Assembly (NCBI GenBank): GCA_032372955.1
Contig: GCA_032372955.1_4725.1
Source: Escherichia coli
Lineage (GTDB): Bacteria; Pseudomonadota; Gammaproteobacteria; Enterobacterales; Enterobacteriaceae
Length of the DNA: 64,000 nucleotides
Reading direction: 5' to 3' (one strand)
The number at the start of each line of letters is the position of its first letter. Within the stretch, counting starts at the first letter, position 1. Both the position numbers and the translations under genes were made by a program. The notes under the pieces were generated by a model that saw nothing but the letters and a program-made list of their open reading frames with translations, was not told the DNA's origin and ran no database searches. Below are positions 1 to 64,000 of the stretch, in pieces.

Positions 1-16
1 GCCAGACGCCGCCAAG

Positions 17-616
17 ATGCGTGATATCTGGCCTATCATCAAAGAACGTTTCGGTCTTGGCCTTACCGCGGAAGAAATCGTCAACGACGAACTTAACTGG
101 GATACCGTTAACGGACAATTGCTTCGTGTCGCATCTAACTGCCTGGCTTGGACGGGGAGCGTTCGTATCTTGATGAAGTCGCGTGTACCGAATCTTGATG
201 ATATTATCGCGATCAAGGAGCTGGACGGCCTTAAGTTCTTCGGTCAAGGCGTACGCGCTAGCGGCGAGATTTACAGTTACAGCCGTGATACTTCTGATTA
301 CGGTGAACTGCTGGCTTCGCTGGTAACAGGTACCGTTATTAGCGATGTGGTGGTTGCCGATCTTCTGGCTGAAATGACTACCGATCGTTGGGTATTAGAC
401 GACAACGCCGCACCGTATAACCTGTATAATGCTAAAGTGGCTTTCAACGGTGAGTTAGGCGGACGTATTCCAGCAAGAGCAGGTTACCAATACGGTATCG
501 AGATCAGTCTGGATGAAAACTACTGTACTGCCGTTGGCGGTCCATTGATTTTCTATTACAATGTCGACGGACATACCGCAAGCCTCCAGGGTCGTTCTCC
601 AGAAGAACAAGGCTAA
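17..616 (+). CDS. hypothetical protein, LAWTGSV paralog family; reading frame is open to the window start so the gene may be 5'-truncated
   Basis: ORF track; shares LAWTGSV and C-terminal Y-C-T-x-x-GG motifs with 627..1478. Confidence 0.5.
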   Translation: MRDIWPIIKERFGLGLTAEEIVNDELNWDTVNGQLLRVASNCLAWTGSVRILMKSRVPNLDDIIAIKELDGLKFFGQGVRASGEIYSYSRDTSDYGELLASLVTGTVISDVVVADLLAEMTTDRWVLDDNAAPYNLYNAKVAFNGELGGRIPARAGYQYGIEISLDENYCTAVGGPLIFYYNVDGHTASLQGRSPEEQG

Positions 617-626
617 GGAATAAACA

Positions 627-1478
627 ATGAGTCAGAAATTGTTAAACAAAAGTCCTAAAGTACTGGTCGCTGAACTTATTCAGGCAGCCAATCCTGACTT
701 CGACTTTAACTTCGATGCAATTGATATCACGGATGTTGCTGAAAACGGAAACCACGCGTATAAACGGAACACGCGCGCTAAGGTATCGCCTTCGGCAACA
801 GTAACACCAGCACAATACCGTGAAAGCAGCTACGTGTGGTACGATCGTATCCCTATCCAAGACTTCTTCTTGGGGATGGAACCGAAGCTTGCTATCGATG
901 CCGGGGTTAAAACGACGCACGATCTTATCCCTCTGATTCAATCAACGTACGGAATCGTTATCGATCAGGATAGCTGCGTCGATTCTCCGATCGTACGAGG
1001 CGATGAATATCCGTTCCCGCACACCGTAGAATTGAAAACCACCGGATTGGCTTGGACGGGAAGTGTTACGTTCTATCTCCTCGATAGTGCCCACGATATT
1101 GCGGGGATGATGAAGACTTCGGTGATGACCGGTCTCAATTTCCCGTACTACACCGCAAATCGTATCCAGGCATTGGTCTACAGTTACGCCATAGACTGTA
1201 CAGCGATCCGTTCCGATCTCGCCGGATTAAAAGTTGGCGGTAACTTAAGCGCACTGGTTAGCTTATTCAACAACGTTGCGCCAACCCCGTGGGTTTATAA
1301 CGGCCGTGAAGACGAAAACAACCTTTACGGAGCCACCGTGCTTGCAACCGGTAAAACAACAGAACTTATCGCACAGGGTTATCCTGTTAACCCGGCGTTC
1401 GCTAACGCTGTCATCGTTACGCTTAGCCAAGATTACTGCACGAACTACGGCGGTATCCTGTTGATGCAATATAACTGA
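627..1478 (+). CDS. hypothetical protein, LAWTGSV paralog family
   Basis: ORF track; motifs STYGI, LAWTGSV, QDYCTNYGG shared with neighbouring paralogs; start 10 nt after previous stop. Confidence 0.55.
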   Translation: MSQKLLNKSPKVLVAELIQAANPDFDFNFDAIDITDVAENGNHAYKRNTRAKVSPSATVTPAQYRESSYVWYDRIPIQDFFLGMEPKLAIDAGVKTTHDLIPLIQSTYGIVIDQDSCVDSPIVRGDEYPFPHTVELKTTGLAWTGSVTFYLLDSAHDIAGMMKTSVMTGLNFPYYTANRIQALVYSYAIDCTAIRSDLAGLKVGGNLSALVSLFNNVAPTPWVYNGREDENNLYGATVLATGKTTELIAQGYPVNPAFANAVIVTLSQDYCTNYGGILLMQYN

Positions 1479-1494
1479 TTAAATAGGAAAAGAC

Positions 1495-2379
1495 ATGGCT
1501 TCTACACAAATCCGTGCTACCGATCGTATCGTCCGTACGATTATCGGCGGTCAAGTACAAACTAACCTTACGCTCGGTCTTCCTCATGCATGGGAAGAAC
1601 ACAGCACCTTGAATGAAAAGCTTCAGATTCAATCAAAGGTTTACCCCGAGGGTAATCCTGCTGTACGTTACTTCTGTATCGGCAACCAGGGTCACGAATT
1701 CATCCGCAACGCTAACGGTATCCCTTCCTCGATGCCGATCGCTCACGAAGCAAGCGATCTATCACCGTGGAAAATCAAACCTTTCGTAATGCGTGAAGTT
1801 GGTAACGACTTGACCACGGACGAACGCGCTAAATTTGGGTTACGTCGTATTGAGACACTGGAAAGCGGTAAAAAGTATATCTGTTATTACGGTCGTCGCA
1901 TCGATTTCGATAACGTTGTCCGCTCCATGCGTTATACCAAATACGTCGACGGTGTCGCTCAGACCATCGAATGGCATCCAACCGACGCGAACCTCAACCC
2001 CGCCCGACCAGATATTCCAACAACCGGAATTCTGGTAGCGACCGGGGAGTACTACGACTACAGCTGTAAAGTCTCTTTGGTTTGGACGCCATGGGATATT
2101 AACGAATATCTCAATGTGGCTAAACTCACCGAAGGTGGTGAAGAGTACGCGGTTATTTCTGAAATTGGGATGGTCTCTGCGGGCGATAAAATCGTTCGTG
2201 CTGATGATGGTCAAGGTTCGGCCTTCGACATGAACGAAATCGTCGGTGCGCAGGTTACCGATCTGATTTCGACTTACCACAACCTTTATACCACCAACGA
2301 TACGCTGACACTGAAATACGACCTTGGTGCGTTGGAAGCTCGTAAGGCAGGCCCGACGGGCGCAGAAATCCTACCGTAA
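1495..2379 (+). CDS. hypothetical protein
   Basis: 294-aa ORF, tightly packed in + strand operon. Confidence 0.5.
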   Translation: MASTQIRATDRIVRTIIGGQVQTNLTLGLPHAWEEHSTLNEKLQIQSKVYPEGNPAVRYFCIGNQGHEFIRNANGIPSSMPIAHEASDLSPWKIKPFVMREVGNDLTTDERAKFGLRRIETLESGKKYICYYGRRIDFDNVVRSMRYTKYVDGVAQTIEWHPTDANLNPARPDIPTTGILVATGEYYDYSCKVSLVWTPWDINEYLNVAKLTEGGEEYAVISEIGMVSAGDKIVRADDGQGSAFDMNEIVGAQVTDLISTYHNLYTTNDTLTLKYDLGALEARKAGPTGAEILP

Positions 2380-2394
2380 CCTAAGGGGTGTTAA

Positions 2395-3300
2395 ATGGAG
2401 TACAGTGAAATCCTAGGGTTAGAATCGAAAGAAATCCTCTTTCGGCTGATTCGAAAGCATAGCGATTTCGATGCTCGAGGCGTAACGCTGGATAAACTGG
2501 TTATCGGTGAGGCTTCTGAAAGCACAGGGTACAAGCGTAACAGCAAGTTAACCGTGCATCCCCAGCCGGGTTCAGGGCTGGTGAACTCTGTCGACATCTA
2601 TTATAACCGCATCGATCTTGGTAAACTGGGTACTTGGCCTGGCGGACAGCACCACTGGCCCGTCGAGATCGAAACCTTAGATGCGCTAACCAAGGTCTCT
2701 GAGATCCTACCTGTCTTAGCATCGACGTACGGTATCCTTCTCAACAAAACCGAGATTGTCGACGCAGATCTGGATAAGTCCAAGTCACCGATACAGGTTG
2801 TGATAACACCTAAACCCGGTAACCAAGTATGGGTTGGTCAGTTACTTGTCGAGTTAACTTCAGGACATAATGACCTCAACAACCTCGTTCGCAACAATAT
2901 GTTGGCTGGGTTGAATTATATCATCGATCGAGATAGCAGTAAACTCCCGGGCGCTATTGTTTCGTACAACTGGTTCGTATCTGCTGGTGTTCTGGCGTCA
3001 CTTACCGATGGTTATACGTTAACCTCAGGTGATACGCAATCGGAGGCACTAATCGCAGAAATGAACATGCTGCAATTGGGTCTCTCTGAAGAGATCGACG
3101 GCCTTATGGTCAACGATCGCTGGGTATTGTCAGCAATACCTGGACCACTCAACTTGCAGAATGCGAGAGTAATAGCCGATCCAGAGCAATTCAAAACACT
3201 ACCGTTTGGCGTGCGTACGGATGTTAGTAAAGCCGTCGTACTTCAACTTAGTGTGATGAATACGCTCATCGATGGTTATCTAACGCTATATGTAGCATAA
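2395..3300 (+). CDS. hypothetical protein, distant member of the same paralog family (ASTYGI motif)
   Basis: 301-aa ORF; RBS-like GGGGTG upstream; motif LPVLASTYGILL resembles LIPLIQSTYGIVI in 627..1478. Confidence 0.5.
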   Translation: MEYSEILGLESKEILFRLIRKHSDFDARGVTLDKLVIGEASESTGYKRNSKLTVHPQPGSGLVNSVDIYYNRIDLGKLGTWPGGQHHWPVEIETLDALTKVSEILPVLASTYGILLNKTEIVDADLDKSKSPIQVVITPKPGNQVWVGQLLVELTSGHNDLNNLVRNNMLAGLNYIIDRDSSKLPGAIVSYNWFVSAGVLASLTDGYTLTSGDTQSEALIAEMNMLQLGLSEEIDGLMVNDRWVLSAIPGPLNLQNARVIADPEQFKTLPFGVRTDVSKAVVLQLSVMNTLIDGYLTLYVA

Positions 3301-3309
3301 CAGCATATC

Positions 3310-3341
3310 CCCTCCTCCTTCCCTGTTGGGTTGGAGGAGGG
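3310..3341. terminator. GC-rich hairpin CCCTCCTCC/GGAGGAGGG between convergent genes, followed by T-rich tract; likely bidirectional terminator
   Basis: perfect 9-bp inverted repeat 3310-3318 / 3333-3341. Confidence 0.5.
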
Positions 3342-3351
3342 TTATGTTTGG

Positions 3352-4632
3352 TTATTTGTTTTTCTGACTGGAATCGATCAATTCGAGCTTGTGTACTGTC
3401 TGCAACGTCGCATGCGTTTCCAACCAGACCTGGTGAAGATAAGGCGTATCGTTAAGCCGCTTAACGCGCGTATGTTTGTACAACGTATTTTCAAACAACA
3501 TGTTCTTACGAAGTCCCCAGCGCGAGTGAAGTACCCATAACGGTTTTTCATAGGTCTGCACGTAAGCTGGTAACTCGCCGAGATCGGCTCGAATCAGTCC
3601 TTCCGGTTTCTTACCTAAGAAATACTGTCCTGGTACACCACTTCGTGGTAAAGGTTCTTGTGTAACCTGAATCGATGTTGCTTTGATGTACACCCAGAAA
3701 CTGCAAGGATGCGTCACCCACGCTTTCAATGCTTTATCAGACAATAAACGATTGGCAACAATGTCGGACTGTGGGTCTTCTTCGTTCAACAGAATACCAA
3801 GAGATGTTAGATCAAGGTATTTGCGGGAACGGAAGTATCTTTCATAGAGAAACATGTTAATGCAGTTTATTTTCGCTGTCGTGTCGCTAACGATCGTGTA
3901 ACAATCGTCAAGAAGATGTAAATATCCCCCGAACACCAGCGCGACGGTTTCATCTTCGGCGACCTTGCGCGGTAGCCGTAAATACATCTCGTCCTTATAC
4001 GGCAAGAGCTTCGTGGAATCAGCGATCATCTCTTCTGTGATAGCATGGATTTCCAAACTCCCGATACGGCTAAAATCAATCATACCGATATCGTTTTCTT
4101 GGCCACGCTGTGCTGTCTTGAACCCACCTTGGATATAGACACCAACGTCTTTACCGTAAACGTGAGGATGGACATAACCGCCTACGGTGAACAAGCAGTG
4201 TTTGCCGATATTTTCGTAATTCGTATTCGCTTTCGTCAACAGGATATCAGTGCGTTCCGACTCGGGAATCGCGTTGCTTGGATGATAGCCACTATTACCG
4301 ACTTTAGGGAGAAAGCCTACCGTAATAGCGTCATGACAATAAAGCTTGTGGGTTTTAATCGACAGCTCGCCAGGCTGTCCACGAAGGTTAGTATGCGCAT
4401 CCGATTTCGCTTTCAACCACGCATTGAGTGTATCACTGCTGTTTTGAAGCTCGGATTGAAATGTGTACAGATCAATAACTTGTTGCTGGTCAGCATAGCT
4501 TTCATGGACCTGGATCTTGAGTTTTTGATACGTTGAGAACAACGTACTCAGGACACTTTCACCCGCCTCAAGCGCTGTCCAGGCCGTGCCAGAACCCACG
4601 GGTAATCCGTAAGTTTTTACCAATGTATACAT
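3352..4632 (-). CDS. hypothetical protein
   Basis: 426-aa ORF on minus strand; GGAG-type RBS context upstream of start. Confidence 0.5.
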   Translation of the reverse strand: MYTLVKTYGLPVGSGTAWTALEAGESVLSTLFSTYQKLKIQVHESYADQQQVIDLYTFQSELQNSSDTLNAWLKAKSDAHTNLRGQPGELSIKTHKLYCHDAITVGFLPKVGNSGYHPSNAIPESERTDILLTKANTNYENIGKHCLFTVGGYVHPHVYGKDVGVYIQGGFKTAQRGQENDIGMIDFSRIGSLEIHAITEEMIADSTKLLPYKDEMYLRLPRKVAEDETVALVFGGYLHLLDDCYTIVSDTTAKINCINMFLYERYFRSRKYLDLTSLGILLNEEDPQSDIVANRLLSDKALKAWVTHPCSFWVYIKATSIQVTQEPLPRSGVPGQYFLGKKPEGLIRADLGELPAYVQTYEKPLWVLHSRWGLRKNMLFENTLYKHTRVKRLNDTPYLHQVWLETHATLQTVHKLELIDSSQKNK

Positions 4633-4686
4633 GGGAGAGGCCCCCTTATTTTATAGTTACAGTAATATTTTACCGCTGTTAACACA

Positions 4687-4704
4687 GGATACCCCAGGGT
4701 ATCC
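4687..4704. promoter_or_regulatory. perfect palindrome GGATACCC-CA-GGGTATCC in divergent intergenic region; candidate operator
   Basis: 8-nt arms with 2-nt spacer between divergent starts at 4632 and 4737. Confidence 0.3.
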
Positions 4705-4736
4705 CATACTTACTAACAACTTGTAAAGGGCGCATC

Positions 4737-6890
4737 ATGACAGATGAAATTAAACGCCTTCCGTATAACCCGCAGGGGAATTTGGATGGCGCATGGGTTC
4801 CAGAAGAACCCGTCACTGTCCGTCCTTCCACGGGGACCGGATTTAACTTTCTCGTTCCTAAATACGCGCCATATTTTCGTAATGGGTTAAAGATCTACAA
4901 CCCTGAAACAAACGCGTATCTGGAAGAAGGCGTTGACTTTTTATGCACTCACCCCTTCCGTGCCATGGCTGCGCTGACCGGCCTGGAATTATACGGTTCC
5001 ATCATGCTGTTGGACACCGCATTCAGTGGACAGTTGCAACTGAACTACTATTCACTGGGGGGTGAGTTTACACTTGATCAACAACAAATTCTTAACGTTT
5101 TAGCCAACAACCTCTACGACCCCCGCGTTACGTTCTGGGAAAAGGTTGCTGACGTTCCTTCCGTATTCCCGCCAATCAACCACCAACATAATGTCGAAAC
5201 CGACACAATGACGTGGGACGATGTGGTGGCGGCAATCGAATCATTGAAAGAACCGCTTGAAGAAGGGTTCAATAAAGCAATGACCGCATTGCTGCAGCAC
5301 GAGAATCGTCGCGATAACCCCCATGGCGTAACCAAGGCTCAAGTTGGATTGGGGAATGTTCAGAACTTCACAACGGCGACCGAGAGCGATCTGGAAACCA
5401 TCGGTGAAAATCTGTACATGACGTTGGCGATGACGCGTAAGATGATCGCTAACCTGAGTGGTGATAGTGCTGCTGCACACATCAGCAACTACAACAACCC
5501 ACACAAGGTAACTAAAGCCCAGGTGGGACTCGGAAACGTTGAGAACTACGGTACAGCCGATAGTAATGCAACCATTACCGGTACGGCCACAAATCTGTAC
5601 ACAACACCAGCGGGTGTACGTGCGGCAATCAAGGCGATCACGGACGGCTTAAGTACGCGCATCGATCATGTCAACGCTGCGTTAACAACCCATACCGGGG
5701 ATAATAACAACCCTCACGCTGTTACGAAAGCACAGGTAGGACTGGGGGACGTACAGAACTACGGTGTGGCGTCTAATGGGGAAGCCGGTGCAGGTGTTGC
5801 TAACAACAAATACATGACGCCCGCAACCACAGCAGCCGCCATCGCAGCGTTAATCACCCCAACCGTAACCGAACATATCGGTAACACCAACAACCCACAT
5901 GGGGTGACCAAAGCCCAAGTCGGTCTGGGAAGCGTGCAGAACTTTGGGGTTGCTACTACCCAAGAAGCTATCGACGGTCAGGCTAACAACAAGTACATGA
6001 CACCAATACTTGTTCGTTACGCGATCGAGCAAATGGCTGGTCAAGGGTTCAGTAGTCACATCGCAAATACCGAGAACCCGCACCAAGTATCTAAAGCACA
6101 GGTAGGGTTGGGGAGTGTTGAAAACTATCCTGTCGCTTCTGATGTGGAAGCACAAACAGGTGTAGCGACCAACCGCTATATGACACCGGCTGCGACAAAA
6201 GCGGCAATCATCGCTTTAGCGGGTGATGGTTTTGCGGCACACGTTGTCGATAAGAGCAACCCGCATGAAGTAACAAAATCTCAAGTTGGGTTAGGGAACG
6301 TACAGGACTTTGCTGTCGCCACCGACACGCAAGCTGCCGACAAGACTAACCAGACGACGTACATGACACCGTACTCGACTTACAAGTCAATTGCGGCGTT
6401 TGCGGCGTTAGCCGATCATACGCACACAGCCGAACAAGTCGGTGCGCTCCCCATCAATGGGGGTAAGTTAACCGGACCAATCGATCTTTCAGCAACGTCT
6501 ATCACGGGTACCGGACTCGGTATCGATGGTGCTAATGGTTCAATCAACGTCAATAAGTTGACCATCAACCAGCTTCTGGAAGCTTACGGTGGCATTGAAT
6601 CCAGTGATACGATTAAAATCCTGAACGACGATGAGACGCCCGCTAACTTCCTTGCCGATGGCGATCTCGAAGGGATCAAATGGGTTAACATCAACAGCCA
6701 AGAACCTGGAGAGAACCAAGACGGCGAGAAGATGCAGAAGATCGGTAAGCTGAGCGATTACCTTAAGAACGATTATTTAACCAGCTTGAAGACGAACACA
6801 GCGTTCCGTGATGTCTTCCAAGCACTGCTTAGGGAATTCCTTGCTAACTTCAACGCGGTTATCAAAGCAACCGACTTCGAGACGTTATAA
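4737..6890 (+). CDS. tail fibre protein with six tandem NPHxVTKAQVGLGNVxN[YF] repeat units
   Basis: 717-aa ORF; six copies of the repeat; N-terminal region and repeat shared with 10577..12625. Confidence 0.7.
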   Translation: MTDEIKRLPYNPQGNLDGAWVPEEPVTVRPSTGTGFNFLVPKYAPYFRNGLKIYNPETNAYLEEGVDFLCTHPFRAMAALTGLELYGSIMLLDTAFSGQLQLNYYSLGGEFTLDQQQILNVLANNLYDPRVTFWEKVADVPSVFPPINHQHNVETDTMTWDDVVAAIESLKEPLEEGFNKAMTALLQHENRRDNPHGVTKAQVGLGNVQNFTTATESDLETIGENLYMTLAMTRKMIANLSGDSAAAHISNYNNPHKVTKAQVGLGNVENYGTADSNATITGTATNLYTTPAGVRAAIKAITDGLSTRIDHVNAALTTHTGDNNNPHAVTKAQVGLGDVQNYGVASNGEAGAGVANNKYMTPATTAAAIAALITPTVTEHIGNTNNPHGVTKAQVGLGSVQNFGVATTQEAIDGQANNKYMTPILVRYAIEQMAGQGFSSHIANTENPHQVSKAQVGLGSVENYPVASDVEAQTGVATNRYMTPAATKAAIIALAGDGFAAHVVDKSNPHEVTKSQVGLGNVQDFAVATDTQAADKTNQTTYMTPYSTYKSIAAFAALADHTHTAEQVGALPINGGKLTGPIDLSATSITGTGLGIDGANGSINVNKLTINQLLEAYGGIESSDTIKILNDDETPANFLADGDLEGIKWVNINSQEPGENQDGEKMQKIGKLSDYLKNDYLTSLKTNTAFRDVFQALLREFLANFNAVIKATDFETL

Positions 6891-6895
6891 CGGAT

Positions 6896-6930
6896 GGGTG
6901 GGTTCTACCCACCTTTCCTTCTTTTTATTT
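6896..6930 (+). terminator. intrinsic terminator (GGGTGGGT stem, T-rich tail)
   Basis: stem 6896-6913 followed by TTTCCTTCTTTTTATTTTT. Confidence 0.55.
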
Positions 6931-6941
6931 TTCGATAGGAT

Positions 6942-7457
6942 GTGAAAATGGGCACAAAAATGAGTGAATTGGGTGCTCGCATGACGGCATGGTACGCAAG
7001 GAAGGATAACCCTAACCAAGTCACCGCAGCACAAATCGACGCACCCGATAAAAACACGATCGATACGAGAATCGGCAAAAAGCTCCCTAAGGGGATACTC
7101 CCCGTAGCGTATTTCGGTGATTGTACTGATATCCGTAGCGAACGCATCAGCAACGTTACCGCCAGCGGTACGGTAATCTCGTATCCTGAAATACCCGTCA
7201 TGATCGCCGGTACCGACTATATTCTGGCGAAGGGAACGCTAGACATCAAAAAACTTACTTCCGACTGGGCGAACAAAACCGGTTATCTTTTCATTCGTCA
7301 GAAAGACGGATCGATCGATTGGATCTGGCAGAGTAGTGCTGGGGTCGATACGTCAACAGCAATTCGCGTCGGGCAGGTGAGCTGTAACGCAACAGGAATC
7401 ACTTCGGTGGTCTTTAACAAAGTCTTCATCCTCGGCCAAAAACGTTACATGGGGTAA
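6942..7457 (+). CDS. small tail-fibre-associated protein (degenerate NP[NH]xVT N-terminal motif)
   Basis: 171-aa ORF; N-terminus DNPNQVTAAQ resembles the fibre repeat. Confidence 0.4.
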   Translation: MKMGTKMSELGARMTAWYARKDNPNQVTAAQIDAPDKNTIDTRIGKKLPKGILPVAYFGDCTDIRSERISNVTASGTVISYPEIPVMIAGTDYILAKGTLDIKKLTSDWANKTGYLFIRQKDGSIDWIWQSSAGVDTSTAIRVGQVSCNATGITSVVFNKVFILGQKRYMG

Positions 7458-7461
7458 CCGC

Positions 7462-7947
7462 ATGAAGCTATCAACACTGCTTTCTGAATGGGGGACGTAT
7501 CTTACCCAAAAGAACCCTCACGAGGTAACGCCAACACAAACAGATGTCTACGTTAAGACCGAAGTGGCTTCTAAACTTGCACCGCTTGTTACCCAGTGTT
7601 ACCTTCCCTTTCTTTTTTTCAGTCGCGATCGTATCGTACCGTCTGGTTCTTACAACAACGGAAGAATAAGTTTGTCGGAAGGTGTTGCCGAATACAATAC
7701 CAAAGAGGGTGTTGTTCCTGCAACGACGTTGGATGTGTCTGGTGTAAGTGAATCTGTTGGCTGGGTTTATCTTGCTGTCACCGATAGCGGTTTCGCCTAT
7801 ACGTTAACGGATAGCAACAGTAGTTACAAAAACGTGATGCGTATCGGGACATGGAACAAAGTTCAGGGTACCGTGCACCTCGCGGCAACACGTAAGATCG
7901 GCACCGTTGAAATCGACGACGGACAGCTTCCTGACTCGCCTATTTAA
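7462..7947 (+). CDS. small tail-fibre-associated protein, paralog of 6942..7457
   Basis: 161-aa ORF; N-terminus KNPHEVTPTQ; start 5 nt after previous stop. Confidence 0.4.
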   Translation: MKLSTLLSEWGTYLTQKNPHEVTPTQTDVYVKTEVASKLAPLVTQCYLPFLFFSRDRIVPSGSYNNGRISLSEGVAEYNTKEGVVPATTLDVSGVSESVGWVYLAVTDSGFAYTLTDSNSSYKNVMRIGTWNKVQGTVHLAATRKIGTVEIDDGQLPDSPI

Positions 7948-7959
7948 TCGAGGTGAATA

Positions 7960-10563
7960 ATGGCAATGAAAAAGTTCAGCGAACTGGTGAATAGCGTTAC
8001 TACGCGTATCGCCAGTCGCAACAATCCAACAGGACTAAACGCGAGCGATCTCGGTGCCTACAGTACCGCTGAGTTCAACACTGAGATGGAAAAATACATC
8101 GATATTGGCGTAACCGATATCGAACAGGTTGGGGACCAAAGTTATTTTCCTCTGGCAATCGAAGGCTCCGCTGACGGTGCTATCTCCCTAAACGACAGAT
8201 ACCGTCGTTACGGCGTATGTCGTGAATCAGACGGTACTATCGTGTTATTGCGTTCAGCAACGAACAGCGTAAAGAAAGGGGTTTACTACGTTATCTGTAA
8301 AACAGATCAAAACGGGCAAATCACCGAAGTTATCCCAACCAGTCGTCGTTATGAACCCGCGACGCTCGACCGTATTCCTACGGCGATATACTGTCACCAG
8401 AACGGTATCATGTTAGGTCAAGCTGCTTTTGAAGACGGTAGCAGCCCTAAAATGTTTATCGCGTTGACAGACGGAACGTTTGACGCATCCAAACATGTCG
8501 CCATGTATCTTGATGGTAGTCTTGCCAACTTTGTTGATACATCACCGCATATCTGCTGTTGGGAAATTAACGGTAAAATCTACATCGCTATCGCTGGCAC
8601 TAACAGTTATAAACTCTACTTAAATGTTTATACCGTAACTAAATCTTCCATCGGTCCCAGCGGTGGCAGCGTAGCGGCTACGCAGCTTACGAATATTAGC
8701 GGTAGAACGATAGAAGGAACAGCGATAAGCAACAGTGCCGAGATGATTGTCTGCAACCGCATATCTGCGAACGATTTCCCTTCTGACGGGATCGGTCAAA
8801 TCGTCTGGCGCGCTCAGATTCGTCTGCATGCGGCAACCAAAGGCACGAAAGCACGTATTCTGATTGCTTCGTCGTGGTGGACAAACAACCGCAAAAATCA
8901 GCAAAAGAACGGGGTACATCAGTTCTATCTGGATTTTGAAACCACCAACAACAGTTATAGCATGAATCCAGGCGCTGGACAATCCACGTACGTGTCAACC
9001 GATAGCGGAATAGACTGGGTAGGACCTTCCAACACAACGGCGGGGACAAGCGGGTATAACGACGGTTTCTGGCAGTGGGGTTCGGGTAACAGTACGGGAA
9101 ATATTGAAATCGATGAACGTGGTCAAGTCGCTGTGATTCAAAACGACAACTTATCCGCTCCCTACGCACGATCGTACACTATCAGAGGTTTCTCTGGAAA
9201 CGTGTTTGACGAACTTGCCAAACTTGGTCCAACCAGTGGAATACAGCACGACTCAAACTGGAAAAGCGTTGACGATCGTGTCGTTGGTGCACTTGCGTCC
9301 CATGGTTACCTGGGTTTCTTTGCTAAAAACAAGGTTTTCGTTAACTCGCGTACGGCTGGTGGGCAAGGTAATTTCGAAGCCCGTTTGGTGACTTACGATT
9401 GGAACCTTAGCTATCGTTATCGAGGTGAGGGTATAGACGTTTACGGTTTTCCACCTTCCAACAACGTGGTGGTTAGCGCAGGTCAACTATCGCGACCTTT
9501 CCTAACCGTACATTTAAGCGATGACAATACGGTAGTTAGCGGGTCTTATTTAACTGATTCAAACTTATCCGGTAAAATCGGATACGACGCCACCAAACTC
9601 GCACCTTCCGGTGAAGACATCAGTATAACCGCAGCCAACCTGCAAGCGGGCGGACAGCTCGTGTGGAACGCGTATACTGGAACCAAGGTGTCTGGTGTTA
9701 GTCAGTGGCAGCATGCGTTAGCCGTACCTCCAGATGGTACAAACGCACCCTGTATTCTGTTTGTTGCTGGCTGTAATAACAGCACGCGCGTACATGGACG
9801 AATCGCTGCGGAAGTTACCGTATCCGCACGTAAAGGTGCTATTACGGTGACGGGCGTAACCAAACTGCTGGGTTATGTCGAGGAAGCCGATACAACAACT
9901 ATCGGTAGTCAGTATGCTGCCTGGGGTGCATTAGCTTACAAGAAGGTGAGTGATGGATGGCTTGTTGCGGGACATGTTCCGTACTCCCGTCAGTCTGCAG
10001 GGAACCAGAACACCTATCAGTTCCGAGCTGGACGACAAAACGATGGGAACTGGACAACCATCGCATTTGAAGGTATGTATGCTTACCTACAGACAAGCGG
10101 CTGGCGCTGGAACGTGCATCCGGTGTGGGGAATCGGTTATGTTGATACCGCAGTCTCTACGGTGATGGGTAATGGCGGTCAAGTCTTTAGCGCTGTCGGT
10201 AATTCCGTTGCGGAATATAAAGCTCTCGCTGTTAAAAACCGTTACATGGTTTCTACGGTCGTTGCTGCTTCCGGTTACGATATCTACATCAACGAAGACA
10301 TCACTTGCTTGTTTGCCGGTAAAGTCATGACCCTACCTAAAGGCCATTATAACCTAAAAGACTATAATAGCTCACCAGGTAATAAAACATGGTACGTTTC
10401 CGTTGTTCCTAATGGCGACCAGTTAGAACTGGAGTTAACCATCTACAAGCAAGAGGATGATAAAGGACAGCGCGTTAATATCGGAACGATTACGACCAGC
10501 GATACCCAGATCTCTGTCATTAATCTCAATAAGACAACCAAATTAGGTACAGTCACGTTATAA
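7960..10563 (+). CDS. large putative tail fibre / receptor-binding protein
   Basis: 867-aa ORF inside the fibre cluster; GAGGTG RBS; Ser/Thr/Gly/Asn-rich composition typical of fibre proteins. Confidence 0.45.
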   Translation: MAMKKFSELVNSVTTRIASRNNPTGLNASDLGAYSTAEFNTEMEKYIDIGVTDIEQVGDQSYFPLAIEGSADGAISLNDRYRRYGVCRESDGTIVLLRSATNSVKKGVYYVICKTDQNGQITEVIPTSRRYEPATLDRIPTAIYCHQNGIMLGQAAFEDGSSPKMFIALTDGTFDASKHVAMYLDGSLANFVDTSPHICCWEINGKIYIAIAGTNSYKLYLNVYTVTKSSIGPSGGSVAATQLTNISGRTIEGTAISNSAEMIVCNRISANDFPSDGIGQIVWRAQIRLHAATKGTKARILIASSWWTNNRKNQQKNGVHQFYLDFETTNNSYSMNPGAGQSTYVSTDSGIDWVGPSNTTAGTSGYNDGFWQWGSGNSTGNIEIDERGQVAVIQNDNLSAPYARSYTIRGFSGNVFDELAKLGPTSGIQHDSNWKSVDDRVVGALASHGYLGFFAKNKVFVNSRTAGGQGNFEARLVTYDWNLSYRYRGEGIDVYGFPPSNNVVVSAGQLSRPFLTVHLSDDNTVVSGSYLTDSNLSGKIGYDATKLAPSGEDISITAANLQAGGQLVWNAYTGTKVSGVSQWQHALAVPPDGTNAPCILFVAGCNNSTRVHGRIAAEVTVSARKGAITVTGVTKLLGYVEEADTTTIGSQYAAWGALAYKKVSDGWLVAGHVPYSRQSAGNQNTYQFRAGRQNDGNWTTIAFEGMYAYLQTSGWRWNVHPVWGIGYVDTAVSTVMGNGGQVFSAVGNSVAEYKALAVKNRYMVSTVVAASGYDIYINEDITCLFAGKVMTLPKGHYNLKDYNSSPGNKTWYVSVVPNGDQLELELTIYKQEDDKGQRVNIGTITTSDTQISVINLNKTTKLGTVTL

Positions 10564-10576
10564 GGACCTCCAGGTT

Positions 10577-12625
10577 ATGTCGACACCAATTACCCTGAAG
10601 TACCCCGAGGACTGGACCGGTACACTCGCCAGCAACCACATCGTTGGTGAAGAGCATACCGTTCCACGAACCGAGAATAAATGTTACGCCCTTGATGGCG
10701 GACCGTTCTTCACCGAAAGTCTGGTCATCACTGAAAAGCTTACCGGTAAGACACTGGTACGAGGCGTGGATTATAAACCCATTTTCTTGTATCAGGATGC
10801 AACGCTTTACGCAGGTAAAGAAATCTGTGCAGCCATCGCCATCATCAACGATGATATCGAGGGGACATTAGTTAACGACTATTGTATCATCGGTGGTGTT
10901 TACGTAAGTCTTATTGACGCGTTATATCAGGCTATCGAAGAACTCAAACTTGACGATCGTCCGATCAACTGGGACGACATCAAGAACAAACCGGAACTTT
11001 ATCCGCCTGAACCACACATCCACCACGTTAGCGCCATCTACGGTACCGAACATCTTTGCTTAGCGATCTATTCACTGAAAGCCGCAATACTTATCGGTGA
11101 TGCTGCGTCCGATAACCGTCTCTGGGCAGCAATCGATCAGTTACGCAAAGACATGCAAGCAGCGGATAAAGATCTGACCGATCTGCATTACGCTCACGCT
11201 AACCGTACCGATAACCCGCACGAAACCACAAAAGCCCAAGTCGGACTAGGTAACGTACAGAACTATCCTACCGCAAACAAGGCGGAGGCAGAAGCCGGTA
11301 CTGCACCTGACCGATACATGACCGCACAAACGGTTGGTTGGGCGATTGCTAAACTGGCGGGCGATCTAGTCGATGCGCACGCTAACCGTCGGGATAACCC
11401 GCACAGCGTCACCAAAGCGCAGGTTAACCTTGGGAACGTTGATAACTTCCCGACCGCTTCGGATGATGAGGCGAAAGCCGGGACAGCGAACAACCGTTTC
11501 ATGACGCCGCTACGTACCGTTGCCGCGATCGAACAGTTCGCGTTGATTCCACTTAACGCGCATAAAGCCGATTATAACAACCCACACAGGGTAACGAAAG
11601 CCCAGGTGGGATTAGGGAATGTGCAAGACTATCCGATGGCTTCTGAAGAAGAAGCGCGTGCCGGTGTTGCAGCTAACCGATTAATGGCACCGAACACAAC
11701 CAAAGCGTCCATTGAGACCTTTGCGTTAGTTCCGCTTAATGCACACATCGCTGACAAGAATAACCCACACCAAGTGTCTAAAGCACAAGTAGGGTTAGGA
11801 AGTGTTGAGAACTACCCAACCGCTAACCAAGCTGAGGCGCAAGGTGGTTCTGCGACGAACCGTTACATGACGCCACAGTCTACCAACTGGGCAATTCAGA
11901 AATTAGCGGGTGATCTGGTTAACGCTCACGCTAACCGTCGAGACAACCCGCACGCTGTTACGAAAGCGCAGGTAGGGTTAGGGAACGTACAGAACTATGG
12001 TATCGCTTCCGATGCGCATGCGCAGCAAGATGTTAACACCGTGTATTCTACACCACGTAACGCCCGTCTCGCTGCAACGCACATCATCGACACACGCTTG
12101 TTCTGGGGTTCTTACAGCGGAAACAAACTGGTCTTCGTTGATGGTAATGGTGGTACGCGTTTAGGTAAACATGTCATCATCACGGAGAATGGCGGCGGTG
12201 AGATCACACGCTTCTATTGGGGGAACTCTGCGGGCGGTGGTAGTGCGCTATACTTCAACAGCAATATCGATGTTCCTAACGCTTACATTCGCTCGGATGA
12301 GCGTAGTAAACACGACATCCGTTATCTGAAAGACCATCCAGAATCTCTCAGTGAACGTTTACGTGAAATGGCGCGCAATGGGCTTGCCCGCTTCCGTCAC
12401 AACTACGATCCTGATGTCGAGAAGATCGGTGTTATCGCACAGCGTGTTCAAGAACAGTTCCCTGAAATGATCAACGTATCAGATAAAGGACTGTTAAGTC
12501 TTGACACCATGGTGTATAGCGGGGTTCTGTTAGGCGGTTGGTACGAACACGACCAACAGCTTCGTGCTCTGCGTGCAATGGTTGAAGAAATTGCACATCA
12601 CGTGAAAGGAACCAAGGGTATTTAA
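10577..12625 (+). CDS. tail fibre protein with five NPH repeats and C-terminal intramolecular chaperone (peptidase S74-like) domain
   Basis: 682-aa ORF; five repeat copies; C-terminal SDERSK motif about 115 aa from the end. Confidence 0.7.
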   Translation: MSTPITLKYPEDWTGTLASNHIVGEEHTVPRTENKCYALDGGPFFTESLVITEKLTGKTLVRGVDYKPIFLYQDATLYAGKEICAAIAIINDDIEGTLVNDYCIIGGVYVSLIDALYQAIEELKLDDRPINWDDIKNKPELYPPEPHIHHVSAIYGTEHLCLAIYSLKAAILIGDAASDNRLWAAIDQLRKDMQAADKDLTDLHYAHANRTDNPHETTKAQVGLGNVQNYPTANKAEAEAGTAPDRYMTAQTVGWAIAKLAGDLVDAHANRRDNPHSVTKAQVNLGNVDNFPTASDDEAKAGTANNRFMTPLRTVAAIEQFALIPLNAHKADYNNPHRVTKAQVGLGNVQDYPMASEEEARAGVAANRLMAPNTTKASIETFALVPLNAHIADKNNPHQVSKAQVGLGSVENYPTANQAEAQGGSATNRYMTPQSTNWAIQKLAGDLVNAHANRRDNPHAVTKAQVGLGNVQNYGIASDAHAQQDVNTVYSTPRNARLAATHIIDTRLFWGSYSGNKLVFVDGNGGTRLGKHVIITENGGGEITRFYWGNSAGGGSALYFNSNIDVPNAYIRSDERSKHDIRYLKDHPESLSERLREMARNGLARFRHNYDPDVEKIGVIAQRVQEQFPEMINVSDKGLLSLDTMVYSGVLLGGWYEHDQQLRALRAMVEEIAHHVKGTKGI

Positions 12626-12752
12626 TTCAACGTTCTAGAACGCGTTGTAACGCTTCGAAAAGTTTAACCTGGGGTTTGCCTGGATTAAATCGTTTATCGC
12701 GTTCTAGACCCTTCCTTGTTCCTCTAAATCGTTATTCCGACGAGGAGTTCTA

Positions 12753-13388
12753 ATGGCTAAGATTACTGAAAAAGATTTTACCTGCGAATTCATCATTCGC
12801 GACAAAACCGATGTTGAAGGTGGGTATATTGATGACCCGGATGACAGCGGGAAATGTACAAACCACGGCATCACGCAAGCGCTTGCTAATCAATACAAAA
12901 CCACGCTGAAAACGAAATTCGGCTGGAACGGTAACATGCGTAACCTTACCACGGAAATGGCGTTCTTTATCTACAAGACTCATTTCTGGGATAAGATGAA
13001 GCTTGACGAAGTCATGAAACGTTCTGTGTTCTTAGCTGACCGTCTCTTTGACCTGGGTATCAATGCAGGTAAAACGGTTGCGGTTAAGAACCTTCAGCGT
13101 TACCTGAACGTCATGAACAACCGTCAAACTTACTGGAAAGATATCAACGCCGACGGTTTGATGGGACCTGCGACGTTAGGCGTACTCGACGCTTACATCG
13201 CTAAACGCGGAGAAACCGGTAAAGATTATCTCATCGACGCGATGCTAGATATGCAGAGCACTTACTACATCGAATTAGCTGAACGTCGTGAGAAAGACGA
13301 GAAGTTCATTTACGGTTGGCAGGCACGTAAACGTCGTGAGCGTAAGCGTTATGAAGCGATCATCTTGAACGGGTTCAGTGCTGAGTAA
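12753..13388 (+). CDS. endolysin, GH108-type lysozyme domain plus C-terminal peptidoglycan-binding domain
   Basis: N-terminal EGGYIDDPDDSGKCTNHGIT matches the GH108 EGGY catalytic signature; basic C-terminal tail. Confidence 0.8.
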   Translation: MAKITEKDFTCEFIIRDKTDVEGGYIDDPDDSGKCTNHGITQALANQYKTTLKTKFGWNGNMRNLTTEMAFFIYKTHFWDKMKLDEVMKRSVFLADRLFDLGINAGKTVAVKNLQRYLNVMNNRQTYWKDINADGLMGPATLGVLDAYIAKRGETGKDYLIDAMLDMQSTYYIELAERREKDEKFIYGWQARKRRERKRYEAIILNGFSAE

Positions 13389-13452
13389 AACCCTGCCGTA
13401 AACCGTCATAAAACGCTCCAGAACGAACGGAACGCATAAAGACGTATAAGAC

Positions 13453-13483
13453 CCCTCCTCACCCAATAACGGATGAGGAGGGG
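13453..13483 (+). terminator. hairpin CCCCTCCTCA/TGAGGAGGGG downstream of endolysin
   Basis: perfect 10-bp inverted repeat; no clean T-run. Confidence 0.35.
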
Positions 13484-13682
13484 CTTAACAGGTGTTCGTG
13501 TTTATTCAGGTTGGTCTGGGTCCCTGGCCGCTTGAGGAGATCCACAACCCTTTCAACACCACGCTTCATACGAAGCGCTCAATGAGAAAGATAAGCGTGC
13601 AACCACGCAGATTGTTACAACCAAATTGTAGAAGAGCAATAGCCGAGCTGTACAAAACCCATACTATTGCTCTTTATGCTTA

Positions 13683-14225
13683 TTAGCCAACAACGCTAAC
13701 GGTCGGTTTCACGAAGCCATCAGCTACGTTATCCGCCAGAACGGTTGCCAGGTCATCTTTCGGTGCAGCTGCGTAGGTCAGTGCAACCTGCAGAGTGCCG
13801 GTATATACCAGGCCATTCTCGATCGCATTCAGAGTTACCTGACCAACAGTACCTGCAGACAGCTGGAAGGTTTCTTCATTGATTTCACCGGTCAGGGAAG
13901 CCAGACCGAATTTGGTGACCAGCTTGCTTACCAGCTCGGAAGCCTTAATGCTGTCGGTACCGTGCGGCAGTTCGAAAGTAACATCGCCAGTTACATCAGC
14001 GAAAACTTCGGACAGAGCCAGACGATCGTAGTAGAACTGCTGAGTACCCTGCAGGTTAGCTGCTTCAGCTGCAGCATCCAGCTGAATAACGGTGTTCTTT
14101 TCATGTTCGGAAGACGTCTGCGGAGTACCGAACTGCAGTTCTTCTTCGGTCAGCGTGCGGGTTGCTTTGGTGTTGATAAGATCAAGCAGAAGGGATTTCG
14201 CTGCTTTGTTAAAGTCTAAGGCCAT
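13683..14225 (-). CDS. hypothetical protein with host-optimal codon usage, probably highly expressed (structural?)
   Basis: in-frame ATG at 14225 preceded by AGAGGA RBS; the ORF-track start at 14324 is probably an over-extension. Confidence 0.5.
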   Translation of the reverse strand: MALDFNKAAKSLLLDLINTKATRTLTEEELQFGTPQTSSEHEKNTVIQLDAAAEAANLQGTQQFYYDRLALSEVFADVTGDVTFELPHGTDSIKASELVSKLVTKFGLASLTGEINEETFQLSAGTVGQVTLNAIENGLVYTGTLQVALTYAAAPKDDLATVLADNVADGFVKPTVSVVG

Positions 14226-14366
14226 GATAATGTGTCCTCTGATTTTTGATGGTCGAAAAGGAGATTCGGAGTCGTTCTCCATAATATTTACATTAATATA
14301 AAATATATTAATTTCTGTAAACACTTACATCTTTTGAGAGTGATGTAACAACCATAGAGGTAGAAA

Positions 14367-15260
14367 ATGGCAACTCAAGTTTCGCTTACTTTAAAAACAC
14401 CTTGGCAACTTATCGTTGATGAGATTAACAAACTCAACGCCGACACTGGTGCCAGCTTCCAATACACCGACCTTAAATACGTTCTTAAAGAAAAGAATCC
14501 TTCTGCTCCAGAAGCAACTTTAACGCTTAGCCCTGGTGATGGTACCCCTTACTTCAATAACCGTGATGTTACCTACCATCGTCTGGATCTGGCTAAATGG
14601 TTCCAGAAAATCGCTGTACGTGTTAACGTTACTGCTGACACCACCATCGGTGATGTGGTTGACCTTGTAGCTCAACGCTACGGTATGATCACACCGACCG
14701 GTGAGAAGTTCCTGGATAAAGATAAAGACATCAAAGCCGATACGTTATCTAATCCGGTTACCTTCAACGAGCATGGTATCCAGACGATCACCCTGGAAGC
14801 TAAAGAAGATTCGTTGGCGTGGTACGGCTCTGTTCAAGTTAAAGTTTATAACACCACGCTGGATCTGGCTAACATCATCAAGGTTACCAATCTGGGTAAC
14901 TTAACCTACGTTGATGAAGGCGACGGCACCAAAACGTCAGCACGTCTGTTAACCTATCCGTTAGACTTCAGTACTTACACCGCAGGTTTACAAGCTATTA
15001 CCAGCAACGATACCAAGATCGATGCAGGCTTAGCAGGTAACCTGACTACCCTGATCAAAGAGCAGACTGGTGTAAGTGATGATATCATCAATGAACTGAA
15101 AACCAATCTGCAAACAGCTACCTTTGTCTATAACGGTGCTACCACCGGGTCTACTGACAAAGGTGTTAACGCTACGTACAGCAATGTGCTGGTGCTGTCG
15201 TTAGCTGACGGTACTCACACCTACGGTAAAGCAGTATTCGGTTATAACGTTTCCGAATAA
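14367..15260 (+). CDS. hypothetical protein, LAWYGSV paralog family member with strongly optimal codon usage
   Basis: 297-aa ORF; GAGG RBS; motif LAWYGSVQV; codons dominated by CTG/GGT/CGT/AAC/TTC. Confidence 0.55.
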   Translation: MATQVSLTLKTPWQLIVDEINKLNADTGASFQYTDLKYVLKEKNPSAPEATLTLSPGDGTPYFNNRDVTYHRLDLAKWFQKIAVRVNVTADTTIGDVVDLVAQRYGMITPTGEKFLDKDKDIKADTLSNPVTFNEHGIQTITLEAKEDSLAWYGSVQVKVYNTTLDLANIIKVTNLGNLTYVDEGDGTKTSARLLTYPLDFSTYTAGLQAITSNDTKIDAGLAGNLTTLIKEQTGVSDDIINELKTNLQTATFVYNGATTGSTDKGVNATYSNVLVLSLADGTHTYGKAVFGYNVSE

Positions 15261-15276
15261 TTTTAATTAATCTCTC

Positions 15277-15308
15277 CCTTCCTCCTTCCCTGTTGGGTTG
15301 GAGGAAGG
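15277..15308 (+). terminator. hairpin CCTTCCTCC/GGAGGAAGG, near-copy of the 3310 element, followed by TTTATGTTTG
   Basis: 9-bp perfect stem, 14-nt loop. Confidence 0.5.
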
Positions 15309-15475
15309 TTTATGTTTGTGATTATTCTTCTCTTTTATAATTTCTAATGATAAGATTAAGTACCTGGAGTAAAAGTTTACAGATGTTGTAAATGTATTTG
15401 GAAAGTAAAATTTCCACGACCTCGGCCCCTTCGGGGGACGGGGGAGGAGCGAAGTCCTTTAGAGACGAGCAACAG

Positions 15476-15542
15476 GATAACTCTAAGAAAAAGAAAAACT
15501 AAACGAGCGAAGCGAGTTTATGTTTTTATCCTTAGAGTTATC
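15476..15542 (+). other. long inverted repeat (12-bp perfect arms GATAACTCTAAG / CTTAGAGTTATC) enclosing an A-run/T-run interior; candidate structured RNA or protein-binding site
   Basis: direct reading of the sequence in the non-coding hub. Confidence 0.35.
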
Positions 15543-15995
15543 AAGCTATAAGCGTAGCGTTAGCGTATAACGGTTATGTCGTATACGAATGCAATGAGTA
15601 TAGACGAGATACTCTGATGAACAACGTGAAGAAGAGTATCACAAATGTTTTTTGAGTTATCCGGATTTAACTAGCATGTAACGAAGTGTAATGCACAGAT
15701 GACATGTGTTACCGTTAAGGTAGTAAACACATGTTATCCATTGTTTTGAAGATAAGCTTATTAACTTACTTTTAAATCAATTTAAATATACAAACAACTT
15801 AAACATACCAAGATAAAACAATTGAACCTAAGATAAACAAGATAACTTAGACAATACACTTTTAACGAATACAGATAACATCTTACTTAAATCAAAATAC
15901 CTATCCTCGTTTACCTTCCTTGCTTGCAACACCTCTTCTAAATCCATCCCTTCTTAAGAAACAACAAAACCCTTACTGTAACACAAATCCTTTCA

Positions 15996-16015
15996 CGACT
16001 ATATTACCTAAGTGA
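15996..16015 (+). promoter_or_regulatory. phage-specific promoter-like element CGACTATATTACCTAAGTGA (copy 1 of 3)
   Basis: 23 of 25 nt identical to the copy at 28497..28520; lies about 85 nt upstream of the first early-type gene. Confidence 0.45.
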
Positions 16016-16097
16016 TGCGTACGTACGATGTTCGTATTGCGTCAAATAGAACTCAATACGTTGTTTAATTAACGTGAAAAACAGAGGAACTTTTTAA

Positions 16098-16880
16098 ATG
16101 AACGATGAAATCATTTTTGATACCATGTTTACTGGAGATGAATACCTGGCGTTACCGAGCGATGTTCAAAACGAATGCGTGAAGGTAGCATGCTACAGCG
16201 GCGGTCAGGCTGGGATGCGTGTACGTTGCGTTGACGGGACGAACGGGAAAGTTGTTTGGCGTGGTGCTCACACGTACCCTTACCTGCTTACCGGCAACAA
16301 GAATTGGTACGCTCATCGCAGCCAGCATCCTGCACGGATGAGCGCGAGCGGATTCGTGGTACGTGGTGCGTTGGATGAACGGGTGGAACGCATCGAGATC
16401 ACCGATCGCGCGTTCATCGATCAGCTTGCACAGGTTGCTTACGATGAGGGACGTGCAACAGGGCGATACGGTTGGTTGAAGGTGAACAGCGATACGCAAT
16501 TACAGGTAGGATTCCATCACGCGCTTCCTGGGTGGGCGAACCATACCGTTGGAACGTATTACACCAAAAAGCTTACCATGGTGAAACCTTACATGGCGGA
16601 TGCGAGCTTGGAGGCAACGGATCAGATGCATCAATTGCTTCGCATGTATTATCCACGGGTGGTGCATCCACTTGGGTTCGCTTGGGTCAGCGAAGTGCGC
16701 TACAACCCACGCAAGAAACGCGTTGAAGCGAAGGTGCTTAACGAACGTTGGTTACCGGTTGTGCAACCAGGGCTTGACGATGAATCCATCATGATGCGGG
16801 TAAGCCGAAGCCGGTTCGTACAATGGGATGCTACCATGCTACAACGCCCACAACACGTTACAGGAGAAACGTTCGCATGA
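16098..16880 (+). CDS. hypothetical early-type protein
   Basis: 260-aa ORF; GAGGAA RBS. Confidence 0.5.
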   Translation: MNDEIIFDTMFTGDEYLALPSDVQNECVKVACYSGGQAGMRVRCVDGTNGKVVWRGAHTYPYLLTGNKNWYAHRSQHPARMSASGFVVRGALDERVERIEITDRAFIDQLAQVAYDEGRATGRYGWLKVNSDTQLQVGFHHALPGWANHTVGTYYTKKLTMVKPYMADASLEATDQMHQLLRMYYPRVVHPLGFAWVSEVRYNPRKKRVEAKVLNERWLPVVQPGLDDESIMMRVSRSRFVQWDATMLQRPQHVTGETFA

Positions 16881-17176
16881 TACGCGCAACAGGATACGAA
16901 AACAAAGGCAAGAACAGCGTGCAGCGTTACGTTGCCGACGAGGAAGGGAAAGCAGAATACCTGGATTGGTTCAACCGTTACAGCGCAAGCAAGGTACGTG
17001 ATCCTAGCATCCTGAGGTTACAGAGCAGTTTCCAATGGCAGGCTTCCGAACAACGCTGGTACATCACGTTGGAAATCGGAACGGTACGGGAAGACCAGCT
17101 TCCTGCATACTTAAAAGAACAACGGGAGCAGATCAACACATTACTCGCACAACACAAAACGGAACCTAAACCTTAA
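16877..17176 (+). CDS. hypothetical protein
   Basis: ATGA start/stop overlap with previous gene; the ORF-track start at 16823 is probably an over-extension. Confidence 0.45.
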   Translation: MIRATGYENKGKNSVQRYVADEEGKAEYLDWFNRYSASKVRDPSILRLQSSFQWQASEQRWYITLEIGTVREDQLPAYLKEQREQINTLLAQHKTEPKP

Positions 17177-17216
17177 TCCAACACCAACAAGCGAAAAGGA
17201 AAGTACAACAGAAATC

Positions 17217-17492
17217 ATGTTGATGAAACCGACAGCAAAGAACAAGGTTTATAAAGCAATCTACGCGTCAGACACAGTCAGCCTGACGAAGATCATCAAA
17301 TACAAACTTGAGAAGGTGCTACGTGTTGAACCGAGCATAGGCTTAGTCCGTTATCGCCTGATTACCGAGAACGGTGAAGGGTATTACGCACCGTCGTCTC
17401 GAAGCGATAACGCCGTTGTGTTAACCCGGGATGTGGTTGAAGCAATCAACAACGGAACGAAGGCGTTCTACGCGCACAGAAAAGCCGTATAA
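17217..17492 (+). CDS. hypothetical protein
   Basis: 91-aa ORF. Confidence 0.45.
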   Translation: MLMKPTAKNKVYKAIYASDTVSLTKIIKYKLEKVLRVEPSIGLVRYRLITENGEGYYAPSSRSDNAVVLTRDVVEAINNGTKAFYAHRKAV

Positions 17493-17569
17493 CGCAATAA
17501 ACGAATCCAAAGAAGGGAAACTATACCTTAACTTAAAACGACGCTTAGAGAGCGTTACAGGAGCTTAGA

Positions 17570-17977
17570 ATGCAACATGATCAAACGAACACCACCGCAA
17601 CGTCAATAGCCCTTGCCGATGCCGTCCAGGCGTGGAACGAGAACCCAGCCTGTCGAGCAAAGATGGAATTGGTGTACGAAGGATCAACCCGTGTCAGGAC
17701 GGCTGATGATGTTCTGGTCGTACGAGGTGAATTCTTCGCCTTAGGTGTCACGGACCGTGGTCCGTTAGATGCGCTTTGGATCGAGTTACAAACCTGCCCG
17801 CAGAGACCACGCTACGTGACCCGTGACCATCGTCCTGAGAACGCGTTGGTCGGAACCGGTTCCGTGGATATTTTCATCTGGCAGGATACCCTCGACAACA
17901 TGAACAAGATGATCGACGTTGAGAACATCGTTGCAAATAAGTTAACCCAACTTAAAGAACGTCTGATGCCGCTATAA
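17570..17977 (+). CDS. hypothetical protein
   Basis: 135-aa ORF; AGGAG RBS. Confidence 0.5.
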   Translation: MQHDQTNTTATSIALADAVQAWNENPACRAKMELVYEGSTRVRTADDVLVVRGEFFALGVTDRGPLDALWIELQTCPQRPRYVTRDHRPENALVGTGSVDIFIWQDTLDNMNKMIDVENIVANKLTQLKERLMPL

Positions 17978-17990
17978 CGCATCAACATCA

Positions 17991-18053
17991 CCCGCCTGTA
18001 CCTCATCGTGTTCGGGCGGGGCAATAAGAAACCAAGGGGACATCGCCGTCCCC
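17991..18053 (+). terminator. two tandem GC-rich hairpins (CCCGCC..GGCGGG and GGGGAC..GTCCCC)
   Basis: inverted repeats directly after the stop at 17977. Confidence 0.35.
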
Positions 18054-18089
18054 GTTACTATCATCAACCACTATCAAGAGGAACCTACC

Positions 18090-18533
18090 ATGGAAATTAA
18101 ATTCTGTAAATCGATCGCGATTGTACCTGAACAACCTGCGGATGATCTCGAAAAGCTCGATCATCCCACACTGCAACATGCGCTGGAACGTTTAGCCTCT
18201 TTTGCGCCGTTAGAGAATCATCTTCACTGCGTTAATCTTGAAGCATCCGACTTCGACGTGAAGCTTGGGTTCGTGTTTTCACAAACGGGGAAGGATGTGT
18301 TAGAAAACATATTCTGGTCTGCTGAGCATAAGGCGAGAAATGTGATGACGAAGTTAGTTTATAACGTTAGCCTTAGTGAAGACGGCACCTATTGGACGTC
18401 AGAGGCTTGCTGGACGATTTCTGCGATTTCACGAATGGACAAAATACACTATTTGCATCGTGTTGCTGATAGCATTGTACACCAACTGGATCGTTTTGAT
18501 ACCACCCGCTTATCGAATGGAACACAGTGTTAA
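18090..18533 (+). CDS. hypothetical protein
   Basis: 147-aa ORF; AGAGGAA RBS. Confidence 0.5.
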   Translation: MEIKFCKSIAIVPEQPADDLEKLDHPTLQHALERLASFAPLENHLHCVNLEASDFDVKLGFVFSQTGKDVLENIFWSAEHKARNVMTKLVYNVSLSEDGTYWTSEACWTISAISRMDKIHYLHRVADSIVHQLDRFDTTRLSNGTQC

Positions 18534-18548
18534 TACGAGGAATCGAAC

Positions 18549-18977
18549 ATGCAAATTAAATGGCCTGAATCAGCAGTAACTGCAGCGCGCGTTGGTCTTT
18601 ATCATTCGCTGGTTGCTCAGCATACCAGCTTACATCGCACCCTATCACTTTTACGCGAAGACGAAAAACTACGTGAACACATTCAGCCGATCTCAGCATC
18701 AATGAATGCGAACACGTTGTCTATGCGTTGCGTTCGATTGACTTTTGTGTGTACCACGTTAGGAAAGACGTTGCTTGAGGCTGCCTATCTTCGTTGTTGC
18801 GAAAGCACGACGTTCACCGACGATATGGTGTTGTCGATCGAGATGTATTGTCAGACAAATGGAATACGTCAACCGCAGATAGTTTGGAAAATATACGGAT
18901 TGACACCAAAAGTAATCAGCACGAAGTTAGATGCGGTTGCTAATAGCCTTAATGAAATTTTGAAAGAAGGAATTTGA
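18549..18977 (+). CDS. hypothetical protein
   Basis: 142-aa ORF; GAGGAA RBS. Confidence 0.5.
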   Translation: MQIKWPESAVTAARVGLYHSLVAQHTSLHRTLSLLREDEKLREHIQPISASMNANTLSMRCVRLTFVCTTLGKTLLEAAYLRCCESTTFTDDMVLSIEMYCQTNGIRQPQIVWKIYGLTPKVISTKLDAVANSLNEILKEGI

Positions 18978-18978
18978 T

Positions 18979-19341
18979 ATGCAACAACGTATCGGTTTAT
19001 CGCTCGCCATTGACCGACTGATCAAAGTCTCATCGTTACGAAGTGAATTTGTTGGCGTCCGTGAAGAAGCGGCGAATAACCGCTGTATTTTAACGTTTAC
19101 GTGTACCAAGAAAGGCGTGACGGTTATCCGTGATGTTTGGGACGCTGTGAACAAACGTGAACCCCGCTGCTCGGTATCTGTCGTTGATTACAAAAACCTG
19201 GATAATACTTACACTATCCGTTTAGAATGGGAGCATCGCCTCAGGACATTCGTTGAAGTTCGGTCGAAGCTGTTAGCTGAATTGTTGAACGAAGCCTGTT
19301 TACGTGACGAGAACGCTACAGAACTCTTCAGAACGCTTTAA
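18979..19341 (+). CDS. hypothetical protein
   Basis: 120-aa ORF; start 2 nt after previous stop. Confidence 0.45.
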   Translation: MQQRIGLSLAIDRLIKVSSLRSEFVGVREEAANNRCILTFTCTKKGVTVIRDVWDAVNKREPRCSVSVVDYKNLDNTYTIRLEWEHRLRTFVEVRSKLLAELLNEACLRDENATELFRTL

Positions 19342-19399
19342 TTCAATCTTAGATAAGGAAACCCCTTAGAAATTAAAACAAACCGTTATACGTCGTTCT

Positions 19400-19837
19400 G
19401 TGACGTTTAAGCTATACATTGAACTCATGGCAATCGAGGAAAGAAAAATGTTAAATTCAACTTTTACCCACTATCTCCACACCTATGCAAAATTATGCTG
19501 CGTTGACATGGAAGAGCTCGCGAACGATAATACTGTTCGCGATTGTGAGATGCTTCCTAAGCGACAAGGTTTTCTACCCGGTTCGCGGTCAGCGGCGTTC
19601 TTCTTAATCGCTTACTTCATCGTTAGTCATAGTGCGGCGCTGTTGAGCCAAACCAAGAAACAGCGAAAGGATTACGCTACCGCAATCACTCAAGTTTATT
19701 TCGATCGTCTTCACGGACGTGCAGTGAGTATCGATACCGCGTTAACGACCGCGTTTCGTCATCGAGGCGCAACCGCGGTACAGCTACCTGCTTTGGTTAA
19801 GATCGGAAAAGAAATCATCCAGAATGCAACGCGTTAA
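19400..19837 (+). CDS. hypothetical protein (track start is GTG; an in-frame ATG at 19427 is an alternative start)
   Basis: 145-aa ORF. Confidence 0.4.
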   Translation: MTFKLYIELMAIEERKMLNSTFTHYLHTYAKLCCVDMEELANDNTVRDCEMLPKRQGFLPGSRSAAFFLIAYFIVSHSAALLSQTKKQRKDYATAITQVYFDRLHGRAVSIDTALTTAFRHRGATAVQLPALVKIGKEIIQNATR

Positions 19838-19853
19838 TAAATAAACCATAAAC

Positions 19854-19888
19854 CTTCCTTCCCCGGCCTTTACGGCTAGGGAAGGAGG
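19854..19888. terminator. C-rich/G-rich hairpin between convergent genes
   Basis: CCTTCCTTCCC ... GGGAAGGAGG, followed by a T-run at 19902-19909. Confidence 0.4.
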
Positions 19889-19907
19889 TTGTATAGCATT
19901 TCTTTTT

Positions 19908-20996
19908 TTATTGGAACGGGTCTGTACGACCGCTGCCACGATCTACACCACCGTGATCGTGGGTGTATACGTTTGTTCCGGTTGGTGAACGCCAAGAGCC
20001 TGCGATGTGTATGAAGTTCCCATTCAACGTCATCGTGTTCCCGTCTTCACCTGTGAAGCTTACAGCTCCAGTGAATACCGTATTAGGACATTTGAACGTG
20101 GTCTGTCCTGATACTTGCGCGGTGTAGCGATCACACTTCAAAGAAACATTCTGGCTCGTAACGCTTTCTGTTTTACTGGTACGCTCGAAGTTCTCACATT
20201 CGGTATAAATGTTTTTTGCTTTCATTCGGATATCGTTCTTAGCAATTGCTTTGAGCGTATCCTCGCATTGGAATGTGATGTTCTTTTTTGTCACGTCGAT
20301 GATGCTGTCGTCCTGGTTTTGATAACGCAGCATATGCTCGACAAAATGGAGTAACAGCAGATTTTGATGGACGCTGTCCGCAACCTGTAGGTAACCCTCG
20401 TCCAGATTAAGTTCCATGTAGACTTGGGTAACTTCACCAAGCTGTGCGCTGGTGCCGATAACCGCTTTCTTGAGGAAAGTATCAACCATTAGGTAATAGC
20501 AGTCTTCCGTTGAAATCGATTTACGGTCCTTCTTGGCGCTAGGACGTGCGCTGATGGTGAGGATAACCGATTCCATGGTCATCAGCTCGCTATCCCCTCC
20601 TTTGGGCTGCCAGTATAGCTGTTCTTCATCGGCGGTACGCCAGACCACCACACGCTGACCTTTCCTCAAGTTAGGTGCTGTCATCCGGTTACTGCCGAAG
20701 GGTAACCAGTAACACTGTACGCTGGTTGTTGTTGCCGCTTTCGCCGTATAACTGTTCCCTTGAGCGTCTGTTGCACTGACTTCTTTCACGCTTCCCGCCG
20801 CTTCAACTTTCCCGTCAGCACCTGACATCATCTCATCAAGAAAGACCTCCAGCGCCTGGTTAGGATCTTCTTCCAGACTTTTATTGGAAAAGTCGGCAGC
20901 AACAGTACCCAAGGCAAAGATACGGAAAACGCTTACGTTGTTGTCTGGAGCTAGCTGACTCCCTTTTGTGCGATTGTCTGTTGCCAGATCGCTCAT
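19908..20996 (-). CDS. hypothetical protein
   Basis: 362-aa ORF; GGAG-type RBS before start. Confidence 0.5.
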   Translation of the reverse strand: MSDLATDNRTKGSQLAPDNNVSVFRIFALGTVAADFSNKSLEEDPNQALEVFLDEMMSGADGKVEAAGSVKEVSATDAQGNSYTAKAATTTSVQCYWLPFGSNRMTAPNLRKGQRVVVWRTADEEQLYWQPKGGDSELMTMESVILTISARPSAKKDRKSISTEDCYYLMVDTFLKKAVIGTSAQLGEVTQVYMELNLDEGYLQVADSVHQNLLLLHFVEHMLRYQNQDDSIIDVTKKNITFQCEDTLKAIAKNDIRMKAKNIYTECENFERTSKTESVTSQNVSLKCDRYTAQVSGQTTFKCPNTVFTGAVSFTGEDGNTMTLNGNFIHIAGSWRSPTGTNVYTHDHGGVDRGSGRTDPFQ

Positions 20997-21047
20997 GCTG
21001 TAATCTCCTACTGATTTAAATAACGATATAGAAAATAACGCTGAAGT

Positions 21048-23567
21048 ATGGCTTCAGCTTCGCATTCTGAACCCGTGGTTCAGAAGGTATCGAAGAAGGA
21101 TTATCATAGCATGCGATGCACCTATCTCCACTTACGTGGATTCAATCGTTTTGATACCGGGATGATTCGGGAGCTGGTCATCCGGCCAGATAATCCCGTA
21201 CAACTCATTTTAGGCAGTAATGGTTCCGGTAAGAGTAGTCTACTGCCTTTGCTGTATCCAACCGTTCCTGAGCGTGCCGATTTTGATAAAGATGGGTATT
21301 ACGAGTACCGCTGCGAACACCGTAATAAGCAATACCGTCTTATCAGTCGTTTAGAAAAAGGGTTTAAGCACGAGTTCTACGTTAACGATAGCGAGAACCT
21401 GAATGGTGGTGGTACACAACCAGCCCAGTGGAAACTAATCGAGGAACATTTTGAACTTAATGACGACACCATTCGTTTGTTGTTAGGTTACGAAACGGCT
21501 TACCAGTTCACCGAAATGGGGCCGATGAAACGTCGCGAACGATTAACGCAGATATGTCCGGTTAACGTCGATTATGCGCTTGAGTTGTTTCAGGTGGTTA
21601 AGCAACAAGTACGTTCACTGAAAGCGGTGAATGAACATACACTGAATAAGTTGGTTGAAACATCACAGCGCATTGAAGCGAAATACACCGGCACCGACCA
21701 CCAGGGATTGGAAGCAGAGTTAAAGCAGCAACGCTCAGCGCTCGAAGCGATGATGGGGTTGCCGTTATTCGATAGTGATGTCGATCAACGACAGCTTCTG
21801 GAATCCGCACAACGTGCCCATCATTTTAATCGCGAGCTTCTTCGTGCGGTTGTTCGTTACCAAGGAGGAACATCGCAACAAGAACAGCAGAATCTGGCTG
21901 GACTAAGAGAACAACTCGCGAATGCGAATGCAAAACTCGAAAGTCAGGTTGACGAGCTGTTGGGTATCGATAACATTCTTGACCAGTTGAAACAGTCTGG
22001 AGAAGGTGATATCGATCAAATTAAAGCCCGCATTGCACGTTTGGACGAACAACTTCAGCAAGATCATCCAGGTGAGCTTTTAACAATGAATCTGGACGCT
22101 GCGGTTTGTTTACAACAGCTCATGCAAGTTCAGGCTCCGTTAACGGAATTGCTGCAAGAATGGATTGATACCGACAACACCTATCACGTCTACGATGCTG
22201 AAGCTTACATCAAGGAGGAAGAGGCGGCAAGAATGCGTTTGCGTAACGCGAAACATGCGTTAGCCGATTTGGAAGCGCATCTCGACCATCTTAACCATCA
22301 ACCCCAGACCAGCTGTCCAAAATGCAATTATCGCTTTCACGTTGGTGAAACGGAAAAGACCAGCAAAGCGAGTATTGAACAGCGTATTCAGAAAGGCCGT
22401 GCTTGGGTTGAAGAACAAGAGAAATCGTTAGCTGAGCTTAGCGAGAAGGTTCAGCGCTATACGCTCTGGATGGAACAGCATCGTCAGTTAACACGTTGGA
22501 CGAAGGATTATTACGCCATTAAACCCATGTGGGACAATCTGCTGGAAGAAGGACGTAAAAACGGTTTAGGATTCCGCAGCATTGGAATCATTAACGACTG
22601 GTTGCTTGCGTTTGAGAAACTTGCGCGTTACACACAAGCCGAGCAAGAACGGAAGCATCTTCAAGGCATGCTCGAACGTGTACAAGCGGTTGATGTTGAA
22701 CCGTTACAGCAACGTCGAGAATTGCTTTATAAGAACAGGACAGAGTTGTTAACAACCGTTGAGCGGTTAACACAAGCCATCACAGCTACGGAAGGCAGAT
22801 TGGAAACCATTACGACGATTATGGAAGATCAGGTGCGTTCTGATAACAGCGATAAAGCGTTAACGCAACTGTGGTTAGAGTATCTGCAACACCTCTACAC
22901 GAAATCGTTACGTGCTGCGATGTCTGATACGGTTCGCCGAATAAGTCATGTCGAACAGCAACTACAGGAAGCTAAAACCGACCAGCAGCTTCTGGCTCAG
23001 TTGGAAACGACACAAAAAGAGGTGGAAGAACAGCTCAGTTACGCACAACTTGTTTTGGATGAGTTGAGTCCATCCAACGGATTGATTGCCGAAACAATTG
23101 CTGGCCCAATCAACGCATTCGTTGAATACATGAACGGTATCATTTCGAGTATTTGGGAATACCAACTTCAGATACTCCCGTGTGCTATCGACGCGCAAGG
23201 ATTGAACTATCGTTTTCCGCTTTTAACTGAGAAGTATCCGACACCGCGAAAAGATATTGTTTATGGGAGTAAGGGACAAAAGGAAATTATCAACATCGCG
23301 TTCATCATCGCGATGATGCATTACAAAGGGTTTACGGATTATCCGTTGATGTTAGATGAATTCGCATCAACATTCGATCCGCAGCACCAATCTAATGCCA
23401 TGGATTTTGTTCGTCGTCTGGTTGATGGTCACCGCGTAAGCCAGGTGTGGTTTATCAGTCACTATGTAATCAACCATGCATCATTCCGTAAAGCCGAGTG
23501 TATGGTTCTTGATAAAACGAACATCATTCTCCCTGAAACATATAACGAACACGTCACGATTATTTAA
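21048..23567 (+). CDS. SbcC/Rad50-like SMC-type ATPase (recombination/repair nuclease subunit); alternative start at 21111
   Basis: Walker A GSNGSGKSS, long coiled-coil middle, CPKCNY zinc-hook-like CxxC, C-terminal LMLDEFAS Walker B/D-loop. Confidence 0.7.
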   Translation: MASASHSEPVVQKVSKKDYHSMRCTYLHLRGFNRFDTGMIRELVIRPDNPVQLILGSNGSGKSSLLPLLYPTVPERADFDKDGYYEYRCEHRNKQYRLISRLEKGFKHEFYVNDSENLNGGGTQPAQWKLIEEHFELNDDTIRLLLGYETAYQFTEMGPMKRRERLTQICPVNVDYALELFQVVKQQVRSLKAVNEHTLNKLVETSQRIEAKYTGTDHQGLEAELKQQRSALEAMMGLPLFDSDVDQRQLLESAQRAHHFNRELLRAVVRYQGGTSQQEQQNLAGLREQLANANAKLESQVDELLGIDNILDQLKQSGEGDIDQIKARIARLDEQLQQDHPGELLTMNLDAAVCLQQLMQVQAPLTELLQEWIDTDNTYHVYDAEAYIKEEEAARMRLRNAKHALADLEAHLDHLNHQPQTSCPKCNYRFHVGETEKTSKASIEQRIQKGRAWVEEQEKSLAELSEKVQRYTLWMEQHRQLTRWTKDYYAIKPMWDNLLEEGRKNGLGFRSIGIINDWLLAFEKLARYTQAEQERKHLQGMLERVQAVDVEPLQQRRELLYKNRTELLTTVERLTQAITATEGRLETITTIMEDQVRSDNSDKALTQLWLEYLQHLYTKSLRAAMSDTVRRISHVEQQLQEAKTDQQLLAQLETTQKEVEEQLSYAQLVLDELSPSNGLIAETIAGPINAFVEYMNGIISSIWEYQLQILPCAIDAQGLNYRFPLLTEKYPTPRKDIVYGSKGQKEIINIAFIIAMMHYKGFTDYPLMLDEFASTFDPQHQSNAMDFVRRLVDGHRVSQVWFISHYVINHASFRKAECMVLDKTNIILPETYNEHVTII

Positions 23568-23588
23568 GACAAATAAGGATTTCTGTTG

Positions 23589-24401
23589 ATGAAAAAGCCC
23601 ATGAAGAAGCTAGGCCATGCACGCAAGCATCGCTATTCCGATCTGGAGAAAATGTTTTTAACGCAGCAGCCGTTTCTCCAGACTTATTTTAACGGGATGG
23701 CGAAGAAGTTAGCCGATGAGTACCAGGAGCGTGGTACGCCAGCACGAATTACAATCACCGTAATTCCAACGTTCGCTGAAAAGATCTATAACGTCATGAC
23801 GGAGATTATTCCCGAAGACGCAAAATCCCAGGATGAAGTTCTGCGATTAACACGCTACATCCGTTTTAAAGAACATCTGGACGCACAAGCCACCATCATT
23901 CTGGAAAACGAAAAACCTGAACCCGACGTTGAGCTTATTGCTTCTCTCCTCCCTGACCGTTTATTACACGATTTTGTTACCGTGAAACGTATCGACGAAC
24001 AAGGAAAAGAGGTTGAGGTTCAGCTACGCCAAGAAACCGTGGTTGCGTTGGATTGGATTGAAGACCGTTGTAAAGCGCTGAGCAAGCTTCTGGATGATGA
24101 AGGGACGAATGCTCGTGTCGCTATCGATTTCGGTTATGAACCGGATGATGCAGTAACCATGATGCGCGTGCTGTACGATCCTAAGGTTAATGACCACGCG
24201 ATCATCGTTAAACGCGAAGGCGTTAAAGGCGAAGTTAGCCTGGTTAAAGACCTGGGTCCTATTCACACGGTAGGTTTAACCGAAGACCAAACGCCGTTCG
24301 AAAAGCTTTCGGTGTATGAGCAATCGGAAGTTGAACGCTTCCTGGAAGGTGTTGTTGCGAAAACCTTCCCATGGTCAGTAGAGGCTGTTGTAACATCATG
24401 A
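23589..24401 (+). CDS. hypothetical protein (no Mre11/SbcD phosphoesterase motifs seen)
   Basis: ATG at 23589 with AAGGA RBS; acidic protein. Confidence 0.45.
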   Translation: MKKPMKKLGHARKHRYSDLEKMFLTQQPFLQTYFNGMAKKLADEYQERGTPARITITVIPTFAEKIYNVMTEIIPEDAKSQDEVLRLTRYIRFKEHLDAQATIILENEKPEPDVELIASLLPDRLLHDFVTVKRIDEQGKEVEVQLRQETVVALDWIEDRCKALSKLLDDEGTNARVAIDFGYEPDDAVTMMRVLYDPKVNDHAIIVKREGVKGEVSLVKDLGPIHTVGLTEDQTPFEKLSVYEQSEVERFLEGVVAKTFPWSVEAVVTS

Positions 24402-25012
24402 TCCCACCAGAATACGCTTACGATATTCTGGCAATCGACCCTGGCACCGATACACTCGGTGCGTCGTTACTACGTTTGGACGTGCGTGTCGAAGATATTG
24501 AACTGCTGTATGCGGGGACATGGCACGCCTCACGTCGATACGATCCCGATGGCGATATTGCGCTTGGATACGGTAATCGTGCCGCGCGTATCCAAGAACA
24601 CCGTCGTTCGCTGACAACGTTATTGCAAGAGTACCAGCCGCAAGCGGTTGCTTGTGAGACACCGTTCATCGGTCGTTTCAAGCAAAGCGGTATGGCGCTC
24701 AGCGAGCTGTTTTCAGCGATTCAGACAACGGTTATCGACTTTGATCCTACGGTATCTTTCTTAGGGGTTGATAACCGAAGCGCAAAACGCGCTGTTGGGA
24801 TTATGACGTCCCGTGTTGGTAAGGACGATGTTCGCCAGAAAGTGCTGAACCTCATGAACATCACACCCAGAAACGGTGTCGTGTTAGCGAATCTTGATGA
24901 GCATGCGATAGACAGCATCGCCGTGGGTTATTTCGCAGCTGAACTCCTGTTCGAAGAATGGCGTATTCTTGATGACCATCGAAACGGGAAGGTCGGTACA
25001 AAACGCCGTTAG
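24398..25012 (+). CDS. RuvC-like Holliday junction resolvase
   Basis: ILAIDPGTDTLG (first catalytic Asp), AVACETPF (Glu), HAIDSIAVG (C-terminal acidic residues); ATGA overlap with upstream gene. Confidence 0.55.
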   Translation: MIPPEYAYDILAIDPGTDTLGASLLRLDVRVEDIELLYAGTWHASRRYDPDGDIALGYGNRAARIQEHRRSLTTLLQEYQPQAVACETPFIGRFKQSGMALSELFSAIQTTVIDFDPTVSFLGVDNRSAKRAVGIMTSRVGKDDVRQKVLNLMNITPRNGVVLANLDEHAIDSIAVGYFAAELLFEEWRILDDHRNGKVGTKRR

Positions 25013-25044
25013 CAACTCGTACAAAACCCAAGAAGGAAAACGTT

Positions 25045-26226
25045 ATGAATACGGTTGAATGGGGCCTAGTTGATTATTGTCCTCAAGTCCCGGTTATCTG
25101 TGGTGCAGAGAAATACAGCGAAGATCGTTTTATCGTACCGTTGGTCAGTACGACGACAAAACGTCCGGTTAGTGAAGGTGCAATAACCGGTCTGTTGGCG
25201 CATCTTAACGACGGTAAGGTGCCCGTCATTAGCAGTAAAATCGAAGCGGTGCTTGATGGCGCTGAAGTGCTCTTCCCGATTCGTGACGTGAACGATATCG
25301 TCGGTCGCGTTTTAACAGGATGGTTGGAAGACGACGGTGTGGTAAAAGCCTTGATTCATATTGACCGCGATACTCCTAATGCGGAACGTGTGAAACAGGC
25401 ATTGAATTCGGATGCTACGCGTTTGCAGATCACCGTCATGGACGTTGGTGCTGAAAACAAGTATTTAGTTGAATACTTCGTTCCCATGGTGTCCATCGAA
25501 CCTTTTGACCGCATTGTTGAGCAACCTGAACCTACCGCAGATAAAATAGTGACGCCAGCGGTAATGCGAAGTATCACTGCAGACAACTCGGTATTGAACA
25601 ATGAATCTATCATCCTACGTGGTATTGTTCCTACCGGATACAACGGTGAAGCATTATTAGTCAGAATTCCGGAACTTAATAACCGTCGTGTGTTTATCGG
25701 ATGTGTTGGGTATGAAGTTCTGTACTTCGACGCCGAAGGTCGTGCTGTGATTGCGACAAAATCAAAGTTATTTAACCAGCATAAAGCGCAAGCGTCCGCA
25801 ACCCAACCGTACCGGCTGGTGTATTCCGAAGATAAAGTAACGATCTGGTTCGTGAATGGAAACGATACCCTTAATAGTGCTTTTCCAGAGAAAACATTCA
25901 AACCAGTGACATTAATAGAAATGTTCGGTGGTGAGGCATACGTAGCTAATTGTGTTAATGGTCAGTTCCGTCTACCCTCCTGTTGTGAATTCAAGACGGA
26001 TGACACCATTACCGTAAACAATGTGCGTGTAAGTCTAATAAGAATCGACGCTAGTTCCGGTTTTGCGGTGTTTGAACCCCACGGCATGATTCTCGAAAAT
26101 CTTAAAGAGGCTTGTAAGGTCTCAGAACCATTCGGTGATGAACGCAGCCTTATCATCGTTAAACGTACCGATGTTGATCGGGTGGAGATTACAGTATCGC
26201 AGCCGATGTCGGCGAAAACGAAGTAG
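25045..26226 (+). CDS. hypothetical protein
   Basis: 393-aa ORF; AAGGAA RBS. Confidence 0.5.
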   Translation: MNTVEWGLVDYCPQVPVICGAEKYSEDRFIVPLVSTTTKRPVSEGAITGLLAHLNDGKVPVISSKIEAVLDGAEVLFPIRDVNDIVGRVLTGWLEDDGVVKALIHIDRDTPNAERVKQALNSDATRLQITVMDVGAENKYLVEYFVPMVSIEPFDRIVEQPEPTADKIVTPAVMRSITADNSVLNNESIILRGIVPTGYNGEALLVRIPELNNRRVFIGCVGYEVLYFDAEGRAVIATKSKLFNQHKAQASATQPYRLVYSEDKVTIWFVNGNDTLNSAFPEKTFKPVTLIEMFGGEAYVANCVNGQFRLPSCCEFKTDDTITVNNVRVSLIRIDASSGFAVFEPHGMILENLKEACKVSEPFGDERSLIIVKRTDVDRVEITVSQPMSAKTK

Positions 26227-26242
26227 TTAATTGGAGCGGGGA

Positions 26243-26872
26243 ATGTCTCGTAATAAATATATCGTTATTGAAGGCCTGGATTATTCAGGAAAGAGTTCGG
26301 TTATCTCGTCTTTACACAGTCGTTTAAACAACGTCTGTGTCGTACGTGAGCCGGGTGGTACGCTCTACGGAGAAGCCATTCGTAAACTTATCCTGGAAGA
26401 TCAGACGCCAACGAACAGATTCGATCCAGAAACTGAACTATTGGCGATGATGTCGCAACGCAATCATCTCTTCAACAAGGTGATTCATCCAGCCCTTAAC
26501 GAAGGGAAGACTGTGCTTAGCGATCGTTCGATTGCTTCGACGTATGTTTATCAGGTTAATGACGCTAACGTTAAGTTGTTTGATGCGTTGTTGCCGAACT
26601 TACCGTCTATTATCATGCCGTCTTACTACGTTTATCTGGATATTGACTATCCTACGTATTTAAGACGGTTCCGTGTTCGCCACGCTAAACATCAGATGTT
26701 TGATAACATCGATGAAGCGACATTCAATAAACGACGTTATCGTTACATGGATTTTATGGACTATCTCGGCGATGCGAAAACGTTGTGTATAGATACCAGT
26801 AACACACATTCTCCTGTTGATGTCGCTAATCGTGTTTACGACAATCTGTTGAATGCAGGGTTTGTTGAATAA
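26243..26872 (+). CDS. tmk: thymidylate kinase
   Basis: P-loop IVIEGLDYSGKSS, REPGGT, DRS motif; GGAG RBS 8 nt upstream of ATG 26243. Confidence 0.85.
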   Translation: MSRNKYIVIEGLDYSGKSSVISSLHSRLNNVCVVREPGGTLYGEAIRKLILEDQTPTNRFDPETELLAMMSQRNHLFNKVIHPALNEGKTVLSDRSIASTYVYQVNDANVKLFDALLPNLPSIIMPSYYVYLDIDYPTYLRRFRVRHAKHQMFDNIDEATFNKRRYRYMDFMDYLGDAKTLCIDTSNTHSPVDVANRVYDNLLNAGFVE

Positions 26873-26890
26873 CGTTTAACGGCATATTTC

Positions 26891-26927
26891 ATCCTCCCTT
26901 CCCTTACGGGTTGGGAGGATGGTTTTT
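26891..26927 (+). terminator. intrinsic terminator ATCCTCCC/GGGAGGAT plus TTTTT
   Basis: 8-bp stem with T5 tail directly after tmk. Confidence 0.6.
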
Positions 26928-27339
26928 ATGCGCTTTCTACTTCAACGATAAAACGACGGATTTCACCATCAGAGGCTTTCAATGTTTGCGTGTAGGTGAA
27001 TTTTGCGATCCCTGACGGCAGCAATACATGATCGGTATTTTCTGTATCGTGTTGGAAATCTTTATTGGAATCAAGATCGATACTGTTTAAGGCCTTCCGT
27101 ATACGTGGCATCAGTGGATAAAAATCACCGAGATCGCGTAACCCTGGAATGGGTTCTAATACGATTTTGGTTTCAGTGCCAACACCATTCATGACAGGCG
27201 TTGTTGAAGTAAATTCAACGTTCAAATTGCTCATGTTTATAACCTTTTGTTTAACAGACGATGAATAATCATGCATAGGTGTTGGCCCTCGTGAAGACGG
27301 GGGCCTCGACGATTTCTCGTCATACACTAATGCACACAT
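26926..27339 (-). CDS. hypothetical protein (true start may be the internal ATG at 27234)
   Basis: 137-aa ORF; better RBS precedes the internal ATG. Confidence 0.4.
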   Translation of the reverse strand: MCALVYDEKSSRPPSSRGPTPMHDYSSSVKQKVINMSNLNVEFTSTTPVMNGVGTETKIVLEPIPGLRDLGDFYPLMPRIRKALNSIDLDSNKDFQHDTENTDHVLLPSGIAKFTYTQTLKASDGEIRRFIVEVESA

Positions 27340-27344
27340 TGTTT

Positions 27345-27467
27345 TCAGCGTAATACATTATGCGTATTACGCCTTTCTTCAGCCATGATAGCAACAGCGT
27401 GTTTAACAGAGAATGCGCAGATACCCGCCAGCAATGCTCTCTCCATTAGAATGAGTAACATGTTCAT
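27345..27467 (-). CDS. small hydrophobic protein, 40 aa, not in ORF track
   Basis: AAAGGAGGGAG RBS directly upstream; translation MNMLLILMERALLAGICAFSVKHAVAIMAEERRNTHNVLR. Confidence 0.35.
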   Translation of the reverse strand: MNMLLILMERALLAGICAFSVKHAVAIMAEERRNTHNVLR

Positions 27468-27535
27468 CTCCCTCCTTTGTGTTATATTCACACCATTTTC
27501 CTATTTTGTTAATTCTTATTCCTGATATTTAACAG

Positions 27536-27564
27536 CATAAAAGCCTGCCCCGAAGGACAGGCTT
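27536..27564 (-). terminator. intrinsic terminator on minus strand (tetraloop hairpin plus U-run)
   Basis: AAGCCTGCC-CCGAAG-GACAGGCTT, with an A-run on the + strand (U-run on the minus-strand transcript). Confidence 0.5.
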
Positions 27565-27569
27565 GATGA

Positions 27570-28409
27570 TTAGTAACGACGTAAGCTATCTACGGTGTTG
27601 CCATAACAGTCAGTAATGTACACACTTTCATTGGGATAGATGAAAATGAAACACGTGGTGTGCGTTGTTGTCGATGTATAATCGTCTACAACGGTTGGTT
27701 CGGTATAGCGTAGAACACCAATCGCTTGACTTAAACGGTAATTGTTTTCATCGTTCATCATAGCGTAATGTTCATCGCATCCATCAGATTTAACGACGAG
27801 GTTGTGATGTACCGCCCGAACCCCAGTAGGCTCTTGTTCTTTTAATGGGCCATCCAATTCGATATCATAACCACCATCGGTGGTGGGTGTTGCCGTAGCA
27901 AGAACCGATCCGTATTTCTTTACCAGGGGCGATAAGCTGGTATTGATCTTCGTATTTGGATCGATGTCATCAAAAAGTAACTGATACGTTAACTTAGCGA
28001 ATTCGGGATGAATATCTTTACCCAGCTGGTTGTTCAGGGCGGCAAGGTATTGTTCAAACGTGTTCTCTGGATTAAACACGCAAACGTCATTAAAATCAAC
28101 CAAAACGTTTGATAAAATTTCTGCGTTTTCGCGCACAACGATAGTCGTGAGACTGATTTCCCGTTTTCTTGCGTCCCGAACGAAGTGTCTAACAGCATCA
28201 CCGAATAACTCTGCCCACGTGATACCGTTGATACAGTCATCGGACGTCAGTGTTCTCACGGCTTTATTTTTAGCGTATTCGATAGCTTCTTTGAATACGG
28301 TACTGTTTCGATTACCTAGAACTGGATCGGTCAGGTACATTGGTTGGCTATTGCCGTTAGTAAACAACTTACAAACAAATACTTTTTCCATGATAGGTTC
28401 CTGTTTCAA
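27570..28409 (-). CDS. hypothetical protein
   Basis: 279-aa ORF; AGGAA RBS. Confidence 0.5.
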   Translation of the reverse strand: MKQEPIMEKVFVCKLFTNGNSQPMYLTDPVLGNRNSTVFKEAIEYAKNKAVRTLTSDDCINGITWAELFGDAVRHFVRDARKREISLTTIVVRENAEILSNVLVDFNDVCVFNPENTFEQYLAALNNQLGKDIHPEFAKLTYQLLFDDIDPNTKINTSLSPLVKKYGSVLATATPTTDGGYDIELDGPLKEQEPTGVRAVHHNLVVKSDGCDEHYAMMNDENNYRLSQAIGVLRYTEPTVVDDYTSTTTHTTCFIFIYPNESVYITDCYGNTVDSLRRY

Positions 28410-28496
28410 AGATGATGATTCCGAAGATGATTGGTTTAGGCTAAAAGCCTATAAAATTAGTTGCGGATGCCGTATTTATCTTAATCCAACATTTTT

Positions 28497-28520
28497 CACG
28501 GCTATATTACTTAAGTGAAG
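28497..28520 (+). promoter_or_regulatory. phage-specific promoter-like element CACGGCTATATTACTTAAGTGAAG (copy 2 of 3)
   Basis: near-identical to 15991..16015; about 20 nt upstream of ATG 28542. Confidence 0.45.
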
Positions 28521-28541
28521 TAAGCCAGCGAGATTTCAATC

Positions 28542-29198
28542 ATGGATAAGACTTTCAGTCTCACCGATGTGGAACAACAATGGTTTCCTATCGAAGTGAT
28601 TGAAAGATACTTTCGCTTGGCTAGGAAACTCGACATACCGCAACAGCTACACCGTTTGAGTGCTCGTGGATGGGTAATGCTGAAAGCCTTACGTGTAGGC
28701 GCAAAACGTTTTTACGCTTTCCTGCACGAGAAACTTAACTGCACATGTAAAACCGAATACCGCCATCCACGATGGTTTAAATCAATTTCATCTCAAAAAT
28801 CGAAGGAGTCTATCATGACCAATAAAGATCAGAAAATGAACAACCAGCCGTTTGAACCATCTGAAACGACTGTTGACCAAGAATCCATTAAGCAATCAAC
28901 TTCCAAACAAGAGGAAACCACCATGAACGTACGTTATGATAACCTTGACCGCGATACCTTAGCCCGCTTGGCTGAATCCGAAATTCATCGGAATGAAGCA
29001 GAGGCTGAATACATGCGTCGTATGGCGCTTGATCAAAAGCCTGACCGTAAATGGCAGTATCGTGCTGGGGTTGCGTTAACGGCGACGAGCGCAGCAGCAA
29101 TGGGCGCTATCGCTCTCTTCTACCTGAAACATACGGGTCTGTTTGACGGTTTGTTAGGGGGAAGCAAACCTGATACAAATGAAGAAGCTGCAAGCTAA
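28542..29198 (+). CDS. hypothetical protein with C-terminal transmembrane segment; possibly two genes (internal ATG at 28815 has a strong AAGGAG RBS)
   Basis: 218-aa ORF; C-terminal hydrophobic stretch GVALTATSAAAMGAIALFYL. Confidence 0.45.
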   Translation: MDKTFSLTDVEQQWFPIEVIERYFRLARKLDIPQQLHRLSARGWVMLKALRVGAKRFYAFLHEKLNCTCKTEYRHPRWFKSISSQKSKESIMTNKDQKMNNQPFEPSETTVDQESIKQSTSKQEETTMNVRYDNLDRDTLARLAESEIHRNEAEAEYMRRMALDQKPDRKWQYRAGVALTATSAAAMGAIALFYLKHTGLFDGLLGGSKPDTNEEAAS

Positions 29199-29205
29199 TT
29201 GATCC

Positions 29206-29250
29206 AAGGTCCTCTGATATCAGAGGACCTTGCTTTATATCGTTTTTTCT
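29206..29250 (+). terminator. intrinsic terminator: perfect palindrome GGTCCTCTGATATCAGAGGACC plus T-rich tract
   Basis: direct reading. Confidence 0.6.
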
Positions 29251-29299
29251 TTTGTTGTTTTTAACCGATCTTCAAGATGCGTATGTAGGGGAGATGACA

Positions 29300-29827
29300 A
29301 TGCAATACACGTTAATGATTTCTGTTTTGGCTATACTTAGTATCGTTGTTGTTTATGGCGCTTTTGCGCTTCTGAATAGCATGCAGACAACCCTACGGGT
29401 TACCCAATTACATTCTGATGGAGCGAGTACTATGACAACACCACTCATCGATTTGCATGAGCATATTTCCCGTAAACCTGCTGAACGTTTCGTATCACGC
29501 CCTGATCCAATCAGTGACGAGGATAAAGGCTATATCACCGCAACGGTTCAACGTACCGTAGAACGTATGTTACGCCCAGTGGAACAACGTGCTGAGTGGT
29601 CAAACGACTTAGACATTGCAACACTGATGCCTGCTTGGTTGTCTGTATTAACACAACAGGTTACTGCGTCTCTTGAACAGGGTAATCTTCTTCCTAGCCG
29701 ATTTACTATTCGTTGGGAAAGAGACGATGATAAAATTGTTCTCTACGCGGATGCGGATGTAGAGAACATCGGTAAAGTACAGTTGCCCATTAATAAGGTA
29801 AAACCGCTTGCCGACTATTGGGTATAA
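29300..29827 (+). CDS. hypothetical membrane protein (N-terminal TM helix)
   Basis: GGGGAG RBS before ATG 29300; the ORF-track start at 29252 is TTG. Confidence 0.45.
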   Translation: MQYTLMISVLAILSIVVVYGAFALLNSMQTTLRVTQLHSDGASTMTTPLIDLHEHISRKPAERFVSRPDPISDEDKGYITATVQRTVERMLRPVEQRAEWSNDLDIATLMPAWLSVLTQQVTASLEQGNLLPSRFTIRWERDDDKIVLYADADVENIGKVQLPINKVKPLADYWV

Positions 29828-29838
29828 GTGAGGTCGTT

Positions 29839-30252
29839 ATGGATACTTACTATTGGTATATTGGTATCGGTACGATAATTTTTGTTGCTGCAGCTTTTGT
29901 CGCTGGCTTTTATCTCGGTCGTGGGTCACGAGAGTTCATCGTTATTGATACAAGCGATAACGGAACGGCAACGGGTATCTCTGAGTGTTTGATTGAATCA
30001 TTACGTCAGCTACATCGTCGTGGTCGTGGGGTTCCAATGAACCCCGGTAAAATTCAGCGTAAGTTTAATGAACTGTACGGTGCTTGGTTACGGTTACCTG
30101 AAGACGCGCATCTCGACCTGCGGATCGAACAGTCTAACAAAAATTACTATTTCCATTTTCTCAATCATTACACCCATAACACGATAACAACGATTGTCCT
30201 TCCCATCGGCTGGATTACCGAGGGGATTGACGATGTGCATATTAAAACATAA
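29839..30252 (+). CDS. hypothetical membrane protein (N-terminal TM helix)
   Basis: GAGG RBS before ATG 29839. Confidence 0.45.
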   Translation: MDTYYWYIGIGTIIFVAAAFVAGFYLGRGSREFIVIDTSDNGTATGISECLIESLRQLHRRGRGVPMNPGKIQRKFNELYGAWLRLPEDAHLDLRIEQSNKNYYFHFLNHYTHNTITTIVLPIGWITEGIDDVHIKT

Positions 30253-30266
30253 GAAGGATCCTTTCG

Positions 30267-30968
30267 ATGAACCCGTTAAAACGCGCAGTGAGTATTATTC
30301 TTAATTTTATCCCAAACTACCAACGTACCGAAAGATACCGTCATTGGTATAATTTCGTTTACCAGCCGGTGGTAGAAGGACATATTGCTAATCTCGAGAA
30401 AGTGGGAGGCGATAAGAAATACTTGACGGTTACGATTCCGGATATTATCCGCAAGATATACGAAGACCAGGAAGAATTTCCTAACGTCGCTGATATTCTG
30501 TTGTTTATACAAGCGTATCGCTTTCGTCTTACACCACCGAAATCTGTAGTACGTCCGTGGTTTGGAACAAAAACAGATGGTGTGGAACAAGCGATGAAAC
30601 AACGTTTTAACGACCAGTTCGCTCGTCATACTCCTCGCGCGTTACGGGTGATGATGGAAATCCTCAATCGTCCTGATATATGCGTCATTCCGATGATCAT
30701 TGAATCGGAACTGTTTTATTTGTTCGATAAACGATTCGAAGTTACCATCATTGAATACGGTGATGGCCTTTTGGTATTCAGTTACGTTGATTGCGATGGC
30801 GTTGGTGATGTTCGTTACGTTGTTCTGGACGTAGAAGACCGCTCGTCAACGATGACGGCAGCGCAGTTACGTCGATTCGTTGCTTACCTCGAATGGCGCG
30901 ACGAGGATGACGAAGTTCGCCGTAAGAACCATGTTCGCCAGAAGTACGCGAGATTATCTGCATCTTAA
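30267..30968 (+). CDS. hypothetical protein
   Basis: 233-aa ORF; AAGGA RBS. Confidence 0.5.
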   Translation: MNPLKRAVSIILNFIPNYQRTERYRHWYNFVYQPVVEGHIANLEKVGGDKKYLTVTIPDIIRKIYEDQEEFPNVADILLFIQAYRFRLTPPKSVVRPWFGTKTDGVEQAMKQRFNDQFARHTPRALRVMMEILNRPDICVIPMIIESELFYLFDKRFEVTIIEYGDGLLVFSYVDCDGVGDVRYVVLDVEDRSSTMTAAQLRRFVAYLEWRDEDDEVRRKNHVRQKYARLSAS

Positions 30969-30976
30969 ACCGACGG

Positions 30977-31026
30977 TCACGGCTCTCCTTCATTGGAGAG
31001 CCTGTGACTATCGTTTTTTTTTTTTT
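30977..31026 (+). terminator. intrinsic terminator (12-bp stem plus T13)
   Basis: TCACGGCTCTCC ... GGAGAGCCTGTGA followed by 13 T. Confidence 0.65.
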
Positions 31027-31040
31027 GCTTGACGGCATAA

Positions 31041-31072
31041 CCCTCCTCCAACCCAACAGGGAAGGAGGAGGG
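31041..31072 (-). terminator. hairpin CCCTCCTCC/GGAGGAGGG, exact reverse complement of the 3310..3341 element
   Basis: 32-nt identity to the element at 3310 in inverted orientation. Confidence 0.5.
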
Positions 31073-31078
31073 AATATG

Positions 31079-31711
31079 TTAAGGTGTTGGATTGATTCCG
31101 GCGTCCTGAAGCAATTTGATAAGTTGCTTTTGGGTTGCAAGTAAAGCTGTTATCTGCTTCTCTTGCGTTTCACAGCGTGCGTAAATGGTATCTCGCTCTT
31201 TTATCGCAGCCTGACGACGGGCTTCGTTTATCTGATGTTGTTCCTGAGTAACGGTATCATCGAGCGTGATTTCCATTATTTTAACTTCAGGTTCGACACC
31301 GAGAATATCACTGGCCTTACCTTTCAATATCGTTGTTAAATACGAAAGGTCAAGACCTGGAGGAAGAGGCCCGAAATCGATACCCAGAATAATGCGACGA
31401 TACCGCAATGAATCGTTCTTTGGGTACGACGTGATATACGTATCAGGTACCAGTACGGGCGCACCGTAATCCGGTTGCAACGTAACGAGATAAGCATTCG
31501 CTTCGAGATGCGCATCGAATGTGGATTTGTCTATCGATAACGGTTCGTACAGTTCCGTAAATAGATCGATTCCGCTACCGATGACTTCGCTAAATCTTCG
31601 CAACGCTGTAACGGTATATAGCGTCGACGCACCAACGGTAAACGGCGCTGATACTGTGAATACCCCGACCGCACCGGGACTCGGCGTCATGCGTGTTACA
31701 GCCATAATCAA
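31079..31711 (-). CDS. hypothetical protein
   Basis: 210-aa ORF. Confidence 0.5.
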   Translation of the reverse strand: MIMAVTRMTPSPGAVGVFTVSAPFTVGASTLYTVTALRRFSEVIGSGIDLFTELYEPLSIDKSTFDAHLEANAYLVTLQPDYGAPVLVPDTYITSYPKNDSLRYRRIILGIDFGPLPPGLDLSYLTTILKGKASDILGVEPEVKIMEITLDDTVTQEQHQINEARRQAAIKERDTIYARCETQEKQITALLATQKQLIKLLQDAGINPTP

Positions 31712-33084
31712 CCTCCAACAGGCGTGTCGGCTTCATCCGGCATTTTCTTCAGGAACGCTTCTTTTGTTAAGAAGAGATACTGAACATCGTTGTGGCTTTT
31801 CGCTAAGAAGCTATTGCTACCACGCGTAACACGACTATAACCCAACGGTACCGGGTCGTCTTCGGTGAGCGATTCTGCCAGTTTCAGCATTTCGTAAGTG
31901 AACGTGATGAATTCACGTGTCGCATCGTCGATACGGTTAATGTCGATGCTGGTTGTGCTGATGAGCGCGTATTGCGGCCAACGATCGTAGAACTTAAGTT
32001 TACCGTCACGGTTACGTGAGTTACCAACGCTTAAGAAACCGATCGAGCGCCACAACGTCGGCACCGCTTGAAGCGACTTACGGACTTCGGCGGTTTCACC
32101 GTAACCATCAGCAAAGTTTTTCAGGTAGGTATCCATCAACGAATCATCGAAGATAGGACTATAGATACGTGCCTGATTGGTCATTTCTGGCGCACTGTGG
32201 CGGTTCCAGATCGGGATGAAGATGTGTTCTGTCGGGATAAAAAGATCCGGCAGAACGATTTCCCAGTCTGGACGTCCGTGTGTGCTATTGCTAAGAATCC
32301 AGTTTTGCAGGAACTCCTTGATATTATCAATGTTGTTACCTGCCGCACCGTAGATAATCACCGTCCAATCGGTATTAATGTATTTCGAATCGTCGGTGTA
32401 ATCGTACGCTTTATAGGTTTTCGTCCACAATTGTGTGTCTGGGAATTGGTCGCGCACCTCGTTGATTTCTTCGGTCAGTTTCTCGCTGCTTCGACTGTCA
32501 ACCAGTTTCTTCAATGTTGCCAGATCTTCGAAGAAGGTATCTAACTGATCCTTAGGAACAGGGGGAACGACTTCATATTCGTATTTTGGATATTGACTTT
32601 GGAATACGCTATCAGACAACCAAATCTTAACAACATCACCCGTGGCGGTTATCTTGAAACTGATCCACGCCGGTAGATAGACTGTACCATCGGTGGTGGG
32701 TGTTGGGATGTCGATAGAATCCAGATACGTTGTGAAGTCGTCTTTTAGGTAACTGATAACTTGGTCTCGGTCTTCCTGGATTTCGCCCGATGCGGCTTTT
32801 TCCAGCAACCATTGACCAACCTGAAGAATACGGCCTGCGGTGTCGTCATTCAGCGTTTGTGCTTCACCAGCTTCGTTTTCGGCATTCAATACTAATAAGG
32901 TCGTACGTGCGTACGCCGTGTTGGAATAGATGCCGATTTCGCGACTGAACGTAGCACTGTGCTGACTGAACTCACCGAATTTCGCCGTGGTTTTTGGGTG
33001 GTTATTAGCGTACCCTTTGTACGTATAAAAACCAAAAATACTAATCATTCGACGTCCTCGGTTAAGTTGTATTGGAAATTTCAT
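31708..33084 (-). CDS. hypothetical protein
   Basis: 458-aa ORF; 4-nt overlap with downstream gene. Confidence 0.5.
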   Translation of the reverse strand: MKFPIQLNRGRRMISIFGFYTYKGYANNHPKTTAKFGEFSQHSATFSREIGIYSNTAYARTTLLVLNAENEAGEAQTLNDDTAGRILQVGQWLLEKAASGEIQEDRDQVISYLKDDFTTYLDSIDIPTPTTDGTVYLPAWISFKITATGDVVKIWLSDSVFQSQYPKYEYEVVPPVPKDQLDTFFEDLATLKKLVDSRSSEKLTEEINEVRDQFPDTQLWTKTYKAYDYTDDSKYINTDWTVIIYGAAGNNIDNIKEFLQNWILSNSTHGRPDWEIVLPDLFIPTEHIFIPIWNRHSAPEMTNQARIYSPIFDDSLMDTYLKNFADGYGETAEVRKSLQAVPTLWRSIGFLSVGNSRNRDGKLKFYDRWPQYALISTTSIDINRIDDATREFITFTYEMLKLAESLTEDDPVPLGYSRVTRGSNSFLAKSHNDVQYLFLTKEAFLKKMPDEADTPVGG

Positions 33085-33102
33085 ACTATCAAGGACACAC
33101 GC

Positions 33103-33654
33103 ATGTTTACTACACTCAAGGCGTTGCCCTGGCTTTTCCCTTTTCTTCGCGAGTTGTTTCGGCGAAGTAAGCGACCGCCCACACGCTATCGTCGAGATGG
33201 AGCTCGACAGTCCTCGATATTCTTGATTACGGGCTTTTTCATCGTATTGGGTATCGTGACGTTATTCGCTGGCGAAAAAATCATTACCTTGATGGCTGAC
33301 GTGAGTAGTTTACGTCAGGAAAATGCAACATTGCGTTATGCGCGAGACACCAACCGAGAACTGATTCGTCAACTTTACACATCGAACGAAGTACGAGGCC
33401 GTTTAATCGACAGTATGGTTGAACAGAACCGGATTCTCCAGGGTGAGGTTGATCGAGCGTTACGAACTTTTGAAAAAGAGAAAGTTGACGAGAGGGAGTT
33501 TCAAGAACGCGTTGAACGTTTTATCGATACCTATTACGTCTGTAATAGTCTGACCTCCGCCAAACAACGCAATCAATGTGTAATTAACGGCGGAAAACTG
33601 CGGTCAATGAAAGTCGATCGCGATCAACCAACGTCAACCGACGGTAATCGGTAA
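33103..33654 (+). CDS. hypothetical membrane/coiled-coil protein
   Basis: ATG 33103 with AAGGA RBS; TM segment SIFLITGFFIVLGIVTLFAG. Confidence 0.45.
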   Translation: MFTTLKALPWLFPFLRELFRRSKRPPTRYRRDGARQSSIFLITGFFIVLGIVTLFAGEKIITLMADVSSLRQENATLRYARDTNRELIRQLYTSNEVRGRLIDSMVEQNRILQGEVDRALRTFEKEKVDEREFQERVERFIDTYYVCNSLTSAKQRNQCVINGGKLRSMKVDRDQPTSTDGNR

Positions 33655-33704
33655 TACCGTACAACTTTGGGCTATCATACGGACAATGATTAATGAGGTT
33701 TACA

Positions 33705-35231
33705 ATGGCAGGAAATACTGAGCTCGGTGCCGTTTTCTACTGCGATGGAGGATCCCGTCCAACATCGAGTGGGTATGGTGGCTACGGCGTGCACGGCTAC
33801 ACCTACGATATGGTGAAAGAGATAAAAGGCACCTTGGAACCTTCAAAAAGCGGGAAGCCCAAACCAACGCAATACGGTTATGTTGACCCTAAACTCGACT
33901 TTCCTAAAGACGCTGTGCTGGTCGAACCCAAGGAATACGTGGATGAGTTAGAGGCTTTGGGTTTCAACGTAACGAACAATCAGGCTGAGTTGGATGCCGC
34001 AATACGTGCGATTGAACTTGGAAAAGCAAAGGGGGCAAAACGGATCCAGCTGTTGTCGGACAGCCAATATGTTGTTGTAGGTGCCACCAACCATCTTGCT
34101 AACTGGCGAGAGAACAACTGGGTTAAATCCGACAATAAACCGTTAATGAATGCGGAACGGTGGCGGAAACTCGATAGCGCGATAAGGGATGCGAAGCGCG
34201 ACGCTATCGATATTTCGCTGCGCTACGTTCCTGGACATGAGGGCAATGTTGGTAACGAACGTGCGGATATGCTGGCAACGCGTGGAACATATCTGTCACA
34301 AAACCAGGACTGGGCTGTAAGAACCCAAATACGCCGCGAACTTCCGGCTAAGGGGTATTGGAGCCCTGAACCGGAAATAAGCCCGTTCTTTACGTTCTCA
34401 CGCTGCTACTTTACCACCAACCAGCAGCAAGAGCGTGCGAAAGATGGCCGCTACATCTATTTCGGTGGTAACACCGATAAAGACAACAAGGGACGTCTTG
34501 AGTTAGGGAAAAGGATTAGCGATAGTGCGTACAGTGTTATCTATTTAAGCAAGCCGGATGATGCTGTTGAGATTATGCGTACGCATGCATCTCGGGTATT
34601 AGAGCACGGGACAACGGAGTCAGTGTATATCGCATACACGGATAACCTTCATCATCGTCAATATCATCGCGATATTCTTGAGGGTGAGTGCGATCTTACG
34701 ATGCGTCCGACAGGCCTCGGTAAGAGCGTGCATCTTCCGCTAGGTGGATCGAACACAGCCATTTTAATGGAAGCATGTAATCCGCCTAACCTTGCTTGGC
34801 GTGCGATTGATTCCTTGAACTTCTTAAAGACGTTACTGGATGAATGGCTTGACGCTAACCGCGAATCCACACCGCGTCTGGTCGTAACCGAAATTACCGA
34901 CGTTCTTTTCGAAACAGAAAAGGATAAGAAAGGCAAAACGGTTACCAAAGTGCATAGTGCGATTACGCAGGTTACGAAAAGCTTGAAGGTGGACGTGAAT
35001 TACAGACTGACCCCCGATAAGCAGGGCGTTACGTCTTGTACCATGTCCTTGGGGTTAGACCTGCCTCAACGCCTGAACTTGAGCTATTTAGCATCACCGG
35101 AAACGAAAGCGTACGCGGTAACATATCGCGAGTCTGATGTTGCGTTTCGTTTCGCTGTGATTATTGAGTCGGGGGACGACGTTGGTATATGGGCTAACAT
35201 ATACAGTAACCCACGTTATGTGTTGGAGTAA
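33705..35231 (+). CDS. RNase HI-domain protein with about 300-aa C-terminal extension of unknown function
   Basis: FYCDGGSR...GYGGYG (Asp), NNQAELDAAIRAIE (Glu), LLSDSQYVV (Asp), GHEGNVGNERADMLA (His/Asp) in RNase HI order. Confidence 0.75.
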   Translation: MAGNTELGAVFYCDGGSRPTSSGYGGYGVHGYTYDMVKEIKGTLEPSKSGKPKPTQYGYVDPKLDFPKDAVLVEPKEYVDELEALGFNVTNNQAELDAAIRAIELGKAKGAKRIQLLSDSQYVVVGATNHLANWRENNWVKSDNKPLMNAERWRKLDSAIRDAKRDAIDISLRYVPGHEGNVGNERADMLATRGTYLSQNQDWAVRTQIRRELPAKGYWSPEPEISPFFTFSRCYFTTNQQQERAKDGRYIYFGGNTDKDNKGRLELGKRISDSAYSVIYLSKPDDAVEIMRTHASRVLEHGTTESVYIAYTDNLHHRQYHRDILEGECDLTMRPTGLGKSVHLPLGGSNTAILMEACNPPNLAWRAIDSLNFLKTLLDEWLDANRESTPRLVVTEITDVLFETEKDKKGKTVTKVHSAITQVTKSLKVDVNYRLTPDKQGVTSCTMSLGLDLPQRLNLSYLASPETKAYAVTYRESDVAFRFAVIIESGDDVGIWANIYSNPRYVLE

Positions 35232-35234
35232 TCA

Positions 35235-35666
35235 ATGGTGATGGTCGAACAGGTAGAACGTGAGAAACAACCGTTGAAACACGCTCTCCTATCGTTCCTC
35301 TTAACCGCAAAAGCTAAACGCATACTTCTCTTCGGAAGTTTGTATGGCACCTTACATCAGCATGATGATAATTACATCATGCTAAAAGGTCTTGCGGATA
35401 TGAATGAGCGATTGGAGATAGCTGAGTCGGTTTCAGCGTTGATGTTTGCTGCGCGACTTGGTATTACTGCATGGAAAGATCTGGATAGTGAGACGTTACT
35501 TAATGAGACGACGAACTACGATGAAGCCGTGCAGTGCATAATGCAACGCGTTCCACCATGGCTTTATTATGATGATAAAGCAACGATTCGTCAGGAGATT
35601 AAAAAGCTTCTGGTAAGAGTCTGCGTTCCTACGACACAACGAGTGGTACATCTATACGGCAAATAA
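35235..35666 (+). CDS. hypothetical protein
   Basis: 143-aa ORF. Confidence 0.45.
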   Translation: MVMVEQVEREKQPLKHALLSFLLTAKAKRILLFGSLYGTLHQHDDNYIMLKGLADMNERLEIAESVSALMFAARLGITAWKDLDSETLLNETTNYDEAVQCIMQRVPPWLYYDDKATIRQEIKKLLVRVCVPTTQRVVHLYGK

Positions 35667-35673
35667 ACCTTAT

Positions 35674-35709
35674 CCCACCCTACCGCCCTTAACGGGGTAG
35701 TAGGGTGGG
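35674..35709. terminator. hairpin CCCACCCTA/TAGGGTGGG between convergent genes
   Basis: 9-bp perfect stem. Confidence 0.45.
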
Positions 35710-35717
35710 TTATTATG

Positions 35718-36560
35718 TTATTTTTTCGCGTTCTTTTTAACGGCGTCCCAGGTATCGTTATATGCGATGATCGCCTCAGCCAAAGCGTTCACGAGAAACG
35801 CATACAGTTCAGCCTGCTTGGCTGTTTGGTAGATAGCGTCGCTAATATCGCGAATCATCGCGTTGCTCACCGCACCTTCATTGTAGTCTTGAACCAGGAT
35901 TTCGGTTAAACGGTCAGCCACCTCCATGAAACGTTCGATTGCCTTCTTCACGTCTTTAGGATTAACGTCAAGCGCACGGATACGAGAAGCATCCAGATCT
36001 TTTCCGATCTGACGAATATCGTCTTCGTTCTTATATGCACGGCCTACAGTGGTCTGTGTTACCGTCCCTTGTTTGAACATCGCACGTAACGTCTCTAGAA
36101 CGTTCTCTGGGTCGTTTTTAGGTAGCGTCTGAGCCATACCACTACTGCGACGGAAGTTAACGTCGTTGACGGCTTTAGCGCACGTTACGGTCAACTTATC
36201 CAAATCAGGTAGGATGGTGCCAATTACGCTATCCAGACTCTGGGTTAAAGCAACAACATAATCTGACATCGGCGCATTTAAACCATTCGGAATAAAAGCG
36301 CGATACCCAATGAGATCGCTGTAAGCGTTGTTGCTAAAAATCGGATCGAGGTCATCGAAGACTTTAGGATAAACCGTCACATCACGTTTCTTAAGCCAAT
36401 CGGTAACAAACTTCTTACCGTTGGTAAACATACTACGAAGATTCGTTACCGCGGTAAGTGAAGCGAAGTCTTGCGCAAAGCCTTCCATTGATAAAGCACG
36501 GTGTGAATCCCAAAGGGTCTGCAGTGTAATAGGGTCTTCAGGAATGGTAAATTTATGCAT
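35718..36560 (-). CDS. hypothetical protein
   Basis: 280-aa ORF. Confidence 0.5.
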   Translation of the reverse strand: MHKFTIPEDPITLQTLWDSHRALSMEGFAQDFASLTAVTNLRSMFTNGKKFVTDWLKKRDVTVYPKVFDDLDPIFSNNAYSDLIGYRAFIPNGLNAPMSDYVVALTQSLDSVIGTILPDLDKLTVTCAKAVNDVNFRRSSGMAQTLPKNDPENVLETLRAMFKQGTVTQTTVGRAYKNEDDIRQIGKDLDASRIRALDVNPKDVKKAIERFMEVADRLTEILVQDYNEGAVSNAMIRDISDAIYQTAKQAELYAFLVNALAEAIIAYNDTWDAVKKNAKK

Positions 36561-36658
36561 GATTGTCCTCGTGGAAATAGCGGTTGTCAGTCTTAACTAA
36601 AAATAGTTATTCTCTGAACACTAAGAATTAGTCGAAGAATCGAAGGAGTCTTTACCCA

Positions 36659-38149
36659 ATGAATCTTAATAAGTACCTTTCTCCCGGTGAAGAGATGCGT
36701 TTTAATCTCAACATTGGTTGCTTAATGGATATTCCCACATCTGGTGGTCGGTACTATGTCGGTAAACACGGTGAAAGCATTTGTAACGGCGGCATGATGC
36801 TTGTTGAGGGCGCAGGCGCTCGCGGCAACATGAACAAAACCACGTTCATAATGTTTCGCTTGTTACGCGTTATCGATCGTTACGCAAACAGCAATAGTAG
36901 CGTTTACGACACAGAAATGTCGTTAACAACAACACGTATCTTAACGCTTGCGATGAACATGTCTAATATCGCAGGTGTCGATCTTTTCGAAGAAGAACGT
37001 GTGTTTATCACCGATGCTGTTCAGATGAGCGGTAACATTTGGTTTGATGCGATTAAGAAATTCCGTGACGACAAGGTCAAAGATAAATCTCAACGCAAAG
37101 CCGTTCCGTTTATTAATAAACATGGTGAGAACTATACCTGGTGGTTGCCGACCGTCGTACTCATCGACAGTTTCTCTGGGTTACCAATCGATGCCGTTGA
37201 TGCACTGTTCGATAAAGAAACCGCGGGTGGCGCAAAACTGAATGCCGAAGCGATGCGTTCAGCAGCAGCGAAAAGCCAGATTCTATCACAGATGCCAGTA
37301 CTCACAGCGTCGGCGGGTATCTACATTACCATGACCGCCCACCTTGGTGACGGTGTAAACGTTGGTGGTATGCCGGGACAGCAGCCGGTACGAAAACTGA
37401 AAGGGTTTAAGGGCGATGAGAAGTTTAAGAACGTCCCGGAACGCTTCACGTTTTATACGAATAACCTCTGGAAAATCGATAAACTGACGATTCTTCAGAA
37501 CGCCGATAAACGCGTCCTTTATCCGCGCGGGCCTGGTGACAACCTTATCGGGGATACCGATCTGCAGTTGATTCAAGTCTTCAACATGCGCGCTAAAAAC
37601 GGACCCACCGGCTTACCGTTCCCGATTGTGGTTAGTCAGAGCGAAGGGGTTAAACCATCATTAACGGAATACCACTACCTGCGTGATAAAGATTGGATGC
37701 GTGGTTGGGGTATGCATGCGTCAGGTGGTAAATCAGCTGATGGTGCTTCAACGGTATATTTGGATATTTATCCGGATGTTGCGTTGCAGCGTACGACCAT
37801 TCGTTCTCTTTGCGAAGAGGATGAGTATTTACAGCGTGCTCTGGAAATTACGTCGGAGCTGTGTCAGATGCATAATCTCTGGCGTCAAGAGGTTTACGAA
37901 AACCCACAACTGTATTGCACCCCACAGGAACTGTACGACGATCTTAAAGCAAAAGGTTTCGATTGGGATGTATTGTTAAACACGCGTGGTTACTGGACGT
38001 ATTTGGACGATCCTAACCCACTGCCGTTCCTGTCTACAATGGACTTATTGCGTATGCGCACCGGTGAGTACTTTCCGTACTGGATGGATGAAAAGACAAA
38101 ACAACCAAAGAACCCGGTACCCGCATTGAATCGTCCGAGTAAAAAATAA
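36659..38149 (+). CDS. UvsX/RecA-like recombinase (divergent)
   Basis: VVLIDSFSGL ... RSAAAKSQILSQMPVLTASAGIYITMTAH parallels the UvsX VVFIDSLGNL ... RAKTMKSLFRIVTPYF...IAINH core; P-loop region degenerate (GAGARGNMNKTT). Confidence 0.5.
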   Translation: MNLNKYLSPGEEMRFNLNIGCLMDIPTSGGRYYVGKHGESICNGGMMLVEGAGARGNMNKTTFIMFRLLRVIDRYANSNSSVYDTEMSLTTTRILTLAMNMSNIAGVDLFEEERVFITDAVQMSGNIWFDAIKKFRDDKVKDKSQRKAVPFINKHGENYTWWLPTVVLIDSFSGLPIDAVDALFDKETAGGAKLNAEAMRSAAAKSQILSQMPVLTASAGIYITMTAHLGDGVNVGGMPGQQPVRKLKGFKGDEKFKNVPERFTFYTNNLWKIDKLTILQNADKRVLYPRGPGDNLIGDTDLQLIQVFNMRAKNGPTGLPFPIVVSQSEGVKPSLTEYHYLRDKDWMRGWGMHASGGKSADGASTVYLDIYPDVALQRTTIRSLCEEDEYLQRALEITSELCQMHNLWRQEVYENPQLYCTPQELYDDLKAKGFDWDVLLNTRGYWTYLDDPNPLPFLSTMDLLRMRTGEYFPYWMDEKTKQPKNPVPALNRPSKK

Positions 38150-38161
38150 AAGGCTAAATAA

Positions 38162-38482
38162 ATGACCGCACCTGCTATCAAGCATGCACATGAACTGATT
38201 GATGTTATCACGCAGACAATTGCGTCACATCAACCAGCGATTGCTGAGCAATTTAAACACGACCTATTGGCTCGTGTTCCTGAGTACATGACATTAGAAC
38301 ATACCCAAGCTGAAATCAACCGCTATTGGCGACTACAGTTTGGTGTATTAGAAGTAAGTACGTTTTCGGTACGTGAGTGCTTACTCGACAACCAACCCAT
38401 TAAAGGATGGATCCATAATTTCCGTGATTACGTTGCACCCTTTATTGCACGCAACGTAAAGTCATTGCGCGGTGGAAGATAA
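38162..38482 (+). CDS. hypothetical protein
   Basis: 106-aa ORF. Confidence 0.45.
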   Translation: MTAPAIKHAHELIDVITQTIASHQPAIAEQFKHDLLARVPEYMTLEHTQAEINRYWRLQFGVLEVSTFSVRECLLDNQPIKGWIHNFRDYVAPFIARNVKSLRGGR

Positions 38483-38535
38483 GCGAACCCTATCGTGTAG
38501 GGGTATCAGGATCACGCTACTGGGATGATTATCCC

Positions 38536-38877
38536 TTGTTCGAAAAGCGTATGAACCAGATGTTACACAACCTTCCTCACGACAAAGTTCATCTCATTGC
38601 TGGCGGTGCGCATTCAGGCGCTGATTTGCATGTGCGCCGCTACGCGAAGGATTACGGGTTTAAATACACCACGTTTCCTGCCGATTGGGATGGTCCTTAT
38701 CGTAAAGGTGCTGGATTCAGACGCAATGAGTGGATGGGCGATGTCATTACGCATCTAATTGCGTTCTGGGATTTCAAAAGTCCTGGAACAAAACACATGA
38801 TCGACATCGCCAACCGCGAGGACAAGAACATCATTGTCCAGGTGTTTCGGGTATTTCCGCAACAGACACGACAATAG
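38536..38877 (+). CDS. hypothetical protein, possible Rossmann-like nucleotide-binding fold (LIAGGAHSGAD)
   Basis: 113-aa ORF; motif-level only. Confidence 0.35.
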   Translation: MFEKRMNQMLHNLPHDKVHLIAGGAHSGADLHVRRYAKDYGFKYTTFPADWDGPYRKGAGFRRNEWMGDVITHLIAFWDFKSPGTKHMIDIANREDKNIIVQVFRVFPQQTRQ

Positions 38878-38886
38878 GAGACGTTT

Positions 38887-39561
38887 ATGTCCAACCGCGC
38901 TGCAGCAGAAAAATTCATTCTTGGGTATATCAAAGACCTGGTGGGTGAATCGAGCCCGACTTACGCTATTTACAAAAAACGTTTTGCTGAAATCGATGAT
39001 GAGACGTTTGATGCGTATATGCGTTTATGTCGGGATAAGAAAGAGATTCTACCCATCTGGGTACCCAACATGAACAAAAACGAGGTGACGATAAAACGGG
39101 CGTTGGAAGTCGGTAAGAAATACGGTTTCCCTTTCTTCCAACGCATTTATCTCACCGACCAGAAAACAGGACAATTGGTGCTTCGTGACCGCCCAACCAG
39201 ATTGTACCTGATTCCAAACCGCCGACAAGCCGAAACGTTGAGTGCTAAAATATCGATTCCGAAAAACAACAACACCAAGGACCAGCTCACCAATCAGCCG
39301 ACGGGTGATAGTAAAGGTTCCACTTGGAGCCAGCCGGAAATGCAGGCGACGTTAGGACGGTCGATGCCGAACGTGAACCGAGAGTTGATGCAGGCTCGTG
39401 GTGGCGACGATAAGAAGTTCAACGCGATGAACCGCATGCTGTTAGAAACAGGTACCGTAAGCTTGGAGCAGCTCCCTGAAGACAGCAAGGCAAAATCGGT
39501 TTCGGCGGTTGGTGTTATCCTCACCGCGATGCATCTCCAGAATAACCTTGATGAGGGCTAA
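38887..39561 (+). CDS. hypothetical protein
   Basis: 224-aa ORF; GGAG RBS. Confidence 0.5.
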   Translation: MSNRAAAEKFILGYIKDLVGESSPTYAIYKKRFAEIDDETFDAYMRLCRDKKEILPIWVPNMNKNEVTIKRALEVGKKYGFPFFQRIYLTDQKTGQLVLRDRPTRLYLIPNRRQAETLSAKISIPKNNNTKDQLTNQPTGDSKGSTWSQPEMQATLGRSMPNVNRELMQARGGDDKKFNAMNRMLLETGTVSLEQLPEDSKAKSVSAVGVILTAMHLQNNLDEG

Positions 39562-39563
39562 TT

Positions 39564-40271
39564 ATGTTACGTGGTCGGTTATCACGTCGTATCGCAGAAA
39601 TAAAACGATCGTTCTCCCCAGAGAGTGATGATGCGTTCGAGCTTTTATTAGAAGAGCTTGCTTCCGATCGTTACGTGCTTGTTTTAGATGCGGTGATGCG
39701 AAAGGAAGTTATCGCGTACACAAAACGCTGGGTGTATTTGTATTCCCCACCGCAACAATATTCCAAAGGTGCAACAATTCGTGACTGGGTTACGAAATTC
39801 AGTGTGACGTTCATCCATGATTTGTTTATCCCTGAAAACATGATCCGTCTTTGGCGTGAACTCCGTTCTGAGGAAACCCCTTCGTTAATGGGTTTTACGA
39901 TGGACCTCACAACGCATGTTCGCCGTACAGTGTTCTCAACGGACGATGACATCGATATGCTTATCGATCATCTTGCTGGAAGTTTTGCATGGATCCATGA
40001 AAGCAACCATAAACTGGTGGATGGTATCGCCCGGGATTTATTCGCGGTAGACGAACAGTTCTTTACGGAATTACCCACTGTTGATGATATTCGGGATATG
40101 CTTCGTGCGAATACCTGGTTTATTCCGTTGCTCTATTTGCATACCGTCACCGTTGAAGAATTGGAAGAAATCGGTGAATTGGTATTCAAACAAACAAAAG
40201 AGTACGAGAAGAAAATTAAAACGTCTCCCGATATGCAGATGTTAACCGGTGAAGCTGGAGAGCAACGATGA
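39564..40271 (+). CDS. hypothetical protein
   Basis: 235-aa ORF; start 2 nt after previous stop. Confidence 0.5.
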   Translation: MLRGRLSRRIAEIKRSFSPESDDAFELLLEELASDRYVLVLDAVMRKEVIAYTKRWVYLYSPPQQYSKGATIRDWVTKFSVTFIHDLFIPENMIRLWRELRSEETPSLMGFTMDLTTHVRRTVFSTDDDIDMLIDHLAGSFAWIHESNHKLVDGIARDLFAVDEQFFTELPTVDDIRDMLRANTWFIPLLYLHTVTVEELEEIGELVFKQTKEYEKKIKTSPDMQMLTGEAGEQR

Positions 40272-41056
40272 CTGGAAATGCGGCGTTAGTGACGGTGTAC
40301 GTAGAACTCGAGGCGCTGCTTGATATCGAAATGGCGGTAGCAACAACGTTGGATCCGGAGGCTATCAGAAAGTGGGGGAAGAAATGGCACTACCGACCCT
40401 ATAACCTGGAGCCGGAGAAGCAGGCGGGTGTTACTTACACTTACGAAGAGTTTAAGGGTGCGTTGGCAAATATCGATGAAACCATTCTCGATAAATGCAT
40501 TCCGACGGAGTTGATGTGGCGATTATGTTACGTGGTCGCGGACTACATGAAAGACCGCTTGACAGGGATTGCTGCACCGGATTTTTCGGTTCATGTGAAT
40601 ACGTACCCGTTTGAATTTGTGGGAGATGCAGCGACGGCGTTAAAAGAAGGCATCCAGCAATATCTCGGCGCGCAAGATAGCGTTGAGATTATTTACCGTC
40701 ATCCGGCCACACTGCATCCATCAGAAATCCGTAAGACGTATAATGCGATGTTCTTTTACGATTTCAAACGCTGGCACCTCCCCAATCAGATGCTGTTAGA
40801 AGACAATCCGATTTGTAACGTATTGGTGGTAGCCAGACGAATCAGCGAAACCATCCCTGATTCCGATCTGGCTTACGACAAACTTTACGAAGCAATCGAA
40901 CTTTCTAACGCACCTGTGATGTTCATGCGGTTCTTTGGTATAAAATGGTTCAGTTATTTTATTCCTCCTCGTGTGACGCCTCCGAAGATTGATGATCTGC
41001 AGCCATCTTCTGAGATACCTCCTCACGAACCGACGCCGTCAGTTGAGCCATTCTAG
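40268..41056 (+). CDS. hypothetical protein
   Basis: 262-aa ORF; ATGA overlap with upstream gene. Confidence 0.5.
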   Translation: MTGNAALVTVYVELEALLDIEMAVATTLDPEAIRKWGKKWHYRPYNLEPEKQAGVTYTYEEFKGALANIDETILDKCIPTELMWRLCYVVADYMKDRLTGIAAPDFSVHVNTYPFEFVGDAATALKEGIQQYLGAQDSVEIIYRHPATLHPSEIRKTYNAMFFYDFKRWHLPNQMLLEDNPICNVLVVARRISETIPDSDLAYDKLYEAIELSNAPVMFMRFFGIKWFSYFIPPRVTPPKIDDLQPSSEIPPHEPTPSVEPF

Positions 41057-41588
41057 CATAGAAAGCATCACTTGTTTCTTCGACACGTCCCTGGATGAGA
41101 ACGCCTGGTGAAAACTCCTTGCTGTCGAACTCTTCCAATGACGCAAAACCAAGTCGACGATCACGTTCTTCAGGCGTGACTGGCTTCACGACTTCGCCTT
41201 CATAAACAGCCCCTGCTGCGAGAGGATGTTGATCCATCTGACCTAAGCGGCGCAGCATGGTTTCGGTTAGGGCCTGTGCTGTTTTCAATGCGCTGTCGTT
41301 CATGGCCTGGTCGGCGCTGATACGTTTCAACGTTAAGTCGACTTTGTCGTTATCACCCAACGATTTCAATAACAGCTTACCTATGCGGTCGACGTTTTCG
41401 ACGTCAACGATGGCTTTATTATCAGCACCGGGGTTATGCTCAAATTCTTTGAATTCGCTATCTAACAGCATTTCAAGGCGTTGAATAAATCGTTGGCGGA
41501 TATTACGGGTTTCGTCAAGACGGACCTCGAATTTATCAGGTGCTTCTTGCGGTTCATCATCTACGGGGGCAACACCATATTCGCTCAT
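40959..41588 (-). CDS. hypothetical acidic protein
   Basis: 209-aa ORF; GGAG RBS; 3' end overlaps the convergent + gene by 98 nt. Confidence 0.45.
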   Translation of the reverse strand: MSEYGVAPVDDEPQEAPDKFEVRLDETRNIRQRFIQRLEMLLDSEFKEFEHNPGADNKAIVDVENVDRIGKLLLKSLGDNDKVDLTLKRISADQAMNDSALKTAQALTETMLRRLGQMDQHPLAAGAVYEGEVVKPVTPEERDRRLGFASLEEFDSKEFSPGVLIQGRVEETSDAFYARMAQLTASVREEVSQKMAADHQSSEASHEEE

Positions 41589-41617
41589 TTTACATTCTCC
41601 GTATTGAAAAAAATAAC

Positions 41618-41637
41618 AGGACTATATTACCTTCATG
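41618..41637 (+). promoter_or_regulatory. phage-specific promoter-like element GGACTATATTACCTTCATGA (copy 3 of 3), immediately followed by a 9-6-9 palindrome
   Basis: matches the core of the copies at 15996 and 28497. Confidence 0.4.
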
Positions 41638-41721
41638 ATGACAGTCATGAAGGCGACGTATAACGTTACCTTCTTGTGATGGCTTCATTGATGCCTGCAA
41701 GAATGATACATAGGTGATGCC

Positions 41722-42237
41722 ATGTTACATCGCTTTTTCTTGAGGCGTGCGTTCCAACGTTATAAAAGGAAGACGTTTCAAGATGATAGGCAACGGTTAA
41801 ACGAACTCTTGTTGCTTTACAAAACAACGTCCTGGGTTCACAACATCTACGATATACGCGTTGCACGTAAAACGTATTTACCGTTGTGGTATATGGACGC
41901 TGAGTCGTTGATGCTTGACCTTCGCCGTTGGCATCAAGCGTTCGATAACGAAGGCAACATAAACATAATCGCATTAGAGGAGAGAACATATGCAATACTA
42001 GCACCACAAATCACATTCAATCGTTGGCTTGCTGATGCCGATGGTCGTGTTATCCAGTTCGACGTTCTCATGCGTGACGTTATCGAGTATGGACGCATAC
42101 TTGCGACGTGGTTAGACGCGCTGGCGGAACGTGACGATTTGGATGCGGCTTATGGATTACGCAAAACAAGGAAACTAGCGAGAGACTGTTGCGAACTCCT
42201 AACCTTCGCACTCAGTCAGTACACTGGTGTATTATGA
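41722..42237 (+). CDS. hypothetical protein
   Basis: 171-aa ORF. Confidence 0.45.
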   Translation: MLHRFFLRRAFQRYKRKTFQDDRQRLNELLLLYKTTSWVHNIYDIRVARKTYLPLWYMDAESLMLDLRRWHQAFDNEGNINIIALEERTYAILAPQITFNRWLADADGRVIQFDVLMRDVIEYGRILATWLDALAERDDLDAAYGLRKTRKLARDCCELLTFALSQYTGVL

Positions 42238-42746
42238 CAAATAAATATAATGAAGTCTCTTTTCGCGCGCGCATTAATCCGCTTAAGCGTCGTGACGAAA
42301 GCGATGATGAAAATCCTCAAAGCAATCGAGGACGAGCGACTAACTACAATCACGGTAACAATTTCTGGACGCCTACGGGTAGACAGGATTTCCTTACGGA
42401 GTTCCTGTTGCAGATTTATACGGAGAGAGGGATCGGCGCAAATCAGCTCAATTCGTATATTACCCGACACATGCGTGATGTGAAGAAACGACATCCTGAT
42501 AAAACGAATAAAGACATTTCCAGTATTCGGGGAAACGTCATTAAGGAGTTGAATCGGGGATCGATGCCGTTCCGTAACTTCATGAATAAACTACGCTTAA
42601 TCCGTGCAAGGGAAGTCACGTTTACGATTTCCATCACAGATAGCGTAGGTTATACAACCACGCATACGAAACGGTATTTTGACGCAACTATTCCTGTTGA
42701 CGATCCAGATGCTGAATCATTAGGTTCAGAAAACGAAGAAGTTTAA
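42234..42746 (+). CDS. hypothetical protein
   Basis: ATGA overlap with upstream gene; the ORF-track start at 42189 is probably an over-extension. Confidence 0.45.
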   Translation: MTNKYNEVSFRARINPLKRRDESDDENPQSNRGRATNYNHGNNFWTPTGRQDFLTEFLLQIYTERGIGANQLNSYITRHMRDVKKRHPDKTNKDISSIRGNVIKELNRGSMPFRNFMNKLRLIRAREVTFTISITDSVGYTTTHTKRYFDATIPVDDPDAESLGSENEEV

Positions 42747-42828
42747 CATCGATGTTGATCTTAGCCTACCCACCATTGTGTGGGTAGGCTTTATGCCGTA
42801 TTTCTTTTTTCTTTTTCAGGAGGACGTG

Positions 42829-43896
42829 ATGAGTCTTTACGACAAACTGCCGAGTATAGATACGTCCAAGATCAAAACCATCACCAGCGATTTTTCGACA
42901 GGGCGTGATACGCTCCTTAAAGCGGTTAGCGGTACTGCTGTTTCAGCGGCGGATGCGTTAACCAGTTTTCGTAGCAGTATTACGAACAGTATCAATAGTA
43001 CATTATCGGCGTTAACAGGAAACCTGATTTCCATAAGCGATCTTAATTCTTTCATCGATATCAGCGGAGGCAAAATCTCCCTGAATGAAAACGCGTTGAT
43101 GAATAAGATCAAAGATGTTACTGGCCTGAATATATCGTCAACCGATAACATCCTATCGCAAGTAAAAGACCAGATTTACAGCACCATTAACCAGCAATCC
43201 AATGGTGCGTTAGGGAAGCTTATCGATAAAGATGGAAATGTTAAGCTTCTCGATAGTCTGATGTCTGGCGATGAGTATTATAAACTGTCGACGATTGTTG
43301 ATCGGTATCTCGAGGATCAAGGGAAAACGCGAACCGAATTCAGCTACAACGACTATAAGACGAACCGGACGGTTGTCACATCGTTGATTCGTCAAGCCGC
43401 ATTAGCGGGCAACTATATCGACGTACGTAGTCTGTATGACTCTGGGTCAGCGGAGGATAAAGTGGCGATGGCAACCACTTTAGCGGAATCGTTAAGCAGC
43501 GTTGGCCTTAACGGCGATTTCCGTACAGCTGCCGTTATCACCGAACTCATTACGGCTGAACGTGCCCGTAGCGTTGTCCCTGAACTTATTACGTTACTAT
43601 TTCGTAACTACCGTATCCCATCGTACCTTACCCTTAAAGAATACGACGCTGAAGCCTCGCGTTTAATTGATTTTGCCGACGCGTTTAAACCCGGATGGGG
43701 TAAAACGAACTATCACGGTAAGGATGCAGAACTCCTCACGATGTGGATGGAAACATCCAGTGGGTTTTATTCCCTTTTCTCCCGCAGTAGGAAATACGCA
43801 TCTCTTGCTGTGATGGGTAAGAATTATACAACTACCATCACGATGGCAGGCTTGAAGAAACTTTATCCTGATTTACCGACGGTGACGTTAGGTTAA
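42829..43896 (+). CDS. hypothetical protein
   Basis: CAGGAGGA RBS before ATG 42829. Confidence 0.5.
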   Translation: MSLYDKLPSIDTSKIKTITSDFSTGRDTLLKAVSGTAVSAADALTSFRSSITNSINSTLSALTGNLISISDLNSFIDISGGKISLNENALMNKIKDVTGLNISSTDNILSQVKDQIYSTINQQSNGALGKLIDKDGNVKLLDSLMSGDEYYKLSTIVDRYLEDQGKTRTEFSYNDYKTNRTVVTSLIRQAALAGNYIDVRSLYDSGSAEDKVAMATTLAESLSSVGLNGDFRTAAVITELITAERARSVVPELITLLFRNYRIPSYLTLKEYDAEASRLIDFADAFKPGWGKTNYHGKDAELLTMWMETSSGFYSLFSRSRKYASLAVMGKNYTTTITMAGLKKLYPDLPTVTLG

Positions 43897-43902
43897 CATA
43901 AT

Positions 43903-43934
43903 CCCTCTCCCAACCCGTAAGGGAAGGGAGAGGG
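43903..43934. terminator. hairpin CCCTCTCCC/GGGAGAGGG between convergent genes
   Basis: 9-bp perfect stem. Confidence 0.45.
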
Positions 43935-43951
43935 GGTTTATGCAGTGAATA

Positions 43952-46093
43952 TCAGAACGGTCGTTCTGTGCGTTTCCATAACAGCCCTGATGCTATCCTG
44001 CCAGGCATGGTGTCAGACAACCAGCTAGCAAAATTACCTTTGCTCCAGAAACTATCGATATCAGCCATGGTTTTATGCATGCGACGACTTAAATCAGGAA
44101 TCATGTAAACTTGTTCCGTAAGTGTCAATGCCGATAATACAGCAAGATAGTTGTTGAGCGGAGTATCGTCAGCAAGAAGATCGCTTAAGAAGCCACGAGG
44201 ATCCAATTTTGCGATCGATGCGGCCGTCGTTGTGATCGGCATTGCGACGATGGACGACAGGTCATAAACACTGAAGCTGACGTCGATACCCAACGGTAAT
44301 CGCTCGCGTGTTGATGGCACGTTCCCAACATGACGCGTCACAGTGATGTTATCGATAAGACCCATTTTAATCTGGACTTTACCGGGAATATAACACTCAC
44401 ACATGAATGGCATCCCGTAGGACGATTTACCGGTAGCCTGAGGCAAACCACCTGCGAGGATCGCTAAAAGAGGTACCATGAGGTTCGTAAAGATCGACCA
44501 GCGGTCCCCACTCCAGGAACGCAATTCCATCGTCAGATCGGCACGCGGTAGACTTACTGACGACCCAGAATAGAATTTCGGAATGTCTGCGAAGCCGGAA
44601 CCCATGAAGGCACCAAAAATACCATCCAGACCCATTCCGGAAATAGCACCATTAACGAGATCGGAACCGGCTTTGATGGCTTCGTCCAGTACAGCCCAAC
44701 CTGTATTACCACCGGAGAGGGTGAAACGACGTTCGATGTTCGCTTGCGCGCGGCTGTTCATCGTCTGTGCGATAGAACTTTCTGAAGCACTGTTTGAAAA
44801 CGTTTCGGTTACACTGGTGACAGAATCGACTCGAAAACTGATAAACTGAGCACCGTCAGCCAATTCAGCATCCATCAGATCAAGAAACGTAGCTTCTTCG
44901 GCCGCGTTCGTTTGACCGATTCCTTTGCTCTGTACGTTCGCGCCTCCAGCCGTGGATGCCGCTGTTGAAGCTTGTGTTGTCCCCGACGTTGAATTACCGA
45001 CATTGGCTGTTGTACCCTGACTCTGTGTTGACGTACCGCCGTCGGAGGTAGCCGCTGAGACATTGAAGTTGGCATCGGCATCTTTATTGGTGTACGAGGC
45101 CCTTCCGAATAAAAGGTCGTCCATCGTTTGTTTATTATCACCAGCTGTCGCACTGTAAACAGCAGACTTCTGTGTGTCGGCGAGATACTGCGTTAGCGTA
45201 CGACCGGTTACATCCGATGGAAACGCTCCGCTATCAAGTCGTTTATCAAGATCGTTCCAGAACTCCTCGTAAGACGAGTAATCGTTTTCCATCATGGATT
45301 GAATACGGCGTACCCATGCGTTTTGTATACGCTGACGACGTGTTGCAATCTGGTAGATATCGATCCCACCACCTTTCTTATAAATCCCCGGTAGCGTCTT
45401 AGAGGCGTAGTTGATGAATTCTTCAACGTTCTGACCACCGATTGAATATTGGTGGAGTACGGTACCCCCTTCTTCCACGTATCCTTTATCTTTACCAGCA
45501 CCGGCGATAAGACCCATGTTTATCGCTGTTTGGTTTACCAGCGTCTGGAAAGACGCCCAATACACGTGCATGGTTGGTACTTGATAGTAATATTGACTGG
45601 TAGGCTTACCCAGGAAATATCGACCAATACGTCCAACCATATACAAGTAAGGTAGAGGTGTGAGGTAAGAAAGAACGGTGGTATACGCTTTGGCTGCGTA
45701 ATAAAGAATACCGGGATCGCGACCGGTTTTAACCGTTACGGCGACATCGGCGTCGTAGAAATCGGTAAAGAAGATACTTGCGCCTGTAAAGCGAGGTTTA
45801 CCGAATCGTAAGGTAACGACTTCTTTAAAGCTGTTGATGCTTTCACTATAGCCTCGGCCCATGCCCGTTGATCCCGGCATAACCGCACGTCGCCGTTCTT
45901 TGATGTCGGCAAATTTCGTATATTGCGGTGGTGGGTTAAGCACCCAGTTCCCACCTAAGGTGGTATCATCGACGTTATCGTAGGAATACGGTGTATGTCT
46001 CGCTTTAATCATGTCGGCACTCAGCGTGCTGCTATCGCCTGGTAATAAAAACGCTTGTTTGGTAATTAGGGCGTTTTGAACAAGAATACCCAT
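43952..46093 (-). CDS. hypothetical large protein, probably virion-associated (Thr/Ser/Gly-rich low-complexity segment)
   Basis: 713-aa ORF immediately downstream of the giant gene on the same strand. Confidence 0.5.
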   Translation of the reverse strand: MGILVQNALITKQAFLLPGDSSTLSADMIKARHTPYSYDNVDDTTLGGNWVLNPPPQYTKFADIKERRRAVMPGSTGMGRGYSESINSFKEVVTLRFGKPRFTGASIFFTDFYDADVAVTVKTGRDPGILYYAAKAYTTVLSYLTPLPYLYMVGRIGRYFLGKPTSQYYYQVPTMHVYWASFQTLVNQTAINMGLIAGAGKDKGYVEEGGTVLHQYSIGGQNVEEFINYASKTLPGIYKKGGGIDIYQIATRRQRIQNAWVRRIQSMMENDYSSYEEFWNDLDKRLDSGAFPSDVTGRTLTQYLADTQKSAVYSATAGDNKQTMDDLLFGRASYTNKDADANFNVSAATSDGGTSTQSQGTTANVGNSTSGTTQASTAASTAGGANVQSKGIGQTNAAEEATFLDLMDAELADGAQFISFRVDSVTSVTETFSNSASESSIAQTMNSRAQANIERRFTLSGGNTGWAVLDEAIKAGSDLVNGAISGMGLDGIFGAFMGSGFADIPKFYSGSSVSLPRADLTMELRSWSGDRWSIFTNLMVPLLAILAGGLPQATGKSSYGMPFMCECYIPGKVQIKMGLIDNITVTRHVGNVPSTRERLPLGIDVSFSVYDLSSIVAMPITTTAASIAKLDPRGFLSDLLADDTPLNNYLAVLSALTLTEQVYMIPDLSRRMHKTMADIDSFWSKGNFASWLSDTMPGRIASGLLWKRTERPF

Positions 46094-46111
46094 GTAACAT
46101 TCCTCAAGAAG

Positions 46112-46132
46112 AGGGCGGGAATCTCCCGCCCT
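46112..46132 (-). terminator. GC hairpin AGGGCGGGA-ATC-TCCCGCCCT between the two large minus-strand genes
   Basis: 9-bp stem; weak U-tract. Confidence 0.35.
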
Positions 46133-46142
46133 TAACTAATGA

Positions 46143-49100
46143 CTACTGTGCGTACCTTGTCCGTGTTGGAGAGATTCCTTGCGGACGATTAGGTAGTGAC
46201 ATCGTCTGTTGTTGAGAAGGACCTGCAGAACCCTTACCGATAGAAGAACCCTTAACGGCTTGGATTAATTCCGAAATAAGTTCATTCGTTCTACCGGTGT
46301 TCTTTTCGATGTTCTGCTGTGTGGTCAGCTGCTGTCGGAGAATTTCACCTGCGCTACCGTAGAAGTTCTCACTTGCAACCGATGTTTGTGTCGCAGACTG
46401 CGCAACCTGTGCAGGCGTATTCGGAACCGATATCCCTCGATTTGCACCCGGGTTTGACGGCAAATCGCTAGGTGCTGGAGTTGATGTCGGTTGTCCTGCC
46501 GCGGCTTTTGCTGTTTCGAAACTTCCGGGCGTTGGTGATGCTTCTCCAGGTGCTGGGGCCGTCCCGGCAGCCGCAGACGGTTTAGATTCAGGGATAGTAG
46601 AAGATACCGGGGCTTGCGGATCGTTGCTTACAGCAGGTGTTCCGTTTGCCTCTTGTGCTGCTTCGTTCTTCACCTGTTCGGCGGTGGTCGGTCCTTCAGC
46701 TTGATCGTCTGATGTTGATCCCGATAACTCGTCCATCATTTTCTTCAGGGTGCCATTCTTAGCCGCCTGAATCCAATAAGCAGAACGTTGTTCAACATCA
46801 CGTAATCCGTTAAAACCACCGTTAACCAGATAACGAACTTGGCGCACATCACCCCGTTTTGCGGGATCGCGTAACACGTTACCTCGGTTGAGCCACCATG
46901 CAACACTACCTTCCGCCGCACCTTCCGGCGTTTCCAGGTATGTCGGATCGCTGACAAGATCCTTGTTCAAGGTCTTGGACAGACGAGCGTAGTTAGCTTT
47001 ACCGGTAACCTGAATGAAGCCACGTCCTAAATACTTCGCCCCGTCTCCTTTCTGTGTGTTTCCTAGATCTTTACGATTACCATACACACGTTCGAATACC
47101 GCTTCCGGCCCCATGCTGATCGTCTGTGCGGCATCCTGCACATCACGGAATTTGTAAGGGAAGACCTGTTTAAGACGCTCTGGTGTCTTATAGTTCCCCT
47201 CACGTACGTGAGTGTAGTTCCCCGATTCATGTTCGATGTTCGCAAGGAACATCGCCATTTCCATTGGATCGGTAATGCCGCGTTTTACAGCGGATTTAAC
47301 AAGCGCACGACGTCCAGCTTCAGGACCTGGTCCCATTGCAGGTTTCTGTAAGCCCATGTTAGGCAATCCAGTAAGATCGCCGGTTGACCCTAATCCCGCA
47401 TTGGAAGTAGCCGAAGCAGTAAAGCTGCTTGCACCTACCCTATTCCCATTGGGGTTGTAATTCGCTTCGGCGTTACTCATCCCACCGGTAATGCGTGATT
47501 TCTTCTGCCAGACACCGTCTTTCTTCTCGTACCCAGCCTGCTTCATCATCAGCTCTTGGATCTTCGATAATTTATCGGTATCCTCTTGCGATGCTTCCGC
47601 GTTCTTCTCACGAACCTTCTCTTTATCCGCATATTCTTTTAACAGATCGAGCTGGCTCTTTGTTGAACTGCTGGTGGTGTTAGCTTCAGTACCGGAGAAA
47701 CCACAACTATTCCAGGACCATACAGGCTGCAGTGTACCTTTCTCATCACGGTATTGCGTTGCGACAAGTGCTTCACCGATTTCCCAACGTTGGCTGTCTT
47801 TCAGGTTCTGTACCACGTCGGACAGAAGTCCTTGACCGCCCATGTCGCTAACGTGTTGGTAATAGGTTAAAAAGACGGGCAGGAAACGGTTATTCATCCA
47901 AGCAAACCAGATATCCTGATCCCGCTTGCTGTTAACGTCCCGTCCGAACTTCGTCGCGAATTTCTTGTAGAGCGCGACAAGATCGCCACCGTATTTAACA
48001 CCTTTACCTTCAGCGACAACGCCAGGTTCTACAGCGTCTTCGAGTTCCATCAGCACTTTTATCTGACTTAGCAACGGAACCTTAATACCGTACGCACGAA
48101 CACGGAGACTGGTGAGTTCATCGATGTATCCACCGGCAACCCATTTTCTACCACGACGGTCTACGCTTTCAATAACCGCGGTCGCGTCAAGCTTCTGTCG
48201 TCCTTTAGCGCCAGCGCTGTTGTAACGTTTATCGTTAAAACGTAACGACGCTTTCTGACCGCGTAATGCGTTAGGCGCAACGGATTTACGTTGTGTGTCA
48301 GACATCCGTGACCAATCAGCAATAGCCTCATCATGAGAGTATTGCTTAATCTGATTCTGGTACTCTTTCTTGATGGCTTCGAGTTGTTTCAGCATCAAGG
48401 TTTTGACGTCTTGACCAGCAATATAACGCGTCGCACCAGAAGAACCCAACGGGTTAGCTTCGACGTAATACGGACCATCAGGACTATCGGAAGGCCAGAT
48501 AAACGCTTCCGACCATTTCACTTTGTTCTCACCGTTCGGATATTTATCCATTTCCATGTATTTCTTCTCGTCCGGCATATGCTCTTTCCAGAGTTTGTAC
48601 GCACGAGCGAAAACAGGAATAAAACGATGCAGATACCAGCGTTTCCATTCGTTCATTCGGTCGGAATCTTCCAGGGACAATTCCCAGATTTCGAGAATCT
48701 TTTCAGAATCCGCTTTCGGATCGAATCCGATGGTATCCCCGGTCATGACCACATGGTCGGTGAGGTATGTTTCTGTCGCAAGCAGCTTCTTATTGAAGTC
48801 TTTATCGTCCCCTTTTGCACCGTATGCAATAAGACGGAGCTTCTGCATCGGGTCAGGCTTCTCAGCGAAATGCTGATAGATCTTCCATCCAGCATAAGCA
48901 GCCAACGCACCACCTGCAATAGCAAGCCCAACAGGTGAGATAAGGAATGCACCTAATCCCGATAACCCACCAACAGCGTTCAATGCGGCCCCGCCCGCCA
49001 TTAACGCACCACGTCCTAACCATCCTGCTGCACTTAGTCCTCCCTTGACTAGCGCGCCGGTTCCACTAATGAGACCCTTGCCTAACAACCCGGTTAACGA

Positions 49101-52100
49101 TGCACCGCCGCTTAACACCGCCCCAAGACCGCCTAGAATTTTTCCAAGCGGACTCGCCATGAGTCGTTTACCTAATGCGGTATCGCCGAGCATATCGAAA
49201 AGGCTTCCGAGTAATCCCCGTTTCTTCTCCTTTTCTTCTCCTTTATTGGAATCTTTGCCGGTGTCGTCCTTACCGTTTTCCTTGGCTGCACGCTTACGTT
49301 TCAGGTCTTCCAACGATCCTTCTCGAACACCATCGCCATTCCAATCGCGGTAATCCTTATCGCCACCCGGCATACGCTGGTCAAGAAGCTGGTAAATAGC
49401 ATCGAGGCGATCTACCATGCTCGACGTTGTTCCCACCAGTAATGCGTCAGGTGATTGGAAATTTAATCCCATCCGTCGTAGACCGTTAACGGTTTTACCT
49501 GGAAGGGCTTTAAGGATGTCCTTTGTCTTACGTAGCAGCGTTAACGGTAACGTAAAAGCTTTTACGCCGAAGTTGATGAGCTTTTCTTTTAAACGACGAA
49601 TCGCTTTACCGTATTTATCGACAAGTCCTTTCTGCATGTCGGCAAGCGTAAGTACGACGTTACCTTGTGCATCAACAACATCACCATCGATGTCTTCAAG
49701 ATTTTTGATGACTTGTCCATCAGAGCGACGGAAATACCCGCCAGCTGCTAACACCATGGACAACAGACGAGGCGTTGATTCTCCCTTGACGTAAACGTCG
49801 GGTGTTTTGTCAAGCTGTTTGTAGATCTCGACCGCACCGCGTTTTAACATCCGTGGCAGACTTAATACCGTCGTGATTCCATTAAGACCTTCACGTGCCC
49901 ACGCCTTAAGTCCTGAATTCTCAAAGGCACGACCAGCGCGAGTGACCAACCCTTTCTCGATATCCTCGTTGCTGATTACGATGTTTCCATCCGCATCAAC
50001 GAGTGGGCCTTTGATATCCTTCATCCGTTTTACGGCTTTTCCTGTCGCTTCGTCGAAGTATAACCCCTGACGAAGTTTGGCAGCCAGTATGCGTGGTTGG
50101 GATTCCCCTTTAACGTAAATGTCAAACGGAACCTGATCAACCTTGGATAATGCGCCGAACACAAAACGGTTGAAATTGATAATGCGTCGGCCGGAATTTA
50201 CCAAACTACCCAACGTGCGTTCTGCACCCCAGCGTGCGCCTTTAACACCCAAACGTGCGGTATTTTTAATTCCTTTCCAGAGGAGATTACGGCCACCTTT
50301 AAAGAGGTTGCGTGCACCGAGTTTTTGTTTGGCACGATCGATAAATGAAATGGGTGCTGTACCTTCAGGTACATCTTCACCATCCAGTGAAACGTTATTA
50401 GACCAGTCTTTCTCAGAAATGGCTTTCAGCAACGCAAGCATTTCAGTACGTTGTTCGGATGCTTCAGATAACGCTTCGAGATAAAGCTCTTGCCACGCTC
50501 GATTCTGTTCTTCAAGCGATGTGGTGATAACACCCGTGTCGTTCCACCATTTATCATAGCCGATGTTTTCATCAACGGTTACTGTTCCAACAGCCTTGCG
50601 ATCGATGTTCGGCAGACCCGCATTTTGGACGTCATCAACTGATGGTTTTGCGTCACGATAACCTAGCGCCAGCGCTCTTGTTTCCTGAGCGGTTAATCGC
50701 GTATTAACATCACTACGTTCAGCGTACTCCGGTCGGTCGATGTATCGATCGATTTCAGAGAAATACCGATCGTGATTAACCGAGTAGCTTCCGTCGCTAT
50801 TTCTCGTTACGATACCGATACGTTCCAGATATTGGACGTCACCAGTACGTTTCAGTAGGTTAAGGTTACGCTGGATATCCGGTTGTAACGATTTCAGATT
50901 TCCGTAGCGAAGATCCGCTCGGTTACGTTCCGTGTAATATTGCCCGCGGTTTCCAATGACCTGATGACGTTCGCCCTTATCGTTGACATCATCACGAATA
51001 CCGTAACGGTCACGAAAGTACGTGGAAAGTTCCTTAATAGCGTCGCGGTCAATACTACGATCGAAGTTGCTTTCATCCGTAAAACGAGCCGGGTCGAATG
51101 CGATGTTTGCGTCGCTATCTCGTGCCAGCTGCTTAGCCAGTGCCTTCCTGGCTTTTTCCGATAATTGTTTATCGGGATCGACGACCGAGATAACCTCATT
51201 GAAACGGCTGGCGTAATAACCAAATGAACGTTTGTTAAACAGGGTGTCGTTGACGCTTTGTTCGCGCGTGCGCTGAGCCACGAATTGCCCGCTGATGCCG
51301 TCATAGACCTCGTAGTCGGGATCGCTGTTTCCCGTGCGGATGCCTTCACTGCTTTTCAGAATGCGAGCAAGAAAACCAGGAATAACTTCATTGATGCTGC
51401 GGTAAGTTAAACCGTCGAAAGACGTCTGCTCCGCCAATGTTTCAGCGGTGTCGTTCATCACACGGAAGTTACGTCCGCTGTCCATGTTGAACGCCCAACG
51501 CCCTGCGCCGCGTAACAATTGCTTGTAAAACGGATCGTTAAGATTGAATTCGTTTTTACGAATATCTTCCTGGAGCAGTTTACCGAGATTACGCGTCGTG
51601 TAAGCGGCAGCCTCACCACCTTGATCCACGGCTTTTAACGCGCTAGCGAATTTAGCGTTGGGGTGACGTTTTGCTAAATCGCGTAACGCCATCCTGCCTT
51701 TATTAGCCATCCATGGTGCGACAGTTGAGCCAATGAACTGACCCAACATCTTTCCTTGCATTTCCTTAATATCGCCTTCTGACCCCATCCCATCCATCAT
51801 GGACATCGAGTCACGTGCTTCGTTTAAACCGTATAACGCATCGTTTGCGCCAGACACGACGCCTTTTAAAGCACCTAATGCGTTGGTGGCAAGGTTCTTC
51901 TTAACATCGGCAAAGAAACGGTTCTCGAAAGAACTCATCGCATCTAACGCGTTACCAAAGAAACGTTGGTACGCGCTACGGCGGAATTCTTCCGACATTT
52001 TTGCTTTAGCTGCATCAGGTAAAGCCGTATTCTTCTGGATGTTTTGTAATAAACCGATATAGACTTCGGCTAACTTTTTATGCTGATCAAAACTTGCACG

Positions 52101-52808
52101 TTGAATCGCTAAGGAACGATATTTCAGTTCCAGGCTTTTACGCATGTAGCGCGCGGCGAATTCATTGTTGAAACCAACCATCTTGGCGACGCCTTCTTGC
52201 ATCGCACTCATTTGTTTGTTGGTTACAGCGTACCGTTTGTCAGCGATATCGTCACGGATACTCTCTTTCGCTTGCTGCTCAGCAAACTGATCCGCGTTTT
52301 GGTTTGCTGATTCGCCTAATGCCTCGGCAACCTTGCGGGCGATCTCATCGTCCCCCGCGCTCGCCATGCGTTGACGAAGGGTTTCTTCAGCATGTTTACG
52401 TTCGTCTTCTTCCTTGGCTTCTCGCTCCCACTGCTCGAGAATTTTCTTCGAGAAATCGGGCATGCTCGCGCGGTATTTCTTGGTCAGTTGTGCAGCTAAC
52501 CGTTTTGAGCTTTGGACCTTAGGAAGAACGTCACGAACGGCTTCATTGTATAGTTCCTTCGTGGATCCGACGGCGGAATCGATAAGATCCATACCGTCGC
52601 TGTAGCCCTTAGGCAATGCGTTTCTGGCGATCTCCTTCATTCTTTCGTAGGAAGTAAGATCTTCAGCAGCACCTTTAACCGCGCCTATCGCAAAGCGTGT
52701 TATCGGTTTACGATCGTCTTTGGGTTCGTTAAAATCGAGATCCAGGGAGAAGTCATCATCCCAGTTATCCCAATTATCATCACCCTCAACACGGGTTTTA
52801 TCTACCAT
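46143..52808 (-). CDS. giant virion-type protein (2221 aa) with glycine-rich hydrophobic segment and embedded lysozyme/muramidase-like domain
   Basis: GGAGG RBS before ATG 52808; EHESGNY and GRGFIQVTG lysozyme-like motifs encoded around 46800..47290; Gly-rich TM-like tract; Pro/Ala/Ser/Thr-rich C-terminus. Confidence 0.7.
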   Translation of the reverse strand: MVDKTRVEGDDNWDNWDDDFSLDLDFNEPKDDRKPITRFAIGAVKGAAEDLTSYERMKEIARNALPKGYSDGMDLIDSAVGSTKELYNEAVRDVLPKVQSSKRLAAQLTKKYRASMPDFSKKILEQWEREAKEEDERKHAEETLRQRMASAGDDEIARKVAEALGESANQNADQFAEQQAKESIRDDIADKRYAVTNKQMSAMQEGVAKMVGFNNEFAARYMRKSLELKYRSLAIQRASFDQHKKLAEVYIGLLQNIQKNTALPDAAKAKMSEEFRRSAYQRFFGNALDAMSSFENRFFADVKKNLATNALGALKGVVSGANDALYGLNEARDSMSMMDGMGSEGDIKEMQGKMLGQFIGSTVAPWMANKGRMALRDLAKRHPNAKFASALKAVDQGGEAAAYTTRNLGKLLQEDIRKNEFNLNDPFYKQLLRGAGRWAFNMDSGRNFRVMNDTAETLAEQTSFDGLTYRSINEVIPGFLARILKSSEGIRTGNSDPDYEVYDGISGQFVAQRTREQSVNDTLFNKRSFGYYASRFNEVISVVDPDKQLSEKARKALAKQLARDSDANIAFDPARFTDESNFDRSIDRDAIKELSTYFRDRYGIRDDVNDKGERHQVIGNRGQYYTERNRADLRYGNLKSLQPDIQRNLNLLKRTGDVQYLERIGIVTRNSDGSYSVNHDRYFSEIDRYIDRPEYAERSDVNTRLTAQETRALALGYRDAKPSVDDVQNAGLPNIDRKAVGTVTVDENIGYDKWWNDTGVITTSLEEQNRAWQELYLEALSEASEQRTEMLALLKAISEKDWSNNVSLDGEDVPEGTAPISFIDRAKQKLGARNLFKGGRNLLWKGIKNTARLGVKGARWGAERTLGSLVNSGRRIINFNRFVFGALSKVDQVPFDIYVKGESQPRILAAKLRQGLYFDEATGKAVKRMKDIKGPLVDADGNIVISNEDIEKGLVTRAGRAFENSGLKAWAREGLNGITTVLSLPRMLKRGAVEIYKQLDKTPDVYVKGESTPRLLSMVLAAGGYFRRSDGQVIKNLEDIDGDVVDAQGNVVLTLADMQKGLVDKYGKAIRRLKEKLINFGVKAFTLPLTLLRKTKDILKALPGKTVNGLRRMGLNFQSPDALLVGTTSSMVDRLDAIYQLLDQRMPGGDKDYRDWNGDGVREGSLEDLKRKRAAKENGKDDTGKDSNKGEEKEKKRGLLGSLFDMLGDTALGKRLMASPLGKILGGLGAVLSGGASLTGLLGKGLISGTGALVKGGLSAAGWLGRGALMAGGAALNAVGGLSGLGAFLISPVGLAIAGGALAAYAGWKIYQHFAEKPDPMQKLRLIAYGAKGDDKDFNKKLLATETYLTDHVVMTGDTIGFDPKADSEKILEIWELSLEDSDRMNEWKRWYLHRFIPVFARAYKLWKEHMPDEKKYMEMDKYPNGENKVKWSEAFIWPSDSPDGPYYVEANPLGSSGATRYIAGQDVKTLMLKQLEAIKKEYQNQIKQYSHDEAIADWSRMSDTQRKSVAPNALRGQKASLRFNDKRYNSAGAKGRQKLDATAVIESVDRRGRKWVAGGYIDELTSLRVRAYGIKVPLLSQIKVLMELEDAVEPGVVAEGKGVKYGGDLVALYKKFATKFGRDVNSKRDQDIWFAWMNNRFLPVFLTYYQHVSDMGGQGLLSDVVQNLKDSQRWEIGEALVATQYRDEKGTLQPVWSWNSCGFSGTEANTTSSSTKSQLDLLKEYADKEKVREKNAEASQEDTDKLSKIQELMMKQAGYEKKDGVWQKKSRITGGMSNAEANYNPNGNRVGASSFTASATSNAGLGSTGDLTGLPNMGLQKPAMGPGPEAGRRALVKSAVKRGITDPMEMAMFLANIEHESGNYTHVREGNYKTPERLKQVFPYKFRDVQDAAQTISMGPEAVFERVYGNRKDLGNTQKGDGAKYLGRGFIQVTGKANYARLSKTLNKDLVSDPTYLETPEGAAEGSVAWWLNRGNVLRDPAKRGDVRQVRYLVNGGFNGLRDVEQRSAYWIQAAKNGTLKKMMDELSGSTSDDQAEGPTTAEQVKNEAAQEANGTPAVSNDPQAPVSSTIPESKPSAAAGTAPAPGEASPTPGSFETAKAAAGQPTSTPAPSDLPSNPGANRGISVPNTPAQVAQSATQTSVASENFYGSAGEILRQQLTTQQNIEKNTGRTNELISELIQAVKGSSIGKGSAGPSQQQTMSLPNRPQGISPTRTRYAQ

Positions 52809-53053
52809 GTATACCTCCAGTTCGATACGTTCCCATGTTACGTTGGAACGTGATGCACGAAGTTTACCTTCGGCATTGATAATGTTGAAGCGTAACTTCA
52901 CACATCGCCCGCTTGATTTTATCAAGCAGGTACGTAACCTAATAACTTCCTCGCCTCAAGCAAGGAAGCGATGGGTGACGCCATCACCCATTACGTCTCT
53001 CGTGTGTTCAGATGATACCGCCGCAGCCGGTGGTGGTAAAGAGGAGTGTCTCC

Positions 53054-54520
53054 ATGGCTAAAGTCAGAGAGCCGTTTAATATTAGCATTTTGCGCCTCGA
53101 TAAACAGCAGTTACGTTTTCTCCCCAAGATCACGAGCATGAGCATCCGTGACCCAAGCACCGGTAATTTCCACGATGATGGTTTCTATTCTTACACCATC
53201 TTTGGTAGTGCGGGTAGTGAAGATCGAGACCGTCGATTTGCGGTGATCGAATGCAAGGTTGAAATCCTACACCCCGTCATTTACGACCGCCTCATTCGAC
53301 TAAAACACCTCTATGGCGATATCATGTCGGGGAAGGCGTACGCTCGGTGGGATCCTGAACAACGCGACTTCGTTGCGTCTGATGCGTTAACAGGACAAAC
53401 AGGATACGGGTTCTTTGCACAACACGTCGCGGATATCAAGTTCGTTTCAACGGGTTCAGCTCAACGAGAGCTACGAATTAAAGTTGTCGAAGAGAACATG
53501 TTCAAAGCGATGACCCGTCACTTACTGGTATTGCCTGCGGGCTTACGCGAAATAGAAGTAAAAGAAGGCGGGTATGAAAGCGAGCAAGAAATCACGGAGT
53601 TGTATCGTCGTTTCCTTGCAATTTCTAACACCGTCCCTGATGGATTAAAAGATTATTCTGATCCCGTTTACGACGGTCAACGTTGGAGCTTACAGAGAAC
53701 ATTTAACGATATCTACGCTTTGTTGTTGGATATGTTCCAAGGTAAGAAAGGGATCTTCCAAGGTAAGTTCGGTTCACGTCGCGTTTGGAACTCAACCCGT
53801 AACGTTATTTCGGCAATTAACCCCACAACAGAGGTACTAGGGTCGCCCAACCAGCCTTCCTGTACCGCAGTTCAGTTAGGGTTATACCAGATGAGCAAAG
53901 CCGCCCTACCCGTGACGCAACATGCGTTACGTACGGGGATTTTGCAGGAAATATTTGTCCGTGATGTTACAGAAGTTGAACTTATCGATACCGAAACGAT
54001 GGAACGTGAACGTGTCACGCTTGATCCAGACACCATCGATGACTTTACAACATGGGACGGAATAGAACGTTTATTGAACACCTTAAGCGATCCTGGTGTA
54101 CGTAACGAACCCATCATGGTTAATGGGCGTTATCTTTGTCTCGTCTATGTGAACAATGATTCGTTTCGGTTATTCCGTGGTATGAGTGAATTACCCCCGG
54201 AGATGCTGAATAAGCCTGGTGCGGATGTTCACCCCATCACGTACACCGAGCTTATCTATATTGCCGGATATAAGTACTGGAATAACCTGGCTGCGATGGT
54301 AACACGTTATCCGGTATCGGGTATGCAATCCGTTATCCCGTTAACCTGTTACGCGCGTACAACCGTTGCAGCAAAACCGAAAACCGAACTGGATAGTAAC
54401 TGGGAACCAATAACGGATGAACGATTTATCGCATGGGAATACCCCGACTGGTTACCTAATGCCTCGTTCGTAGAAACTACTATTGTTCCTGCGCCATACC
54501 TCGCCGGTTTAGGCGGTGAT
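53054..54520 (+). CDS. RNA polymerase beta-prime-like subunit, N-terminal module, exon 1 (predicted 3' boundary)
   Basis: AAGAGGAG RBS; beta-prime-like segments ELYRRFL and GKKGIFQGKFGSRRVWNSTRNVI; boundary placed after U54520 by homology and frame. Confidence 0.6.
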
Positions 54521-55002
54521 AAGTCCTTGAAAAATAAAGACTTTTTTCAATGGAAGTTGTCCGGTATTCCCGAAAGGGAGTGCTTGAAAAACCTACGAAT
54601 TGCTGGGAACCCCTAAAGCTCAACGACCCATGAGGTGCCGAAAGGCAGAAACAACAGTTGAGATGCACTACCTCCCACGGAGGCTTAGGCTGAAAGAAAA
54701 GCCGCGTAAGCGGTGCTAAGGTGCGCGATAATGGGCAATCAGCAGCCTGGTTGTTGCGTAGTAATACGGCATTCTTGAAAACAAGAATGTGAAACAACGC
54801 AGGTTCAACGACTAAGGGATTTACCACCCTGTAGAGGACAAGCGTCTTCGAAGTGTAGGTTACCGTAACAGGTGTTGCTGAAGTATTCTTCAGCGAAGCT
54901 GACGGTTTGATATAGTCTCCTCTTGCATGAAAGTGCAAGCAGCCTGTGATGTACGTATCCATGCAGGCGGTCTCAGCGTAGCGACCTGAGGCGAAGACAA
55001 GG
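54521..55002 (+). ncRNA. group I intron (ORF-less), intron 1, boundaries predicted
   Basis: Q-like AATCAGCAGC 54737-54746, R GTTCAACGACTAAGGG 54793-54808, S GATATAGTCT 54909-54918, P8-like hairpin CTTGCA/TGCAAG; flanked by two halves of one conserved protein motif. Confidence 0.7.
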
Positions 55003-55182
55003 TTCGACGGTGATACGGTCTCGGTTAACGTTCTTTATTCCATGGAAGCCATTGACGAAATTACCAACTCGCACAAGAAGCGAGCTTTCTGGGTAAGTGG
55101 TAAAAATAAATTCAACATCGATATTGGTTACGATACGGTTGCGTTTCTATTACGCAACTTAACGGGACCTCGTGGAGCCTAA
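55003..55182 (+). CDS. RNA polymerase beta-prime-like subunit, exon 2 (begins FDGDTVSVNV...)
   Basis: frame encodes FDGDTVSVNVLYSMEAIDEI...IGYDTVAFLLRNLT, matching bacterial [20 protein letters not shown]...SQDVVLGLYYMT; stop at 55180. Confidence 0.6.
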   Translation, partial: FDGDTVSVNVLYSMEAIDEITNSHKKRAFWVSGKNKFNIDIGYDTVAFLLRNLTGPRGA

Positions 55183-55185
55183 CCC

Positions 55186-58100
55186 ATGGCAAAACTTAAA
55201 TACCTTGATTACTACCGACAGTTTGGTGTCAGACGCTACCAAGAGCTACTATCACCAAGATTACGTTTAGTGCAGCTACTGCAGCTGCCGCGTTATGCTG
55301 TCTATCATTACACCGCAACGGATCCTTCATTGATAGGTCCTCCAGAAAACGAATACATGCTGAGCAAAGAAAGTGCTCAACTATGGATTTCGTTTGCTGA
55401 TGATCTCGCAACCAAACAGGGTGCACCCCGACGTGATCAACGATTCCAACTCCCACGAGCGAAATTGGATTATCGTGCATCACATCGTCGTTTTCGTTTG
55501 GTTACCGATCTAAGCGCGGTGGAGAAAAACATCAACGCTCAGATCGTTGCTAACTACGCGCATCTTAACCACATGTACATTTATCGTCCAACGCTCACCC
55601 GTTGGTATGATGAATGGTTCAACGTACGTAAAACAATTTGGTCGAAAGCCAACGAAATCGCACAGCAAAGCGATCGTCAACACTTTTTGTTGTTCCGTAT
55701 ACCGTCAAAATTGCCGAAGATTTCGTTGATGCGTACCACGCAACAGGCACCGACCCGTAACAACCTCATGAATTTCGCCACGCCGGAGGAGCTGTCGTTC
55801 TTTGACTTCTTCCGCTGGTTGGGCGTCGATCGTGAGAACAGCACGATGGCTTCGTTAGACAGGGCCATGCTGGATAAGCTTAACGTCGTATTTACAGACG
55901 GTGTGTACTTCTTTACGCTGAATCTCGGCCTGCTGGAGGAATGGCGTACCGGACTTGTGAAGGAAGGGGAAGAACTCGATAAAACGACGCTTGAAACCTT
56001 CCAACGACGTTGGATGATGGCGGTAACACGTCTGTGGTCGCAGAGTGCGAATGAAGAAGAACAGAAACAAGAAGAGGAACAGGTTCTTCGTCAAGAGCGA
56101 GATATTCTTGCAGCCAGCCCGGATGCGGAGTACGATGATCGTGACGTCGTGCTTCCTAACGGTGAGGATCTGGCTACCGTTCTCGATCCCGATGAGTTAG
56201 AAGCGGAGTTGGTCGGTGGGTCGGATGAAGACGATGATGCTGATGCATGGAACGCCATCGTAGAACGCTCGTTCGAAGATGTCCGTGAAGTACCTGGGGT
56301 AGAAGTACAACCGGATTTCCAACCTGATGAAGATCAGGACATTACCGACGATCTCTTCGAAGTCGTTACCGACGATACCGAAGAAGAAAAGGTTGATGTC
56401 TTTGACGCGGCAACGTTACCAAAAACGCATGGCGAATATATTCAGTCGCTATCGGATGCGGTGTTGGTACGCGCGAGTGATCTGGCGGATGCGGGTCAGT
56501 TAAGCGGTGTCCAGTATAAAGCAGCGATGCGTAACGCCGACGCCATTCACGAAATCGAAGCACCCGACGGTTCTGGATTAACACTTGCTGAGTATGTCGA
56601 AGTTAAACCAAAAGCCGCAAAATTAGCTCCCGCAAAGGTTATGCCGGAAGCGGATGTTATCGTCGACAAGAGCTTATGTAAATCGACGCTCGCGGTGTGG
56701 GATAAACATTACGTCGAACACGTAATGCAAAAGGACATCGCAGCTGCCGTTGTTGCGGTACAGCAGGCGGGTTACCCTGTTACGGGATATAAAGTTGAAG
56801 ATGTTGTTGACGTGATGGGGGACTATCAAGTCATCACGATTAAACTGGCCCCTGTAGGCGGTGTCCCGACCACGTTCCCGGTGATGTTGCCGAAGGTTCG
56901 TAAGGACGGCATTTATGTCGTTAACGGTATCAAGTACCGGATGCGTAAACAACGCGTCGATAAACCTATTAGAAAGGTATCGTCATCTGAAGTCGCATTG
57001 AGTACCGCCTACGGTAAGGTGTTTGTTAAACGTTCAGAGCGCGTCGTTAATAACGCCGGTCGTTGGTTAACACGCCAACTTACGGCGATGTATTACGATA
57101 AGTCCTCGCCCTTAACAACGTTAAAACGCGGTAACGTCTTTGATCCGGCTGTCAAAGTTCCGTATTACTTCGCTGTGCTTGCACGCAACTATACCCAAAT
57201 CCAATTTGCTGATTGGGATATACGTCTCGATATAAAAACATTGCCGGAGTTCATCGGGGAAGATCGGTTCAACGAACAGTTAGCCGAAGGACTCCTGACG
57301 TTCGCGCGTAACACGTTGGGTGAATTCTTAGCAATCGATAAACGCAATCAGCTCTATATCTGTCAGTCGGGACAAACACCAACACCTGTAGGGACGTTCC
57401 CTGATTTCTTCGGCATTAATGCGGCTAAGATGCCGATCGAAGCCGCCGATCTTGAATTCATGGGTGTACGTATTCCGGTCGGTGTTGTTCTAAGTTATCT
57501 GGGTGGGCTTACCCCGTTATTAGAACATCTTAAAGCGAACTATCGTACGGTACCTCGCGGCTCTCGTATGGGGTTAGCACCCGATGAATTCGCAGTGAGC
57601 TTTGACGACGAAAGTCTGATCTTCAGTAAAGACGATCGCATGACGACGTTGTTGCTGGGTGGGTTTAACGAATACCGTAACTACATTGGTTACGCTCGCG
57701 GTGCTTTCGACAATCGAGATATCTATTTTAACGTTGTTGATGGTGCTGGACTTAAGGTTCGCCATTTGCGCGAACTTGAACTCATGGAGCGTCTTTTCAT
57801 CGATCCGGTAAGCCGTACGTTGTTGCAGAACATGGGAGAACCTACCGATTTCGCCATGTTGTTACTGCGTGCTGTTGAACTGCTTCTGGATGATTGGGCA
57901 CCTAACACGAACGATGTGAACTACCAACGTTTTAAAACGTACGATAAGTTCGCTGAATTGGTGTATAAGGACCTGGTTGGCGCTATTCGTCAGAATGAGA
58001 ACAGCAGTCAAGGGAACCGCCAGAAAATCTCAATCAGTCCGGTAAGCGTCTGGAACCAAATTCTCGACGATAGCGCTTCCATCGTGATCGATGAAACCAA

Positions 58101-58335
58101 CCCGATGCTGGATATCAAGCAGGGTGAAGAAGCAACGATGACCGGTATCGGGGGTCGTTCAAAGACATCGCTTCGACGCGCACGTGATCGCGAATACGAC
58201 AAGTCGGACATTGGTGTTGTATCCGAAGGTACGAAGGATAGTGGGGACGTAGGTATTTCTGCTTACCTCGCACCTAACGCAAACATTGTGTCTGTATACG
58301 GTGAAACGAAACCTTACGACGAGAAAACGGATGGT
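55186..58335 (+). CDS. RNA polymerase beta-like subunit, N-terminal module, exon 1 (3' boundary approximate)
   Basis: ATG 3 nt after the beta-prime stop; C-terminal part DETNPM...TGIGGRS...RRARDRE...SEGTKDSGDVGISAYLAPNANIVSVYGETKPYDEKTDG parallels E. coli beta DQNNPL...LGPGGLTRERAGFEVRDVH...[36 protein letters not shown]. Confidence 0.55.
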
Positions 58336-58874
58336 AGCTCGTCAATAATGAGTACATCAGCACTTGCAGTACCTGCTGCTGATAGAGATGATTAACGCTT
58401 TTAATAGCAGGGTCCGTCTATGTGGCGACATGTAGATGAGATTCACTGAATTGCGAAGACATCCGTCGCTGTTATCGACCAAAACGGATTCTGAAAAGAA
58501 AGACGGTACGGTATAAAAACAGATAATAGCTTAAGGACAATCCGCAGCCAAGTACCTAAGGATCGCTGTGAAGCGTTCTAAGGTAAAGGTTCAACGACTA
58601 AGGGATTCATCCCCCTGTACCCCTCGAGTGAGGCATTCTCCTTGGATAAGAGAATGGTGCTGGATGCGCTGGGAAGAAGTGAACTCTCGTTGAGGTGCTG
58701 AAGAAGCACCGTTTGAAACGAGATGTGATATAGTCTGCTCTTGCGTGAGAGCGCAAGCGGGAGGTGGTGCGCCTATCATCGCCTCCGGGATAAGACTAAC
58801 GACCTTATCTGAACAATCTAATCTCAGTCTTATTTCGGTAACGGTATGTTAATACTGAATAAGAACTAAATTCG
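58336..58874 (+). ncRNA. group I intron (ORF-less), intron 2, boundaries approximate
   Basis: P-like AATTGCGAAG 58449-58458, Q AATCCGCAGC 58539-58548, R GTTCAACGACTAAGGG 58589-58604, S GATATAGTCT 58727-58736; homologous to intron 1 with a compensatory change in the P8-like stem. Confidence 0.7.
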
Positions 58875-60014
58875 CCCAAGAGATTGGTATTTATAGGTAT
58901 CCAACACAACCGCATGATTGCTGCTGAAGGTTACGATGTACAGCCGTGGCGTACGGGTGGTGAGACTGTTATCGCGCATCGTGTTGGTAAGCTCTTCGCA
59001 GCAGCTGCCCAAGGCGATGGTGTTGTGAAGAAGGTCACTAAAACTGCGCTGACGATACAGTACGACGACCCAGAGTTAGGGGAAGAGGTTTTCCAGCTCG
59101 GTACGATAATCGGGAAAGGACCAGGTAAGTATTATCCTCACGATCTCATTACCGATTATAAAGTCGGGGATCGCGTTAAGGATCAGGATGTGGTGGTTTT
59201 CCACCGCCTTTATTTTAAACGCGATTGGTGGAACCCAGGTCAGGTTGTTTGGCGCGCAGGTGTTCTGTCTCTTGTCGGTATTCTGGATATTCCAGAGACC
59301 CACGAGGACAGCTCGTATATCTTCGACAATCTTGCTGATCGTCTCGTAACACCATCGATTAAGAGTCGTACGCTTATCGTTGACGCTCATCTCAACATTC
59401 GTGGTCTCGTGAAAATCGGTGATCATGTTGAACCGCGAACGATTCTTGCAACACTGGAAGAACCGATTGCAACCGATCTGAGTGATGAGAGTCAGGAAGC
59501 CGTTGAAGCATTACGTCGTATGAGTCAGTATAACCCACGTGCTGATGTTCATGGTGAAGTTGTACAGATCGATGTACTGTACCGCGCTCAGATTGAAGAC
59601 ATGAGTGAAACCATGGCAGCGCTCGTCGGTGAGGCAGATAAAGCACGAGCTAAACGCGTCAAGGAACTGAAACTCAACGAAGCAACAACGGGGCGTATCA
59701 ATAACAGTAACGTGAGAATAGACGGTAATCCGTTAGGCGAGAACCAGATCGCCATCCGTATTTTCATGCGTTACGACCTTGGTGCGGGGATGGGTGATAA
59801 AGGTACCTTCGCAGCTCAAGCGAAATCCGTTGTCTCTTCCGTGGGTCATGGTGTGAACAAAACCGAAGACGGGCACACCCTTGATGCTATCTTCAGTGGC
59901 ACCAGTATCGCTAACCGTATCATCGGTTCACCGGAAGTGGTTGGGACTGTGAATCTTGGTCTCCTCTACGCAACGGAACGAGCTGTTGATATTTACTTTA
60001 ACGACGCTAAATAA
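58875..60014 (+). CDS. RNA polymerase beta-like subunit, exon 2 (5' boundary approximate)
   Basis: open frame extends upstream of the track start (TTG at 58884) to 58863; IGIQHNRMIAAEGYDV parallels E. coli beta IHYLSAIEEGNYV directly after the TDG motif. Confidence 0.55.
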   Translation, partial: PKRLVFIGIQHNRMIAAEGYDVQPWRTGGETVIAHRVGKLFAAAAQGDGVVKKVTKTALTIQYDDPELGEEVFQLGTIIGKGPGKYYPHDLITDYKVGDRVKDQDVVVFHRLYFKRDWWNPGQVVWRAGVLSLVGILDIPETHEDSSYIFDNLADRLVTPSIKSRTLIVDAHLNIRGLVKIGDHVEPRTILATLEEPIATDLSDESQEAVEALRRMSQYNPRADVHGEVVQIDVLYRAQIEDMSETMAALVGEADKARAKRVKELKLNEATTGRINNSNVRIDGNPLGENQIAIRIFMRYDLGAGMGDKGTFAAQAKSVVSSVGHGVNKTEDGHTLDAIFSGTSIANRIIGSPEVVGTVNLGLLYATERAVDIYFNDAK

Positions 60015-60048
60015 GAGCAGGGGGCGTCATGCCCCTGCTCATTTATTT
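60015..60048 (+). terminator. intrinsic terminator GAGCAGGGGC/GCCCCTGCTC plus T-rich tail
   Basis: 10-bp perfect stem, then ATTTATTTCG. Confidence 0.6.
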
Positions 60049-60115
60049 CGCTGAACGCAATACCTTCTTGACATGCGTCAAGAATGCGATGCTTTGACAT
60101 TAAAAGGAAAAGTGA

Positions 60116-60349
60116 ATGAACCAAGAACAACTTAACACGGCTCGGGCAGCGAGCTTTGTTGCGCTGACGAACGCGGTAACGTTGGTTGCTGAGGTCGTAC
60201 GTCAAACCGTTGGTAATGATGCCGCCGATCCTGACGTGAACAAAAAGGTTATGCCGTTGGGATTGGAAGATGCGGTTGCTGCGCGCTTAAACAGCCGTCT
60301 GGAAACCAAAGAACCCGTAGGTAGTAATGCGTTGGAGGGAGCGCAGTAA
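60116..60349 (+). CDS. hypothetical small protein
   Basis: 77-aa ORF; AAAGGAAAAG RBS; stop overlaps next start (TAATG). Confidence 0.45.
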   Translation: MNQEQLNTARAASFVALTNAVTLVAEVVRQTVGNDAADPDVNKKVMPLGLEDAVAARLNSRLETKEPVGSNALEGAQ

Positions 60350-61872
60350 TGATCACCAATAAAACCGTCTATGCTGTTGAGCCCATTGTCGAAGGGTTTA
60401 TCAAACGTAATCAAATCGTCGCAGCCATTCCGGGCACGCCGTTAGCCGCGGTTTGTGAAACCATGCATTGGAACCAGCCACCGGAAGACGCGGATGCGTT
60501 GGTGCAGCTTAGTGCCGAACGTATGGTTGTTGCTGAAACACTTGATGAAACCGAAGATGGCGCTGTAGCACCTGCCAGCGAACGCGAGGTTTATATCCAC
60601 GATGAAGTTTTACAGACCGCAGTTCAAGACGTGGTGGAAAAAGTGGTGTATGCCAAAGAGTTGGCGCGTAACACCATCCTGCCGAAATGCCGTGCGCTGT
60701 ACCCGGAACTGGAAAAACGTATCGATTCGATCATCCTGGCACCGAAACTGATCCCGACAGTAAGTCTGAGTTACTACCCTGAGTTTTATAACTCCGAAGA
60801 GTACCAGGCGTTAGTTAGTGATTACGATCTCAATGGCTTGATTTCGATTAATAACGATTTCACCCCAACCGGAAAGCTTGCGTTTATCACCGGCGATAAG
60901 CTGCGTACGTTACTGTATACCGGTAATGAAAACCTGGATCGTTTTGTACAGCAAGCAACGGAAGGGATGAGCGATCAGGCACTGGAAGACATCTACAACT
61001 ATTTCTTCCGTGGTTCCGCTCCTTCTTCGAACAACACCGCTTATCTGATTACGTATCCGGATAGCGATAACGTTGCATTCCACGGTTCCAGCGCTGCGGC
61101 AACTCCTGCATTCCTCTGCTATATGTGGGCCGTTAACCTGCTGGAAGATATCCAGGACGGCAACGACATGATGCTTGAAAACTACCGCGCTAAAATGCAG
61201 CAAGCTCGTGCTGCGGCGATCAACGGGATGGCACGCGTCGGTCGTGATCGTATTCTGCGTATGGAGCGTGGTGAACTGATTCTTTCTGCGCCGTCAGCTT
61301 CTCAGATTCAACGTGCTGAAGACGCGTCAACGATGACGATTTTCGTTAACGCGGATGTCTACATGGGTTATCTGCAAGAAGGTGGTTCACCGGAAGCGTT
61401 AACCGCAGCCGTCCTGTTAGAACGCGAACTCATCAGTAAAGATGAACTGTTGGCTAACGGTGCAGGCTTCATGCAGCATTATCGTAACTACATCAACATG
61501 AAAGCCAGCCAGCAAGCCGCAAACCGCTTACGTGCATACGCGTTGGCATTGCAGGGCGTATTTGCTGACCTTATTACGGCGGACCTCGATGAAGATACCC
61601 GTAAGAAGGTTATGGAAATCGTACGTGGTGAAGTTGCTATCCTTACCGATACCGATGTAGCTAACTTCCAGCAGTATTTCCGTACACTGTACGTGAAAAC
61701 GATGCATCATGAAGACGCTCAAGGCGTTAACCGTCTCATCGATGAGATCGATTTGATTATGCGTGAACGTCCTGAACTCACGGTATTCGAAGCAGCAACC
61801 ATCGCAACGATGCATCTGACCACCGATTACGTGGCCCAGCAGCTTTACGTTATCCAGATTAGCGAGGTGTAA
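60349..61872 (+). CDS. hypothetical protein
   Basis: 507-aa ORF; GGAGGGAG RBS. Confidence 0.5.
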   Translation: MITNKTVYAVEPIVEGFIKRNQIVAAIPGTPLAAVCETMHWNQPPEDADALVQLSAERMVVAETLDETEDGAVAPASEREVYIHDEVLQTAVQDVVEKVVYAKELARNTILPKCRALYPELEKRIDSIILAPKLIPTVSLSYYPEFYNSEEYQALVSDYDLNGLISINNDFTPTGKLAFITGDKLRTLLYTGNENLDRFVQQATEGMSDQALEDIYNYFFRGSAPSSNNTAYLITYPDSDNVAFHGSSAAATPAFLCYMWAVNLLEDIQDGNDMMLENYRAKMQQARAAAINGMARVGRDRILRMERGELILSAPSASQIQRAEDASTMTIFVNADVYMGYLQEGGSPEALTAAVLLERELISKDELLANGAGFMQHYRNYINMKASQQAANRLRAYALALQGVFADLITADLDEDTRKKVMEIVRGEVAILTDTDVANFQQYFRTLYVKTMHHEDAQGVNRLIDEIDLIMRERPELTVFEAATIATMHLTTDYVAQQLYVIQISEV

Positions 61873-62583
61873 ATGGCGCTTGTCCGCAACGGTGCTGCGG
61901 TGCTTGCGGACTGGGACATACAAGAAGATAAATCTGTTGTTACTCGTGGCGGGTGTTCGATTCTGACGCCCGTCCGTTACGAGGGATTGGGTTTATCTAT
62001 CATCGGGAGTGAGAACCGGGTTTGTGCGTGCTGCCCGATTATTCTTCCTGATGGACAGTATGGTGTCAGCCACGCATTGACCCAGCTCCATATCGACCCA
62101 TCTGACATCCGTGAGATTACCATGGATGGTCAGCCGTTTTATGAATTTGTGTTTCTTCCCGGCGACACGGTGTTGGTGTCAACCGATGTCGTGATGCGAA
62201 ACTCTTTCCCGTGGCTGATGTATAACGAGATCTATACGCTCGGTAAAGTGCCATGGTGGTATACCGAAAAAGAAAAATATCAATTGCTGTACACGTCAGC
62301 GAAATTGGCGGGCGTTAAATTGAATGCGGATAGCAGCATCTATTCTGTTCTGGCGTCTATCACCACACGTGACCCCAACGATCGTCGTCGGGCGTGGCGT
62401 CTGCTTTCGGATGAAGAACGCAGCACCTTAAAAGCCATCGACATCGGATTACGAAACATTATCGATAGTGGTACAAACACCATCACCAACTTAATGGGTG
62501 GTTACGTGAATAACGCAATCGATAGTAGTTTGGTTTATCCTGCGGATACGATCAGCGAAACAGAAGCGATTCTGAGGGGGTGA
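61873..62583 (+). CDS. hypothetical protein
   Basis: 236-aa ORF; GAGGTG RBS; abuts previous stop. Confidence 0.5.
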   Translation: MALVRNGAAVLADWDIQEDKSVVTRGGCSILTPVRYEGLGLSIIGSENRVCACCPIILPDGQYGVSHALTQLHIDPSDIREITMDGQPFYEFVFLPGDTVLVSTDVVMRNSFPWLMYNEIYTLGKVPWWYTEKEKYQLLYTSAKLAGVKLNADSSIYSVLASITTRDPNDRRRAWRLLSDEERSTLKAIDIGLRNIIDSGTNTITNLMGGYVNNAIDSSLVYPADTISETEAILRG

Positions 62584-62584
62584 T

Positions 62585-63316
62585 ATGTTATCGTCTATCG
62601 AGACTATTGTCCCAAGAGCGATTATGGAACGTTGTGCGTGGGTGCCGAGTAAAACGCTTCCTTTCGGTTTATTGCATATTAGCACCGATACCGAACTGAA
62701 AACGATGATGCCGCGTATCCCTCAACGTACCTTGCGTATGGAAGACGGGTCGTTTCCAAGGATCTGTGTATCCAGCAGTTTGATGGGTTGTATATACGGT
62801 TACAGTACCGCAATCAAGCAGTACTATTCTGGTGGTCACTTAGCCCATTGGTTAGGCGGGTACGTTATTTATCGTGTTCCGTTTGATATCGCCTTACGTC
62901 CGCATCGTACGTTGTTATCCGATGTTGATATTAGCGACGAACATTGGTTATTTCACGATCCACGCTATCCAAACGGGTATCAAACCGAGCGTATCGGAGA
63001 ATGTTTTATCGCGGCTGTTCCCAAAGGGAAGATTACAGATAGCGATGGGAAGGAAAACTCCGTTACGACAGAATGCCCGGTGTTTTATATCCATGCGGAG
63101 GTTGATAACGTTCCGCTATGGTTGCGTCAAGGTGAGTTTCTGGTGGTAAAGAAAGGTTATTACCGGATGCAAATTAACCATTACGATCATCGCTTAGGTG
63201 TGATGGATTTCTCTAATGTGTCTGTTTCACGGATAACGTTAGAGAAATACCTAGCTGCCAAAGACGACGCGTTGGTACTATTGGGACATCAGTGCGCTGG
63301 ATCGTATGAATGGTGA
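62585..63316 (+). CDS. hypothetical protein
   Basis: 243-aa ORF; GAGGGGG RBS. Confidence 0.5.
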   Translation: MLSSIETIVPRAIMERCAWVPSKTLPFGLLHISTDTELKTMMPRIPQRTLRMEDGSFPRICVSSSLMGCIYGYSTAIKQYYSGGHLAHWLGGYVIYRVPFDIALRPHRTLLSDVDISDEHWLFHDPRYPNGYQTERIGECFIAAVPKGKITDSDGKENSVTTECPVFYIHAEVDNVPLWLRQGEFLVVKKGYYRMQINHYDHRLGVMDFSNVSVSRITLEKYLAAKDDALVLLGHQCAGSYEW

Positions 63317-63396
63317 TATAACGCTTACGCGTCACCTTCTTGACGTAAAAGCGGGAATGTAACGCTTTTTTTCATTCAGTTGCTTATAAAGGGGTT

Positions 63397-64000
63397 ATGA
63401 TGCAACCACCAATTAGTAATCTTGTTTGCACCAGTTATCTTGGTGTGAATAAGAAAGGTATTATCCGTCCTAATGCTGACGGTGCCTACACCTGTGTTAT
63501 AGGCGGATTTAACTGTTTTAACAATACCGAAGAATATTACGAACTTGAGCGTTCGAAACCGCTGTTCCTGGAAAACAGTTTATTGCAAACAAACGCACGC
63601 AATCGTTCGTTGAAAGGGGAATACGGTCACCCTAAACCAGAGATCGGTCAGGATGCAACCAGCTTTTTGCAGCGAGCATTACGAATCGAAGAAACGAAGG
63701 TAAGCCATTGTTTTTCTAAGATTTGGTTAGAAGAAGCTGGACGTGATCGTCGCGGTCGTCCTGTCGTGATGGTGATGGGGGATGTTATTCCTTGCGGACC
63801 GTACGGTGATCCATTACGTAAAGATTTTGAAACGCCGCTGGTGAACGTGTGTTTTTCTGTTCGCGCGTTAACCGATCCTCAGATCTGGCAACGTGAGCGC
63901 CGTCGTGTTATGACCCGCGTCATGACTTACGATTACGTTAACTTGCCGGGGATCGAGTTTGCAACCAAATACGACTCTCCGACGATGGAAGGGTTCCAGA
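63397..64000 (+). CDS. hypothetical protein, 3'-truncated by window end
   Basis: ATG 63397 with AAAGGGG RBS; frame open to the last base. Confidence 0.45.
   Translation, partial: MMQPPISNLVCTSYLGVNKKGIIRPNADGAYTCVIGGFNCFNNTEEYYELERSKPLFLENSLLQTNARNRSLKGEYGHPKPEIGQDATSFLQRALRIEETKVSHCFSKIWLEEAGRDRRGRPVVMVMGDVIPCGPYGDPLRKDFETPLVNVCFSVRALTDPQIWQRERRRVMTRVMTYDYVNLPGIEFATKYDSPTMEGFQ

What the first reader, a model, noticed from the sequence alone, without database searches (positions are those of the whole stretch)
46143..52808. 2221-aa protein combining a glycine-rich membrane-like segment with an internal lysozyme domain
Seen: the largest gene in the window (minus strand, strong GGAGG RBS) encodes an acidic N-terminal region, coiled-coil-like stretches, a long Gly-rich hydrophobic tract, and near the C-terminus a lysozyme-like block (FLANIEHESGNYTHVREG...YLGRGFIQVTGKANY) followed by a Pro/Ala/Ser/Thr-rich tail. 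Inference: an ejected inner-body or tail-lysin protein that degrades peptidoglycan during genome delivery.
Basis: partly seen in the sequence, partly recalled or inferred. Interest (0 to 1): 0.55.

Follow-up and report, generated by a model that had tools for sequence, protein, structure and literature searches.

The report
Giant tail protein carrying a lysozyme
This 2221-residue gene is the Goslar-type counterpart of phage phiKZ's giant tail protein gp181, most likely the tail's internal "tape measure", and it carries a working-looking cell-wall-cutting enzyme of a different family from phiKZ's; it is a well-supported but fairly ordinary member of a known class.

Summary

The window comes from a close relative of Escherichia phage Goslar (96.6% nt identity). 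The gene is Goslar gp204 and the orthologue of phiKZ gp181 and SPN3US gp239.

The lysozyme block is an endolysin-type GH19 domain. Eight of nine published active-site residues are identical, including both catalytic glutamates, and the ninth is a conservative change.

Goslar virion mass spectrometry detects the protein at about 3-8 copies. Its neighbour encodes the hexameric ring that links tube and hub. The SPN3US orthologue is missing from tailless heads.

About 100 relatives share the same body but carry different wall-degrading modules (SLT in 57, GH19 in 9, also M23, CHAP and VanY).

The best reading is a tape-measure-type protein in the tail lumen that works like T5 pb2. It is expelled on contraction, the GH19 domain cuts peptidoglycan, and the hydrophobic tract enters a membrane.

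The "inner body" alternative is not supported. Lumen location and enzyme activity remain untested. It is a new member of a known kind, of modest interest.

The parts
46143..52808 (-). Whole coding sequence, 2221 aa plus stop (245 kDa, pI 9.0). Orthologue of Goslar gp204 (Goslar_00232, YP_009820915.1), phiKZ gp181 and SPN3US gp239.
52814..52818 (-). GGAGG ribosome-binding site, 5 nt upstream of the ATG at 52808.
   Evidence: The start is supported by the N-termini of P0003, P0004 and P0005.
52710..52808 (-). Acidic, Asp/Trp-rich N-terminus (residues 1-33), predicted disordered, followed by the conserved KDDRKP motif.
51309..52706 (-). Long-helix body (residues ~35-500), 80% predicted helix including one 142-residue helix. 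This is the most conserved part of the family and contains the EVIPGFLARI...IRTG motif at 473-493.
50709..51311 (-). Compact mixed alpha/beta domain (residues ~500-700), pLDDT 80-93, with no match to any solved fold.
49914..50147 (-). Repeat A copy 1 (residues ~888-965): small beta-rich unit with the 'D.YVKGE..PR...DI.G.V.D..GN.V....D..KGLV' signature.
   Evidence: score 183 against 27.5 +/- 5.3 for shuffles, z = 29.5.
49590..49820 (-). Repeat A copy 2 (residues ~997-1073).
49314..49346 (-). Conserved D-x-[DN]-G-D-G-x-R-x-G-S motif (residues 1155-1165), followed by a Lys/Glu-rich stretch.
   Evidence: consensus.
48873..49223 (-). Gly/Ala/Leu-rich hydrophobic tract (residues ~1196-1312): 28% Gly, Kyte-Doolittle maximum 1.91, 42-residue uncharged run. 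Candidate membrane-inserting segment.
   Evidence: It is a family trait: 63 of 85 anchored members reach KD >= 1.6 at the same position. AlphaFold2 confidence here is very low.
48309..48881 (-). Module B copy 1 (residues ~1310-1500): confident helical domain with the signature LR..YG ... W..W...RF.PV.
   Evidence: z = 9.0; pLDDT 80-95. No match to a solved fold.
47499..48125 (-). Module B copy 2 (residues ~1562-1770).
46719..47351 (-). GH19 endolysin-type domain (residues ~1820-2030). Predicted active site: H1860, E1861, E1870, Y1909, Q1933, T1935, V1995, N1996, R2008.
46413..46715 (-). Pro/Ala/Ser/Thr-rich disordered linker (residues ~2032-2132). A peptide from this region was seen in Goslar virions.
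46146..46415 (-). C-terminal long helix (residues ~2132-2187) and terminal basic motif, conserved across the family (consensus L..QL.VQ......L..I ... PV.M.R). Candidate hub-docking end.
46113..46131 (-). GC-rich hairpin (GGGCGGGA / TCCCGCCC) in the 49-nt gap between this gene and the next.
   Evidence: centroid -17.8 kcal/mol, z = -2.9.
43952..46093 (-). Co-oriented downstream gene (713 aa). Orthologue of Goslar gp203 and phiKZ gp182, the hexameric ring between the tube initiator and the hub.
   Evidence: (E = 3e-59 to phiKZ gp182).

Best explanation
**What it is.** The gene encodes the giant tail-internal protein of a Goslar-like chimallivirus. It is the orthologue of phiKZ gp181 and SPN3US gp239.

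**Proposed mechanism.**
1. A few copies, most likely three, are built into the tail.
2. The C-terminal helix is docked at the hub and spacer-ring end, and the long helical N-terminal body runs up the tube lumen.
3. It therefore acts as a tape-measure or assembly-scaffold protein, but not as a simple 1.5 A-per-residue ruler.
4. On sheath contraction it is expelled ahead of the DNA.
5. The GH19 domain, predicted to be a muramidase, cuts the peptidoglycan locally.
6. The Gly/Ala-rich hydrophobic tract inserts into a host membrane and helps form the conduit, as proposed for T5 pb2.

**Shown:**
- orthology and synteny;
- the GH19 fold and an intact active site;
- virion presence and low copy number of the Goslar orthologue;
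- tail association of the SPN3US orthologue;
- essentiality of phiKZ orf181.

**Inferred:** lumen location, orientation, trimer state, ejection, membrane insertion and enzymatic activity.
For: **Orthology.**
- phrog_3201 matches residues 11-1174 at E = 1.5e-291.
- phiKZ gp181 aligns over residues 35-693 (E = 7e-45) and 887-1730 (E = 5e-37).
- SPN3US gp239 aligns over the N-terminal body and over the B modules.

**Synteny.** In all three phages the gene is followed by the gp182/gp203/gp238 ring gene and diverges from the virion RNA polymerase genes.

**Virion data.**
- Goslar Table S4 reports 34 peptides, 24.5% coverage and 3.4/5.1/8.0 estimated copies, annotated 'Tail protein'.
- These estimates are similar to those for hub and ring proteins known to be present at 3 or 6 copies.
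- Peptides come from residues 393-986 and 2102-2124.

**Tail location.** SPN3US gp239 is absent from tailless, DNA-filled heads, and the authors call it the tape measure.

**Not the spike.** The spike, hub and inner baseplate of Goslar and phiKZ are fully assigned to other proteins. That leaves the lumen or the unmodelled periphery.

**Fit in the lumen.** With a ~68 A lumen, as reported for phiKZ, three copies fill 13% and six copies fill 26% of the volume, so folded domains can fit.

**GH19 domain.**
- PDB sequence matches to GH19 endolysins have E = 1e-17 to 1e-23.
- The Foldseek top hits are all GH19.
- Eight of nine PaGH19Lys active-site residues are identical and one is conservative.

**Same order of parts as T5 pb2.** Helical body, then a ~46-residue hydrophobic stretch, then a muralytic domain, then a C-terminal helix docked as a trimer in the hub.

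**Family conservation.** The hydrophobic tract and the C-terminal helix are conserved across the family.
Against: - No structure shows the protein in the lumen. Neither the Goslar preprint nor the phiKZ atlas models or mentions it.
- The length does not fit a simple ruler. The tube of 46 x 39.16 A needs about 1200 residues at 1.5 A per residue, but the protein has 2221. phiKZ has a shorter tube (43 x 37.73 A) and a slightly longer protein.
- The N-terminal helices are predicted at low confidence.
- Pfam's GH19 model scores below its gathering threshold (18.1 against 25.5 bits), and NCBIfam gives nothing.
- No GH19-domain peptide was found in the part of the peptide list that is held, which is truncated and so uninformative.
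- The hydrophobic tract is weaker in phiKZ gp181 itself (Kyte-Doolittle maximum 1.22).
Confidence: 0.7

Rival explanations
1. It is a peripheral-baseplate or tail-fibre component, as the RefSeq and PHROG label 'tail fiber protein' says. It would sit outside the tube and present the lysozyme to the cell surface.
For: - RefSeq and phrog_3201 call it 'tail fiber protein'.
- Large parts of the peripheral baseplate of Goslar and phiKZ remain unmodelled.
- The copy number of 3-8 is compatible with six-fold fibres.
Against: - There is no fibre-like beta-structure and no receptor-binding or carbohydrate-binding domain. The models show long helices, helical modules and an enzyme.
- A membrane-grade hydrophobic tract is odd for an external fibre.
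- A peptidoglycan hydrolase outside the outer membrane of E. coli could not reach its substrate.
- The gene is paired with the inner ring gene rather than with fibre genes.
- The SPN3US and phiKZ groups call it the tape measure.
Confidence: 0.1
2. It is the needle-like cell-puncturing device, analogous to T4 gp5. This is the older model for phiKZ gp181.
For: Reviews list gp181 as a 'needle-like cell-puncturing device, putative trimer', citing Briers 2008 and Fokine.
Against: - The spike, spike tip or cap, and hub of Goslar (gp13, gp48) and phiKZ (gp164, gp163.1, gp101) are now assigned at near-atomic resolution, with all density accounted for.
- No OB-fold or beta-helix appears in the models, and no spike protein appears among the fold matches.
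Confidence: 0.03
3. It is a head-packaged, ejected protein (inner body or pilot protein) that travels with the DNA.
For: - Chimalliviruses do eject many head proteins.
- The gene lies next to virion RNA polymerase genes, whose products are head-packaged.
Against: - The SPN3US orthologue is missing from tailless, DNA-filled heads.
- There is no PF12699 domain.
- The copy number is 3-8, against ~50-2150 for inner-body family proteins.
- The virion RNA polymerase genes are on the opposite strand, whereas the co-oriented neighbour is a tail ring protein.
Confidence: 0.05
4. It is a chitinase or a conventional endolysin acting from within at the end of infection, as the GenBank label 'putative chitinase' implies.
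For: GenBank annotates it 'putative chitinase' with COG3179. The weak Pfam hit is to 'Chitinase class I'.
Against: - The closest characterised relatives are endolysin-type GH19 enzymes.
- PaGH19Lys is a muramidase with no activity on chitin.
- The protein is a 245-kDa structural virion component.
- In relatives the same position holds SLT, M23, CHAP or VanY modules, all of which act on peptidoglycan.
Confidence: 0.02

Closest known systems
phiKZ gp181 (PHIKZ181, 2237 aa), the 'structural peptidoglycan hydrolase' and likely tape measure
   Same: - Homologous over residues 35-693 and 887-1730 at 24-25% identity, and nearly the same length.
- Same gene neighbourhood: a gp182-type ring gene downstream and virion RNA polymerase genes divergent upstream.
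- The muralytic module sits at the same place: gp181 residues 1880-2042 (from Briers 2008 as I recall the paper) against 1820-2030 here.
- Both are virion proteins.
   Different: - The lytic module is GH19 here. In phiKZ it is a lytic transglycosylase/lysozyme-type module, and SLT (PF01464) is the majority state in the family.
- The hydrophobic tract is stronger here (Kyte-Doolittle maximum 1.91 against 1.22).
- My motif patterns for repeat A and the DGDG motif do not match gp181.
SPN3US gp239, the 'tape measure protein' (2372 aa)
   Same: - Homologous N-terminal body and B modules, with the same synteny (gp238 matches the downstream gene at E = 2e-67).
- Experimentally tail-associated, being absent from tailless heads.
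   Different: Only ~24% identity over the aligned parts. I did not determine its lytic module, because the Pfam call failed on a frame error.
T5 pb2 (tape measure with fusogenic and muralytic activities)
   Same: - Same order of functional parts: helical lumen body, then a ~46-residue hydrophobic stretch compatible with two transmembrane helices, then a muralytic domain, then a C-terminal helix docked as a trimer in the hub cup.
- It is expelled on triggering.
   Different: - No sequence homology was detected.
- T5 is a siphophage, and pb2 is half the size with a metallopeptidase rather than a glycosidase.
- pb2 is cleaved between the hydrophobic stretch and the enzyme. No processing is known here, and two extra helical modules lie in between.
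GH19 endolysins: PaGH19Lys (PDB 9eoi), SPN1S endolysin (4ok7), KTN6 gp46 (8p8e); also the secreted effectors TfcB (7r6s) and TseP (8xcl)
   Same: - Same fold: Foldseek E = 8e-8 to 8e-6, 27-30% identity.
- Sequence E = 1e-16 to 1e-23.
- Catalytic Glu pair and active-site residues are conserved.
   Different: Those are ~200-340-residue soluble enzymes. Here the domain is embedded at residues 1820-2030 of a 2221-residue structural protein and would act from outside during entry.
T4 gp29 (myophage tape measure) and T4 gp5 (spike lysozyme)
   Same: - From general knowledge: in T4 the tape-measure gene 29 directly precedes the tube-initiator genes 48 and 54. This mirrors the pairing of this gene with the ring gene.
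- The Goslar hub/spike is described as T4-like.
   Different: T4 separates the two jobs: gp29 measures and gp5 carries the lysozyme on the spike. Here one protein appears to carry both, and the spike proteins of Goslar and phiKZ are other gene products.

Membership tests
phiKZ gp181-like giant tail proteins (phrog_3201) | Sequence homology across the N-terminal body | tested here: met
   phrog_3201 E = 1.5e-291 over residues 11-1174. blastp to gp181 gives E = 7e-45 and 5e-37. 99 relatives have E <= 1e-10.
phiKZ gp181-like giant tail proteins (phrog_3201) | Conserved neighbourhood: gp182-type ring gene immediately downstream on the same strand, virion RNA polymerase genes divergent upstream | tested here: met
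   E = 3e-59; E = 2e-67.
phiKZ gp181-like giant tail proteins (phrog_3201) | About 2000-3000 aa with a peptidoglycan-degrading module near, but not at, the C-terminus, followed by a linker and a conserved terminal helix | tested here: met
   The module here is GH19 rather than the majority SLT.
phiKZ gp181-like giant tail proteins (phrog_3201) | Structural component of the virion tail | not testable with these tools
   Not testable for this phage. It is shown for the 98.3%-identical Goslar protein by virion mass spectrometry and for SPN3US gp239 by tailless particles.
GH19 (endolysin subfamily) | Pfam PF00182 at or above the gathering score | tested here: not met
   18.1 bits against a cut-off of 25.5, with only 39 residues matched. 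NCBIfam gives no hit. The Pfam model is centred on chitinases.
GH19 (endolysin subfamily) | Significant sequence similarity to experimentally characterised GH19 endolysins | tested here: met
   9eoi E = 8.5e-23, 4ok7 E = 2.1e-17, 8p8e E = 4e-16. phrog_181 endolysin E = 4.2e-53.
GH19 (endolysin subfamily) | GH19 (lysozyme-superfamily) two-lobed helical fold | tested here: met
   AlphaFold2 pLDDT is 83-96 over residues 1820-2030. All Foldseek PDB hits with E <= 1e-3 are GH19.
GH19 (endolysin subfamily) | Catalytic Glu pair nine residues apart plus the conserved active-site residues (PaGH19Lys H50, E51, E60, Y103, Q127, T129, I187, N188, R197) | tested here: met
   The counterparts are H1860, E1861, E1870, Y1909, Q1933, T1935, V1995, N1996 and R2008. 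Eight are identical and I-to-V is conservative.
GH19 (endolysin subfamily) | Muramidase activity on peptidoglycan and none on chitin | not testable with these tools
   Shown only for the relative PaGH19Lys.
Tail tape measure proteins (functional class) | Length proportional to tail length (~1.5 A per residue) | tested here: not met
   The tube plus rings is 180-188 nm and needs 1201-1253 residues, but the protein has 2221. phiKZ has a shorter tube with a longer protein. It cannot be a simple ruler. Folded inserts could account for the excess.
Tail tape measure proteins (functional class) | Extended, largely alpha-helical body | tested here: inconclusive
   64% helix over residues 1-1200 and 80% over 1-500, with single helices up to 142 residues, but mean pLDDT is 56.
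Tail tape measure proteins (functional class) | Gene adjacent to hub or tube-initiator genes | tested here: met
   It is 49 nt upstream of the ring gene (gp203/gp182 orthologue), and a wedge gene (gp202) follows.
Tail tape measure proteins (functional class) | Three or six copies per virion, located in the tube lumen | not testable with these tools
   The copy estimate of 3.4-8.0 in Goslar is compatible. Location is unresolved in both published virion structures.
phiKZ-type inner-body proteins | PF12699 domain and high copy number in the head | tested here: not met
   No PF12699 hit. Copy number is 3-8, against ~50-2150 for that family in Goslar. The SPN3US orthologue is absent from heads.
T4 gp5-type spike lysozyme | OB-fold plus beta-helix spike forming the needle | tested here: not met
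   No such elements appear in the models or fold matches. The spike positions are occupied by other proteins.

The most novel reading that the evidence does not exclude
Beyond measuring the tail and cutting the wall, the expelled protein could be the phage factor that builds the trans-envelope conduit and seeds the inner-membrane-derived early-infection (EPI) vesicle peculiar to chimalliviruses. The conserved Gly/Ala hydrophobic tract and the two duplicated helical 'B' modules, which match no known fold, would do this work. The unusually wide tube (~68 A in phiKZ) would allow it to travel partly folded. Nothing here tests this. It is compatible with the conserved architecture and with the absence of any assigned role for about 1000 residues of the protein.
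Probability: 0.12. Interest if true: 0.7.

Novelty: new member of a known kind. Interest (0 to 1): 0.3.

Why it matters
- **Annotation.** The gene is mislabelled in public records as 'putative chitinase' (GenBank) and 'tail fiber protein' (RefSeq and PHROG). Correct assignment matters for annotating jumbo phages.
- **A gap in the structures.** The two recent whole-virion structures of chimalliviruses (Goslar, phiKZ) leave this 245-kDa protein unmodelled and undiscussed, although it is present in virions and essential in phiKZ. The domain map given here provides concrete targets for finding it in existing maps.
- **Entry mechanism.** The map also gives handles for testing how these phages cross the envelope before the EPI vesicle forms. 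The parts are a helical body, two internal duplications, a hydrophobic tract, an exchangeable lytic cassette and a conserved docking helix.
- **Enzyme engineering.** The repeated exchange of wall-degrading modules at one fixed position is a natural catalogue of virion-associated lysins, which is of interest for that field.

Tried and rejected
- **Glycine zipper.** The [GAS]xxxGxxx[GAS] motif occurs 4 times in the tract, against 6.4 +/- 2.3 in shuffles of the same composition. The tract is simply Gly/Ala/Leu-rich. Rejected.
- **N-terminal part as exact ruler.** In this phage residues 1-1200 match the ~1201 residues needed for the tube. In phiKZ the tract sits near residue 1300 although the tube is shorter (about 1080 residues needed), and only 64% of the region is predicted helical. 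I treat the match as coincidence.
- **Fold search of the N-terminal half.** Nothing was significant against PDB (best E = 0.26). The two B modules also gave no match, because every PDB hit of the C-terminal model was GH19.
- **NCBIfam.** No family matched.
- **Pfam.** Only a sub-threshold GH19 hit.
- **Self-BLAST.** It found no internal repeats. Direct local alignment with shuffle controls did find them.
- **The 93-nt upstream extension in the Goslar annotation.** It has 0 differences between the two phages, which is uninformative. Comparison with more distant relatives favours the shorter start.
- **Peptide coverage of the GH19 domain.** The held copy of Table S4 is truncated (peptides are sorted alphabetically and reach only about 'D'), so the absence of the three GH19 peptides I queried means little.
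- **Promoter and terminator scans.** The counts equalled chance.

Full report
**1.

The minus-strand ORF 46143..52808 encodes 2221 residues plus a stop. It is preceded by GGAGG 5 nt upstream of the ATG and is by far the largest ORF in the window. The frame stays open up to a TTG at 52925.

- The first 100 residues have a net charge of -9.
- Residues 1196-1312 are 28% Gly and 15% Ala. The Kyte-Doolittle 19-residue maximum is 1.91 and there is a 42-residue uncharged run.
- The lysozyme-like block lies at residues ~1820-2030.
- A Pro/Ala/Ser/Thr-rich stretch at 2032-2132 is predicted disordered.

**2. Where the window comes from.**

The gene is 96.6% identical in DNA and 98.3% identical in protein to Goslar_00232 of Escherichia phage vB_EcoM_Goslar, a nucleus-forming jumbo phage. 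GenBank calls the gene 'putative chitinase'. RefSeq calls it HOV27_gp204, 'tail fiber protein'. Between the two phages, 177 codons differ synonymously and 37 non-synonymously along the whole length. The entire protein, tail included, is therefore under purifying selection.

**3. Family.**

- phrog_3201 matches residues 11-1174 at E = 1.5e-291.
- phiKZ gp181 aligns over residues 35-693 and 887-1730 at 24-25% identity.
- SPN3US gp239 aligns over the N-terminal body and residues 1321-1724.

In all three phages the gene is followed on the same strand by the orthologue of phiKZ gp182, and it diverges from the virion RNA polymerase genes. The match of the downstream gene to gp182 has E = 3e-59. The phiKZ atlas describes gp182 as a hexameric 'spacer' ring between the tube initiator and the hub. 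The Goslar preprint describes gp203 as part of a two-layer tube-initiator complex.

**4. Anatomy.**

AlphaFold2 on family alignments gave the map below, combined with motif and repeat analysis.

| Residues | Feature | Evidence |
|---|---|---|
| 1-33 | Disordered acidic N-terminus | |
| 35-500 | Long helices, 80% helix, low confidence | |
| ~500-700 | Confident compact domain with no known fold | |
| 888-965 and 997-1073 | Two ~75-residue beta-rich repeats (repeat A) | alignment z = 29.5 against shuffles, |
| 1155-1165 | D-x-N-G-D-G motif | |
| 1196-1312 | Gly/Ala hydrophobic tract | |
| 1310-1500 and 1562-1770 | Two copies of a confident helical module (module B), no solved-fold match | z = 9.0, pLDDT 80-95; |
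| 1820-2030 | GH19 domain | |
| 2032-2132 | Disordered linker | |
| 2132-2187 | 55-residue C-terminal helix, then a basic terminal motif | |

The tract, the B modules and the terminal helix recur across the family. Of 85 anchored members, 63 have a segment with KD >= 1.6 at the same place, and the median longest uncharged run is 47 residues.

**5. The enzyme.**

Pfam's GH19 model hits only below threshold (18.1 against 25.5 bits), and NCBIfam gives nothing. Other evidence is decisive.
- phrog_181 'endolysin' scores E = 4e-53.
- Solved GH19 endolysins match at E = 1e-16 to 1e-23.
- The predicted domain (pLDDT 83-96) retrieves only GH19 structures. The first eight are GH19 endolysin-type lysins, among them the secreted effectors TfcB and TseP; chitinases follow.

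PaGH19Lys (PDB 9eoi) is a muramidase that does not cleave chitin. Its active site is H50, E51, E60, Y103, Q127, T129, I187, N188 and R197, and its E60Q variant is inactive. The counterparts here are H1860, E1861, E1870, Y1909, Q1933, T1935, V1995, N1996 and R2008. I therefore predict an active muramidase. 'Chitinase' is a misnomer.

**6. Is it in the virion, and where?**

The Goslar virion preprint (Basu et al. 2026) never mentions gp204 in its text and does not model it. Its Table S4, however, lists YP_009820915.1 with 34 peptides, 24.5% coverage and an estimated 3.4/5.1/8.0 copies per virion, noted as 'Tail protein'. Proteins of known copy number give similar estimates.

| Protein | Copies in the model | Median estimate |
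|---|---|---|
| gp48 | 3 | 4.7 |
| gp13 | 3 | 8.5 |
| gp62 | 6 | 3.9 |
| gp203 | 6 | 3.4 |

So three or six copies are both possible. Peptides held in the truncated table map to residues 393-406, 564-575, 719-738, 739-753, 771-787, 969-986 and 2102-2124. Both the body and the C-terminal tail are therefore present in particles.

Evidence from related phages points the same way.
- In SPN3US, tailless DNA-filled heads lack gp239, which the authors call the tape measure.
- The older idea that gp181 is the puncturing needle is superseded. The spike, tip or cap, hub and rings of both phages are assigned to other proteins, with all central density accounted for.
- The phiKZ atlas does not mention gp181 either.

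**7. Geometry.**

The Goslar tube has 46 layers with a rise of 39.16 A, about 180 nm, or about 188 nm with the two rings. At 1.5 A per residue this needs 1201-1253 residues, so the protein is 1.8 times too long for a simple helical ruler. phiKZ has a shorter tube (43 x 37.73 A) but a slightly longer protein, and its Gly/Ala tract lies further from the N-terminus. The simple-ruler test therefore fails.

The phiKZ lumen is about 68 A wide. At that width, three copies would fill 13% and six copies 26% of the lumen. Folded ~20-kDa domains can therefore be carried inside. I have no lumen figure for Goslar itself.

**8. Mechanism.**

T5 pb2 has the same order of parts:
- a helical body in the lumen;
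- a 46-residue hydrophobic stretch proposed to form a membrane channel;
- a muralytic domain released into the periplasm;
- a C-terminal helix held as a trimer in the hub cup.

By analogy, I propose the following sequence. This protein is anchored by its C-terminal helix at the hub and ring. It is expelled on contraction. The GH19 domain cuts the wall, and the tract inserts into a membrane. All of these steps are inference.

**9. Module exchange.**

I searched the large protein database with residues 1-1750 only. This returned 99 relatives of 1500-3014 residues.

| Lytic module | Members |
|---|---|
| SLT (PF01464) | 57 |
| GH19 (four by Pfam, plus the five Goslar-like proteins by local phmmer) | 9 |
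| VanY (always combined with another module) | 7 |
| CHAP | 6 |
| PF18013 | 4 |
| PF21277 | 4 |
| M23 | 3 |

In a neighbour-joining tree of the N-terminal body, GH19 carriers fall in at least five separate places. The tree has no support values, so this is indicative only. Each GH19 carrier lies beside SLT carriers, for example P0018 beside P0052, P0054 and P0062. The lytic domain behaves as an exchangeable cassette at a fixed position.

**10. Verdict.**

The 'inner body' half is not supported: there is no PF12699 domain, the copy number is low, and the SPN3US orthologue is absent from heads.

It is a new member of a known kind, namely a gp181-family giant tail protein with a GH19 module instead of an SLT module. 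What remains open is its place in the virion, what the ~1000 residues of unknown fold do, and whether it takes part in forming the early-infection vesicle.

Noticed in passing
window 54535..54939 and 58391..58757 (+ strand): Two Rfam group I introns (64.1 and 52.8 bits) interrupt the virion RNA polymerase gene block next to the target. The ORFs are 53012..54616, 55186..58395 and 58884..60014. Goslar's record has one annotated intron plus an extra 490-aa ORF (gp206, similar to phiKZ ORF179), and its block is about 1 kb longer. Intron and homing-element content therefore differs between two phages that are ~96% identical.
   Followed up: partly
window 46113..46131 (- strand) and about 43903..43934 (- strand): Perfect GC-rich hairpins lie directly after the stop codons of the target gene and of the downstream ring gene. 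The first is GGGCGGGA/TCCCGCCC, with centroid energy -17.8 kcal/mol and z = -2.9. The second is CCCTCTCCC/GGGAGAGGG. The first is followed by TCTTCTT and the next gene's GAGGA ribosome-binding site. They could be leaky terminators or RNA-stabilising structures. The consensus terminator scan missed both.
   Followed up: partly
window 52809..52925 (- strand): The start codon is annotated differently in Goslar (a GTG 93 nt upstream, giving 2252 aa). The 93 nt directly upstream of the ATG are identical between the two phages; the only two differences in the 117 nt between the TTG at 52925 and the ATG lie further upstream. More distant relatives start at the ATG at 52808.
   Followed up: yes
window 51330..51392 (- strand; residues 473-493): The most conserved stretch of the whole family is EVIPGFLARI......IRTG, with I476, P477, G478, L480, I483, R491, T492 and G493 nearly invariant. 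Its function is unknown.
   Followed up: no
window 49314..49346 (- strand; residues 1155-1165): A conserved D-x-[DN]-G-D-G-x-R-x-G-S-W motif sits just before the Lys/Glu-rich stretch and the hydrophobic tract. It resembles a calcium-binding DxDxDG loop. That resemblance is from memory and was not tested.
   Followed up: no
protein clusters P0001, P0018, P0052, P0054, P0062: The 99%-identical cluster P0001 holds 615 member sequences from assemblies of public sequencing runs, so Goslar-like phages are common in public data. Several family members are filed under bacterial names (Paraburkholderia, Caballeronia) on contigs of 143-492 kb, which are probably jumbo-phage genomes inside bacterial assemblies.
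   Followed up: no
Goslar RefSeq NC_048170.1 HOV27_gp204; GenBank MK327938.1 Goslar_00232: The public product names 'tail fiber protein' (propagated by RefSeq to the listed orthologues) and 'putative chitinase' both look wrong for this family. Some Serratia phage records already use 'tail lysozyme' or 'peptidoglycan hydrolase'.
   Followed up: yes

Follow-up and report, generated by a model that had tools for sequence, protein, structure and literature searches.

The genes of the virion RNA polymerase (vRNAP) and their split architecture are textbook knowledge for phiKZ-like phages. No α or ω subunits are known for jumbo-phage RNAPs (PMC7598289), and the phiKZ proteins gp178, gp180, gp149 and gp80 co-purify (PMC10612078). 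In Escherichia phage Goslar, a phiKZ-like jumbo phage of 237 kb that forms a nucleus, gp205, gp207, gp196 and gp210 are among five vRNAP subunits and were found in virions by LC-MS/MS (bioRxiv 10.64898/2026.04.21.720040). Introns in such genes have been described as well: the 201phi2-1 record (GenBank EU197055) annotates them, and a functional study of one dates from 2024. PhiPA3 gp210 is an HNH homing endonuclease in a mobile group I intron of the vRNAP β gene (Birkholz et al. 2024, PMC11620839), which bears out an intron-encoded endonuclease mentioned for such a gene by an earlier reading of the present DNA, made from its letters alone (the sequence-only reading).

The DNA analyzed here is a 64-kb stretch from Escherichia coli (the window), which is collinear throughout with Goslar at 94–97% nucleotide identity. 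Only two large differences were observed, namely that Goslar intron 1 contains an HNH gene and that the window has intron 2. The Goslar locus annotated as gp205, gp206, Intron_gpI and gp207 (NC_048170) has the same genes, order, flanks and terminator as the window. The region 53054–60014 most probably (at roughly 90%) represents the core two-gene vRNAP unit of a Goslar-like chimallivirus, each gene being split by a predicted self-splicing group I intron at a codon that belongs to a highly conserved motif of the catalytic site. The arrangement is already known, and the window is a fresh instance of it. The relevant features are as follows, with a slash marking the intron position within a peptide motif.

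38887–39561, plus strand: 224-aa vRNAP subunit, homologue of Goslar gp196 and phiKZ gp149 (PHROG 3233, E 1.1e-65)
46143–52925, minus strand: giant virion protein of 2260 aa with a C-terminal lysozyme/endolysin-like domain, divergent from the RNAP genes; Goslar gp204 homologue
53054–54520, plus strand: vRNAP β′-N gene (gene 1), exon 1; 489 codons, ending ...LAGLGGD; starts as Goslar gp205, and Goslar identity breaks right after GGTGAT at 54520
54521–55002, plus strand: group I intron 1; 482 nt, lacking an endonuclease ORF; interrupts the catalytic GGD/FDGD motif
55003–55182, plus strand: gene 1, exon 2; 59 codons and stop, starting FDGDTVSVN...
55186–58392, plus strand: vRNAP β-like gene (gene 2), exon 1; 1069 codons, ending ...AVPAADRDD; homologue of Goslar gp207, phiKZ gp178 and PhiPA3 gene 211
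58393–58874, plus strand: group I intron 2; 482 nt, no endonuclease ORF; lies after the DD of DRDD/PKR (E. coli RpoB D675 site)
58875–60014, plus strand: gene 2, exon 2; 379 codons and stop; holds the GDKG...K barrel motif
60015–60040, no strand assigned: G+C-rich hairpin terminator; stem of nine pairs, 7 of them GC, with a T-rich tail on either strand; closes the two-gene unit
61873–62583, plus strand: product of 236 aa, homologous to Goslar gp210, which is the fifth vRNAP subunit, and collinear with it position for position (PHROG 2926, virion structural protein)

The sequence-only reading had proposed a phiKZ-like virion RNAP module from such a phage, and the Goslar collinearity (94–97%), family matches and synteny all agree with this. 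Its limits of 53054–60014 and its ORF layout match exactly, and the profile searches that it proposed placed the genes in the phiKZ-type RNAP families PHROG 2986 and 3148, with RNAP β and β′ matched.

Gene 1 is presented in the window as an ORF at 53012/53054–54616, followed by a 570-nt gap within which a short ORF, in frame, runs to 55182. The spliced product is 548 aa, close to the ∼547 aa that had been anticipated, and the junction peptide reads ...LAGLGGDFDGDTVSVN...; an example of the readthrough peptide expected without splicing is GGDKSLKNKDFFQWK. Residues 3–543 of the spliced product matched positions 3–538 of the 539 in PHROG 2986 (E 2.9e-179), and this end-to-end match was obtained only with the exons spliced. 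Homologues, which include Goslar gp205, phiKZ gp180 and 201phi2-1 gp275, were found in 310 phage records and are mostly uninterrupted, reading ...ADFDGDT... across the junction; intron-less alleles likewise run uninterrupted through the end of exon 1. An uninterrupted 548-aa protein (P0153) encoded by intron-less Goslar-like contigs matches the spliced model at 100% identity and so fixes junction 1.

The GGDFDGD sequence is present in gene 1 only after splicing; its aligned counterparts are ADFDGD in 201phi2-1 and PhiPA3 and DYDGD in AR9 β′-N. The β′ family profile matched the β′-N chain of the phage AR9 RNAP (7S01_d) with an E of 5e-13, the DYDGD motif included, and also matched E. coli β′ residues 211–356. 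On this sequence evidence, gene 1 is assigned as the β′-N subunit holding the Mg-binding DFDGD loop, and its product corresponds to approximately the N-terminal third of bacterial β′, with 55 residues remaining beyond the motif.

Gene 2 begins with an ATG at 55186, 3 nt past the TAA of gene 1, exactly as had been noted for a β-like gene following a β′-like one. Its ORFs span 55186–58395 and 58884–60014, separated by a 490-nt gap, and the spliced product is 1448 aa with the junction peptide ...AADRDDPKR.... Given that Goslar gp207 aligns to this product without gaps (98.6% identity), junction 2 is fixed; the family consensus at this position is DRDDPKR. Goslar gp207, scanned as a stand-in for gene 2, covered positions 2–1420 of 1424 in PHROG 3148. 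The β family profile matched Thermus thermophilus β with an E of 2.3e-14 over blocks 396–464, 530–656 (in which EHDDANR was aligned to DRDDPKR of the family) and 822–876. Within exon 2, profile positions 1312–1364, which hold the barrel motif, align to T. thermophilus β 822–876. The product thus consists of a phage-specific N-terminal part (∼560 aa, with an acidic low-complexity stretch) and then a region equivalent to approximately T. thermophilus β 400–905; it passes the second double-psi β-barrel motif (GDKG...K) and ends at about residue 905 of 1119. The earlier suggestion that both proteins stop before the C-terminal halves of their bacterial counterparts therefore holds for β′, which ends ∼55 aa past DFDGD, but not for β, which lacks only approximately the last fifth.

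A Pfam search of the unspliced and spliced proteins of both genes returned no match, and the β/β′ assignment is a sequence-based one that rests on profile searches and phage-specific families. Solved structures searched with β exon 1 as a single sequence gave only noise; family profiles were needed. A word-indexed protein search with the 1448-aa query returned only two matches, probably owing to the acidic low-complexity stretch.

Both introns exceed the Rfam gathering score of 50 for RF00028 and match the model over its full length (positions 1–253): intron 1 at 54535–54939 with 64.1 bits (E 6e-14), and intron 2 at 58391–58757 with 52.8 bits (E 1.5e-10). The exon upstream of each intron ends in U, and each intron closes with a G. 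For intron 1, the fold of minimum energy has U54520 opposite G54559 in a short P1 (5–6 pairs including the U-G wobble) with a hairpin in its loop, and P2 follows. In the corresponding fold of the 5′ region of intron 2, the U at the splice site forms no U-G pair, and only a hand-drawn GAU/GUC pairing, lengthened via one bulge, is possible as P1. The P1 aligned by Rfam within intron 1 (GACUUUU/GGAAGUU) was considered as the true P1, with a 5′ splice site ∼24 nt downstream; this was rejected because Goslar identity breaks at 54520, because the Goslar HNH gene would then fall in an exon, and because GGD and FDGD are contiguous in intron-less alleles.

Splicing of both introns may be inferred from the ribozyme match and the intact exons. 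The short P1, the score of intron 2 barely above the threshold (52.8 against 50 bits) and the lack of an endonuclease gene could also be explained by introns that have decayed and lost splicing, in a defective genome or a misassembly. This is very improbable. The exons are free of frameshifts and stops, and their products are 98.6–100% identical to those of viable relatives; ribozyme model positions 1–253 are fully matched in both introns; the intron 1 core is shared, with 96% identity, by the cultured, viable Goslar; and the endonuclease-free intron 2 recurs in the independent samples L008 (96%) and L015.

It is more improbable still that the interruptions are left unspliced, so that an already split polymerase is split further into fragments that assemble after translation. 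Jumbo-phage RNAPs are indeed naturally fragmented (PMC7598289), and in many genomes gene callers report the fragments as individual genes: of the 150 best cluster representatives from a search with gene 2 residues 559–1069, 78 stop no more than 25 aa from the DD site. However, the breaks sit inside the Mg-binding DFDGD and inside DRDD/PKR, complete group I ribozymes occupy both gaps, and the fused protein is encoded exactly by intron-less alleles. Moreover, no start codon precedes FDGD in exon 2 of gene 1, such that initiation at the first ATG (55042) would lose the motif, and exon 1 would acquire a 32-aa non-homologous tail unlike that of Goslar. Under the preferred reading, the pre-mRNA would self-splice to restore GGD/FDGD and DRDD/PKR and so yield the 548- and 1448-aa proteins.

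On the sense strand, intron 1 has no ORF of at least 40 aa, and no ORF of intron 2 exceeds 41 aa. Antisense ORFs of 160 and 62 aa in the introns gave no Pfam match, and the former, which lies over intron 1, was rejected as an endonuclease for want of a family match. The introns had been described as endonuclease-free, and no ORF in either matches Pfam. Across Goslar-like genomes, each site is found in three states (empty, intron with HNH gene, intron alone), and at the intron 2 site all of them are seen in near-identical genomes. Goslar intron 1 carries a 490-aa HNH gene, and intron 2 of the IMG/VR relative L013 carries a 403-aa HNH gene (L013 3054–4265). Intron 2 is absent from Goslar, L007 and L009 and present in L008 (96% identity) and L015.

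The flanks of both sites bear on intron mobility. Over ∼300 nt around junction 2, intron-plus and intron-minus alleles differ by 20–21%, compared with ∼4–5% elsewhere; as judged from sequence, these diverged flanks and the occupancy polymorphism are a signature of mobility with co-converted flanks. At the intron 1 site, occupied and empty alleles differ by four synonymous changes within 9 nt of the junction, which are likewise read as a mobility signature; the final base of exon 1 is T where the intron is present and C where the site is empty. By comparison, both introns may descend from, or be relatives of, mobile introns driven by HNH endonucleases. Global pairwise alignment of introns from different phages gave gap-rich alignments with 73–84% identity for all pairs and did not separate their relationships. 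The introns would persist because their imprecise removal would destroy an essential active site.

We raise tentatively, and consider rather doubtful, the idea that endonuclease-free introns are more than decaying relics and act as standing immunity alleles, splitting the target sites of the HNH enzymes of co-circulating Goslar-like phages. If so, the targets would be GGD/FDGD for Goslar gp206-type and DRDD/PKR for PhiPA3 gp210-type enzymes, and the essential vRNAP genes would be shielded from interference competition of the kind demonstrated for PhiPA3 against phiKZ, without the cost of a nuclease gene. In that case, the four occupancy combinations in ∼95%-identical E. coli phages would be the mark of a continuing arms race in a tractable host.

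The neighboring genes were also consistent with a virion enzyme. A giant lysozyme-domain protein had been noted beside the RNAP genes, and this was confirmed by matches to PHROG 3201 (E 1.6e-291) and, at residues 1875–2097, to the endolysin family PHROG 181, together with a weak Glyco_hydro_19 match and syntenic giants elsewhere; its position is that of the giant virion proteins 201phi2-1 gp276 and PhiPA3 gene 213. The order giant lysozyme-domain protein, β′-N, β recurs in Goslar, 201phi2-1, BUCT660 and PhiPA3, and the Goslar record annotates a terminator at the same place as 60015–60040. That the genes encode the non-virion (middle/late) RNAP is just as hard to credit as unspliced interruptions: the split of β and β′ is common to both enzymes and gene 1 weakly matches a second RNAP family (PHROG 2987, E 1.4e-5), but the best family matches span the phiKZ gp180 and gp178 families from one end to the other, the giant lysozyme-domain virion protein adjoins as in phiKZ-like phages, the Goslar orthologues are named vRNAP subunits present in purified virions, and 201phi2-1 gp275 and gp273/274 were identified by mass spectrometry.

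The remaining polymerase modules had been expected elsewhere, but two of the three sit inside the window, at 38887–39561 and 61873–62583. The 38887–39561 product is 36% identical (E 4e-46) to PhiPA3 gene 172, which is annotated as a phiKZ gp149 homologue. Its profile found nothing among solved structures. In a Foldseek search with its AlphaFold model (mean pLDDT 67), all 50 of the 50 matches listed were RNAP β chains, at weak E values of 0.1–1.2; this protein is thus probably, on weak indications from the model, the missing C-terminal module of β. The 548- and 1448-aa proteins would join the products of these two genes and β′-C, whose gene would be the homologue of Goslar gp78, outside the window. 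Such a five-subunit enzyme would be packaged in the capsid, injected and transcribe early genes; packaging of the β′-N protein of the window is known only by orthology with Goslar gp205.

The addition to existing knowledge is modest: a Goslar-type E. coli phage in which two endonuclease-free introns coexist, the Mg-binding DFDGD being split by one of them. With public relatives, the full series of empty site, intron with HNH gene and intron alone is available for both sites in near-identical genomes. Goslar-like phages may therefore be a handy natural system for studying intron homing, endonuclease-gene loss and endonuclease-mediated competition in E. coli. A warning for annotation also follows, as vRNAP genes are routinely called as truncated fragments.

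Compared with known polymerases, the window proteins are extremely divergent from both bacterial RNAP and AR9. Nevertheless, bacterial motifs are kept, namely DFDGD in β′ and NPxxxLxxKxxVTxxGxGG, an HDDANR-like motif and GDK..K in β, and the β′ split in the window lies ∼50 aa after DFDGD, as it does in the AR9 non-virion RNAP β′-N (PDB 7S00/7S01). The intron 1 ribozyme of Goslar occupies the same GGD/FDGD site and is 96% identical over 473 aligned core positions. Between the 5′ splice site and the core, Goslar has a 1.57-kb insert encoding the 490-aa HNH/NUMOD1 endonuclease gp206, whereas the window has 38 nt. Goslar gp207 lacks intron 2, and its junction reads DDGKR in place of the DDPKR found in the window and the family consensus.

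In PhiPA3 (gp211, gp210 and gp209), a gene of the phiKZ gp178 type is interrupted at a codon position identical to that of intron 2, after two conserved Asp residues (E. coli RpoB D675). The PhiPA3 intron and intron 2 have, as read by eye, a common 3′-terminal hairpin element, GGGAUA..CUAACGA..UAUCUGAA, and the HNH gene in intron 2 of the Goslar-like L013 is 36% identical to PhiPA3 gp210 (E 3e-56). Unlike the PhiPA3 intron, intron 2 of the window has no endonuclease gene, and the 5′ parts of the ribozymes are unalignable by BLAST; the hosts also differ (Pseudomonas and E. coli). In 201phi2-1, the β′ gene has no intron, in contrast to gene 1. However, gp273/274, the counterpart of gene 2 that was annotated in 2008 as an RNAP β interrupted by a mobile intron, contains a group I intron of ∼336 nt, shorter than that of the window, with no endonuclease gene. 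The proteins are ∼40–57% identical across the junction region, the intron has its gene and DD codon in common with intron 2, and the neighbors, β′ gp275 and the giant gp276, are also alike.

The listing of open reading frames (ORFs) in 50-64 kb contains three long plus-strand ORFs, with a gap of about 500 nt between each and the next, and just upstream of them a minus-strand ORF of 2260 aa. A short ORF ends at 55182, and its stop is followed by CCC and then by an ATG at 55186. Scanned against Rfam, the window as a whole gave exactly two matches, one per gap, both to RF00028 (group I intron); each scored above the gathering score of 50 and spanned the full model. With this layout, a group I intron in each gap and an ATG 3 nt past the stop, the anatomy of split genes described in the sequence-only reading is real. 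The two genes, gene 1 (β′-N of the virion RNA polymerase, vRNAP) and gene 2 (β-like), would be co-transcribed up to a hairpin terminator at 60015-60040.

Features of the interrupted genes
53012-54616, plus strand, long ORF
54521-55002, plus strand, intron 1 (482 nt)
54535-54939, plus strand, RF00028 match, 64.1 bits
55186-58395, plus strand, long ORF
58391-58757, plus strand, RF00028 match, 52.8 bits
58393-58874, plus strand, intron 2 (482 nt)
58884-60014, plus strand, long ORF

The only megablast match to 53000-60100 was Escherichia phage vB_EcoM_Goslar (genus Goslarvirus), a jumbo phage of 237,307 bp. By local comparison, Goslar and the window are collinear throughout the 64 kb (94-97% identity), and the window spans the point where the Goslar record begins and ends. 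Only two large differences were observed: a 38-nt segment at the 5′ end of intron 1 is replaced by 1.57 kb in Goslar, and the window has ∼480 nt inside its gp207 homologue without counterpart in Goslar. At 31014-31065 the window continues without a break from one end of the linear Goslar sequence to the other, and the alignment blocks share a 52-nt overlap; the ends of the record are thus either redundant or arbitrarily placed, as a circularly permuted genome or one with a terminal repeat would give. The G+C minimum of the window (0.407 versus about 0.47-0.49) is at 14001-16000; the matching place in Goslar, between gp021 and gp022, is a stretch of ∼850 bp in which no genes are annotated.

Several observations together fix the boundaries of intron 1. 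Identity of exon 1 to Goslar ends after GGTGAT at 54520; TTC GAC GGT GAT (55003), immediately after a G, is the sole in-frame continuation that restores the polymerase motif; and the spliced product (53054-54520 + 55003-55182; 548 aa, LAGLGGD/FDGDTVSVN) is identical over its full length to an uninterrupted 548-aa protein (P0153) from a large protein collection. The contigs encoding P0153 (L007-L012) are Goslar-like and have no intron at this position, and the sequence spanning the junction is ADFDGD or ADYDGD in the uninterrupted homologues of 201phi2-1, PhiPA3 and BUCT660. Spliced gene 2 (55186-58392 + 58875-60014; 1448 aa) aligned with Goslar gp207 over 1448 residues without a gap (98.6% identity), and its junction, DRDD/PKR, matches the DRDDPKR consensus of a 40-sequence family alignment. 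Peptides spanning the junctions would contain APYLAGLGGDFDGDTVSVNVLYSMEAIDEITNSHK (gene 1) and AVPAADRDDPK (gene 2); intron-less alleles read GGTGGGGAC/TTTGAC at the first position (site 1) and GACCGYGACGAT/GGAAAACGT at the second (site 2).

Pfam gave no match for either protein, as is usual for such very divergent enzymes. Profile searches with spliced gene 1, with Goslar gp207 and with the two family profiles matched RNA polymerase β and β′ families, as the sequence-only reading had anticipated. The match of spliced gene 1 to PHROG 2986 (E 2.9e-179) and that of Goslar gp207 to PHROG 3148 both run end to end. The gene 1 family profile (33 sequences) matched the β′-N chain of phage AR9 RNA polymerase (7S01_d, E 5e-13, DYDGD included), whose end point the family shares, and also E. 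coli β′ 211-356 and cyanobacterial and plastid β′ and γ. For the gene 2 family profile (40 sequences), the match to Thermus thermophilus β (E 2.3e-14) comprises three blocks, at 396-464, at 530-656 (with EHDDANR opposite DRDDPKR) and at 822-876 (with GDK...HGNKG opposite GDKGVF..QLK). Both subunits had been thought to stop before the C-terminal halves of their counterparts; the β-like protein does end early, but at about residue 905 of 1119, so that roughly the last fifth of β is missing and not half. The phage-specific N-terminal region of the gene 2 product, about 560 aa, has no detectable bacterial β counterpart and includes a long acidic, E/D-rich low-complexity stretch at residues ∼290-405 (window 56050-56400).

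Each of the five subunits of the vRNAP (gp78, gp196, gp205, gp207 and gp210) is reported in purified Goslar virions (2026 preprint, bioRxiv 10.64898/2026.04.21.720040). By collinearity, the window encodes homologues of four of the five.

Homologues of Goslar vRNAP subunits, assigned by collinearity
38887-39561, gp196 homologue
gene 1, gp205 homologue
gene 2, gp207 homologue
61873-62583, gp210 homologue

The remaining modules had been placed elsewhere in the genome, but two of the three, the gp196 and gp210 homologues, lie within the window. With PhiPA3 gene 172, annotated as a phiKZ gp149 homologue, the gp196 homologue shares 36% identity (E 4e-46). A QPTGDSKGS...PE motif in the consensus of the gp196 homologue's family resembles the β C-terminal QPLGGKAQFGGQRFGEME region. 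The family profile matched no solved structure. Foldseek matches to its AlphaFold model (mean pLDDT 67) were weak, although all 50 listed were RNA polymerase β chains; the protein is probably the β-C module. Phage phiKZ gp149 co-purifies with gp178, gp180 and gp80 (PMC10612078). The window's four products and a gp78-type β′-C subunit would assemble into a five-subunit enzyme that would be packaged and injected.

The last base is U in each exon that precedes an intron and G in each intron, and the introns are predicted to self-splice. Of the two, only intron 1 gave a P1 containing the splice-site U in the minimum-energy fold of the 5′ region: U54520 pairs with G54559 in a short P1, with a stable hairpin in the P1 loop, followed by P2. 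Neither intron contains an endonuclease gene. In Goslar, by contrast, the place of the P1-loop hairpin is taken by gp206, a 490-aa HNH_3 + NUMOD1 endonuclease encoded by the 1.57-kb insert, and the downstream ribozyme is annotated Intron_gpI. Goslar intron 1 (L001:12094-12566 versus window 54559-55002) also has about 27 extra nt in the ribozyme's peripheral 3′ part, at the equivalent of 54895, and lacks 3 nt (GUU) beside the putative internal guide sequence, its predicted P1 being weaker than that of the window. A 160-aa ATG-initiated ORF (54480-54962, minus strand) lies antisense to nearly all of intron 1 and has no Pfam match; its frame is shifted in Goslar by the ∼27-nt insert, yet a long antisense ORF is still open there. 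It is probably due to chance, as the window has many spurious ORFs of 110-150 aa.

The HNH-free state may have arisen by loss of the HNH gene, since intron 1 retains sequence resembling the last gp206 codons (TTGAAAAATAAAG versus TTGAATAAATAG). However, endonuclease ORFs often extend into pre-existing intron sequence, and the HNH-free state may equally predate arrival of the gene.

Both sites are polymorphic among near-identical phages.

Occupancy of site 1 (GGD/FDGD codon) and site 2 (DRDD/PKR codon) in Goslar-like phages
L007 and L009: site 1 empty; site 2 empty
L008: site 1 empty; site 2 intron, 461 nt, no ORF
Goslar: site 1 intron with HNH; site 2 empty
Window: site 1 intron, no HNH; site 2 intron, no HNH
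L015 (IMG/VR 3300045988_173921): site 1 ribozyme present, 5′ end outside locus; site 2 intron, no HNH
L013 (IMG/VR 3300011560_000001): site 1 outside locus; site 2 intron with 403-aa HNH/NUMOD1

The two intron-plus alleles compared at site 2 (window and L008) have one flanking haplotype in common. In the two 150-nt bins around the junction, they differ from intron-minus alleles at 30-32 positions per bin in the window and at 22-32 in L008, against a background of about 6 per 150 nt elsewhere; within these bins the intron-minus alleles are identical to one another. Such a tract would be expected if a more divergent donor had supplied the intron by homing, with co-conversion of the flanking exon sequence. 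At site 1, occupied and empty alleles differ by four synonymous changes within 9 nt, the last exon base being T in occupied and C in empty alleles. A 99%-identical uninterrupted β′-N (P0155) is encoded on a 238,276-bp contig filed at NCBI as Salmonella enterica serovar Enteritidis, which is either a Goslar-like phage genome in a Salmonella assembly, bearing on host range, or a contaminant.

Intron 2 of L013 (2979-4620; UViG 3300011560_000001, 237,533 bp) carries an HNH/NUMOD1/I-TevI-type ORF that starts just past the 5′ splice site and reads into the ribozyme core. Its product is 36% identical (E 3e-56) to PhiPA3 gp210, the HNH homing endonuclease of a mobile group I intron in the vRNAP β gene (PMC11620839); the PhiPA3-type "weaponised" intron thus also circulates in E. 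coli-type chimalliviruses.

Intron 2 occupies the position of this PhiPA3 intron, where the sequence reads SMNDD-intron-MKRVGF. At the same codon, 201phi2-1 has an annotated mobile intron (gp273/274; about 336 nt, no endonuclease gene) and BUCT660 has a 424-nt intron. In the gene 2 family, clustered at 50% identity, 78 of the best 150 representatives end ≤25 aa from site 2 (33 exactly there). Public data thus hold many genes interrupted at this codon, although the fraction may be inflated because truncated gene calls were clustered. In tblastn searches, matches end at residue 489 of β′-N in several phages (Goslar, LucasX and PhiPizzaParty). Breaks at this residue or at the DD site of β were seen in LucasX (MW825358), PhiPizzaParty (OQ992562), 2050HW, FishSpeaker, phiRU and C-ZP2022. 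The alignments suggest further unannotated introns at both sites in distant chimalliviruses. The finding of a split, intron-bearing RNA polymerase is correct and ordinary for this phage group; the fresh element is only the paired endonuclease-free introns in a Goslar-type phage and the natural occupancy series around them.

Follow-up and report, generated by a model that had tools for sequence, protein, structure and literature searches.

An ORF-less group I intron in the catalytic aspartate motif of a virion RNA polymerase beta-prime gene of a Goslar-like jumbo phage

Introduction

The classical group I introns of bacteriophages, namely those of the T4 genes td, nrdB and sunY and the DNA polymerase intron of SPO1 and SP82 with its endonuclease I-HmuI, occupy conserved codons of essential genes, with or without an HNH or GIY-YIG endonuclease, and ORF-less variants exist. 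These introns reside in other host genes and other phage families than the intron described here.

For jumbo phages, the literature describes RNA polymerase genes as often disrupted by introns. In Bacillus phage AR9, a group I intron splits the catalytic aspartate motif encoded by the gene for the N-terminal part of the non-virion beta-prime; the annotation of g270 joins two pieces around g271, and the contiguous protein is present in PDB entry 7S00. In PhiPA3, a weapon used in competition between phages has been identified in the gp210 intron of the virion RNA polymerase (vRNAP) beta gene (Birkholz et al. 2024, Science, PMC11620839). The record of Escherichia phage vB_EcoM_Goslar (NC_048170) lists an ncRNA named 'Intron_gpI' (HOV27_gs002) and gp206 between gp205 and gp207; our literature search found no paper specifically on the Goslar intron or its insertion site, D/FDGD (here and below, the slash marks the position of an intron).

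Here, we describe a 482-nt segment, 54521..55002 on the plus strand of a 64,000-nt stretch of DNA from an Escherichia coli assembly (hereafter, the window). We consider it highly probable, at roughly 90%, that this segment is a group I intron capable of self-splicing, that it interrupts the gene for the N-terminal part of vRNAP beta-prime and that it represents the ORF-less form of a mobile intron. A preliminary description of the locus had overrated its novelty, given the Intron_gpI of the Goslar record, the AR9 intron in the same motif and the published introns of jumbo-phage RNA polymerase genes. Introns of this kind are already known from giant-phage RNA polymerase genes, and the locus involves no new mechanism.

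Results

A Goslar-like phage and its interrupted polymerase gene

Positions 53000-56000 of the window are 96% identical to Goslar, a 237-kb nucleus-forming jumbo phage, and the gene order is that of Goslar gp204-gp207. A very large virion protein with a lysozyme domain is encoded on the minus strand and precedes the plus-strand polymerase genes; in the Goslar order the first plus-strand gene is annotated 'RNA polymerase beta subunit', and the large vRNAP beta gene comes next. The window phage is a Goslar-like E. coli jumbo phage, or chimallivirus. Goslar-like genomes also occur as contigs of 236-248 kb in many isolate assemblies of E. coli (including O157) and Salmonella, and no Goslar-like phage was matched among complete RefSeq E. 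coli genomes and PLSDB plasmids.

The interrupted gene falls into PHROG 2986 (E 2.6e-179), and tblastn finds homologues in 296 phage records, including the 'vRNAP beta-prime subunit 1' of phage RAY and PhiPA3 gp212, which is annotated as similar to phiKZ gp180. The best solved relatives of the protein are the non-virion RNAP beta-prime of AR9 (E 4e-4) and plastid and cyanobacterial beta-prime/gamma chains. The spliced product also aligned with what we take to be a segment of E. coli beta-prime (pairwise E 1e-5), and its second exon aligns with chloroplast beta-prime over a 17-residue stretch. A Pfam search of the exons and the spliced protein returned no RNAP family at threshold. Both the sequence relationship to multisubunit RNAP beta-prime and the three-aspartate (N)ADFDGD metal-binding loop are present, and on these grounds of homology the gene is assigned to the phiKZ gp180 family as the N-terminal beta-prime subunit of the virion RNA polymerase.

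Exon 1 spans 53054..54520 (plus strand) and ends in ...LAGLGGD, the last codon being GAU; intron-less homologues begin with MAKVREPF, and translation could alternatively start at an in-frame ATG at 53012. The open frame 53012..54616 ends in ...APYLAGLGGD-KSLKNKDFFQWKLSGIPERECLKNLRIAGNP and contains no DFDGD. Its read-through tail at 54521..54616 (plus strand), 31 codons and a stop within the intron, yields the truncated 'hypothetical protein' of 520 or 534 aa found in databases (for example WP_257259168.1, 520 aa). Exon 2 lies in a different frame at 55003..55182 on the plus strand and comprises 59 codons. It begins FDGDTVSV... (FDGDTVSVNVLYSMEAIDE), has no start codon of its own at the 5' end, and runs to ...LLRNLTGPRGA with its stop at 55180-55182.

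Splice sites and reading frame

Intron-less alleles place the junction. Two of them (P0001 and P0003; 548 aa, 99-100% amino acid identity) are contiguous across it and read ...LAGLGGDFDGDTVSV..., and the 548-aa intron-less proteins on phage-sized contigs from E. coli and Salmonella assemblies read ...APYLAGLGGDFDGDTVSVNVLY... without interruption. At the DNA level, the intron-less contig L002 has GGTGGGGAC/TTTGACGGTGAT, whereas the window has GGCGGTGAT, 482 nt of insertion and TTCGACGGTGAT. Sliding the junction by one base in either direction alters an encoded residue, so that 54521..55002 is the sole solution, and comparison with these sequences confirms splice sites after U54520 and after G55002. 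The intron sits between the first aspartate codon and the phenylalanine codon of the motif, and the joined GGD/FDGD aligns with the NADFDGD of solved beta-prime chains, such as 8QMA and AR9 (LSGDYDGDVLNI). The preliminary description had read the two frames as parts of one beta-prime-like gene, the first lacking DFDGD and the second continuing in another frame to the stop at 55180, with splicing at these two sites restoring the motif in frame; the contiguous 548-aa homologues, the DNA of the intron-less alleles, the PHROG and AR9 matches, the annotated homologues and the cellular beta-prime alignments bear this out throughout.

Fold of the intron

Against Rfam family RF00028 (Intron_gpI), positions 54535..54939 match the full model (1-253) with 64.1 bits and E 6e-14, above the gathering score of 50 bits. 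The MFE z-score of the intron is -4.74, with 0 of 100 shuffles folding equally well, and an unconstrained fold gives P1, P2, P3, P4, P5, P6, P7.1, P7.2, the inner part of P8, P9, P9.1 and P9.2. The preliminary description had proposed a group I intron from Q-, R- and S-like strings. The covariance match and the canonical helices agree with that proposal, and the three strings correspond to P4', J6/7-P7 and J8/7-P7' of the Rfam alignment.

The 5' splice site lies in the P1 hairpin (54518..54561, plus strand), which is present in both centroid and MFE folds. Its pairs are G54518-C54561, A54519-U54560, the splice-site wobble U54520·G54559, A54521-U54558 and A54522-U54557, with a stem extension at 54524-54534/54543-54554. 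P1 has just three exon base pairs, formed with an internal guide, GUCC, at 54559-54562, and the U at -1 is the wobble partner expected of a group I intron in both folds. The same combination of exon GAU/ and a GUCC guide directly 5' of P2 occurs in Goslar, in PhiPA3, in three homologous loci described below (L018, L019 and L021) and in a second intron of the window. A P1 of six base pairs with G54556 as wobble partner, four of the pairs being G·U, was abandoned in the light of the folds and of the introns of Goslar, L019, L021 and L018, and a guide inside the Goslar endonuclease ORF (position 8917) was dropped in favour of the conserved GUCC.

Downstream of P1, all on the plus strand, the P2 hairpin (GGUAUUCCC GAAA GGGAGUGCU; 54563..54584) is seen in the fold and shows compensatory changes in a six-intron alignment. 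P3 (54590-54597/54854-54861), placed by the Rfam alignment, the MFE helices and RNAalifold, encloses P4 (54601-54606/54739-54744), P5 (54610-54612/54733-54735), a P5 extension of about 115 nt with GNRA loops (54616-54730) and P6 (54745-54804). The P7 pseudoknot helix, GACUA 54810-54814 with UAGUC 54913-54917, was assigned by eye from the R and S elements on the Rfam consensus; L019 has GACCA/UGGUC at this place, a compensatory change. Within P7 lie P7.1 (54815-54830) and P7.2 (54834-54849), both of which covary, P8 (54862-54906) and the 3' strand of P3. The guanosine-binding site would lie in P7, as judged from the pairing of that helix. P9, with a GAAA loop, follows at 54922-54939, supported by the fold and by covariation, and P9.1 (54942-54968) and P9.2 (54970-54992) appear in the fold. 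Read directly, the last intron base is the omega-G, G55002; a terminal G is shared with Goslar, L019, L021, PhiPA3, AR9 and the second intron of the window. No convincing P10 was found when one was looked for.

From a plain MAFFT alignment of six members of the intron family, RNAalifold derived 39 consensus pairs in P2, P3, P4, P5, P6, P7.1 and P7.2, and 26 of the 39 show compensatory changes. For P9, a small covariance model of the S element and P9 was applied to 19 distinct related introns: 95% of cells are paired, 7 of 7 pairs have changed on both sides and 0 of 500 shuffles score as high, in an alignment that was fitted to the model and leans towards structure. With a core above threshold, a terminal G, covariation and restoration of the reading frame, the segment 54521..55002 is a group I intron. 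Its subtype is phage IA-like, with P7.1/P7.2 and P9.1/P9.2 extensions.

Comparison with Goslar, AR9 and PhiPA3

The Goslar intron interrupts the same gene at the same point (GGCGGTGAT/.../TTCGACGG), and its ribozyme core is 95% identical to that of the window. Their P1 loops differ in size, with 35 nt in the window and about 1.57 kb in Goslar; the Goslar loop carries gp206, a 490-aa HNH_3/NUMOD1 homing endonuclease resembling I-HmuI, which the window intron lacks. P8 of Goslar contains an additional hairpin of 28 nt without counterpart in the window. In the Goslar record (L001 6055..9748), gp205 is annotated as 502 aa, including a 13-codon read-through into the intron, and both the 59-codon exon 2 (L001 9566..9745) and the join are unannotated.

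AR9 shares with the window a U at -1 and a terminal G. Its intron lies at DYDG/D, 9 nt further downstream than D/FDGD, and carries an endonuclease of the HNH family (g271), whereas the window intron is ORF-less. The AR9 polymerase is non-virion and the phage belongs to a different family; its intron core (L023, KU878088, 4039..4932) scores 31.6 bits, below the Rfam gathering score.

The PhiPA3 gp210 intron shares the GUCC guide, the R and S elements and about 60-80% core identity, by crude pairwise alignments, with the window intron. It belongs to the same virion polymerase gene cluster but interrupts beta, whereas the window intron interrupts the neighbouring beta-prime; PhiPA3 gp212, the beta-prime N subunit, is uninterrupted. 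The PhiPA3 intron encodes a characterised nicking endonuclease, in contrast to both introns of the window, which are ORF-less.

Spread of the insertion site

In about 30 of the best 120 homologue clusters the protein stops at the first aspartate codon or shortly behind it (...G[AG]D followed by 0-15 read-through residues), and in two more it stops directly after DFDGD. Four truncated homologue loci were fetched. At the same codon boundary, Rfam detects group I introns in L019 (83.9 bits; ORF-less) and, with an HNH gene, in L021 and L018 (83.3 and 53.7 bits), and in L020 the contig ends at the boundary; L018, L019 and L021 represent distant lineages. The site is uninterrupted in 285 of the 296 phage records, including PhiPA3, 201phi2-1 and phiKZ-like phages.

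Among viral contigs that share the R element of the intron, L010 contains three group I introns within 1.1 kb (4770..5824), L015 two adjoining group I introns (1509..2359) and L011 a group II intron (1179..1710).

A second intron in the vRNAP beta gene

The gene downstream is interrupted as well. Exon 1 of vRNAP beta (phiKZ gp178/Goslar gp207 family) spans 55186..58392 and ends in ...AVPAADRDD, a second ORF-less group I intron, also of 482 nt, occupies 58393..58874 (Rfam 52.8 bits, E 1.5e-10), and exon 2 (PKRLVFIGIQHNRM...) runs from 58875 to 60014, all on the plus strand. The spliced vRNAP beta would have 1448 aa, the length of Goslar gp207. Following two conserved aspartates, the position after ...ADRDD is that of the PhiPA3 gp210 intron. 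No further introns and no tRNAs were found in the window.

L003 has intron 2, and Goslar, L002 and L004 lack it; given the distribution of the two introns, all four combinations of their presence and absence exist in near-identical phages. In L016 (2979..4600), a Goslar-like contig of 237.5 kb, intron 2 encodes an HNH endonuclease of 403 aa, which shares 36% identity with PhiPA3 gp210 and 27% with Goslar gp206. The junction codon of intron 2 is Pro (CCC), as opposed to Gly (GGA) in intron-less alleles, and flanking codons are heavily recoded (e.g. CGT to AGA).

The guide GUCC stands immediately 5' of P2 at 54559-54562 and 58412-58415 of the window, at about 9093 in L001, 4994 in L019 and 6017 in L021, and on the minus strand of L022, and the introns at both polymerase sites all follow the Asp codon GAU. 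On sequence grounds, introns 1 and 2 are placed in the same family, which seems to recognise GAU/ at an active-site position of beta-prime and at a different one of beta. Crude pairwise identities show no extra closeness between the window's two introns of the kind that intragenomic exchange would leave.

The ORF-less state and mobile-intron ancestry

As the preliminary description had noted, the intron contains no homing endonuclease gene: there is no plus-strand ORF longer than 39 aa within 54521..55002, in contrast to the HNH endonucleases of its relatives. In antisense, a 160-aa frame is open across the whole intron (54480..54962, minus strand), a length equalled in only 0.2% of shuffles. 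It matches nothing in Pfam or PHROG and is broken in Goslar by the 28-nt P8 insertion, and it is probably a non-coding product of chance. Gene callers annotate the same antisense frame elsewhere (L025 8427..8909).

Other features are those of a mobile intron. Presence/absence polymorphism is found together with altered exon flanks: the intron-plus alleles of the beta-prime gene have in common four synonymous differences from the intron-less ones within 7 nt of the site (GGC GGT GAT/TTC versus GGT GGG GAC TTT), and the junction flanks have 7-8 mismatches in about 16 nt against a background of about 4%. This pattern is as expected at a homing site, where flanks are co-converted and a U is needed at -1. 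In a survey covering 40 of 235 and 40 of 665 members of Goslar-like protein clusters, intron-less, ORF-less and endonuclease-bearing alleles were found in Goslar-like phages, with at least five different intron 5' ends and coexisting proteins of 548, 534, 520, 510, 502 and 491 aa. We class the window intron with the ORF-less variants of mobile introns, not with autonomous mobile introns.

How this form arose is hinted at by the last ~20 nt of the Goslar insertion, which resemble the P1 loop of the window and are collinear with it; this 20-nt similarity weakly suggests an origin by loss of the endonuclease. An IMG/VR search with GGCGGTGATTTCGACGGTGA for an intron-less allele with intron-type flanks, as precise intron loss would leave, gave L024 as its sole match, which is unrelated. 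The intron-less target sequence reads ...CTTGGTGGGGAC/TTTGACGGTGATACG..., and because the window intron splits the presumed target of the endonuclease, the window allele is predicted to be immune to a Goslar-type endonuclease while being unable to home alone.

Splicing and alternative readings

Sequence evidence leads us to infer that the intron is spliced; the literature search returned no report of splicing in the window phage or in Goslar. By standard group I chemistry, the pre-mRNA would fold so that exon G-A-U pairs with the guide GUC(C), placing U54520 opposite G54559. Exogenous guanosine would then attack after U54520, and the freed 3'-OH of U54520 would attack after omega-G55002. The ligated mRNA would read GGC GGU GAU/UUC GAC GGU GAU (...LGGDFDGD...), with the junction GGCGGUGAU/UUCGACGGUGAU in an RNA 482 nt shorter than the unspliced form. 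The three-aspartate Mg-binding loop would thereby be restored in a 548-aa protein with the junction peptide ...YLAGLGGDFDGDTVSV.... Since exon 2 has no 5' start codon, unspliced RNA would yield only the 520-aa product, which is short of two of the three aspartates. From what is generally known of multisubunit RNA polymerases, that product would be inactive.

A different junction can be drawn by extending exon 1 to ...NKDF (54544) and joining it to DGD, and the resulting NKDFDGD looks closer to NADFDGD than does GGDFDGD. In-frame read-through indeed gives ...GGDKSLKNKDFF, and Rfam places P1 on GACUUUU...GGAAGUU. The intron-less alleles, however, have LGGDFDGD without a KSLKNK insertion, the Goslar intron departs straight after GAU (QGKANKMPVFWQI), and no combination of a U at -1 with a terminal G yields that product in frame. 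We regard this junction, which would appear in cDNA as AAAGACUUU/GACGGUGAU, as having practically no chance of being correct, and it was excluded on the evidence of the intron-less alleles and Goslar.

With the D/FDGD junction in place, the question becomes whether the intron is still active and whether it acts by itself. A P1 with just three exon pairs and the absence of an endonuclease, a late stage of the homing cycle, might be taken to mean that the intron is a decayed relic that no longer splices, the beta-prime gene a pseudogene, and the phage either defective or reliant on another polymerase. This reading is very unlikely: all core elements lie above the curated Rfam threshold, both exons keep an intact frame with a protein 99-100% identical to intron-less relatives, several isolates have the same allele on phage contigs of full length (about 238-241 kb), and the subunit is kept in 296 phage records. 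Only slightly less improbable is a group I intron that does not splice autonomously in vivo and requires a phage or host cofactor with maturase-like or chaperone activity. All of the sequence evidence would fit such an intron equally well, and the short exon-guide pairing, the weak P10 and the large peripheral P5 extension could be seen in this light, but no sequence feature demands a cofactor, the related PhiPA3 intron has been described as a putative self-splicing group I intron, and the AR9 gene is annotated as a two-piece join. The preferred reading is still that of a self-splicing intron.

Discussion

The interruption of this gene leads gene callers astray. Their output has a 'hypothetical protein' cut short at 520 aa, lacks exon 2 with its 59 codons and even includes a gene on the antisense strand of the ribozyme. 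The model chimallivirus Goslar is misannotated in the same way, as are about a quarter of the homologue clusters that were examined.

It is tempting to speculate that the two active-site positions, D/FDGD in beta-prime and DD/ in beta, form a two-locus polymorphism of introns and endonucleases, in which one GAU/-recognising family with a GUC guide has colonised both positions and ORF-less introns have been selected as immunity alleles. We offer this as a tentative proposal, with the odds rather against it. If it were true, ORF-less introns would shield polymerase genes from HNH nicking by co-infecting relatives, in interference competition of the PhiPA3/phiKZ type, and would not simply be decaying selfish DNA.

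In the E. coli model system of Goslar-like phages, two active-site positions of the virion polymerase naturally have intron-less, ORF-less and endonuclease-bearing alleles. This allele set provides material for the study of intron-mediated competition, of which PhiPA3 versus phiKZ is the one case demonstrated to date.

Follow-up and report, generated by a model that had tools for sequence, protein, structure and literature searches.

It is probable that the two neighbouring virion RNA polymerase (RNAP) genes of the 64,000-nt stretch of DNA analyzed here (“the window”) are each interrupted by a splicing group I intron, the two introns belonging to one family but to separate lineages tied to their respective sites, both having lost an HNH open reading frame (ORF), and the second having been subject to homing-type transfer. 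For annotation, this means that both virion RNAP genes need joining across their introns; read unspliced, gene 1 is without its catalytic FDGD motif and gene 2 is broken into two.

Positions 52000-62000 of the window show 96% identity to Escherichia phage vB_EcoM_Goslar, a nucleus-forming jumbo phage, and the gene order is that of phiKZ gp180-gp179-gp178 and PhiPA3 212-211-210-209. Gene 1 is the homologue of phiKZ gp180 and Goslar gp205 (96% identity to Goslar up to 54520; PHROG 2986, E 3e-179; a weak match to PDB 7S01_d, the AR9 beta-prime subunit), its start at 53054 having been adopted from the Goslar gp205 annotation (the open frame starts at 53012) and its second exon having been aligned to the DYDGD region of the AR9 beta-prime subunit. 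Gene 2 is the homologue of phiKZ gp178 and Goslar gp207 (tblastn identity of 45% to PHIKZ178 and 96% to Goslar gp207; PHROG 3148, E 2e-230). The arrangement is as follows, a slash within a motif marking the insertion point here and below:

53054..54520, plus strand: gene 1 exon 1, virion RNAP beta-prime N-terminal-type subunit, ending ...LAGLGGD
54521..55002, plus strand: intron 1, predicted group I intron of 482 nt without endonuclease ORF, splitting D and FDGD of the catalytic metal-binding motif
55003..55182, plus strand: gene 1 exon 2, 59 codons plus stop, starting FDGDTVSVNVLYSME, from translation
55186..58392, plus strand: gene 2 exon 1, virion RNAP beta subunit, ending ...AVPAADRDD
58393..58874, plus strand: intron 2, predicted group I intron of 482 nt without endonuclease ORF, directly after two conserved Asp residues (DRDD/PKRLVF)
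58875..60014, plus strand: gene 2 exon 2, from the reading frame and the spliced translation

The boundaries of intron 1 were set by comparison with Goslar, and its excision gives ...LAGLGGD/FDGDTVSV... in frame; Goslar has this intron as well, with 1572 nt containing the HNH ORF gp206 in place of window positions 54521-54558. At the intron 2 site, Goslar gp207 is uninterrupted and the spliced gene 2 of the window has the very same length (4347 nt), while the phiKZ gp178 homologue also runs through the junction without interruption. Both introns are preceded by a U at position -1 and end in G. Intron 1 has an RNA-feature annotation in Goslar, and intron 2 is missing from Goslar (no annotation of it was found in the two matching phage records, both of them Goslar), its site being that of the PhiPA3 gp210 intron. 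The equal lengths of the two introns are treated as a coincidence, variants of each differing in length.

The gathering score of the Rfam group I model RF00028 (50) is exceeded at both introns over the full model (positions 1-253), with 64.1 bits (E 6e-14) at 54535-54939 for intron 1 and 52.8 bits (E 1.5e-10) at 58391-58757 for intron 2. The core helices P3, P4, P6, P7 and P8 are complementary in both, P7 being formed by the R and S elements. The parts of intron 1 are:

54557-54561, plus strand: guide region UUGUC, which would pair with exon-end GAU plus AA (guide and P2 together 54557..54583)
54564-54583, plus strand: P2, with a GAAA loop
54591..54860, plus strand: core helices, complementarity checked and in agreement with the Rfam alignment
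54591-54596 / 54855-54860, plus strand: P3
54601-54606 / 54739-54744, plus strand: P4
within the core, plus strand: P5, with an extension of ~120 nt
54746-54755 / 54793-54803, plus strand: P6
54801..54833, plus strand: R element, comprising J6/7, the P7 5' strand (GACUA, 54810-54814) and P7.1 (54815-54830)
54834-54849, plus strand: P7.2
54909..54917, plus strand: S element GAUAUAGUC, P7 3' strand at 54913-54917
54922..54939, plus strand: P9 (the flagged hairpin), CUUGCAU-GAAA-GUGCAAG
54942..54968, plus strand: P9.1 hairpin, three compensatory changes relative to intron 2
54970..54992, plus strand: P9.2 hairpin, loop CGUAGCGAC, 3' splice site 10 nt downstream

Those of intron 2 are:

58411-58414, plus strand: guide region GGUC, which would pair with exon-end GAU plus U (guide and P2 together 58411..58436)
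58417-58436, plus strand: P2, with a GCGA loop, covarying between the window and the viral variant L008
58442..58722, plus strand: core helices, complementarity checked
58442-58446 / 58679-58683, plus strand: P3
58452-58457 / 58541-58546, plus strand: P4, with one A.C mismatch
within the core, plus strand: P5, plus extension
58553-58585, plus strand: P6
58587..58619, plus strand: R element, comprising J6/7, the P7 5' strand (58596-58600) and P7.1 (58601-58616)
58622-58656, plus strand: P7.2 plus an extra hairpin
58686-58722, plus strand: P8
58727..58735, plus strand: S element GAUAUAGUC, P7 3' strand at 58731-58735
58740..58757, plus strand: P9, CUUGCGU-GAGA-GCGCAAG
58760..58786, plus strand: P9.1 hairpin, 10 bp, covarying among the window, L008 and L010 intron-2 variants
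58788..58810, plus strand: P9.2 hairpin, loop ACUAACGAC, three compensatory changes relative to intron 1
58829..58863, plus strand: extra hairpin between P9.2 and the 3' splice site, seen in the intron-2 lineage only, its sequence varying between variants (compared: L008, L010, L039)

Both introns carry P7.1/P7.2 between P7 and the P3 3' strand (with double changes at all 10 pairs across the family, 99% paired) and P9.1 and P9.2 after P9. Judged by sequence, then, both are group I introns resembling the T4 td intron, i.e., phage introns that have P7.1/P7.2 and P9.1/P9.2 as additional helices; the td intron of T4 belongs to subgroup IA2. The likeness of intron 2 to td goes further than architecture, its nt 325-423 showing 73% identity to a T-even td intron (phage TuIa td) and its nt 392-423 showing 97% identity to the td introns in 229 T-even-like phage records.

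As for the 5' splice site, GUCC just 5' of P2 is conserved in introns 1 and 2 and in the Goslar, phiKZ, vB_pir03 and PhiPA3 introns, its GUC being complementary to the exon-end GAU, with G opposite the splice-site U. Relatives at a third site have AAU at the exon end and GUU as the guide, and this compensatory change (GUC/GAU vs. GUU/AAU) supports the P1 assignment, the exon part of the putative P1 amounting to only 3-5 bp and P10 to 2-3 bp at best. An initial guide candidate for intron 2, GUCCGUCU (with AGAUGAU), was dropped, as GUCUAUGUG...CAUGUAGA is the P2 hairpin, which covaries in L008.

An earlier note on this DNA had drawn attention to R and S blocks shared between the two introns and to a similar hairpin following S in each of them. 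The R block GTTCAACGACTA is indeed found at 54803 and 58589, the S block GATATAGTC at 54909 and 58727, and the two hairpins, CTTGCATGAAAGTGCAAG at 54922-54939 and CTTGCGTGAGAGCGCAAG at 58740-58757. The segment between R and S, which was also described as shared, is so over its first ~20 nt only, that is, over helix P7.1 (AAGGGAUU..C.CCCUGUA), the P7.2-P3'-P8 remainder differing in sequence and being 32 nt longer in intron 2. The hairpin geometry is the same in both introns, as had been proposed, but instead of 6 bp closed by a 6-nt loop, a stem of 7 bp, closed by U.G and capped by a GNRA tetraloop (GAAA in intron 1, GAGA in intron 2), provides a better fit. The reported A:U to G:C compensatory pair is genuine, A54927:U54934 of intron 1 corresponding to a G:C of intron 2, and, although a single compensatory pair between two sequences is little proof on its own, several more are seen here.

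Of the two checks that had been suggested, pairwise alignment (blastn) revealed above-chance similarity in two blocks, one of 33 nt at 91% identity (54801-54833 vs. 58587-58619, E 6e-5) and one of 80 nt at 70% identity (54908-54987 vs. 58726-58805, E 4e-7), and consensus folding by RNAalifold, with no structure given, predicted P7, P7.1, P9, P9.1 and P9.2 with the same seven compensatory pairs. These seven lie in P9 (one), P9.1 (three) and P9.2 (three), accompanied by two one-sided changes, while the P7 and P7.1 pairs are identical in the two introns, P7.1 covarying across the intron family. When the 21 pairs of P9/P9.1/P9.2 were scored after five variants of intron 1 and three of intron 2 had been aligned by MAFFT on sequence alone, 98% were paired vs. 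34-44% with the partners slid by 1-3 columns, and seven pairs were changed on both sides vs. 0-2 when slid. A covariance model built from intron 1 (196 nt, 53 pairs) served to align 31 relatives, 29 of them distinct, that had been retrieved from phage records and viral contigs; among the distinct ones, 98.1% of cells were paired vs. 36-41% when slid, with double changes in 42 of the 53 pairs, in an alignment that is fitted to the structure and hence biased towards it (the MAFFT result is free of that bias) and for a panel that was gathered with patterns from introns 1 and 2 and is not an unbiased sample of the family. Across the same 29 sequences, the flagged P9 pair is A:U in 23, G:C in four, U:A in two and unpaired in none. 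Family covariation is seen in P7.1, P7.2, P8 and P9-P9.2, P7 being nearly invariant and so uninformative; the pair counts between introns 1 and 2 leave out P7.2-P8, which the intron-1 model takes as one large insertion in intron 2, and the MAFFT alignments of the R-to-P9.2 region were dropped for P7.2, P3' and P8, as those helices were misaligned.

The claim that the introns are homologous and that their base pairing is under selection is thus borne out by seven compensatory changes in three consecutive hairpins together with the family-wide covariation, the covariation itself only confirming a known RNA fold. Scanning a viral contig collection for GATATAGTCTNNTCTTGCNTGA yielded 25 loci, nearly all of them reading CUUGCAUGA(A/G)A(G/A)UG(C/U)AAG; the same P9 hairpin is present in about 25 otherwise different viral introns, and also in a Staphylococcus phage nrdE intron (two loci, L036 and L031, were rejected as introns, being chance pattern matches). 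As the R, S and P9 sequences are common across the family, covariation between the two introns does not imply duplication within a genome.

Evidence from the exons bears on how intron 2 came to its present place:

57985..58392, plus strand: divergent exon tract, with 11, 6, 16, 29 and 17 differences per 100 nt relative to Goslar (mean 4.1)

This tract, which covers ~400 nt upstream of the site, resumes downstream of intron 2 for ~30 nt (58875-58904) and is mostly synonymous, with 75 nt changes and nine amino-acid changes. Gene 2 of the window differs from that of Goslar at 5.45% of sites overall, as opposed to 22 of the 60 sites that flank intron 2 by up to 30 nt on either side (P 3e-13), and its most divergent 60-nt window sits on the intron 2 junction. 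Intron 2 is present in four Goslar-like alleles (the window, L008, L010 and L039), which have one common exon haplotype, and is absent from three (Goslar, L037 and L044), which have the other. The presence/absence polymorphism and the exon tract at this site are suggestive of homing with co-conversion. The intron seems to have moved together with beta-gene exon sequence, which is not what a jump from the neighbouring gene would give; flanked as it is by foreign beta-gene exon sequence, it would have arrived already within a beta gene.

No ORF with nuclease motifs is present in either intron of the window. The Goslar intron 1 ORF, gp206, encodes 490 aa (HNH_3, E 3e-8; a weak NUMOD1 match under the Pfam cut-off), and the L008 copy of intron 2 contains an ORF of 403 aa (NUMOD1, 2e-8; HNH_3, 5e-3, under the Pfam cut-off) at the place equivalent to gp206, its 3' end reading through P2-P6; the two are 27% identical over 264 residues (E 7e-13).

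Are the two introns then copies of each other? The earlier note had concluded that one intron was duplicated or spread into two RNAP genes, of which the copying within a genome is not supported in that form, and the spread, if understood broadly, is: introns of this subfamily are found at a minimum of three conserved positions within the RNAP genes of jumbo phages. Both insertion sites are occupied in other chimalliviruses. At the intron 1 site, phiKZ reads LGAD/FDGDTVSF, with an RF00028 match of 92 bits directly after gp179, the Vibrio phage vB_pir03 intron also lies before FDGD, and Proteus phage 7 likewise has the FDGD motif on the 3' exon; at the intron 2 site, PhiPA3 reads MNDD/MKRVGF, and an annotated 201phi2-1 intron is there too. 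The intron-1 model gives intron 2 a score of 81 bits, to be seen against 77, 72 and 71 bits for unrelated viral contigs, 68 for phiKZ, 68 for vB_pir03, 54 for PhiPA3, and 91-95 for a newly found third-site RNAP intron (L040/L043, GRFGN/KGVVS), which is above intron 2. The same model gave no match to the introns of T-even td (L003), 201phi2-1 (L033) or Proteus phage 7 (L005), which were compared by blastn and by eye only. No blastn match joined the 5' halves of introns 1 and 2 at E <= 1e-3; intron 2 aligned over nt 8-238 with the gp210 intron of PhiPA3 (E 3e-12, 65% identity in 236 nt), and intron 1 aligned in its 5' half with introns from two phages, Staphylococcus phage MarsHill and Proteus phage 7, and over nt 281-412 with the vB_pir03 intron. 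A neighbour-joining tree of 97 well-occupied columns recovered the intron-1 clade with 99% and the intron-2 clade with 100% bootstrap support, and gave no support above 40% to a sister grouping of the two. Over their whole length, therefore, introns 1 and 2 do not appear to be each other's closest relatives, as a recent paralogous pair would be, although a closer link limited to their 3' domains may exist. The comparisons speak for members of a widespread family, each bound to the site it occupies, and against a duplicated pair; the interpretation given in the earlier note is supported in part.

A recent duplication, whereby reverse splicing or off-target homing would have copied the intron between the neighbouring RNAP genes of the Goslar-like lineage, with divergence thereafter, is unlikely. 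It would be eased by the shared target (GAU at the end of either 5' exon, GUC as the guide in either intron) and could draw on the 21-nt exact match in R/P7.1, on the gap-free alignment across P9.1/P9.2, which these two introns alone show in the panel, on the raw distances in the 3' half, where each is nearest to the other (0.26 vs. 0.26-0.36 to others), on the equal total length, and on the same HNH/NUMOD ORF type carried at the same position by relatives of both. The R/P7.1 block, however, is also found in vB_pir03 and L040/L043, the latter outscoring intron 2 on the intron-1 model, the sister grouping is without bootstrap support, and the 5' halves match other introns and not each other; the foreign exon flanks of intron 2 are not expected from a jump within a genome, and both sites are filled in distant chimalliviruses.

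A mosaic origin, in which introns of different lineages became more alike in their 3' domains (R/P7.1 and S-P9.2) because they recombined with one another, be it inside a single genome or in the course of a mixed infection, and which would make them partly paralogous, is about equally improbable, even though it accounts for nearest distances that are reciprocal in the 3' half next to 5' halves that group elsewhere. Module exchange clearly happens in this intron family: the L010 intron 2 shares 31 identical bases with T-even td over P9.2, a helix that is otherwise variable at every pair, and the P4-P6 of intron 2 is 79% identical to that of the vB_pir03 intron, which is located at the other site. 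The surplus of similarity over the 3' half is slight, however (0.26 vs. 0.26-0.29 between intron 1 and its next neighbours), introns 1 and 2 share no more than 56% identity in P9.1 and P9.2, which is not above what other family members show, and the longest tract identical between the two is the 21 nt of the family-conserved block. The notion that the resemblance reflects the universal group I catalytic core only, with a coincidental compensatory pair, can practically be dismissed, for, although R (GUUCAAaGACUA), S and the P9 hairpin do belong to the Rfam family-wide consensus and a single double change between two sequences carries little statistical weight, the similarity reaches the subgroup-specific P7.1, P9.1 and P9.2, which are missing from the Rfam model, the compensatory changes are well above those of the slid-partner controls, and the flagged pair covaries consistently family-wide.

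The preferred reading, that of splicing introns of one family in separate site lineages, would proceed as follows. Each transcript would fold into a P3-P8 catalytic core, with the guide GUC just 5' of P2 pairing with GAU, the three bases that end the exon and encode Asp at both sites; the attack by guanosine would come after the exon-terminal U, the intron-terminal G would mark the 3' splice site, and the subsequent joining of the exons would restore GGD-FDGD, the catalytic motif of beta-prime, and DRDD-PKRLVF of the beta subunit. P9, P9.1 and P9.2 would constitute a 3' peripheral domain, the stems of which are kept by compensatory substitutions. One intron family would have colonised several conserved sites in jumbo-phage RNAP genes, the phiKZ gp179 and vB_pir03 introns being placed in the lineage of intron 1 and the PhiPA3 gp210 intron in that of intron 2. 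Both introns of the window would have lost the HNH homing endonuclease ORF, which in relatives follows the 5' splice site and precedes the guide, and intron 2 would have been gained by, or lost from, the Goslar lineage via homing-type recombination that converted adjacent exon sequence too. Some caution as to splicing is called for by the phiKZ gp179 intron, for which a long-read transcriptome study found no spliced reads (PMC10914365).

A wider reading may tentatively be put forward, which, taken as a whole, we consider possible and yet rather less likely than its negation: competition between phages by means of a segregating beta-site intron, guide retargeting and td module exchange. It would have a Goslar-like intron at the PhiPA3 beta site exist with HNH, without HNH or not at all, its spread leaving the ~400-nt silent-site conversion tract; the subfamily would retarget among RNAP catalytic-site codons by a 3-base guide (GUC for GAU, GUU for AAU) and would exchange modules with T-even td introns in mixed E. 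coli infection. If this were true, intron-plus/endonuclease-plus phages of the L008 type would nick, and out-compete, intron-less Goslar. Whatever the fate of that reading, introns at jumbo-phage RNAP catalytic sites are now extended to an E. coli phage group, and the arguably most useful by-product of the analysis is that intron-plus, intron-less and endonuclease-bearing alleles are found side by side in it; this polymorphic group could offer a convenient model in which to study the intron-mediated competition reported for PhiPA3 and phiKZ.

Compared with known systems, both introns resemble the td introns of T4 and other T-even phages in their helix order, P7.1/P7.2 standing between P7 and P3' and being followed by P9, P9.1 and P9.2, helices for which the Rfam RF00028 model has no place, P7.1/P7.2 and P9.1/P9.2 being insertions to it or lying beyond its 3' end. 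From P9.2 to the 3' splice site there are 10 nt in intron 1 and in td, whereas intron 2 has its extra hairpin there; the P9.2 of intron 2, in turn, is 97% identical to that of td over 32 nt. Unlike both introns, td resides in a thymidylate synthase gene, has its endonuclease ORF between the P6 region and P7 and not by P1, possesses a different P5 extension and differs in its P9 and P9.1 sequences.

Intron 1 is like the phiKZ gp179 intron, located in gp180 and predicted in 2002 (according to PMC10914365), and like the Goslar “Intron_gpI”, with which it shares the D/FDGD site and the architecture, the ribozyme part of Goslar being 90% identical to it. Both phiKZ (gp179) and Goslar (gp206) have an HNH ORF between the 5' splice site and the guide, where the window has 38 nt. 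In the Goslar record, the annotation of this intron is restricted to the ribozyme core, the exons being left unjoined, and the Goslar genome paper makes no mention of introns (PMC6563267).

The counterpart of intron 2 is the PhiPA3 gp210 intron (Birkholz et al. 2024, PMC11620839), which interrupts gp211/gp209, the gene for the virion RNAP beta subunit, just past a pair of conserved Asp residues. The PhiPA3 intron endonuclease was shown to disable a co-infecting rival. Intron 2 differs from the PhiPA3 intron in the low sequence identity, in the extra hairpins in P7.2 and after P9.2, in having E. coli and not Pseudomonas as the host and in the window copy being without an endonuclease ORF. It agrees with it, however, in the gene interrupted (the phiKZ gp178 homologue), in the insertion point and in the ribozyme architecture, and the L008 copy of intron 2 is PhiPA3-like in one respect more, as it has, similarly to gp210, an HNH endonuclease upstream of the ribozyme core.

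The group I intron in the virion RNAP beta gene (intron 2) is polymorphic among the Goslar-like phages, being present in four of the alleles compared (the window, L008, L010 and L039) and absent from three (L001, which is Goslar itself and was compared over 8650-8990, L037 and L044), and its insertion site lies at the centre of a mostly synonymous exon tract that separates the intron-plus from the intron-less class.

Divergent exon tract, intron-plus versus intron-less alleles
57985-58392 (window): part 5' of intron 2
58875-58904 (window): part 3' of intron 2

Around this site 22 of 60 nt differ, against 5.5% gene-wide, and the tract matches the pattern that would be expected of homing with co-conversion. 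Relatives of both window introns (the other, intron 1, resides in the beta-prime gene) carry HNH/NUMOD endonuclease ORFs, which lie downstream of the 5' splice site and upstream of the guide, the proposed partner of the last exon bases; both ORFs are lost from the window copies.

Endonuclease ORFs of the relatives
L008 3054-4265: HNH/NUMOD ORF continuing into the ribozyme, across P2-P6
L001 3606-5078: HNH/NUMOD ORF, its protein 27% identical to that of L008

A third-site intron, found in two viral contigs within an RNAP beta gene at GRFGN|KGVVS, has the same R/P7.1 block as the window introns, with an exon end of AAU and a guide of GUU, as compared to GAU and GUC at both window sites.

Third-site intron
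L040 4058-4209: in a 248-kb contig
L043 5501-5652: in a 180-kb contig, where an HNH ORF is also present

The P8 helix of intron 1 varies in length from strain to strain: the short form is seen in the window, L041 and L042, a 28-nt additional hairpin is found in Goslar, L010, L038 and L044, and L037 is 21 nt shorter.

Regions compared for intron 1 P8
54862-54906: window
5394-5466: L001
8396-8570: L037

A 160-codon antisense open frame overlapping intron 1 (window 54480-54962, minus strand) is probably spurious.

Further afield, the group I intron match in phiKZ is a strong one (92 bits; L034 2504-2870, between gp179 and gp178), with FDGDTVSF as the 3' exon reading; the phage's reference record contains neither a gp180 join nor an annotated feature across this interval, and in a published long-read transcriptome no splicing was reported (PMC10914365).

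Between P9.2 and its 3' splice site (window 58816-58874), intron 2 has an additional hairpin, unrelated in sequence to its L008, L010 and L039 counterparts, whereas the corresponding interval is just 10-12 nt in intron 1, td, phiKZ, PhiPA3 and vB_pir03. The P9.2 loop, UA(A/G)CGA(C/A), is kept in nearly all family members despite the freely changing stem (window 54977-54985 and 58795-58803; equivalent position in L003, L004, L034 and L035); it resembles CAACGAC in the R element. The stem is elsewhere variable at every pair, and a 31-base identity between the L010 copy of intron 2 and a T-even td intron, spanning the entire P9.2 (L010 10569-10600, minus strand; L003 1165-1200; window 58786-58815), hints at an exchange of modules among introns of phages sharing E. 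coli as a host.
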